From Folioceros fuciformis (taxonomy: Eukaryota): 34,039 nt of DNA. Positions within the stretch are counted from its first letter, which is position 1. Every line of letters starts with the position of its first letter. Below the pieces are notes generated by a model. The model had not been told where the DNA came from. It did no database searches and was given only the letters and a program-made list of their open reading frames with translations. Location of the stretch: contig JBNGIO010005966.1 of the NCBI GenBank assembly GCA_049999805.1, forward strand, positions 1 through 34,039, read 5' to 3'. Positions 1 to 34,039 of the stretch are shown piece after piece. The position numbers and the translations under genes were made by a program.

Positions 1-1004
1 CCTTCTGCCCTTAGAGCAGCACCTTGCCGTCAATAGAAGGTGCACTCCGTTCTCCTCCATGATTTTTTATTGCATTAGCTAAACGCTCAACACAATCGAG
101 TGTGCGATGGCGCACATCAATGTGTTGGGCATGTAGCTTCCGGTTGCTCTTTTATCTGTGATTACTATTGCTCACTGAAGATCTCTACGCTCTTCTCAGA
201 ACGTGACAGTTTCTTCCTTCTGGTTGCAGGCAATGGGCACCTTAAATACTGCATTTCTACCCCTCAGGCATCTCACTCTCTTGAAATTGTCGATGATGTG
301 TATGGAAAATCCGTTCCCATGAACTTCAGCCTCAGAATTTTGAGAATCCTCTCCAAGGTTTCCGTCGCTCAACAAATTGAGTGGAAGTCTGTGTGAGAGC
401 TTTGATTCTAAGTCTGAAGTCCATGAGCTTTCTTCATACATGATTTAGTCTCATCATTGTATTGGGAATCATACTTCTCCCACCTTTGTAGCGTATTCAA
501 AGGACTAAGTTTTGACCCGAATTGTTTTCCTTCCCAGCTTCCATTGAGATGTTACAAGGGAGAAATTCCAGTAGACATTGTTCATATATCAGAGAATCTC
601 AATGCCAACTCCCTTGAGGACGCTACTTTCAGGGTACTCCGAAAACCCCGCTCCTGGCAGTGTGTCCTGACAGGATTTGACCCGGTGACCCGCTTCTGTA
701 GTTCTTGTTGTCTTGTTGGTTGGGAGCCTTTTTTTAACAATGACAACTGTCCGACACATCTCACGCTTCTCACATTTTTGACAGTCTGTGATAGCATTGG
801 AATTTGGAACTACAGTACCCGCAAACCCACTGGACGCATACGAACTCAAGGAGTGATAATTGGGAGCATACGGAGATATTGGTATGTCAATTGTCCAGCT
901 GTTGCTTTATTCGAGCTGCACAACATCGCAGTGAACAAGTCGCATCACTCTGGTCCAGTTCCTTCGAGGCTCCAATTACTGCCGTCCATGGCTGCACCTC
1001 CGGT

Positions 1005-1560
1005 GCACACTCTCGCACCTACACGTACGGAAAAGTGCTTGCCGTCAACAAATACGCCGCAGCGTCGTTGCTCTCCACCTTCAGTGCTTCGTCAAGAAGA
1101 TGGCGACCGCAATGCCATATCACATTGGATCCATGGTGAGGGGCACTTTTTATTTTTCTCCATTACCTTTCTCATATGTAAATATTTCAGTCTATCCATA
1201 ATATAACGGCACGAACCCTGTCAAAAGTCGCCGACCAAGGCGCCTACATGCACATTATTGTGTATTTTACTAAACAAAAGCACACTCTCGAACCTACACG
1301 TACGGAAAAGTGCTTGCCATCCACAAGTACGCCGCAGGGTCGTTGCTGTCCAGCTTCACCGCTTCATCAAGAGGATGGTGACCGCAATGCCATATCATTT
1401 TGGATACATGGTAAAGGGGGCACTTTTTATTTCTCTCCATCATCTTTCTCACACGTAAATATTTTAGTCTATCCATAGTATAAGGGCATGTCCAAAGTCG
1501 CCGACCAAGGTGCCTACTTTTATTCATATGCACATTATTGTATATTTTATTATACAAAAG
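1005..1560. repeat. Diverged tandem duplication, two ~275-bp units (1005-1279, 1280-1560)
   Basis: Both units start gcacactctcg..cctacacgtacggaaaagtgcttgcc and end ...aaagtcgccgaccaagg.gcctac...atgcacattattgt.tatttta.ta.acaaaa, with scattered substitutions and small indels. Confidence 0.9.
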
Positions 1561-1589
1561 ATATGAAATGATGAACATTTCACTAGCTT

Positions 1590-1930
1590 GTGGATCTTCG
1601 TAAGGTTGGTTGTCTCTGTATTGCTATTATGTTCTTCATCCTCATCAATCGCAACAAGTCTTCAAACTTCATGTGCTTCTTCAATAGCAACGTGAGGGAT
1701 CTCTCCATCTCCCTTCCATATCACGAAGTTGAGAACAAGTGGACAACAACATTTACTCATTTGGAACTCATCCAATGTTTGTGCGTACATCGCATAACAT
1801 TTGAGGCTCTCCCTCCAAGGAATAATATTTTATTTTAGTGTCTTGTCATATCTATTCATGGCATTGTTAGAGTCCTTAGCAAAGACGCTCACAAATAGTT
1901 GTGTTCAAAGTGTAATGGTCTTCCTTTGTT
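1590..1930 (-). mobile_element. Possible degenerate hAT transposase C-terminal (dimerisation) remnant
   Basis: Minus-strand fragments in different frames read TLNTTICER, NAMNR and QTLD, followed by an acidic tail. This resembles the hAT C-terminal 'S/T..CER.FS.MN.IK...TLD.LM' pattern. Many stops and frameshifts. Confidence 0.3.
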
Positions 1931-2336
1931 GTTTCAAATTGAAAAGATGTTCATGTCTCCTCGAACTTTAGATTTCTCGGGTTTTAGTATTGTCTTTTTC
2001 AAAAAAAATTGACAATTTTCTCAACCTATCAAATGCAAGTTCTAAATTAAATGAGTAAAAATATAATTATATTTCATATGTTGAATTACAATGTACAAAC
2101 TTAATATATGATAAAGATAGTAAAACTTTTCATATTTACAATAAGCAAACTATTGATATTAGACAATGTTTATTGCAGCATTGAGTAGAAAAGGAAGGAA
2201 AAACATCACTCGAGAATGTTTTAAAAATTCTATAATCAAACATGTGATCTACATTATATAAGTAGGAGAAGAGATGTGGCGTATCATCTAGTTAGCCTCC
2301 TTTAAAGGAAGAAGAGCAGGGTTGTTTATGTCCCCC

Positions 2337-2364
2337 TTTGTACTCCCAAATTTGGGAGTACAAA
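2337..2364. repeat. Perfect 28-bp palindrome
   Basis: tttgtactcccaaatttgggagtacaaa is its own reverse complement. Confidence 0.95.
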
Positions 2365-2457
2365 CACATGCAAGGTGTTAAATGGTCAGTGGGTTTGTAG
2401 AGAACAAGAAAATATAGCACTCAGTCCGTTGCATTGTGACCTTAGTAAAATGAATTA

Positions 2458-2577
2458 TGAAAGAATAGCTAGGGGAGCCACATGATCAAGGAGGAGAGGA
2501 GAAAGCAAGGTCATTCTCTATATTGCAAGGGAGCTCAAGAGGGTATTTACACCCTCTAGAAGAGCTCCGAAGGAAGC
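2458..2577 (-). repeat. 3' half of a copia LTR
   Basis: Reverse complement reads gcttccttcggagctcttctagagggtgtaaataccctc...catgtggctcccctagctattctttCA, homologous to the LTR ends at 11397 and 16257. Confidence 0.9.
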
Positions 2578-2579
2578 GG

Positions 2580-5500
2580 GGCCCATGAATGTCCGAGCTT
2601 GTGCGAATTGCTCCGTAGAGAGCCCTTGGTAAGAATATTTGCAGGGTTCTGATTGGTGTGAACTTTGACAAGCTGTACCCTCTTGTCTTCCAACACCTCT
2701 CGAATGAAGTGATACTTCACTTCCACATGTTTGGTCTTTGCATGAAACACTGGATTCTTTGCCAATTGGATAGCACTCTGGCTATCACAATGCAACACTG
2801 ACAGCTCAACCTTGATCCCCAAGTCTCCCACTAAACGAGCAAGCCACATGGCTTCCTTGCAAGCCTCAGTCGTTGCAACATACTCGGCCTCTGTGGTAGA
2901 TAGCATTATGCACAATTGCAAACGAGATCATCATGAGATTGCCCCTCCAGTGCACATGAAGACATGACTTGATGTAGACCTTCTTTTGTCCATATCCTCT
3001 ACATAATTAGCCTCCGTATATCCAACGATATAGGCATTTTTACTACCAAAACATATGCACAAAGCTTTTGTACCATTTAAATACCTCATAACTTCTTTTA
3101 CTGCCTCCCAATGCTTCTTACCAGGGTTTGACATAAACCTGCTAACCGGTCCCACTGCAAAAGCAATGTCAGGACGTGTAGTAGTCATGGCATACATCAA
3201 ACTCCCTACAGCTGATGAGTATGGAACCTTCTCCATTTTAGCTTTGTCCTCCGCAGAGCTTGGGCAATCCTTGCTCGAAAGTTTCACATATGGAGGTAAC
3301 GGAGTACTCAAGACCTTCCCCTTCTCCATATTGAAACGTTGAAGCACCCTCTTAATGTATTCAGTCTGAGACAAGTAAAGCAAACGCTTATGTCTATCTC
3401 AACGAATACGCATGCCAAGAATATGGCTAGCCTCTCCCAAGTCTGTCATGTTAAAGAGAGCATTCAACTTTGACTTCAACACTGAAATCTCATCACTGTT
3501 ATTCCCAGCAAGTAGCATATCATCCACATAAAGGACCAAAATGAGCAAGCTTCCATCCTTAGCTTGCTTTGTATAGAGGCAATGATCCTCATCGCTACGT
3601 TTGTAGCCTTGAGAAAGCATGAATGAGTGGAACTTGTAATACCACTCTCTAGGTGCTTGTTTCAAACCATAAAGGCTCTTCTTTAACCTGCACACCAGAT
3701 TTTCTTTGCCCTTCTCAATGAAACCCTCTGGTTGCTGCATGTATACCTCTTCCTGGAGATCACCATGCAAAAATGCTGACTTCACAACCATCTGGACAAG
3801 TTCCATGTCATTCCTCGCAACCAGAGCAAGAACACATAGCAAAGTGGTCATTTTGACAACTGGTGAGAAAACCTCATCAAAGTCAACACCTTGCTGTTGC
3901 TTAAAACCCTTAGCAACCAATCGTGCCTTGTACTTGGGTTTGCCATCATGGGGTATGACCTTCATCTTATACACCCATTTGCATGGCAATGCCTTCTTAT
4001 CCCTAGGCAACCGAACCAACTCCCAAGTTTGGTTCTTACGAAGCAAATTCATCTGCGACTGCATCGCCTTCTCCCACTTAACCTTGTGAGTCACTAACAT
4101 GGCCTCTTTGTAACAAGAGGGCTCCCCACAATCCGTCAACATGACATAATCAAGAGATGCAACATACCTATCAGGAGGACGTGAAATCCTTCCTGACCTA
4201 CGAAGCACAGGCGCCTCGACCGGAGCTAGTTGCACTCTCTCTTCTTCTACAAGTGGAGGAATGGGTTCCTGCACATCAAGACGTTCAACCCGCCCGTGAC
4301 GGTCAAGTCCATCTTCTTGGAAGACCACCCGTCACACCTCCACAGTTGGAGTAGGCTTCTTGTGCATTTTGTTCTCATTGAAGAACACATCATTGTTGCG
4401 AACAACCTTCTTGGCTTCTGGATCCCATAAACGATATCCCATCTCACCAGAGTCACCATAGCCAAGAAAAATACGTTTTCTGGACTTGGGTGCCAACTTG
4501 TCCCGAAACTCCTTTGGAACATGGTAGCATGCCTCGCAGCCAAACACTTGTAGATGCTTGTAAGACGGCTTCTTTCCAGACCACAGCTCCTCTGGAACCT
4601 GCTCATCCACAGCCATATTAGGAGATATGTTAATAAGATGCACCGCAGTAGACACTGCTTCTGCCCAAAATCCGTTAGGCAATCCAAAGTTTGACAACAA
4701 ACTACGCATCCTCTCCTAGATGGTCCTATTCATCCATTCAGCCACACCATTCTTGGGAGGAGTATACGGGGCAGTCAATTCTCTCTTGATTCCCTTGAAA
4801 TCACAGAATGACTAGAAAGCCTTTGAAACGTACTCTCCACCATTGTCTGTCCTTAGACACTTTAGTCGAAGGCTAGACTGATTCTCCACAAGGGTGACGA
4901 ATTTTTGAAACACTGTCAGAACATTATCCTTTTTCCTCAAAGGATAAACCCACACCTTGCGTGAGAAATCATCTATGAAAGTGACAAAATAGGATGCACC
5001 GCCTAATGATGTAGTGGGCCTATGATAGGTCCACAAACGTCACTGTGAACCAATTCAAGAGGTTTACTTTTGTGTTTACCTCTTGCTCCATGTGGTGATT
5101 TCATTTGTTTCCCATACAAACAGTGCTCGCACACGGAGAAATCGGAGAAGTCAAAACCAAGGATGTAACCAAAACGAGATAAGATCTTCATTCCTTTTTG
5201 AGACATGTCCTAACTGACAATGCCACAGCCAGCGTCATCCAACTGCCCTGCGCTAATCATGCATTTTGTCAACTTCGGAACATGCCTAACATCCTTCAAT
5301 ATGAATGAAGATCCGTTGTCAAACCTCAGCTGCACATCACCAACGCCCGCAATCTCGCATGCGTAGTTATTTCCAAGCCAAACACATCCTTTCCTAGTAG
5401 CATCATAAGTGCTAAACCACTTCCTATGCGGAGTAACATGGAAAGATGCTCCAGAGTCAATTATCCAATTAGAGAATAAGTGGCTATCCACGGCTGTCAA

Positions 5501-6375
5501 TTGTGTAGAATCTAAGGAAGATGAGATAAGAACATCTCCATCATCAACAAAATTCATCTCATCAGGCTTGATACTTGGACTTGCCTTGTTGTCGTTATGC
5601 TTCTCTCCTTTCCTTTGTCCTTCTTGAACTTCTCGTAGTCCCTTCTGATGTGACCCTTTTTGTGACAATGGTAACACTCAACATTGTTACGACTACGAGA
5701 TTTGCTACGGGAAAGGCTTCGCTCCTTTTGCTTCCTCTTTGTAGTGAACCTTCTTCTCACCATGAGGGCGTTGCAACCTTTCAAAGGTTCCATATTCTTT
5801 CTGTTTACCTCTTTTGTTAACAGGCTACCTTCTACATTTACAATGGTGAGACCACTGGCAGGAGCGGAATTACTCAGAGCTATACGAAAGGTGTCCCAAC
5901 TCTCTGGTAATGTGACCAACAGAAACATAGCTCTCACGGAATATGGGAACGAGATACCTTGAGATGAGAGCTGGCTGAAAATAGTATTGAACTCATTCAT
6001 ATGATCGGACATCCTCGTCCCTTCCTTCATCTTCAAGTCCACCTTGTGTTTCAACCAGTACATCTAAGAAGCCGCACTTTGCTTCTCATACAAGTCACAC
6101 AACTTTTGCCATAGCTCGTAACTTGTGGTCTTGTCTTTCACATTGAAGTAGACCAACTTCGACAATGTTAGCATGATGGTAGATCTAGCAAGTTCATCTA
6201 GATTATGCCACTCATCCTGAGTTATGCTAACAGTTATGTTCACACCTAGCAACTTTATGGGCTTGATCTGCTTTTTCTGCACTAGAACATTATACACTTG
6301 TTCTTTCCAGAACGGGAAGTTAGTACCATCTAGCTTCTCGATATTGAACATAATGTTTTCTGAGGACGTCATCAT
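2580..6375 (-). pseudogene. Copia gag-pol, disrupted by stops and frameshifts
   Basis: Mirror image of 12105-15900: degenerate CCHC knuckle CYHCHKKGH, protease WIIDSGAS, integrase FIDDFSR and LRTDNGGEY, RT ARLVAKGF and YVDDMLL, RNase H CDSQSAI. Confidence 0.95.
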
Positions 6376-6744
6376 TCAAAATTGATGCAAATCAAACAAA
6401 GGCTAGTTACAAATGGTCTGAATGTAATGTAGATTCTGAAAGTTATCCTTATGGTCATCACGCCTTGTTCTGCATCGGCTGTCACAACTTGTAGACCTCA
6501 AACCATTGCACGAGTCTATCCACAATTCAGGCCGACATGATGGGCCCAAGCCCGATTCTGGCCTGCCTGGCGTTGGGAGACTAATCCGACCGTCTGCGGC
6601 CATAATTCGGTCGCCCACCTGGAGTATCCCGTCTTGCGATTGAGATCTAGCCGCCCTCGGCTCTGGATCTGGCCACACCACCAAGAGAGCCGGATTAGAC
6701 CGTCTTGCGAATGCCTGCAGGCTCCGGATCCGGCCGCACCACCT

Positions 6745-6834
6745 GCCCGCGCCTGTGCCCACGCCCGTGCCCGTGCCCACGCCCACGCCCGTGCCCACGC
6801 CCACGCTTGTGCCCACGCCCACGCCCGTGCCCGC
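6745..6834. repeat. Hexamer microsatellite (GCCCAC/GCCCGT) x15 in copia leader
   Basis: 15 consecutive hexamer units read directly. Confidence 0.95.
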
Positions 6835-7082
6835 ATCTACACCTGGCGCGCCTAGCGGCCCTAGCGTCCCGTGCGCCTCGCGAGCCGTGGCTGGCGCCCT
6901 ACGCTGCGCGGCCTGAGCACGACGGGGCTCGAGACCCCTGCACCCCGGGCAGCAGAGTTGCCGCACACTGGCCCCCGGGATGCTGCTCTCACTCTAGAGC
7001 CTTCCTCACGCCTTTGTGCATCTTGTCCACATCACCTGCAGCCATCACCCTCTTGCTCCACAATCCTAGCTCTAATACCAAT

Positions 7083-7325
7083 TGAAGGATCGTTAGGGGG
7101 GCCACATGATGAAGGAGGAGAGGAGAAAGCAAGGTCTCTCACACACTCACTATTGCAAGAGAGCTGAAGAGGGTATTTATACCCTCTAGAAGAGCTCCCA
7201 AGGAAGCTTCACAAGAAGCTTCCTAAAGATTAGCTTAAGCTAATCTAAACAAATGATACTTAACTAGACACTAATCTTAGACTAAACACATTAGTCTAAG
7301 TACATTGGGCTTTAATAACCCTACA
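7083..7325 (-). repeat. Copia 5' LTR (left copy, 243 bp)
   Basis: Mirror of 11155-11397 with TG...CA ends on the minus strand; followed by PBS tggtattagagc at 7080-7069. Confidence 0.93.
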
Positions 7326-7339
7326 TCATTTAAATATCC

Positions 7340-7498
7340 ATGGAGATGTTCTTATCTATTCTTCCTTCAATTTTGCGCAATTGACAGCCGTGGATAGTCA
7401 CTTATTCTCTAATTAGATAATTGACTCTAGAGCATCTTTCTATGTTACTCCGCATAGGGAGTGGTTTAGCACCTATGATGATGCTACTAGGAAAGGAT
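7340..7498 (+). mobile_element. Isolated fragment of the same copia family's protease region, opposite orientation to the adjacent element
   Basis: atggagatgttcttatct...gataattgactctagagcatctttc...ctactaggaaaggat aligns with 12939-13093 (DGDVLI...WIIDSGASFHVTPHR), with substitutions. Confidence 0.9.
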
Positions 7499-7943
7499 TA
7501 TGCAACTCTTTGCCTTGATTTGTCTTCCTTACACAACTTAAATGTGTCTACCACATATAGGTATGTCTTACGTACAAGAATCCGGAGTATGGGTTAATAT
7601 AAGATTGCTGGATTTTTGAATTATAAATCCAATACAAGATAAATTATTGCCTTGGGAATGAAGTCTTCATTTTGACAAAGAGATTGGAAATCCTAGCCAC
7701 TCTAAGACTTGTAGTAACAACCCTCAAGAGGGCAAAAAATGCATGAGTCTAACCCCTAGCTTCCTAGTGCACTTAGAATTCAATAATCTAGGGTATGAAA
7801 GGGCCTATCTACCACCTATGTCGAAGATGTTGCTTACATAAGAACACTCGTTATTTCCATTGCTCATCATCTTGAGAGGTGGGTCAATGACCAAATTCTC
7901 CAATCTCCAAGCCAATGTGCACCAATTACAATTGAATAGCATA

Positions 7944-8375
7944 TTAATGACCTCTTTGATAACATTTTCGTTTTGTTTGTTTTGCTCGTGTTTTTTGGCA
8001 GTTGACAATGGATGGGGCTTGCACTCTAGAAGTTAGTACCTTGGTGTCGCAAATAAAAACCTTCACTGGTCCATCCACTTGCTCATGCTTCTTACCTTGT
8101 ATCTTGAGCACCATTTGCTTTAGAATGAAGGTCCATATGCTTTCGCAATATCGGTAGTTATCTACTATGCCTTTCAAAGTTATCTTGGAGGGGACTATAT
8201 GCTTTAGGGCCTTAGCGATAGACTTGTCAAATTGCCTCAAAACTTTCATTGCAAGATCAGGCGAGATATAGCCTCTCTCCACAAGCTCACTTAATGATTC
8301 AATCAAGCATTTTCCAATTGTGGAATGACGGTAGATCTCCAATGATTCTACATCACTCTCCTCTTTCCGATTCAT
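7944..8375 (-). CDS. TFIIA-gamma: Divergent intronless transcription initiation factor IIA gamma (small subunit)-like protein, copy 1 (143 aa from first ATG)
   Basis: IYRHSTIGKCLIESLSELVERGYISPDLAMKVLRQFDKS...KG...YRYCESIWTFIL...VKVFICDTK matches the plant TFIIA-gamma pattern LYRRSTIGMCLTETLDEMV..G.LSPELAIQVLVQFDKS...YRFCDNVWTFIL...VKIVACDSK. The track start is TTG; the first ATG is at 8375. Confidence 0.85.
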   Translation of the reverse strand: MNRKEESDVESLEIYRHSTIGKCLIESLSELVERGYISPDLAMKVLRQFDKSIAKALKHIVPSKITLKGIVDNYRYCESIWTFILKQMVLKIQGKKHEQVDGPVKVFICDTKVLTSRVQAPSIVNCQKTRAKQTKRKCYQRGH

Positions 8376-8839
8376 CACTCTGTGGGGAGTCTCCAACACC
8401 TCTGCGAACAAGATATCCAATTTAACTTTGAAGCAAAAAGGGAAGAGGAATTTGAAATATTATAATGGATGGAGCTTAAGCTAGTCACCTCTCGTACATG
8501 TATAGGCTTCAAGACTCGAACAGCTTCATAAAAGAATATTGAACAAAAACCTATTTTCGATCATATGGAACCTTTGAAATTCTCTTTCCTCGACTTGGCT
8601 TTTATATTGCTCCTTGTCAAGCCCAAAAAAATAATTGGAGTAATAATTTGGTGACCCGAAAGACTCGCTTTCGGAGTAAGTGGAAAATTTGTTTTTTTTT
8701 TTAATAATAAACGGTTGCTTTCAGCAACCCTGAGTTCTTTGGAGTAGAAGGCATGCCAAACCTCCAACCGTTCACTGGACGAATGGACTGACAGTAAGAA
8801 CGATCCGCTCAAGATCCGTAACCTAATATCATGCAGAAG

Positions 8840-9236
8840 TGTAGCGGCAAAACCCCGGGCACTGTTTGCCAACGGGTTCGACCTTTAGTGGCCACACTTA
8901 TCCCACTGTCGTTGAGACATTGGGTTTCATTCCCACGAAGGAGCGATGGGGTTCCTTACCGCTATGGATGGAGGGTCGGACTCAATCGACTTGATGACGG
9001 ATTCCAGGGATCCCCTCCAGCTCCGATTAGGCGTGGGACAGTCCTCGCTGTCCAGCAATCAACTGCACCTCTCTCGGTGCCCAGAAATGTGTTGAGGGTT
9101 TATATTAAACCCAACCTGGTTTAGTTTACCAAGGGTTGCTAACCCTAGTTTAAGAGATATATAAATTGTGTTTAAGTAACCTCTTTTATTATTAGAGCTT
9201 ATTGTAGTGTGCGATATACAAAGCTTCCGCTTTACA
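8840..9236 (+). mobile_element. Putative LTR (~397 bp) of a second, unrelated LTR retrotransposon; internal region truncated at ~9640
   Basis: Starts TGTAgcggc, ends cttccgctttACA and is followed immediately by a tRNA-iMet-type PBS. No second LTR in the window to confirm the 5' boundary. Confidence 0.65.
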
Positions 9237-9247
9237 TGGTATCAAAG
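9237..9247 (+). promoter_or_regulatory. Primer-binding site (tRNA-iMet type)
   Basis: tggtatcaaag versus the canonical TGGTATCAGAGC, directly after ...TACA. Confidence 0.7.
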
Positions 9248-10104
9248 GATGTTTAATGACTCTTAGATCGGATCCACACTGTACACTCTAGCACACAATG
9301 TACATCTGTCAATCTTGACAAGGTGTATAATTGTGTGCTGGAGCAAGTAGTTTAGATTTGTATTCTAAGATCAGTAGTTGTAGTGTTTTACAGCAATGAA
9401 AATGCGTTCACTACTCTACAAATGATTTTGGTCGGTGTGAGCAATGGCTCGAAGAGGCGGAGCATTTAGGCATCATGAAGGATTCCCCTCTCAGTTATCA
9501 AATCGCTCTAGTAGGGGTAGACTAAGGAGACCTCCACCAGTTCAGAGGAGATCCCCACCGCCAGTCAAGTGGGTTCAAGACTCTAGCTGGTTCTGCAACT
9601 GCGATCACGATTACTCCTCTCTGTGTAGGCGTGATTTACACTTCTGCATGATATTAGGTTACGGATCTTGAGCGGATCGTTCTTACTGTCAGTCCATTCG
9701 TCCAGTGAACGGTTGGAGGTTTGGCATGCCTTCTACTCCAAAGAACTCAGGGTTGCTGAAAGCAACCGTTTATTATTAAAAAAAAAAACAAATTTTCCAC
9801 TTACTCCGAAAGCGAGTCTTTCGGGTCACCAAATTATTACTCCAATTATTTTTTTGGGCTTGACAAGGAGCAATATAAAAGCCAAGTCGAGGAAAGAGAA
9901 TTTCAAAGGTTCCATATGATCGAAAATAGGTTTTTGTTCAATATTCTTTTATGAAGCTGTTCGAGTCTTGAAGCCTATACATGTACGAGAGGTGACTAGC
10001 TTAAGCTCCATCCATTATAATATTTCAAATTCCTCTTCCCTTTTTGCTTCAAAGTTAAATTGGATATCTTGTTCGCAGAGGTGTTGGAGACTCCCCACAG
10101 AGTG

Positions 10105-10536
10105 ATGAATCGGAAAGAGGAGAGTGATGTAGAATCATTGGAGATCTACCGTCATTCCACAATTGGAAAATGCTTGATTGAATCATTAAGTGAGCTTGTG
10201 GAGAGAGGCTATATCTCGCCTGATCTTGCAATGAAAGTTTTGAGGCAATTTGACAAGTCTATCGCTAAGGCCCTAAAGCATATAGTCCCCTCCAAGATAA
10301 CTTTGAAAGGCATAGTAGATAACTACCGATATTGCGAAAGCATATGGACCTTCATTCTAAAGCAAATGGTGCTCAAGATACAAGGTAAGAAGCATGAGCA
10401 AGTGGATGGACCAGTGAAGGTTTTTATTTGCGACACCAAGGTACTAACTTCTAGAGTGCAAGCCCCATCCATTGTCAACTGCCAAAAAACACGAGCAAAA
10501 CAAACAAAACGAAAATGTTATCAAAGAGGTCATTAA
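10105..10536 (+). CDS. TFIIA-gamma: Divergent intronless TFIIA gamma-like protein, copy 2 (identical translation to copy 1)
   Basis: Same motifs as copy 1; ATG at 10105; TATAA at 10016-10020; ~30-aa basic C-terminal extension. Confidence 0.85.
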   Translation: MNRKEESDVESLEIYRHSTIGKCLIESLSELVERGYISPDLAMKVLRQFDKSIAKALKHIVPSKITLKGIVDNYRYCESIWTFILKQMVLKIQGKKHEQVDGPVKVFICDTKVLTSRVQAPSIVNCQKTRAKQTKRKCYQRGH

Positions 10537-10981
10537 TATGCTATTCAATTGTAATTGGTGCACATTGGCTTGGAGATTGGAGAATTTGGTCATTGACCCA
10601 CCTCTCAAGATGATGAGCAATGGAAATAACGAGTGTTCTTATGTAAGCAACATCTTCGACATAGGTGGTAGATAGGCCCTTTCATACCCTAGATTATTGA
10701 ATTCTAAGTGCACTAGGAAGCTAGGGGTTAGACTCATGCATTTTTTGCCCTCTTGAGGGTTGTTACTACAAGTCTTAGAGTGGCTAGGATTTCCAATCTC
10801 TTTGTCAAAATGAAGACTTCATTCCCAAGGCAATAATTTATCTTGTATTGGATTTATAATTCAAAAATCCAGCAATCTTATATTAACCCATACTCCGGAT
10901 TCTTGTACGTAAGACATACCTATATGTGGTAGACACATTTAAGTTGTGTAAGGAAGACAAATCAAGGCAAAGAGTTGCATA

Positions 10982-11140
10982 ATCCTTTCCTAGTAGCATC
11001 ATCATAGGTGCTAAACCACTCCCTATGCGGAGTAACATAGAAAGATGCTCTAGAGTCAATTATCTAATTAGAGAATAAGTGACTATCCACGGCTGTCAAT
11101 TGCGCAAAATTGAAGGAAGAATAGATAAGAACATCTCCAT
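10982..11140 (-). mobile_element. Copia protease-region fragment (mirror of 7340-7498)
   Basis: Reverse complement of 7340-7498. Confidence 0.9.
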
Positions 11141-11154
11141 GGATATTTAAATGA

Positions 11155-11397
11155 TGTAGGGTTATTAAAGCCCAATGTACTTAGACTAATGTGTTTAGTC
11201 TAAGATTAGTGTCTAGTTAAGTATCATTTGTTTAGATTAGCTTAAGCTAATCTTTAGGAAGCTTCTTGTGAAGCTTCCTTGGGAGCTCTTCTAGAGGGTA
11301 TAAATACCCTCTTCAGCTCTCTTGCAATAGTGAGTGTGTGAGAGACCTTGCTTTCTCCTCTCCTCCTTCATCATGTGGCCCCCCTAACGATCCTTCA
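11155..11397 (+). repeat. Copia 5' LTR (243 bp), TATA box at 11299-11306
   Basis: TGtagggttattaaagcccaatg...cgatccttCA; homologous to 15951-16257. Confidence 0.93.
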
Positions 11398-11399
11398 AT

Positions 11400-11411
11400 T
11401 GGTATTAGAGC
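11400..11411 (+). promoter_or_regulatory. Primer-binding site (tRNA-iMet type)
   Basis: tggtattagagc, one mismatch to TGGTATCAGAGC, 2 nt after the LTR. Confidence 0.9.
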
Positions 11412-11645
11412 TAGGATTGTGGAGCAAGAGGGTGATGGCTGCAGGTGATGTGGACAAGATGCACAAAGGCGTGAGGAAGGCTCTAGAGTGAGAGCAGCAT
11501 CCCGGGGGCCAGTGTGCGGCAACTCTGCTGCCCGGGGTGCAGGGGTCTCGAGCCCCGTCGTGCTCAGGCCGCGCAGCGTAGGGCGCCAGCCACGGCTCGC
11601 GAGGCGCACGGGACGCTAGGGCCGCTAGGCGCGCCAGGTGTAGAT

Positions 11646-11735
11646 GCGGGCACGGGCGTGGGCGTGGGCACAAGCGTGGGCGTGGGCACGGGCGTGGGCG
11701 TGGGCACGGGCACGGGCGTGGGCACAGGCGCGGGC
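11646..11735 (+). repeat. G-rich hexamer repeat (GGGCGT/GGGCAC)n in copia leader
   Basis: Mirror of 6745-6834. Confidence 0.95.
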
Positions 11736-12104
11736 AGGTGGTGCGGCCGGATCCGGAGCCTGCAGGCATTCGCAAGACGGTCTAATCCGGCTCTCTTGGT
11801 GGTGTGGCCAGATCCAGAGCCGAGGGCGGCTAGATCTCAATCGCAAGACGGGATACTCCAGGTGGGCGACCGAATTATGGCCGCAGACGGTCGGATTAGT
11901 CTCCCAACGCCAGGCAGGCCAGAATCGGGCTTGGGCCCATCATGTCGGCCTGAATTGTGGATAGACTCGTGCAATGGTTTGAGGTCTACAAGTTGTGACA
12001 GCCGATGCAGAACAAGGCGTGATGACCATAAGGATAACTTTCAGAATCTACATTACATTCAGACCATTTGTAACTAGCCTTTGTTTGATTTGCATCAATT
12101 TTGA

Positions 12105-15100
12105 ATGATGACGTCCTCAGAAAACATTATGTTCAATATCGAGAAGCTAGATGGTACTAACTTCCCGTTCTGGAAAGAACAAGTGTATAATGTTCTAGTG
12201 CAGAAAAAGCAGATCAAGCCCATAAAGTTGCTAGGTGTGAACATAACTGTTAGCATAACTCAGGATGAGTGGCATAATCTAGATGAACTTGCTAGATCTA
12301 CCATCATGCTAACATTGTCGAAGTTGGTCTACTTCAATGTGAAAGACAAGACCACAAGTTACGAGCTATGGCAAAAGTTGTGTGACTTGTATGAGAAGCA
12401 AAGTGCGGCTTCTTAGATGTACTGGTTGAAACACAAGGTGGACTTGAAGATGAAGGAAGGGACGAGGATGTCCGATCATATGAATGAGTTCAATACTATT
12501 TTCAGCCAGCTCTCATCTCAAGGTATCTCGTTCCCATATTCCGTGAGAGCTATGTTTCTGTTGGTCACATTACCAGAGAGTTGGGACACCTTTCGTATAG
12601 CTCTGAGTAATTCCGCTCCTGCCAGTGGTCTCACCATTGTAAATGTAGAAGGTAGCCTGTTAACAAAAGAGGTAAACAGAAAGAATATGGAACCTTTGAA
12701 AGGTTGCAACGCCCTCATGGTGAGAAGAAGGTTCACTACAAAGAGGAAGCAAAAGGAGCGAAGCCTTTCCCGTAGCAAATCTCGTAGTCGTAACAATGTT
12801 GAGTGTTACCATTGTCACAAAAAGGGTCACATCAGAAGGGACTACGAGAAGTTCAAGAAGGACAAAGGAAAGGAGAGAAGCATAACGACAACAAGGCAAG
12901 TCCAAGTATCAAGCCTGATGAGATGAATTTTGTTGATGATGGAGATGTTCTTATCTCATCTTCCTTAGATTCTACACAATTGACAGCCGTGGATAGCCAC
13001 TTATTCTCTAATTGGATAATTGACTCTGGAGCATCTTTCCATGTTACTCCGCATAGGAAGTGGTTTAGCACTTATGATGCTACTAGGAAAGGATGTGTTT
13101 GGCTTGGAAATAACTACGCATGCGAGATTGCGGGCGTTGGTGATGTGCAGCTGAGGTTTGACAACGGATCTTCATTCATATTGAAGGATGTTAGGCATGT
13201 TCCGAAGTTGACAAAATGCATGATTAGCGCAGGGCAGTTGGATGACGCTGGCTGTGGCATTGTCAGTTAGGACATGTCTCAAAAAGGAATGAAGATCTTA
13301 TCTCGTTTTGGTTACATCCTTGGTTTTGACTTCTCCGATTTCTCCGTGTGCGAGCACTGTTTGTATGGGAAACAAATGAAATCACCACATGGAGCAAGAG
13401 GTAAACACAAAAGTAAACCTCTTGAATTGGTTCACAGTGACGTTTGTGGACCTATCATAGGCCCACTACATCATTAGGCGGTGCATCCTATTTTGTCACT
13501 TTCATAGATGATTTCTCACGCAAGGTGTGGGTTTATCCTTTGAGGAAAAAGGATAATGTTCTGACAGTGTTTCAAAAATTCGTCACCCTTGTGGAGAATC
13601 AGTCTAGCCTTCGACTAAAGTGTCTAAGGACAGACAATGGTGGAGAGTACGTTTCAAAGGCTTTCTAGTCATTCTGTGATTTCAAGGGAATCAAGAGAGA
13701 ATTGACTGCCCCGTATACTCCTCCCAAGAATGGTGTGGCTGAATGGATGAATAGGACCATCTAGGAGAGGATGCGTAGTTTGTTGTCAAACTTTGGATTG
13801 CCTAACGGATTTTGGGCAGAAGCAGTGTCTACTGCGGTGCATCTTATTAACATATCTCCTAATATGGCTGTGGATGAGCAGGTTCCAGAGGAGCTGTGGT
13901 CTGGAAAGAAGCCGTCTTACAAGCATCTACAAGTGTTTGGCTGCGAGGCATGCTACCATGTTCCAAAGGAGTTTCGGGACAAGTTGGCACCCAAGTCCAG
14001 AAAACGTATTTTTCTTGGCTATGGTGACTCTGGTGAGATGGGATATCGTTTATGGGATCCAGAAGCCAAGAAGGTTGTTCGCAACAATGATGTGTTCTTC
14101 AATGAGAACAAAATGCACAAGAAGCCTACTCCAACTGTGGAGGTGTGACGGGTGGTCTTCCAAGAAGATGGACTTGACCGTCACGGGCGGGTTGAACGTC
14201 TTGATGTGCAGGAACCCATTCCTCCACTTGTAGAAGAAGAGAGAGTGCAACTAGCTCCGGTCGAGGCGCCTGTGCTTCGTAGGTCAGGAAGGATTTCACG
14301 TCCTCCTGATAGGTATGTTGCATCTCTTGATTATGTCATGTTGACGGATTGTGGGGAGCCCTCTTGTTACAAAGAGGCCATGTTAGTGACTCACAAGGTT
14401 AAGTGGGAGAAGGCGATGCAGTCGCAGATGAATTTGCTTCGTAAGAACCAAACTTGGGAGTTGGTTCGGTTGCCTAGGGATAAGAAGGCATTGCCATGCA
14501 AATGGGTGTATAAGATGAAGGTCATACCCCATGATGGCAAACCCAAGTACAAGGCACGATTGGTTGCTAAGGGTTTTAAGCAACAGCAAGGTGTTGACTT
14601 TGATGAGGTTTTCTCACCAGTTGTCAAAATGACCACTTTGCTATGTGTTCTTGCTCTGGTTGCGAGGAATGACATGGAACTTGTCCAGATGGTTGTGAAG
14701 TCAGCATTTTTGCATGGTGATCTCCAGGAAGAGGTATACATGCAGCAACCAGAGGGTTTCATTGAGAAGGGCAAAGAAAATCTGGTGTGCAGGTTAAAGA
14801 AGAGCCTTTATGGTTTGAAACAAGCACCTAGAGAGTGGTATTACAAGTTCCACTCATTCATGCTTTCTCAAGGCTACAAACGTAGCGATGAGGATCATTG
14901 CCTCTATACAAAGCAAGCTAAGGATGGAAGCTTGCTCATTTTGGTCCTTTATGTGGATGATATGCTACTTGCTGGGAATAACAGTGATGAGATTTCAGTG
15001 TTGAAGTCAAAGTTGAATGCTCTCTTTAACATGACAGACTTGGGAGAGGCTAGCCATATTCTTGGCATGCGTATTCGTTGAGATAGACATAAGCGTTTGC

Positions 15101-15903
15101 TTTACTTGTCTCAGACTGAATACATTAAGAGGGTGCTTCAACGTTTCAATATGGAGAAGGGGAAGGTCTTGAGTACTCCGTTACCTCCATATGTGAAACT
15201 TTCGAGCAAGGATTGCCCAAGCTCTGCGGAGGACAAAGCTAAAATGGAGAAGGTTCCATACTCATCAGCTGTAGGGAGTTTGATGTATGCCATGACTACT
15301 ACACGTCCTGACATTGCTTTTGCAGTGGGACCGGTTAGCAGGTTTATGTCAAACCCTGGTAAGAAGCATTGGGAGGCAGTAAAAGAAGTTATGAGGTATT
15401 TAAATGGTACAAAAGCTTTGTGCATATGTTTTGGTAGTAAAAATGCCTATATCGTTGGATATACGGAGGCTAATTATGTAGAGGATATGGACAAAAGAAG
15501 GTCTACATCAAGTCATGTCTTCATGTGCACTGGAGGGGCAATCTCATGATGATCTCGTTTGCAATTGTGCATAATGCTATCTACCACAGAGGCCGAGTAT
15601 GTTGCAACGACTGAGGCTTGCAAGGAAGCCATGTGGCTTGCTCGTTTAGTGGGAGACTTGGGGATCAAGGTTGAGCTGTCAGTGTTGCATTGTGATAGCC
15701 AGAGTGCTATCCAATTGGCAAAGAATCCAGTGTTTCATGCAAAGACCAAACATGTGGAAGTGAAGTATCACTTCATTCGAGAGGTGTTGGAAGACAAGAG
15801 GGTACAGCTTGTCAAAGTTCACACCAATCAGAACCCTGCAAATATTCTTACCAAGGGCTCTCTACGGAGCAATTCGCACAAGCTCGGACACTCATGGGCC
15901 TGA
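12105..15903 (+). pseudogene. Copia gag-pol, disrupted
   Basis: IEKLDGTNFPFWK (gag N-terminus), CYHCHKKGH, WIIDSGAS, VHSDVCGP, LRTDNGGEY, LKKSLYGLKQAPR, YVDDMLL, CDSQSAI, AKTKHVEVKYHFIRE. In-frame stops e.g. 12414, 13666, 14146, 15079, 15547, plus frameshifts. Confidence 0.96.
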
Positions 15904-15939
15904 GGTAGACCACTCTCCTACGAAGGTAAATTGGTCTTT

Positions 15940-15950
15940 AAGTGGGAGGT
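15940..15950 (+). promoter_or_regulatory. Polypurine tract
   Basis: aagtgggaggt immediately before the 3' LTR. Confidence 0.85.
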
Positions 15951-16257
15951 TGTAGGATTATTAAAGCCCAATGTGCTTAGACTAATGTGTTTAGTCTAAG
16001 ATTAATGTCTAATTAAGTATCATTTGTTTAGATTTGCTTAAGCTAATATTTAGGAAGCTTATTGTACAGCTTCCTATGAGCTTCTTGTGCAGCTTTCAAT
16101 GAGCTTCTTGTGAAGCTTCCTTAGGAGCTCTTCTAGAGGGTATAAATACCCTCTTGAGCTCCCTTGCAATATAGAGAGTGACCTTGCTTTCTCCTCTCCT
16201 CCTTCATCATGTGGCTCCCCTCCTCCGTCATCATGTGGCTTCCCTAGCGATGCTTCA
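15951..16257 (+). repeat. Copia 3' LTR (307 bp) with internal duplications
   Basis: TGtaggattattaaagcccaatg...cgatgcttCA; three ~22-bp gagcttcttgtg.agctt units and a duplicated tcctcc.tcatcatgtggct segment. Confidence 0.92.
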
Positions 16258-16774
16258 ACACCTATAATTGAAAACTTCATTTTTAATCTAGAAAACTTTC
16301 TTAAACATATTAACTTAACTGCAGGAGTGTGCTAGTCTACCGACACACCTGCACTTGAAATCTTCATTTCCAATCTAGAAAACTTTCTTAAACATGTTGA
16401 CTTAATTTCAGGGGGTACGCCGGTCTACCGATGCACCTGCACTTGAAAACTTTATTTTCAATCAAGCAAAATTTCTTTAAAACTCACTTAACTCTAGGAG
16501 TGAGCTGGTCTACCAGCACCCCCGTACTTGAAAAACTTCATTTTCAATCAAGAAAACTTTCTTAAACATACTCACTTAACTCCAAGAGTGAGCTGGTCTA
16601 CCGGCGCACTCGCACTTGAAAAACTTCATTTTCAATCAAGAAACTTTCTTAAACATTCTCACTTAATTCCAAGAATGAGTCAGTCTACCGATGCACTCGC
16701 ACTTGAAAACCTCATTTTTAATTAAGAAAATTTTCTTAAACATACTCAATTAACTGCACGAGCACGTCGATCTA
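16258..16774. repeat. Tandem array, ~87-bp unit x ~6
   Basis: ttgaaa recurs at 16268, 16355, 16443, 16528, 16616, 16703. Approximate consensus: gcacttgaaaacttcattttcaatcaagaaaactttcttaaacatactcacttaactccaggagtgagctggtctaccgacgcac. Confidence 0.95.
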
Positions 16775-16926
16775 GATACCTTTGTTTTCTAGAGGACCAT
16801 TTGAGTGACGATGGGTTCACTCATGGGCCCACATGTCTTTCATTAACCAATGTTAAAAGGTATGTGACTAAACACCTACTACAAAGCGCACAACACATCT
16901 AACTATGACTCCCTACCCTATGCTAA

Positions 16927-17026
16927 NNNNNNNNNNNNNNNNNNNNNNNNNNNNNNNNNNNNNNNNNNNNNNNNNNNNNNNNNNNNNNNNNNNNNNNNNN
17001 NNNNNNNNNNNNNNNNNNNNNNNNNN
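16927..17026. other. Assembly gap (100 N)
   Basis: Run of N. Confidence 1.
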
Positions 17027-17039
17027 CCTTCTCATCCAC

Positions 17040-17714
17040 TCATGAATCTTCCACATCTTCCTGATCGGATACAAGCCCCTCCCAAACCTGCTCTAGGGTT
17101 TTTTGTCCCGGCTCCAAGTCTTCGCTCGTCTTTCGACTCCGCCTCTTCGACGTTAGTAACACAACTTGTGCTGGGGAGCTGTCCCTTTCACTAATGCAAA
17201 CCTCCTTAGCCCAAAATTGGGATGGCCCTTGCTGATGCACATCGAATGTCACCTCCTCCTCTACATCTGATAGAACTTCATAGCCATGGATTTTGTGCGG
17301 GATATACACTACGCATCGCTTGTCTCCTTCAATCGCTACGCAGTTTTTACTAGTAAGCAATGCCGCCAACACTGTAGTGCCGCTATCAAAACAAGCATCG
17401 ACAACCCATTCCCCCTCTTTACAGAAGCTGTGGATAAGCCTGTCCAGCAATCCCGGGGGCCTGTGATATGGGCAAGCAACTCGTTTTTCATGAGATAGGT
17501 AAACATGTTTCTTCACCATAGTGTCATGTGCGATGATGGACCTGCCCCTATTGAAGATTCCCTGGTGTTGCCCTGACATCATAGACGTGCGGCCCTTACT
17601 GCTTGGCTCCTCCAGGCACTATGCAACAATTGTGTACTCCACAGTTTCAAAACATCCTTGATCATTTGAAATGTTTGTCTTACCCCGGACAAACGAAAGC
17701 AGACCACCCCTTTG
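17040..17714 (-). pseudogene. Beta-class N4-cytosine/N6-adenine DNA methyltransferase (N6_N4_Mtase family), C-terminal part, probably inactivated
   Basis: CPYHRPPGLLDRLIHSFCKEGEWVVDACFDSGTTVLAALLTSKNCVAIEGD aligns with the family pattern HPTQKP..LL.RLI...S.EGD.VLDPF.GSGTT..AA....RN.IGIE.D (motifs X-I-II). The frame extends upstream across a TAG at 17621-17619 as LSFVRGKTNISNDQGCFETVEYTIVA*. No motif IV (DPPY/SPPY) found. Confidence 0.8.
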
Positions 17715-17727
17715 CTAATTGTAAGTA

Positions 17728-17929
17728 AATGTAATGTTTGGTAGAAGTAAGAGTTGCAGTTCTTGAAATGCTCAAAGGTAAGCTCATGAAGTCAATCATC
17801 ATGTTGTGCACTCCATCACTCACAAATCTTTTTGTGTTGTTTGTTTAGGACTTTAGTGTTGATTATAACTGAATGTAATGTTTGGTAGAGGTAAAAGTTG
17901 TGGTGGTTGCAATGCTCAAGGGAGAGCTC
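17728..17929. repeat. Two diverged 58-bp direct repeats (17728-17785, 17872-17929)
   Basis: aatgtaatgtttggtaga.gtaa.agttg....ttg.aatgctcaa.gg...agctc occurs twice, 144 bp apart. Confidence 0.8.
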
Positions 17930-18755
17930 TCTACCTGTGAGTGCCACTCCATGTTGTCCCCAATATAAATGGTTGCTGTGTAATTGCTTTGCTATGGGTA
18001 TGTGCTGTTGCTCTCAAGAAACTCTTAGGTTGACCATGATGATAGGGCATGACTCGACTGAAGTTCTTGCTTTCGGATGCAAACCCACATCAACAGCCCA
18101 AGAAATAACTTACTAGCTACAAGTTGAACCCGAAAAAGTTGCCTAAGATAGAGTTCAAATAGTTGCCTAAGAGGATGAGGAGAGGATGACTTTGTTTGTA
18201 AAGGAGAGTATGTCTCGTGGTGCTAGAGTAATTGAGATGTGATTGTGGGCATCTCATGTTGCCATTGGTGAAACCAATCCGTGGATAATGGTCTGTAATT
18301 GTTTATTGCCATTGTAGGGCAACATGATGTTGAATTCGGAGCTACACGGAAGGCATTGTGGCAAGAGTATGCAGCTCAAACCTAGTCGACAGCAGCGATC
18401 TCATAGTAGGAAACATGATGTTACATGAATGATCATGTGCAAGCATTCGACTGTGCATGAATGAGCATGGCATAATACAAGCAAGATAAATCTTGATGAC
18501 ACGTACCTCCCTTCCTTCCTTGCTTAGAGGAGCAAATAATCAAGCACGCAATCTCCAAGATACGAAGAGGAGGATTCATTCCATCAAAGCTGAAACGAGA
18601 TTCGCAACTCTACTGATTTATCGCATACAAAAATTCCCCTACATAAAATCGTTTCAAAATTCAGCTAAATATTAAGGTTCAACCTCTATTGTATGACAAA
18701 TGTGGTATTTGTACATAACACGAAGTCCAAACATGCGTTTCTGAGAAGGGCACCC

Positions 18756-18855
18756 NNNNNNNNNNNNNNNNNNNNNNNNNNNNNNNNNNNNNNNNNNNNN
18801 NNNNNNNNNNNNNNNNNNNNNNNNNNNNNNNNNNNNNNNNNNNNNNNNNNNNNNN
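18756..18855. other. Assembly gap (100 N)
   Basis: Run of N. Confidence 1.
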
Positions 18856-19233
18856 TCTCATCATTCCGGAAATTCGGCACATCTTGAAGCGTCTCATGGC
18901 GTCCAGACCTTGATGGACTCTCTCCACGGGGTCCTTCCGAACAAAGTGCCGCCGTCATCCCCGACGCCACGGTGGAACGCAGCGTTTCAATAATAATTTC
19001 AACTAGCTATTCGCCATCCTTTCCCGTCCTCTGGGGCAAACACAACCTCGATACAGGAGATGCTGCGCGGTGGAGGACGGACGTTCGGCTTGCATCTCCA
19101 CCAACAGATGCATAACTATAACAAGGCTGCAGCCAATCAGCCTGTTGCGACAGGAACATCAATTTGCTACCTCACAACAGTCGAAAGTAGAATTGAGGCA
19201 ATTCTGCACTTTTCTCAATTGCACTCGTTTGAA

Positions 19234-21627
19234 CTAGGCCATCTCTCTCAACTTCCTTATCAGGGCATCCAAGGACTTCTTTTTTCCAGCTTGGCGAGAA
19301 GACCTGTTGCCGAAAAGTCTTTCAGGGAGGTCTCTGTATTTCTCAGCGACCAAAATAACCTTCCTGAAATCCAATGCGAAGTAGTTCTTTTCCCTGACAA
19401 CGACATTGAGGTATAACTCCGGGTTATTGCTAGACAACAGCGCAACCAGCTGTCGGGCCTCTGCTAGGCATTGCTTCAGATTTGTGGCACCTGCCACCTT
19501 GTCTAAGCCACTGCTTTGGTGTTTATCCTCAGCAAAGGACTCCAAAACCCTTAAGTCCGCATCTATTCCCATTACTGCATATATATTGAAGCGTTTCACC
19601 GAATCACTCAAAAAGACATGCACGATGGAGTCAGAAATATGCTTCAGCACACCACTGATGACTTTCTCGAAGGCGTCAAGAGGGAGAATTTCCATAGCCG
19701 TAGCAGCAAGCGTTTCAAGGTAGATCATGACCTCATTCAAATACTCATTACCTGTTTGTGGGAGGTCATCCGGGGTCCAATTGATGTTGTCAGTCAGAGA
19801 CATGAACTCATCCACCTTGGATTTAACAAGCTTCAACATGAGCTCATGAGCTTCAGCCTGGGCCTCCCTTAGAACCGTCCTAGCCCCTAAAGAGCCATGC
19901 GGACCCTCAACTAAGCGCATAGGCACACCACATAATTTGCCAGCATGGCCTGCAAAAAAGGTACATGCTCTTTCCAGTACGGTCATATTCGCAGCAATCT
20001 GCATTGCGTGAGACACTCCAAGATTTGAATTTCTGATTAACTTCAGCAGAGCTTCATTGAGTACACTGATGAGCAACTTGTCTAAGTACTTCTTCACCAA
20101 ATCGTAGTAGTCCATGTGGCCCCCATATGAAAGGAAGCTAACGGAATCCTCGATAAATGCTCTAACAATGCGACAGCAATCGGGAACGGACCCTGAAAAT
20201 GGAGCAATATAAGGGAATGCAGGCATGGTATCGACTGTTTGCAGGTGGAAAGCCAGCACATTCATGTTGTATTCATACTCCTTCCGCATTACCATCTGCT
20301 CGAACTTGTCATTCATAAGCACCTCATTAATCTGCCGCTTGTTGTCATTCAGCAGGATTTCGTGGTACTTATCCCGCATTGTGTCAAGGACATCCAACAA
20401 AGGACTGACCTGATATCCATACCTCCGGAGAGTGGCACCTACCAGGCTCACGTAGTCCTTCACAAGAAGCAGATGGTTTGCCGTCTGCATTCGAGAAAAC
20501 TGCTCCTCCATCACACTGTTCATACGGCTGATAGCCGTTTCCCACAGGCTCTCTACCCGTGATGCAGAAATGAGACCACCTGCAGACCTCAACACCCTAT
20601 CTTCCACGATAAAAAAACCGGCCAGCTGAGCAAAATATGTCTGATGAGACTCTAAAAACGGCTGACCCGATGATGTCTGCAAGTCTGAGCTCAACTGCAG
20701 TTGCCGGTTCTTATAGTAGTGCTCCTTAAACTGCTCCTGCAGCCCCAAGCAAGTGTTGATATAGTGAGCTCTGTACACAGGGGTTAAATCAAACTTCAGC
20801 AGTGCATCATCCTCATCGATGTCCTCCATTTCCAGCATATAGACACACTCCTTGGCACCGGAACGACTTTGCTCTTCTGCTTGCCTCTGCCTGCCCCTGA
20901 GACCCTCCTCTCGTTGCCGCGCGGAGGACGCTTGTCCGATGGCCTGCTGGCCGACCTCCCTAGACGCCGTCCTGATCTGCACAAGCCAGTCATTAAACTC
21001 CATGTTTACCCGTCGCTCAATGTGAGCCCTACACACCGGAATCTGGCGCTCCAGCAGGACCCGCAGAGCGCGTGCCGGCACCTGTTGCAGAAAATCCCTT
21101 TCCAAGCTATCAATGGTCTTCAGAGCAGGATAGTAGCGATCATTAGCGATGTAGTCATTCACTTTGACGCACAACTCCGCAACTCTGATGCAGATCTTCA
21201 AGGCATCCACAGCCTTGTTCAAATTCCGCTTGATCCCGTGCGACTCAATCAACTCATCCATCTTTCCCAGAAGCGCGTTTCCTACTTCCTGCATCTGAGA
21301 ATTCTCCCTGGATAGCCCATTCTTGAGCTCATCAGCATCCACCAGGACGTAGCGCAGCTCATCTACAGCATGAATGAACTCCTCGTAGTGCAGCTTACAG
21401 AGATCTTCAATTTCAAGCTCCCTCTTCTTGGCGAAATTTCGCAGTTGATGCACCAGGGTCTCGGGTTTTCCACTCTCAAACGCATTCCTGACCAGGGGAC
21501 CTAAGTCCTCGCCGTTAGCTATGGCGGAAGCCAGAGCAGAATCATCAACTCCCAGCGGTCCGCCATCTCCTTTCTCCCCGTTCTCCGTGGCCACACCGGC
21601 TCTCTTTGCTTTCAACATCATCTCCAT
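19234..21627 (-). CDS. SEC15: Exocyst complex component SEC15 (797 aa, single exon)
   Basis: Long uninterrupted ORF with plant SEC15 motifs NGEDLGPLVR.AFESGKPE, IEDLCKLHYEEFI.AVDELR, FDLTPVYRA, FPYIAPFS.SVPDCCRIVR.FIEDSV, KKKSLDALI.KL. Confidence 0.95.
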   Translation of the reverse strand: MEMMLKAKRAGVATENGEKGDGGPLGVDDSALASAIANGEDLGPLVRNAFESGKPETLVHQLRNFAKKRELEIEDLCKLHYEEFIHAVDELRYVLVDADELKNGLSRENSQMQEVGNALLGKMDELIESHGIKRNLNKAVDALKICIRVAELCVKVNDYIANDRYYPALKTIDSLERDFLQQVPARALRVLLERQIPVCRAHIERRVNMEFNDWLVQIRTASREVGQQAIGQASSARQREEGLRGRQRQAEEQSRSGAKECVYMLEMEDIDEDDALLKFDLTPVYRAHYINTCLGLQEQFKEHYYKNRQLQLSSDLQTSSGQPFLESHQTYFAQLAGFFIVEDRVLRSAGGLISASRVESLWETAISRMNSVMEEQFSRMQTANHLLLVKDYVSLVGATLRRYGYQVSPLLDVLDTMRDKYHEILLNDNKRQINEVLMNDKFEQMVMRKEYEYNMNVLAFHLQTVDTMPAFPYIAPFSGSVPDCCRIVRAFIEDSVSFLSYGGHMDYYDLVKKYLDKLLISVLNEALLKLIRNSNLGVSHAMQIAANMTVLERACTFFAGHAGKLCGVPMRLVEGPHGSLGARTVLREAQAEAHELMLKLVKSKVDEFMSLTDNINWTPDDLPQTGNEYLNEVMIYLETLAATAMEILPLDAFEKVISGVLKHISDSIVHVFLSDSVKRFNIYAVMGIDADLRVLESFAEDKHQSSGLDKVAGATNLKQCLAEARQLVALLSSNNPELYLNVVVREKNYFALDFRKVILVAEKYRDLPERLFGNRSSRQAGKKKSLDALIRKLREMA

Positions 21628-23850
21628 CGCATCAAGCTTCTACTAGGAGGCGACAAATATGCGACATGGAACCGCACCCTCCTTTGACGACCGGGCACAA
21701 CAACATGAGACACAGTGCACGAGCTGAGAGGTGCAATGCAGTAATTATTAGGGTTTCTGCTTTATTACATATAATAAAAACTGTACGACCCGATTGCCCC
21801 GAATGCCCTCAGCTGTGAGAGAAGAGGGTCGCACGAAGGTCACCAATTTCCGATAATAGAAGGAAAATGGGTTCCAGACCCGATCTCCTAATGAGCCTTT
21901 TGAAGATGTTCATTTGCAGGAGGGACAGACGGATGGTGAAGCCATCCAGCCCACCACTGCCGTGCATCAGTGTCCCGCTATCAGGGTCCTCAATCCCGCG
22001 AAATCTACAGAACAGGAAGGCAAGTAGACGCATTCGCACTTGCTCATACTGCACCTGTCAAAAGCTGAGGGTCTACGTAGGTGTGTATCACGAATTGCTG
22101 GAAGCAACAAATGGACATTACCGAGACGCTGTTCATGAGGAGGGACGATTCGGCTGTGTACGGGGCCGTACAAGACTAGCTCTGTTCGACGAAAGTTACC
22201 AGAACATCTCTAGAACGTCTTCCCTCTCCACCGGCATTTACTTATGCCAGATGGCGCAAGCGGCCTGGTTGGTTGGTGTGGAGGACTGTCATTTGTTCAT
22301 CTGGACAGAACCCACCATAAGTGCTACAGTTGCAGCCTGGAATGCCACTCGGGCTCTCATCAGAGATTGACTGCGGTTGTGGTTCCCCTGCTTGAAGGAA
22401 TACAAGCCTGCTAGCAAAACCCCGGCTGTAGCTAGCGCCCCTGCTCAGACATCCCATCACCGAATAAACGAGAAACGACTTCAGTCCCTTCAGAAGCTGC
22501 CAGACATTGCTAAAAGACCCGGCGATGCGCAGGACGAAACAGGAAGCACACCTATTGGAACAAGGGGATTCCGACGGTGCCTTGAATCAAACATATCCTC
22601 GCTCTCCTCCATGGTATCAGGGCCCAGGCCGCTCTTAGCTATTTGAGAGTTCAGATTCTACGCCTGCAAATTTCACAACACAGAAAACACCGCCACCGGC
22701 CCATTCCCAAAGGACACCAATCAGGAGACATCAGGCAAAGAGGAGTTGCAGAAAGAGAAAACCCTAACATACGATAGTGCACGACAGAGGTTTCGCGATA
22801 CACATATGTACGAATCAAGCCTCCAAGATCCCTAGGAGGAGATCGAAGAAGGAAAGATGTTCCAAGGCAACAACTACAGGAGCCAACGGCCGTTCGGCGG
22901 CAAACCAGCCCCAAACAACAAGAAGAAAGAAGCATCAGATTCACCCGGATGCCAGAAGTGCGCCTGCACTTCTTTTGCCATGCAAGGACGGGCCGTGCGG
23001 ATGGACCAAGGCTGCTGCCGAGTGCTACATACCCAGCCGGCGCCCAAAACACCAACTCTCTCGCCGCCCCCGCCTCCGCGGCCTCGAAGATGGAAGATCA
23101 AGTCTCAAAGCCCCGATCCACCGGTGCCCCGATCAGTGCCTCCAACCACCCCGGTGAAGCCGAATCTGAAAGCGTTGCGGCGGAGAAGCCCAATCCCAAA
23201 CCCCAGGCTTCTGCATCAGCAGTCAGAAAGCAACGGCAGCGGCACCCTGGTACGTAAACCCTGCCCGATCCACACGTGTCAGTGCATCAAGATGGACACA
23301 GCGCAGCAGCAAAGCTCCAAGCAGCGCAAACAGCAGCCATGCGCAAAGTGACGTGCGGAGAGGGGAGACGACGCAAAACCCCAACCTTGGCAAGATAGTC
23401 TTCTTCTCACTGCTGCGGGCGTGGCGAGTGGTGCAGAAAGAGCGGCGTCTCCGCAGCAGGCAAAGAAAGGAGGCTAAACGACGCGAGCAAGCGTGGCAGC
23501 AGCTGTGGAGGATGATCGTGCGCTGCCGAGGCCAAGCCCGGGGCGTGAGGCGCAACGAACAAGGCCTGGCGCGGCCATGGCATTCTCTCCCTCATTACGC
23601 TGCGTACTGGTGGGGATGACTGGCTGCGCCACCGTCGCGTCCGGTCGCCCGGTTGCCGAGCTTATGCATGTTCTAACTCGACTCCACCGCTCTCTGAGAC
23701 ATACACTGATTCCATGCCATGCATCAGATTGCACCATCACCACGACCGTGGCTAGAAATCTTGGACTCCAACACAACTCTTCTACCATCTTCATCTCGAC
23801 ACTGTACAAAGGAAGGGAAATTCCGCCTCCCCGTCGATGAAAGAAAGAAC

Positions 23851-24987
23851 CTAGTCTGTCTTGCTTTCCTCGATGATATTTGAGCCACCAGAGGACGGAG
23901 AAGGAGTCGGAGAAGTGGAGTCTTGCCTAGGGTTCAAGGCAAGCTGCAGCGAGTACAGAGTGAGTCCCACCGAGTTGGCAGCGAATACGAATGTCGACAA
24001 GTAGCATAGCCCGTTGATTATGGTCCTGCAAGCAAACACAGCATATCCACATGATTGAATGCCTCAACACCACTTGGGGACAACAACACGTTCTCCAGCA
24101 GAGGAATAGATGATTCCAGAAGTTACCTCACAGTCACGGTGATGTTCCTGACCTGCAGGGCAAGGTGCGAGAAGCGGAGAGTCAGAAAGGAATAAATCCA
24201 TTGACCCATGCAGGCACTTTCGCTTGTGCATTCTTCCAAACCATCGTGACAGAGGAGGAGGAGAAGCGATGATTTGAGAGTACCGAGTAGTTGGCAGAGA
24301 CGGCCTTCCCTGCAAATGATGCCTCCACGGCGTTAGCTAACTGGTAAAGCAAGAAGGCAATGGCACCGGCAACCACGGCACCAGACAGGGTCTGGAGAGC
24401 GGAGGGAGGCGGGGTTTGGATTTCCGGCTCCGGTTGGAGAGCAGCTCGCTTGGCATCCTCTGCGCGCTGCGCACCTGAGGAGCGGAATTGCTGGATGCAA
24501 GGACAGGCACACGCACAGGGTGAAGTCAGAAGGGCGACAAAGTAGTCGAGAAAGAAGGCAAGGCCGACACGGAGGGAGGATCTCGCACCAATTCCTTGGC
24601 CCGCTTCAGACGCTTTTGCACCGCTCGGAAGAGCAGGAATGCGAGCGCTCCTGTGAGGACGAAGCTGGCTCCGATTTGCAGAGGGGAGAACTCGGAAACG
24701 TTGCCCAGAGGGTCGAACTCCACCTCCGGAGGCAGCTCCACGGGGCCCTCCTCTACGGCGAGGCTGGCTATGGCGTCAGCCAGCTGCAAGAGCTCATTGC
24801 GTGCGGCCTTTGCGGTGTGCAACCGCTGGCTGCTCGACGCCCTCCTGTTCCAAGGACGGGAAGGGAATGGCGATGTCTGTAGCATGGAGCGGCCCCCTAC
24901 TTTGCTACCCCATTCCGTCGCCCTGGCGCTTCTTCCTGTTCCCGGGAACTGCAACTGACTGCAGATTATACATGCCGCAGCAGCCAT
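23851..24987 (-). CDS. DUF3082-family plastid membrane protein; 4 exons (24987-24589, 24490-24284, 24152-24127, 24025-23851)
   Basis: GT-AG splicing gives a transit-like N-terminus, then EEGPVELP...SPLQIGASFVLTGA...KRAKEL|QFRSSG...SALQTLSGAVVAGAIAFLLY...NYS|VRNITVTVR|TIINGLCYLSTFVFAANSVGL. Confidence 0.8.
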
Positions 24988-25771
24988 CCTGAGATTTTGA
25001 GCCTGAGCGCCTCACCGGAACGACGATTGTTTCAGGAGCTGGGTCTGCAATTCCGGTCGTCCCATCCTGGAATAGATAAGCTTTGCTTCCCGGAGCATGG
25101 TAAAGTGATGAGTGGCCTCGAGGCGGAGCAGCGATGATAGGACGTGGTCATGTGGGCGGGAACTTGCCGCTCTTCTGGCTGCAGCTACGGAGGTGCCGTC
25201 TCTGCTCCCGTGTGGAAACGTGGGGCAGACAGCTGTCGGGGTTGCGGGGCTCGGTTGCGTTCTGTGAATATGTGGGTAAGGGCAGAGTTAAGTTGGGTAG
25301 TCGTGGAGTTACGGTTACGCATTTGGGAGATGCTCATGTGTTCAGATTGCTTGCAGGCAGGAGCATTGTGGGAAAGGAGAAGCTGGGCAAGTTGCAGGAG
25401 GAGCATTGCGAAGATGGCTGCCGTGAGGTAAAAACCGAAACGAAAAGATTGCGGGCTGTCTGTTTGGCCGAACTCGGTGAGATTTGCAGCATTTTGGAGA
25501 ATGACCTCTGGTGACCATCACAGAGCAACCTCAAGCATTCGGGACTATTGCACAGGACAGCGAAAGTACACGAAACAGCTCCACTTCTTTGGGTTAACCC
25601 TTCTTGTTGGGAGGGGGAATGGTACTCTACGGGTGGCAGATGTTCTGAAGAATTGGTCCTAGGGGCTGGTAGCTCAGAAAGGTACTTGGCATCTAATGAG
25701 GCTGGGGCGATTTTGTTGAGCCAAGTTCAGTGGAGTGGTTCTCTGACTCTTGATTGTCTAGATTGGCAGGT

Positions 25772-28201
25772 ATGCTTGAATCTGGAGCATGGAACGATCT
25801 CTGTGAAGAAGGACATCTTCATGAGGCCTTCCTAGTGCTGGACAAACTGAGCCGTCATGGTACCTTCATTGCCAGAGCCACCTTGTATCGGATTCTGAAG
25901 GAGTGCATTGCGAAGAAGGATTTGGTTGTTGGACGACTCGTGCATGCTCTTTCCATAAGAGAAGGGTACGAGTTGAATCCGTTCCTGGGGAACCATATCA
26001 TCCGTATGTATGCTTCCAACGGGAGTTTGCTGGAAGCAAAGGAAGTGTTCAGCAGACTGCCGGCACCTAATGCGTTTGTTTGGGCTGCAATTATATCTGC
26101 ACACCGTGAGCATGGGCGGGCCATGGAGGCTATTGACCTTTATCGGCAGATGCGACATTCTGCAGCGGAGCCACATTCTTTTGTCTTTGTTGCTGTGCTC
26201 AAGGCATGCGCAAGTGCGGGAGACATTCGTGCAGGCAGGCTGGTCCATAGGGACGTTGTAGACAGTGGATCGGAGTTGAACCTGCATGTTGGAGGCGCCC
26301 TTGTGGACATGTACTGTAAATGCGGCAGCTTGGTGGATGCCAGCAGTGTGTTTGAAAGATTGCCCACCCGGGACGTGGTGACTTGGAGTGCCCTCATTGC
26401 AGGTTACTCTCAGCATGGTCTGGGTAAAGAAGCCCTTATGTTATTTGAGCGGATGCACAAAGAGAAGCTACCAGCAAATGATGTTACCTACACTAGCATC
26501 TTAAAAGCTTGTGGCAGCATTGGAGCCGTTCAGGAGGGTAGGCGGATCCATGCTGAGATACAGAAGCGCAAAGTTGAAGCAGATGTTTACGTCTCCAATG
26601 CCCTCCTTCACATGTATTGCAAATGTGGAAGCTTTGCAGATGCACGCAGAGTGTTTGATAGGCTGCTAGTTAAAGATGTGGTGACATGGAATGCCATGAT
26701 CGCAGGATGTGCTCAGCATGGTCTGGACCAGGAAGCCCTGGAACTTTATAGCCAAATGCAAGAGGGTGGTCTGATGCCAGATACTGTCACCTTTGTGAGC
26801 GTCCTGAAATGTTGTGCCAACTTGTATGACATCAAACAGGGTAAGGTGGTCCATGCACGGATCTCAGATAGTAGGTTGGAGTCAGATGCATTTGTTGGGA
26901 GCGCACTGGTAGGCATGTATGCCAAATGTGGAAGCTTGGAGGAAGCCCGCAGCGTCTTCGACAGACTGCAAACAAGGAATCTGGTGACATGGAATGCTAT
27001 GATCGGAGGATATGCTCAGCAAGAACTTGGTGAGCTAGCTCTCAAACTCTTTGAGAGTATGCAAGGGGAAGGGGTCGTGCCAGACACCTTCACACTCGTG
27101 AGCGTTCTAAAAGCATGTGGGAGTAGCGCAGCCATAGTACAGGGGAGGCAGATCCATTCCCAAATAGTGAATGGGAAATGGAATGCAGACGAAATGGTGG
27201 GTAATGCTCTAGTTAGCATGTATGCTAAATGCGGGACTATGGAGGAGGCTCAGCAGGCTTTCAGCAGGCTATCCGCGAAGAGTATTGTGACATGGAATGC
27301 GCTGATCAATGGGTATGCACAGCACAATGACTACAAAATGGTTGTGCAATGCTTTGACAGTATACAACGCTATGGCATCCAGCCTGATGCTGCCACATAT
27401 ACATCTCTCCTTGTTGCTTGCAGTCACGTGGGCCTTGTAGAAGAGGGTGAGAAATACTTTCGAATGATGTCAGATAAGCACGGCATCAATCCATCAGTTG
27501 AGCATCACAACTGCATGGTAGATCTACTTGGCAGGGCCGGTCGCTTAGTAGAGGCCGAGAGTTTGCTGCAATCCATGCCGTTTGGACCCCAGAGTGTTGG
27601 CTTGAAGTCGCTTCTAACTGCGTGCAAGCTGCACCGTAATGTGGAGATTGGACGACGCTGCTTTGATCAGCTCGTGAAAATAGAACCTCAAGTATCTGCA
27701 GGTTACATTCTCATGTCCAACATATACCAGGATGCCGGTCTAATAGATGACTACAGGAACATAGAATTCTTGAGGAAGGCTGCTGGAGCTCAGAAGAAGG
27801 CTGCCATGGCAACAATAGAAGTTCAGAACAAGGTGTACGAGTTTGTTGTTGGAGTGCAGAGGGATGATACCTCTGGTAAGTTGCAAAGCTTGAATCCACG
27901 AGCTGCTGGGGACGATGGTACGGTTACGCAGTCAGCGGCACGTTCTAGTCAGATTCAAGAGGATAAGAAGATGCAAGATGCCCTATGTGGACACGCAGAA
28001 AAACTGGCATTAGCCTTCGGACTCCTCAACACACCTCAAAACGCGACCCTTGTTGTGACGAAGAATCTGCGAATGTGCAGTGACTGTCACAGGGGCACTA
28101 AAGTCATGTGCAGGATTGAGAGACGAGAGATCATTGTTGCTGATGAGCATCGTGTTCATCACTTCAAGGATGGGGTGTGCTCCTGTGGGGATTACGGATG
28201 A
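25772..28201 (+). CDS. PLS-class PPR protein with E1/E2 and DYW:KP-like deaminase domain (organellar RNA editing factor); true start may lie in an upstream exon near 25134
   Basis: About 17 P/L/S repeats (VVTWNAMI, VSVLKAC, NALV.MY.KCG), then KKAAMATIEV, LCGHAEKLALAFGLLNTP, VTKNLRMCSDCH, HHFKDGVCSCGDYG. Track start is TTG; first ATG is 25772. Confidence 0.93.
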   Translation: MLESGAWNDLCEEGHLHEAFLVLDKLSRHGTFIARATLYRILKECIAKKDLVVGRLVHALSIREGYELNPFLGNHIIRMYASNGSLLEAKEVFSRLPAPNAFVWAAIISAHREHGRAMEAIDLYRQMRHSAAEPHSFVFVAVLKACASAGDIRAGRLVHRDVVDSGSELNLHVGGALVDMYCKCGSLVDASSVFERLPTRDVVTWSALIAGYSQHGLGKEALMLFERMHKEKLPANDVTYTSILKACGSIGAVQEGRRIHAEIQKRKVEADVYVSNALLHMYCKCGSFADARRVFDRLLVKDVVTWNAMIAGCAQHGLDQEALELYSQMQEGGLMPDTVTFVSVLKCCANLYDIKQGKVVHARISDSRLESDAFVGSALVGMYAKCGSLEEARSVFDRLQTRNLVTWNAMIGGYAQQELGELALKLFESMQGEGVVPDTFTLVSVLKACGSSAAIVQGRQIHSQIVNGKWNADEMVGNALVSMYAKCGTMEEAQQAFSRLSAKSIVTWNALINGYAQHNDYKMVVQCFDSIQRYGIQPDAATYTSLLVACSHVGLVEEGEKYFRMMSDKHGINPSVEHHNCMVDLLGRAGRLVEAESLLQSMPFGPQSVGLKSLLTACKLHRNVEIGRRCFDQLVKIEPQVSAGYILMSNIYQDAGLIDDYRNIEFLRKAAGAQKKAAMATIEVQNKVYEFVVGVQRDDTSGKLQSLNPRAAGDDGTVTQSAARSSQIQEDKKMQDALCGHAEKLALAFGLLNTPQNATLVVTKNLRMCSDCHRGTKVMCRIERREIIVADEHRVHHFKDGVCSCGDYG

Positions 28202-28510
28202 CAGTTGATGCCCGTTGCTCCTTGGCCCTTTTCGCAATGCAAGGCAAGAAGCGATCTGTAACCTTGTCTTCAAACACGATGAAGCTAAGATCCCCAGCGA
28301 AAGACACCACAGACGAAACAAGCGTTCCAACGTAGTTAATCTGATTGAATGCAGCCAGCCATTCAAATGCAACCTCGGTTAATGGATTGTCGTAAGGGAG
28401 CACAGGCTATCCTTGAGATGTAAGAGGAGTCATTCGTTGGTGGGCTTGCAAGAACGTATCCAAAGGAAAAAGTCCCGAACACGTGATTGTGTCTGAAACT
28501 TTGGGACACC

Positions 28511-29717
28511 ATGGTCTTGCTTGCAAGCATATGTCAGCCGTGTGTCCTAGCCTCCATCACACCCGGCCACCATGGCGCAGCAGCACCTCCGCCATCTCCC
28601 AGACGGTGGTCAGACGCCAAGGGTTGGGCTGGAGCAGCGGGGGGATGCGGAGACACGGGCACCAGCAGACGGCAGTTGCTGCTGCTGGCAACCCTCCTGC
28701 TGGCTGCACCTGATGCTGCAATAGCTAAACAGCCGCCGGTGGTTGAAGAGCCTGCCGCACCTAGGTGAGCTAGCGGCAGCCTGGAAGTGGGTGACATTAG
28801 TAGAGGCTTGCATTGCAGGGCTCAACATTGCATGGGTACGATTTCCTTGGGCAGATTCCGGAAGACCCCCAGCGGAGTGAAAATACAAGGTGGTGCTGTG
28901 GCTTGCATGACTCCAATTCAGACTAGCGCTGATCCTATACCCCCCAAAAGTGACTTTTGTTGCGATTGGGTTGCTCAGATATCCTGGAAGGGGCAGGACC
29001 AGAGGCCAATGCAGGAGACCTTCTCGAATTCAACTACGTTCTCAGGCGTGCTAATGGATACTACGTGTTCAGGTAAGAATTAGCATCATCCATCCAACTT
29101 TGTGTTCGCCAGCAGTGTGCAGGTAGCTTGCACTTGCAAGGCTTAACTGCCTGGAACACGGCTGCAGCACCATCGACCAGTTCAATGGGTCTAGTGAACC
29201 GGTGGTTCTGCCATTGAGTCAGGGCAAGGTGGGAATCCCTTCTCCCTTCTCCCTTCTTCCTTCTCAGTCTCCTTTCCTTGTCCCACCAGCGCCTCCTTAC
29301 GTTCATGATGCAGATCATTCCGGGGTTGGAAGAAGTACTCTTGGGAATGAAGCCGGGAGGTAGGTGTGCCTGTACTGTCACATGCAGTTCCAGTTGAGCT
29401 TGATGCGTCAGGTTGTGAGAGCAGAAAACTGCATCTGCGTTTGCAACTGGCCTGCGCCTGTGCCTGCCACAGGAAAGAGGAGAGCATTGGTACCTCCAAA
29501 CGTGGGCTATACAGACGTGAGTCTCGAGCCCCAGCCACAAGATGTAAGTAGGTGTCCGTTTCCTTCCCTTCCTCACTTTCACGGCATTCCTACCTTCTTA
29601 GCTAAACTTCCCCTCCATTTCATTCCCGTTGCCATGCAGTTCGGCCCTCGAAGGAGCCTCTTCTCTCATGCTAAAGAGCCCCTGGTATTCGAAGTCCAGC
29701 TAATTAGGATCAAATAG
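28511..29717 (+). CDS. FKBP16-1: Thylakoid-lumen FKBP-type peptidyl-prolyl isomerase, FKBP16-1-like; 7 exons
   Basis: Twin-arginine signal SRRQLLLL..AIA; spliced product FRKTPSGVKIQ|DILEGAGPEA..FNYVLRRANGYYVF|STIDQFNG..|IIPGLEEVLLGMKPG|GKRRALVPPNVGY..|FGPRRSLFSHAKEPLVFEVQLIRIK. Confidence 0.85.
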
Positions 29718-30442
29718 ATAGATGAAATAGGCTAGCTATCTTGCTCCCGTTGTTCCCAAAAAGCAGACCTGGAGAGCTGAATCTGATTCCCATCCCCTTG
29801 TCATGTCCGTCACACTCGGCTCATTCCTGGAATGGGGACCGCTCGTCCGTCTCCGTAGTGCGAGTTACGTGTGCCACCCAAGACGTTAACTGCCTCAATC
29901 AAACCCAAAGATCTCAAGGTGATCATAAGATTGTTGTCATCTCCCTTCTTCCTCATCAAATCTCCCTTTCATTCCTATTGCTTGCTGCCATTCTGCGCTT
30001 CGGTCGGGAGAGACTCCTCGAGTCCGTTAAAGAGCCCCTTGCATTCGTAGTTGAACTTGTTGACATGATAAAAGATCAAACTGTCCTAATCAGCTTTCTT
30101 CCATTCATCCAACAAAGCAGATTTGATTCCTTCCATGTGAGGGTTGAATACGATTCCCTCTATATTCTAGTTCGGTCACACTTAGCTGATCCCTGGAATG
30201 GGCGGGCCGATTTCTTCGAGCGAGGTTTTCTTGTTCGTGCGAGCTCTTCAGCCTCGAAATCTTAGTCAAGTTCATCAAACAGCAAAATTCATTCAAATTC
30301 GTTTGAAGTGGCATCACGTGACACAAAGCTCATGCGAATAAGAGAAGATAAGCAATCTTGTCGTCCAGCTCCTGGCCCAAAGGTGTTCACTCTTTCTCAA
30401 AACTCCTGGCTTGTCTTGGATGCTGCGAAGCACAGACGTTCC

Positions 30443-31099
30443 ATGAGGATGCCATGCGGAGCCCTGACCACGGGAAGCCTGTGCATGGCGGGCGCGCCGA
30501 GGCCTCACCTAGCCTTCTCCGACATAAGGCAGATTTCTCTCAGCTGCCGCCCAATTCCGGCCTTGGCCTGCGGAATGCCCAACCTCGGGAACGAAGTGCG
30601 AGGAGATAGAATCGGGATCCCCCGGGCGGGAGCCGGGGCCACCGCGCTATTCAGCAGGAGTGACGGCGAGCTGGATGAGCAAGGACTGGAGGTGCACACG
30701 GCTGTGGACGACTTAGATTTGGACCAGCTCAACACGCTCTTCGTCAGGGTAGGATTTCCGAGGCGGCAGAAGGAGAAGCTGGCCAAAGCACTGGACCATA
30801 CCCTGGCTCTGGTGTGGCTGCGAGAGCTGAGGTCCAAGCAACTGGTGGCCTTCGCCAGGGCAACGGGGGACCACGTCTTTAATGCCGTCATCTGGGACGT
30901 GGTTGTGGATCCCTCCTACCAGGGGATCGGCTTAGGGAAGGTGGTGATGGAGCGGCTGATGTCGCAACTTCTCGCCAGAGGCATCAGCAACATTGCTCTT
31001 TACGCGGAGCCTAATGTTGTGTCATTCTACAAGCCCCTCGGCTTCGTGCCTGATCCTGATGGCATCCGCGCGATGGCTTACTCTCGCCGACCAAGATAG
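30443..31099 (+). CDS. SNAT2: Plastid GNAT acetyltransferase (GNAT1/SNAT2, ycf52-like); alternative ATG at 30332
   Basis: LDLDQLN.LF..VGFPRR, VAFARATGD.VFNA.IWDVVVDPSYQGIGLGK (acetyl-CoA motif), NIALYAEP.V..FY.PLGFV.DPDGI. Confidence 0.88.
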   Translation: MRMPCGALTTGSLCMAGAPRPHLAFSDIRQISLSCRPIPALACGMPNLGNEVRGDRIGIPRAGAGATALFSRSDGELDEQGLEVHTAVDDLDLDQLNTLFVRVGFPRRQKEKLAKALDHTLALVWLRELRSKQLVAFARATGDHVFNAVIWDVVVDPSYQGIGLGKVVMERLMSQLLARGISNIALYAEPNVVSFYKPLGFVPDPDGIRAMAYSRRPR

Positions 31100-31371
31100 A
31101 TGCGGACCAGCGCACTTTGTCGTCCCTTTCTTCTTCAGGCTCAGCCTGAGTACAATATAGACACGCATCACGCCTTCCAGCTTTTGCTTCATACAGCTTG
31201 GACGGCAATGCAAACAAACCAAAAGTACCACCCCTTGCTGGACCTACTCACAAGTAGGTACGGCAGTAGACTAGTTTTGTCTAAACTAACGACAGCCCTG
31301 CAACTGCCTGAGATACAGTAGTGTACATTTGTTGCCCAAGAGGGCCTTCAGGTCTTTCCCTGCATCCGCCC

Positions 31372-33388
31372 CTAACCTGACATCCTCGGACCAGCAGGAG
31401 CAGCCTGAGGCCCTCCCCTCTGTGCCCTCATGGCCTTGGATTGCGCAAGCATTTCATCGTAGTTCTGGTACACCACGAGAGCGTTAGGAGCACAGAAGGC
31501 CAGACCTCATCACATCCACTCCACGTCCAAACAAGAGGAAAAGAAGAACCATAGCTTCTTACCCGTTTCTCCATCGCAACCCCACGGCTTTCGATGACCT
31601 TGTCTGCCAAGCCGTACTCCATCGCTTCTTTGGCTCTGAAATATTTTGGTCGTTGAATGTCATGAGCGATCTGTTCACGGCTCTTTCCGGTACCCTTTGC
31701 CAGCAGGTCGATGTAGTAGTTGGTGTTTGCATCCAACTCCTTGGCCTGAGGACATGTTAGACACACCATTAGCAGCGGTGCATTCCTAGCCAAGCCCATC
31801 ACACACGGAGTGAGTTCAAGTACCTTAATCCACATATCGATTGCAGCTCCACTGGATTGGTTTACCTTCGGAGAGTACAACTTAGCTGCAGACAGTAAAT
31901 TGTGAGCCGATTGAGAGGAAGCTTAGCAACTCATCATCATAGCGTTTCGCACAAGAGCTGCACTTACTGACGGAATTTGGTTGAACTGCTCTGTACCCCT
32001 TCTCTCCAATGGAGAGCAACATCGCCGCTTGGCCGAATGCCATGCCACAGTTCACCGTGTAGACTTTCGACTTGACATACTGCATCCAGCAACTGGAGTT
32101 ACACACTTCCACAACAGCCAACAAGATCCAGATACATTACGCCACTTGTGTCCAGTACAAACGGCACTTCAGGCAAGGTGGACCTGACCACAAATAGAAC
32201 CATCTTCGTGCTGGGTCTGTTTATGATCAGGCACAAGAGAAGAATGCACATACAGCGATTGTGTCAGCAATGGCGTAGGCTTCGGTTTCAAAGCCAATAC
32301 TCTCCCTCTTGTCATTCTGCACAGGTTGACCGAAATGACATGGTCAGGCATGATGGAATAGGTCTCCATCCTTGTGAAACAGTCAAACCGTACTTCCCTA
32401 GCAACCTCACCTGTGTTCCCGGTGAATTGATGTAGAAATAGATAGGCTTTGTGGGATTATCAAAATCCAACCACAGCAATTCAGCAATCACAAGCTCAGT
32501 GACAGCCGGGACTATCTGCACATTAACGCCAGAAACCGCATTCATGTGACACCAACGAAAACGATGAGCACGGCCACTGCAAACTACGACAACGCAATGC
32601 ACACCCTCTCACCGGCATTCCCAGGTAACAAATCCTTGCATCCAGAAGCAGCGAAGGCAGATCTGGAGGAGCTGTCTTCGGCCTTCCATACCCACCACCA
32701 CCTCTGTACATGCTCACACTCATGCCCAACCGAGAAGAACTATTCTTCAGCTGGTTGAGATTCCACAACCCAGTCCCTTCTTTGTAATTCTTCGCTGACG
32801 AAATAGAATCCTGCATCCATCCCACCATCAAATCTACTCTCAACAGGCCGCAAAAACGGCCAGCATCCCCTTCCAAACTAATCCAACCTACCTTCCACGA
32901 CACTCACTCTAACAACCCGGTACCTCAGTGACGCCTTCAAATTGCTTCCTCATGGGACTGTCCTCCGTCATAAACATGTCCATCTGAGAGGGAGTCAAGC
33001 CAAACAGATGTTTCGGAACATTCTGAAAATTCTCCGACACTGCACACCGACCCACACACACAACCAACACATCATCACCGTCGTCATCAACCCCTTTCAA
33101 CGCCACAAACCAGTCCCCCCATCACCTACATGCTTCGTCAAGATTCTCCTGGCGAAATTGCTTTGGAATATGATCGAAAGAAGCCCTGGCCACGGCCACC
33201 CGCCCCCTTACAGCCCGCGGGGAGCATCTCTGTGCTACAAAACCCTCTCTTCTTCCCAAAAACGCACTCCCAGACCCCGCTCCCTCCCCGGCAAACACAC
33301 TCCTGTACAGCCTGCTCGTGGGCAAGCCAAAGCTAGTGCCCACTGTCCCTCCAGCTGCAGAACTCTGCGCAGCCATAGCCAAGGCCAT
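31372..33388 (-). CDS. ClpR1: Chloroplast Clp protease non-catalytic subunit ClpR1, multi-exon
   Basis: Exon translations SFDHIPKQFRQENL, QMDMFMTEDSP, TAPPDLPSLLLDARICYLGMP|IVPAVTEL..YINSPGTQ|ETEAYAIAD|CGMAFGQAAMLLS|SSGAAIDMWIK|AKELDANT..RPKY|NYDEMLAQ..AAPAGPR; GT-AG introns. Confidence 0.93.
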
Positions 33389-33879
33389 CCTTCCCAGATC
33401 ACGCTCCCTCCCAAATGTTCCACACCAGATACTATCCTTCCCAAACTTTCCCAGCACCTTCCCGCTGGCCAGCAAGCCGCGCGCCCCTTCCTTCCGCCTC
33501 CCTTGCCTTGGGGATGAGATTTTTCACCACGAACGCGGCGTGTCTCGTCGGCAAATTCTCAGCGTCAGTTGCTGATTCTAGAATGTGAGTGATCAGACAC
33601 ATTTTGTCCAAGTTTTATTAAATTAATGCCGACACGGGTGAACGTAATTTCATATAGACGGGCTGGCACGGAGAGAGGGAGCTGCTTTCCGAGGCGCCTG
33701 GGAGGGAAACTCGCGAAAGCGCGTGACTGGGATCGTGAGGCTTCAAGAGGGGAGAATTCAAGTGCTGCTGGCTGCGCTGTTGTGCGATTTCACGACTCTA
33801 TTCGCGTCTGGAAGTTAGTGGATCGCAGCTGGCTATTGCTGGGAGCTTCCTGTCGCCGGCTTTTTTCCCGACGGTATCC

Positions 33880-34039
33880 ATGTTCGACGCCGTGCTTGGG
33901 AAGGGCTTTAAGGGCTCGAAATGGTGAGCAGGGAACGGAATTCTGGGATGATGATAGTGGAGCGGCTGCCGATTCGTGGCTTTCTGATTCCCTGCCCTTT
34001 GTTTGCGCTGTGCAGCAAAACCCTGTTGAAGCTGGCTAT
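33880..34039 (+). CDS. IST1-like protein (regulator of Vps4 activity), 5' end only; exon 33880-33923, intron 33924-34015, exon from 34016
   Basis: Spliced MFDAVLGKGFKGSKCKTLLKLAI matches the plant IST1-like N-terminus GFK.SKCKTLLKL.I. Confidence 0.75.

Follow-up and report, generated by a model that had tools for sequence, protein, structure and literature searches.

What is a bacterial-looking methyltransferase frame doing in the genome of Folioceros fuciformis, to which family does it belong, and could it still work? These questions are raised by a minus-strand open reading frame at 17043-17618 of the window, by which we mean the whole stretch of 34,039 bases that was analysed. The frame matches PF01555 (N6_N4_Mtase) with 35.0 bits (E 1.9e-8; gathering cut-off 26.7), and the match spans ORF residues 49-101 and positions 161-214 of the 221 in the profile. 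A preliminary description of the locus, made from the sequence, had called it the relic of a beta-class amino-methyltransferase and not of a C5 enzyme, and had proposed this profile check; a match above the curated cut-off, well outside what chance would produce, supports that class. The relic against NCBIfam gave sub-threshold matches only (CcrM, 24 bits for a cut-off of 830), and on its own it matched the structure sequence 9c3u with 20 bits (E 0.0038). No Rfam match was returned for 15900-19300. Its 192 open codons are many for a fossil and count against reading the frame as a pseudogene.

A profile of 12 relatives delimits the homology core at 17187-17552 (minus strand; 97.0 bits, iE 4.4e-31, profile positions 211-322 of 380). 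Together with the PF01555 match, it identifies a PF01555-type domain of which the C-terminal third is present, with motifs X, I and II and an 'LxDxEEE' stretch. Motif X is contained in the minus-strand sequence PYHRPPGLLDRLIHSF; its remnant PYHRP (17457-17471) stands where the family has PYQKP, and the Q and K of that motif, which none of the 12 relatives lacks, are replaced by H and R. The motif I remnant, DACFDSGTT (17373-17399, family D-x-x-S-G-S-G-T), reads C-F-D-S-G-T for the F/S-x-G-S-G-T expected of a SAM-binding motif, the first glycine being replaced by an aspartate encoded by the GAT codon at 17385-17387. This residue, G110, is a glycine in 12 of 12 relatives and lies one G>A step from the codon found here, just as the GGT>GAT change proposed earlier would have it. 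Motif II, CVAIEGD (17322-17342), aligns to RNCVAVE.D of the relatives. By translation, 17043-17186 encodes an acidic/basic low-complexity tail that ends at the TGA at 17040-17042; acidic low-complexity C-terminal tails are also present in the relatives. The positions first assigned to the three motifs are correct, and the ...FETVEYTIVA segment, the in-frame TAG at 17619-17621 and the tail are all present as had been stated.

The relatives of this fragment were sought in an exhaustive phmmer search of 1.84 billion representatives, which returned 87 matches with E<=1e-3, the best at 39% identity. Thirty of these proteins were looked up and seven carry an organism name, all from streptophytes: four from Chara braunii, two from Riccia sorocarpa and one from Ginkgo biloba. 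Because only 7 of 30 are named, 'streptophyte' describes the named members and not the range of the family. In a word-indexed protein search with the relic, none of the 375 'longer'-length and none of the 33 'near'-length candidates was scored; the family alignment gave four proteins in the same kind of search, of which two were new. Motif IV had been suggested as the place to read the specificity of intact copies, and in the relatives it is neither SPPY nor DPPY/NPPY: all 13 proteins of the PYQKP type in which the region is present have D-Φ-P-[Y/H/R]-G, with S at the first position in none of the 13.

Prokaryotic sequences are more distant. Among 80 loci from prokaryotic genomes, the best reached 58 bits with the family profile and matched in the C-terminal part only (positions 562-629 of 702), against 97-106 bits for the relic. 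A phage collection of 50,697 records held a single match, at 31.7% identity over 43% of the ORF. In a tree of 69 rows, 26 prokaryote-like rows with 'HPTQKP' were separated (SH-aLRT 92) from 34 'PYQKP' rows, the relic and eight fragments, the latter being sequences without the PYQKP motif region. On the PYQKP side, the relic has a long branch (1.26) and groups in no starred clade. Judged by its sequence, the relic is thus a member of a eukaryotic family marked by PYQKP and by a non-canonical D-Φ-P-[Y/H/R]-G, and the label 'prokaryote-type' that it was first given does not hold, its closest relatives being eukaryotic, with Chara, Riccia and Ginkgo as the named ones. Word matching in the open-access literature found no description of this family. 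Databases already label its proteins 'DNA methylase N-4/N-6 domain-containing'.

Conservation within the family also shows how much the copy in the window has lost. Six of 13 near-invariant family columns are kept in the relic and seven are changed (W10R, Q84H, K85R, S98C, G110D, R123K and R141K); among the latter, Q84, K85, G110 and R123 do not vary in any of the 12 relatives, and W10, S98 and R141 are near-invariant. The family's D-Φ-P-[Y/H/R]-G motif IV is absent from the relic, and the coding strand of 17027-18755 contains no motif IV word of the type (D/N/S)-P-P-(Y/F/W). In a six-frame profile search of all 34,039 bases, we found no N-terminal half or other family piece; neither the N-terminal 'IRxP...GGxHSxEA...HN' module nor the 'ELSLxEM' region of the family occurs in any frame of the window. 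The 'dead copy' of the preliminary description is therefore borne out, with only the C-terminal third present and no motif IV in contig or window. The G>A decay that had been read into it is not specific to the relic, which has a CpG o/e of 0.63 where neighbouring genes have 0.55-0.65. Differences between the relic and its paralogues are C>T or G>A in 8 of 14 listed cases, unpolarised; a C>T/G>A decay signature was dropped, given that the relic and its neighbours agree in CpG o/e.

Family membership, the truncation, the loss of conserved residues, the host linkage and the paralogues described below are directly supported. The relic is very probably a non-functional, 5'-truncated pseudogene fragment of a eukaryotic PF01555 family, integrated in a land-plant nuclear genome. 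Its parent would be a multicopy, beta-class amino-methyltransferase-like gene of eukaryotes with introns in some members, of which the relic would represent the last third, with motifs X, I and II and with the acidic tail; the part of the gene before motif X has presumably been lost from this copy. With that part lost, the glycine of the SAM loop mutated and the invariant Q and K replaced, the fragment should be unable to bind the cofactor normally or to catalyse, and would do nothing today. The parent family, on this reading, would descend from phage- or plasmid-type ParB_N-methyltransferase fusions, and an intact member would be a SAM-dependent DNA methyltransferase of the N6-adenine type.

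The TAG at 17619-17621 (minus strand) calls for separate discussion: it may be a nonsense codon, or its AG may once have belonged to a splice acceptor (ttgttgcatAG|TG). The in-frame segment upstream of it, QRGG...TIVA (17622-17714, minus strand), is collinear with the W-x-K-x-N block of the family when aligned with MAFFT and by eye, and reading through the TAG gives 105.6 bits with the 12-relative profile. Taken alone, however, the 31 residues of 17622-17714 score -2.4 bits with the family profile, and shuffles reach 0.4 bits (500 shuffles, a score being returned by 251). At the TAG column of the MAFFT alignment, the relatives have C, A or Y. As no homology can be demonstrated upstream of the TAG and the relatives have these residues there, the TGG>TAG change inferred earlier is unsupported. 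An alignment by eye of the TAG to a conserved aromatic residue was rejected in view of the -2.4 bits of the upstream segment.

The relic sits on a contig of 1,729 bases between two gaps of 100 N. The gap at 18756-18855 is bridged by an independent contig from another study (run X3; 3,158 nt, depth 73.9), which carries 18561-18755, then 95 letters, then 18856-19600; the gap at 16927-17026, on the 3' side of the relic, is unbridged by the listed contigs. Upstream of the relic and on the same strand lies an intronless host gene for the exocyst subunit Sec15 (19234-21639, minus strand; PF04091 Sec15_C 311.9 bits, PF20651 171.5 bits). The flank at 17715-18755 is single-copy-like when its run X1 depth is set against the Sec15 region, and is devoid of family homology in the profile search. 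Contig depth in that run is 7-10 over 17636-18755, compared with 11 for the region of Sec15. The stretches 17518-17960 and 17931-18755 are chained by Logan contigs. A direct repeat with a spacing of 144 nt is found at 17713-17785 and 17857-17929.

The relic itself has diverged paralogues. Contigs that differ from it at 12-15 positions per 120-190 nt cover 17027-17513, which supports for this host the multicopy state suggested earlier. Over 17016-17635, four of five bins have a summed depth of 22-58 and the fifth, 17264-17387, has 6.3; the multicopy signal ends near 17635, close to the end of homology. Paralogue contigs from runs X1 and X2 carry, at 17463, the letter that gives the consensus Q84; in the tail region of a paralogue contig, eight of ten listed changes are nonsynonymous, one of them creating a stop.

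Several other readings must be weighed against a pseudogene fragment. As the TAG may be a splice acceptor, it is formally conceivable that an expressed, spliced methyltransferase gene has its last exon at 17043-17618 and its 5' exons elsewhere: ttgttgcatAG|TG resembles an acceptor, the ORF is open for 192 codons, introns occur in some family members and the similarity upstream of the TAG is insignificant. Yet no frame of the window, including 16 kb upstream on the strand of the relic, holds a piece coding for the N-terminal part or motif IV, and the space directly upstream is filled, on the same strand, by Sec15 and its flanking sequence. Moreover, four residues invariant in all 12 relatives are changed, together with W10, S98 and R141, and paralogue copies contain stops, most of their changes being nonsynonymous. 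We therefore hold a live exon to be very improbable. Contaminant or mis-scaffolded foreign DNA, which the preliminary description had named as a result that would refute it, might be suspected of a short contig bounded by N gaps and bearing a domain typical of bacteria and phages. The contig from a different study nevertheless ties the right end of the relic contig to the host Sec15 flank, the depth is that of the host gene and the Logan contigs chain across the region, while the best relatives are eukaryotic and the best phage match is the distant one given above. Foreign origin of this kind was consequently rejected and can be taken as almost certainly wrong.

The two remaining readings concern origin. 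Within the pseudogene reading, and compatible with it, the fragment could be a 5'-truncated processed retrocopy or a gene piece captured by a transposon. The multicopy signal stops by the end of homology with single-copy-like sequence beyond it, and the relic is without an intron at motif I, where three family members (L003, L005 and L050) have one. Against this, a fourth member, L001, likewise has none there, so that the missing intron is not diagnostic, and the N gap at 16927-17026 hides the 3' end, at which a poly-A or a transposon terminus would be expected. We regard such an origin as possible but rather unlikely. The other reading sees the relic as horizontally acquired from bacterial restriction-modification enzymes, akin to DN4MT1 and N4CMT, and as the pointer to a 4mC (or 6mA) system. 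It draws on a Pfam family common to all these enzymes and on DN4MT1 as the published case of such an enzyme working in a land plant (10.1101/2021.02.12.428880). In addition, the consensus Q84 survives in at least one paralogue, and so better copies may exist. The family profile, however, scores 33 bits with the N4-cytosine enzymes 8s9m/8s9n (1boo: 12.8 bits, E 0.31) and distinctly more with N6-adenine enzymes: 59 bits for 5HEK, 50 for 8URK, 48 for CcrM 6PBD, 44 for 1G60 and 43 for 1EG2. The solved structures considered were DpnA-type 5HEK/5HFJ, M.BceJIV 8URK/9C3U, CcrM 6PBD, M.MboIIA 1G60 and M.RsrI 1EG2. Motif IV of the kin, in 13 of 13, is also not (T)SPPY, and the matches in prokaryotic genomes, C-terminal only, stay at or below 58 bits. 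The 'rare horizontal acquisition' like N4CMT or DN4MT1 that was first proposed does not fit kin with D-Φ-P-[Y/H/R]-G in place of SPPY, and we judge it very improbable.

A pseudogene fragment of a eukaryotic family thus being the preferred reading, the family itself deserves description. In full-length members, a conserved N-terminal module with the core 'GGxHSxEA' is followed by a helical 'ELSLxEM' region, and this by the methyltransferase domain. In one genome, partly decayed copies of about 4.5 kb are dispersed, with 87-95% identity, sharp common ends and different flanks; five of six contain stops, and one copy (L009) is split by a plant-type LINE and has an LTR-retrotransposon integrase beyond its end. 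The dN/dS of family copies was 0.41-0.58 in five of six comparisons. The transposon-like spread that had been suggested is thereby seen for the family, in a genome other than that of the window. The ends of the 4.5-kb unit showed no terminal inverted repeat, and a long terminal repeat was not found either; apart from the interruption and flank of L009, the ORFs of six metagenome family loci contain no transposase, reverse transcriptase or recombinase domain. For these reasons, only the dispersed copies with shared ends stand behind the word 'mobile', and the parent family may spread either as a mobile unit or as one carried by transposable elements.

The N-terminal module of the parent family may be ParB-like. 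With hhalign, its likeness to phage ParB_N is weak, at a probability of 16% and an E of 0.0016, and the motifs stand in register: NPR, PIvV, GGHxR..A and DN in phages for IRxP, PFV, GGNHS.EA and HN in plants. A comparison with a protein atlas gave a phage ParB_N cluster at 0.91 for the module, and ParB_N was fused to PF01555 in 10 of 40 phage or prokaryote relatives scanned. The module matched nothing at E<=10 in Pfam, models of ParB_N and DUF3723 included, or in the PDB, and a scan of viral contigs with the module of one member gave no relative. Language-model features of the modules of two members, 39% alike, ranked DUF3723 clusters first in both, with a similarity of 0.96 (178 of 256 features shared) in one and 0.95 (182, 177 and 174 shared) in the other, values that come without alignment or E-value. 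DUF3723 (PF12520) is described as a conserved cargo gene of Starship giant transposons in fungi, travelling with mobile elements (10.1101/2021.12.13.472469). This likeness concerns the module of the parent family, which the fragment in the window does not have, and we treat it as a lead only.

From these comparisons, a wider proposal can be made, which we put forward tentatively and think rather improbable: an apparently undescribed mobile-like family would extend from stoneworts to gymnosperms and to the plant studied here, combining a ParB-/DUF3723-like module with a D-Φ-P-Y-G domain and perhaps deriving from a phage fusion, and its intact members would be active, SAM-dependent 6mA methyltransferases on their own or host DNA, or repurposed proteins in cases where DLPRG stands at motif IV. 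Such members might also exist in the genome studied here, given the paralogue that encodes the consensus Q84. Amino-type DNA methyltransferases are, in one account, usually said to be few in land plants (PMC4738411), and another treats Marchantia DN4MT1, the one studied case, as an isolated bacterial acquisition (PMC12344493). The lineage found here is a different one within PF01555, with members in a stonewort, a liverwort and a gymnosperm besides this plant. If the proposal is right, land plants would have a second, independent lineage of amino-methyltransferases beside DN4MT1. Should any member be active, it would bear on 6mA/4mC marks outside Marchantia sperm, on the manipulation of host epigenetic marks by mobile elements and on the entry of phage ParB-methyltransferase fusions into eukaryotes. 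The fragment itself would be an ordinary pseudogene without consequence for its host, of value as a pointer to the family.

How does this family compare with known systems? Like the N6-adenine enzymes, it belongs to PF01555, with the permuted order that puts motifs X, I and II on the C-terminal side; one of these enzymes, M.BceJIV, reportedly methylates adenine N6 in GTWWAC (PMC11380664). It differs from them in PYQKP for HPTQKP, in D-Φ-P-Y-G for DPPY, in a long N-terminal extension and in its introns. Identity to them is about 30% and is limited, in the relic, to motifs X-I-II; the relic is without the catalytic half. Marchantia DN4MT1a/b and bdelloid N4CMT are reported as 4mC enzymes of the PF01555 type in eukaryotic genomes (PMC8885841; 10.1101/2021.02.12.428880); they are described as carrying an N4C-type (T)SPPY and grouping with bacterial N4C enzymes (10.1101/2021.02.12.428880). 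The relic's family, with its D-Φ-P-[Y/H/R]-G, is set apart from them by this motif, and its profile gives solved N4C enzymes lower scores than N6A enzymes.

Two further systems resemble the family in other respects. The Dam-like (DAM) domains carried by DIRS and LTR retrotransposons are amino-methyltransferase domains of prokaryotic derivation in eukaryotes. According to one report, mobile elements of eukaryotes have spread them, and their orphan copies are mostly degenerate remnants; the same report describes them as Dam-type with an Asn-Pro-Pro pocket, and DAM-carrying LTR elements as absent from Streptophyta (10.64898/2026.05.21.726589). In contrast to these domains, PF01555 is the sole Pfam match of the relic at E<=10, with no Dam-type family among the results, and the 4.5-kb unit of the family holds no reverse transcriptase or tyrosine recombinase, unlike DAM elements. 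The ParB_N-N6_N4_Mtase fusions of phages and plasmids share with the plant family an N-terminal ParB-type module, putative in the plants, followed by PF01555. The plant proteins have in addition a middle region of about 250 residues and introns, and their motif IV is D-Φ-P-Y-G, whereas viral loci have DPPY in 12 of the 14 aligned at that column.

The relic, a methyltransferase-like fragment on the minus strand, occupies a 192-codon open frame at 17043-17618, terminated by TGA at 17040-17042. Its translation gives a motif X region, PYHRPPGLLDRLIHSF, with PYHRP at 17457-17471, motif I (DACFDSGTT, 17373-17399), motif II (CVAIEGD, 17322-17342) and, after motif II in the same frame, an acidic/basic tail; an in-frame TAG (17619-17621) stands directly after ...FETVEYTIVA. 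When the sequence was re-read, all coordinates given for these features in the preliminary description proved correct. The assignment made there to the beta-class amino-methyltransferases was borne out by PF01555 (N6_N4_Mtase): the relic scores 35.0 bits (E 1.9e-8; curated cut-off 26.7), though only over the end of the domain that bears motifs X, I and II (profile positions 161-214 of 221). NCBIfam gave sub-threshold matches only (CcrM, 24 bits against a cut-off of 830), and the top solved structure by sequence was 9c3u (20 bits, E 0.0038). The similarity to methyltransferases exceeds chance.

An exhaustive phmmer search with the relic over 1.84 billion cluster representatives yielded 87 matches at E<=1e-3, while a single protein reached E<=1e-10; the best match was just 39% identical. 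Thirty of the 87 were looked up individually: the seven with a named organism were all streptophytes (Chara braunii, 4; Riccia sorocarpa, 2; Ginkgo biloba, 1), three were hypothetical proteins of metagenome source, and two clusters include a member labelled DNA modification methylase. The matches are of two kinds: those in which the prokaryotic HPTQKP precedes motif I and motif IV, if the region is present, is of DPPY type, and those with PYQKP and D-Φ-P-[Y/H/R]-G, which we call the PYQKP family. In the motif IV column, the 13 PYQKP-type sequences that hold the region, without exception, read DLPRG (4), DIPYG (4), DFPYG (3), DVPYG (1) or DIPHG (1), and viral loci read DPPYN (7), DPPYG (4), DPPYE, DLPYC or DLPYG (1 each).

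A profile built from 12 PYQKP-type relatives matched the window at 17187-17552 with 97.0 bits (iE 4.4e-31), with no second match in six frames of the 34,039 bases; a version of the relic read through the TAG scored 105.6 bits. Eighty prokaryotic loci, from a pattern scan across genomes of 185,579 prokaryotic species, reached at most 58 bits, with matches restricted to profile positions 562-629 of 702, where motifs X and I lie. In a quick maximum-likelihood tree of 69 rows and 107 columns, which omitted 23 of the 92 stored proteins (profile positions 235-295 uncovered, or fewer than 60 filled columns), one branch (SH-aLRT 92, not starred) separated the 26 HPTQKP rows from the relic, all 34 PYQKP rows and eight fragments lacking the motif region. 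On its long branch (1.26) the relic is without a well-supported sister; its pairing with a Chara clade (87) is too weak to rely on. As judged from these comparisons, it is a truncated PF01555 member and, within PF01555, one of the PYQKP family.

The preliminary description had called this copy dead, which its sequence confirms. Of the methyltransferase domain it holds the last third only; no motif IV-like word occurs on the coding strand of its contig, as had been noted, and profile searches found no N-terminal or catalytic part of the family anywhere in the window. An intronless Sec15 gene (19234-21639) lies upstream, in the same orientation. Among 13 columns near-invariant in relatives, six are kept (G48, K69, Y83, D106, S111, G112) and seven altered (W10R, Q84H, K85R, S98C, G110D, R123K, R141K). 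The proposed GGT>GAT change at 17385-17387 is well founded, because all 12 relatives have G in that column. A TGG>TAG origin of the stop found no such backing: with the family profile, the stretch of 31 residues before the TAG scores -2.4 bits, below the 0.4 bits reached by its own shuffles, and in a MAFFT alignment the stop column is C, A or Y in relatives. Equally, a former splice acceptor (ttgttgcatAG, with TG beyond the junction) may have supplied the AG of this TAG. Nor is there a special decay signature, the CpG o/e of the relic being 0.63 against 0.55-0.65 in neighbouring genes and the Copia element. The relic is an ordinary pseudogene fragment.

The relic lies on a contig of 1,729 bases flanked by 100-N gaps (16927-17026 and 18756-18855), and it might have been contaminant DNA. 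The stretch is present in three of the six listed sequencing runs, X1 and X2 from one sample and X3 from a different study. A 3,158-nt contig of X3 covers 18561-18755, continues with 95 letters replacing the 100 Ns and resumes at 18856-19600; it spans the right gap, so the right end of the relic contig is joined to the Sec15 flank. We rejected contamination. The window otherwise has the look of a land-plant nuclear region; its other content comprises a DYW-type PPR gene, GNAT, TFIIA-gamma, ClpP, a Copia element and an 87-bp array. In X1, a chain of contigs (17518-17960 and 17931-18755) has a depth of 7-10, against 11 over the Sec15 region. No listed contig bridges the left gap. The X3 contig (depth 73.9, guessed to be RNA) runs from the Sec15 coding region to about 670 nt beyond its stop codon, and the point where it ends, 18561, could be the 3' end of Sec15, with about 850 nt left between it and the relic.

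Summed depth was 22-58 in four of five bins of 17016-17635 and 6.3 in the fifth (17264-17387). The additional contigs over these bins differ from the window at 12-15 places per 120-190 nt and are diverged paralogues, in the very runs that hold the stretch, which upholds the earlier claim of a multicopy family. Translated from the listed differences, they encode at residue 84 the consensus Q of the family in place of the H of the window, together with L87, M90 and V80; in the tail, eight of ten listed differences are nonsynonymous, one being a stop.

Between the relic and the 87-bp array (16268-16762, 5.7 copies, 81% matches) lies an N gap. Contigs of X1 and X2 show many backward and skipping joints at the array and depths up to 251, which makes it a tandem repeat that is multicopy and variable in the host. 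Run X4, from the sample of X1, showed G>A at 51 of 56 places of change over 15900-17419 and resembles a bisulfite- or enzymatic-conversion library; in that case it could give a reading of methylation over the relic and the array. Elsewhere in the window, 2580-8843 and 9637-15900 form a perfect inverted repeat (6,264 nt, 100% complementary, 793 nt between arms), each arm containing an intronless TFIIA-gamma-like ORF (7944-8459 and 10021-10536) as well as the greater part of a Copia-type element (RVT_2). Arms that are identical over 6 kb point to either a fold-back artefact of the assembly or a palindromic duplication of very recent date.

In one AT-rich genome sampled in metagenomes (GC 0.30-0.39), the family behaves as a dispersed repeat. 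Seven loci there (L002, L003, L004, L007, L008, L009 and L025) are 87-95% identical, L004 and L007 being 99.7% alike, and a second group of loci is about 70% identical. Similarity among L003, L007 and L009 has sharp bounds near L007:152 and L007:4660, with unrelated flanks; the unit of about 4.5 kb encodes a single intron-bearing gene of N-terminal module plus methyltransferase. A plant-type LINE interrupts one copy, and a gypsy-type integrase lies nearby. Compared with L003, five of six copies carry stops, and dN/dS came out at 0.41-0.58 five times and at 0.98 once, a pattern that fits copies shed by a constrained source gene. Since no terminal inverted repeat at the unit ends, long terminal repeat or transposase domain was found in the dispersed copies, it is their dispersal with common ends that makes the family putatively mobile.

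Three parts are common to the full-length members (Chara, Ginkgo and translated metagenome loci): a conserved N-terminal module (IRxP...PFV..DP...Y.Y.V.GG.HS.EA...GLT..EA....HN), a middle region with ELSLxEM and the methyltransferase domain. The module matched nothing in Pfam or PDB at E<=10. Weak leads point to a ParB-type origin, namely ParB_N-PF01555 fusions in 10 of 40 scanned phage and prokaryote relatives, an hhalign comparison of the plant module with phage/prokaryote ParB_N (77 columns, ParB motifs in register; probability 16%, E 0.0016) and a phage ParB_N cluster at 0.91 in a protein atlas. The top rank in this atlas, which uses protein-language-model features, went to fungal DUF3723 clusters, at 0.96 for one member and 0.95 for the other, which shares 174-182 of 256 features with them (regions L003:1334-2182 and L001:1635-2639; the two members are 39% alike). 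This alignment-free likeness is a lead; the Pfam DUF3723 model did not match the module. In the text cited, Starship transposons are described as carrying DUF3723 as a conserved cargo gene (preprint 10.1101/2021.12.13.472469).

Among solved enzymes, the family profile scored best with adenine-N6 structures (5hek, 59 bits; 8urk, M.BceJIV, 50; CcrM, 48) and lower with N4-cytosine enzymes (8s9m, 33), and L050, a more distant, intron-bearing metagenome member, has a canonical DPPF; adenine-type ancestry is therefore the better guess from sequence. The DLPRG forms are without the motif IV aromatic residue. An intron at motif I is present in L003, L005 and L050 and absent from L001 and the window copy. 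L050:2044-3089 and L046, distant eukaryotic members, read DPPFGWN at motif IV and NPAQKS instead of PYQKP, and may, as intermediates, link phage-type enzymes to the D-Φ-P-Y-G forms.

With respect to known systems, the relic fails the tests for a working PF01555 enzyme. The preliminary description had likened it to DN4MT1 and N4CMT, a likeness that does not hold as far as it can be tested: these enzymes, in the published description cited, cluster with bacterial N4C enzymes and have (T)SPPY (preprint 10.1101/2021.02.12.428880, PMC8885841), whereas the kin of the relic have D-Φ-P-[Y/H/R]-G. Nor is it the Dam-type domain of DIRS/LTR elements; in the text cited, this domain has an NPP pocket, and DAM-carrying LTR elements are reported as absent from Streptophyta (preprint 10.64898/2026.05.21.726589). 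A 2015 survey of eukaryotic adenine methylases (PMC4738411) reports few such enzymes in land plants, and the portion cited here yielded no description of the PYQKP family; a word search of open-access text found no paper on it. The original observation is confirmed and its interpretation partly supported. The PYQKP family is a distinct, eukaryotic variant of a known enzyme kind, apparently undescribed, and as the parent family of the relic it is worth a proper survey.
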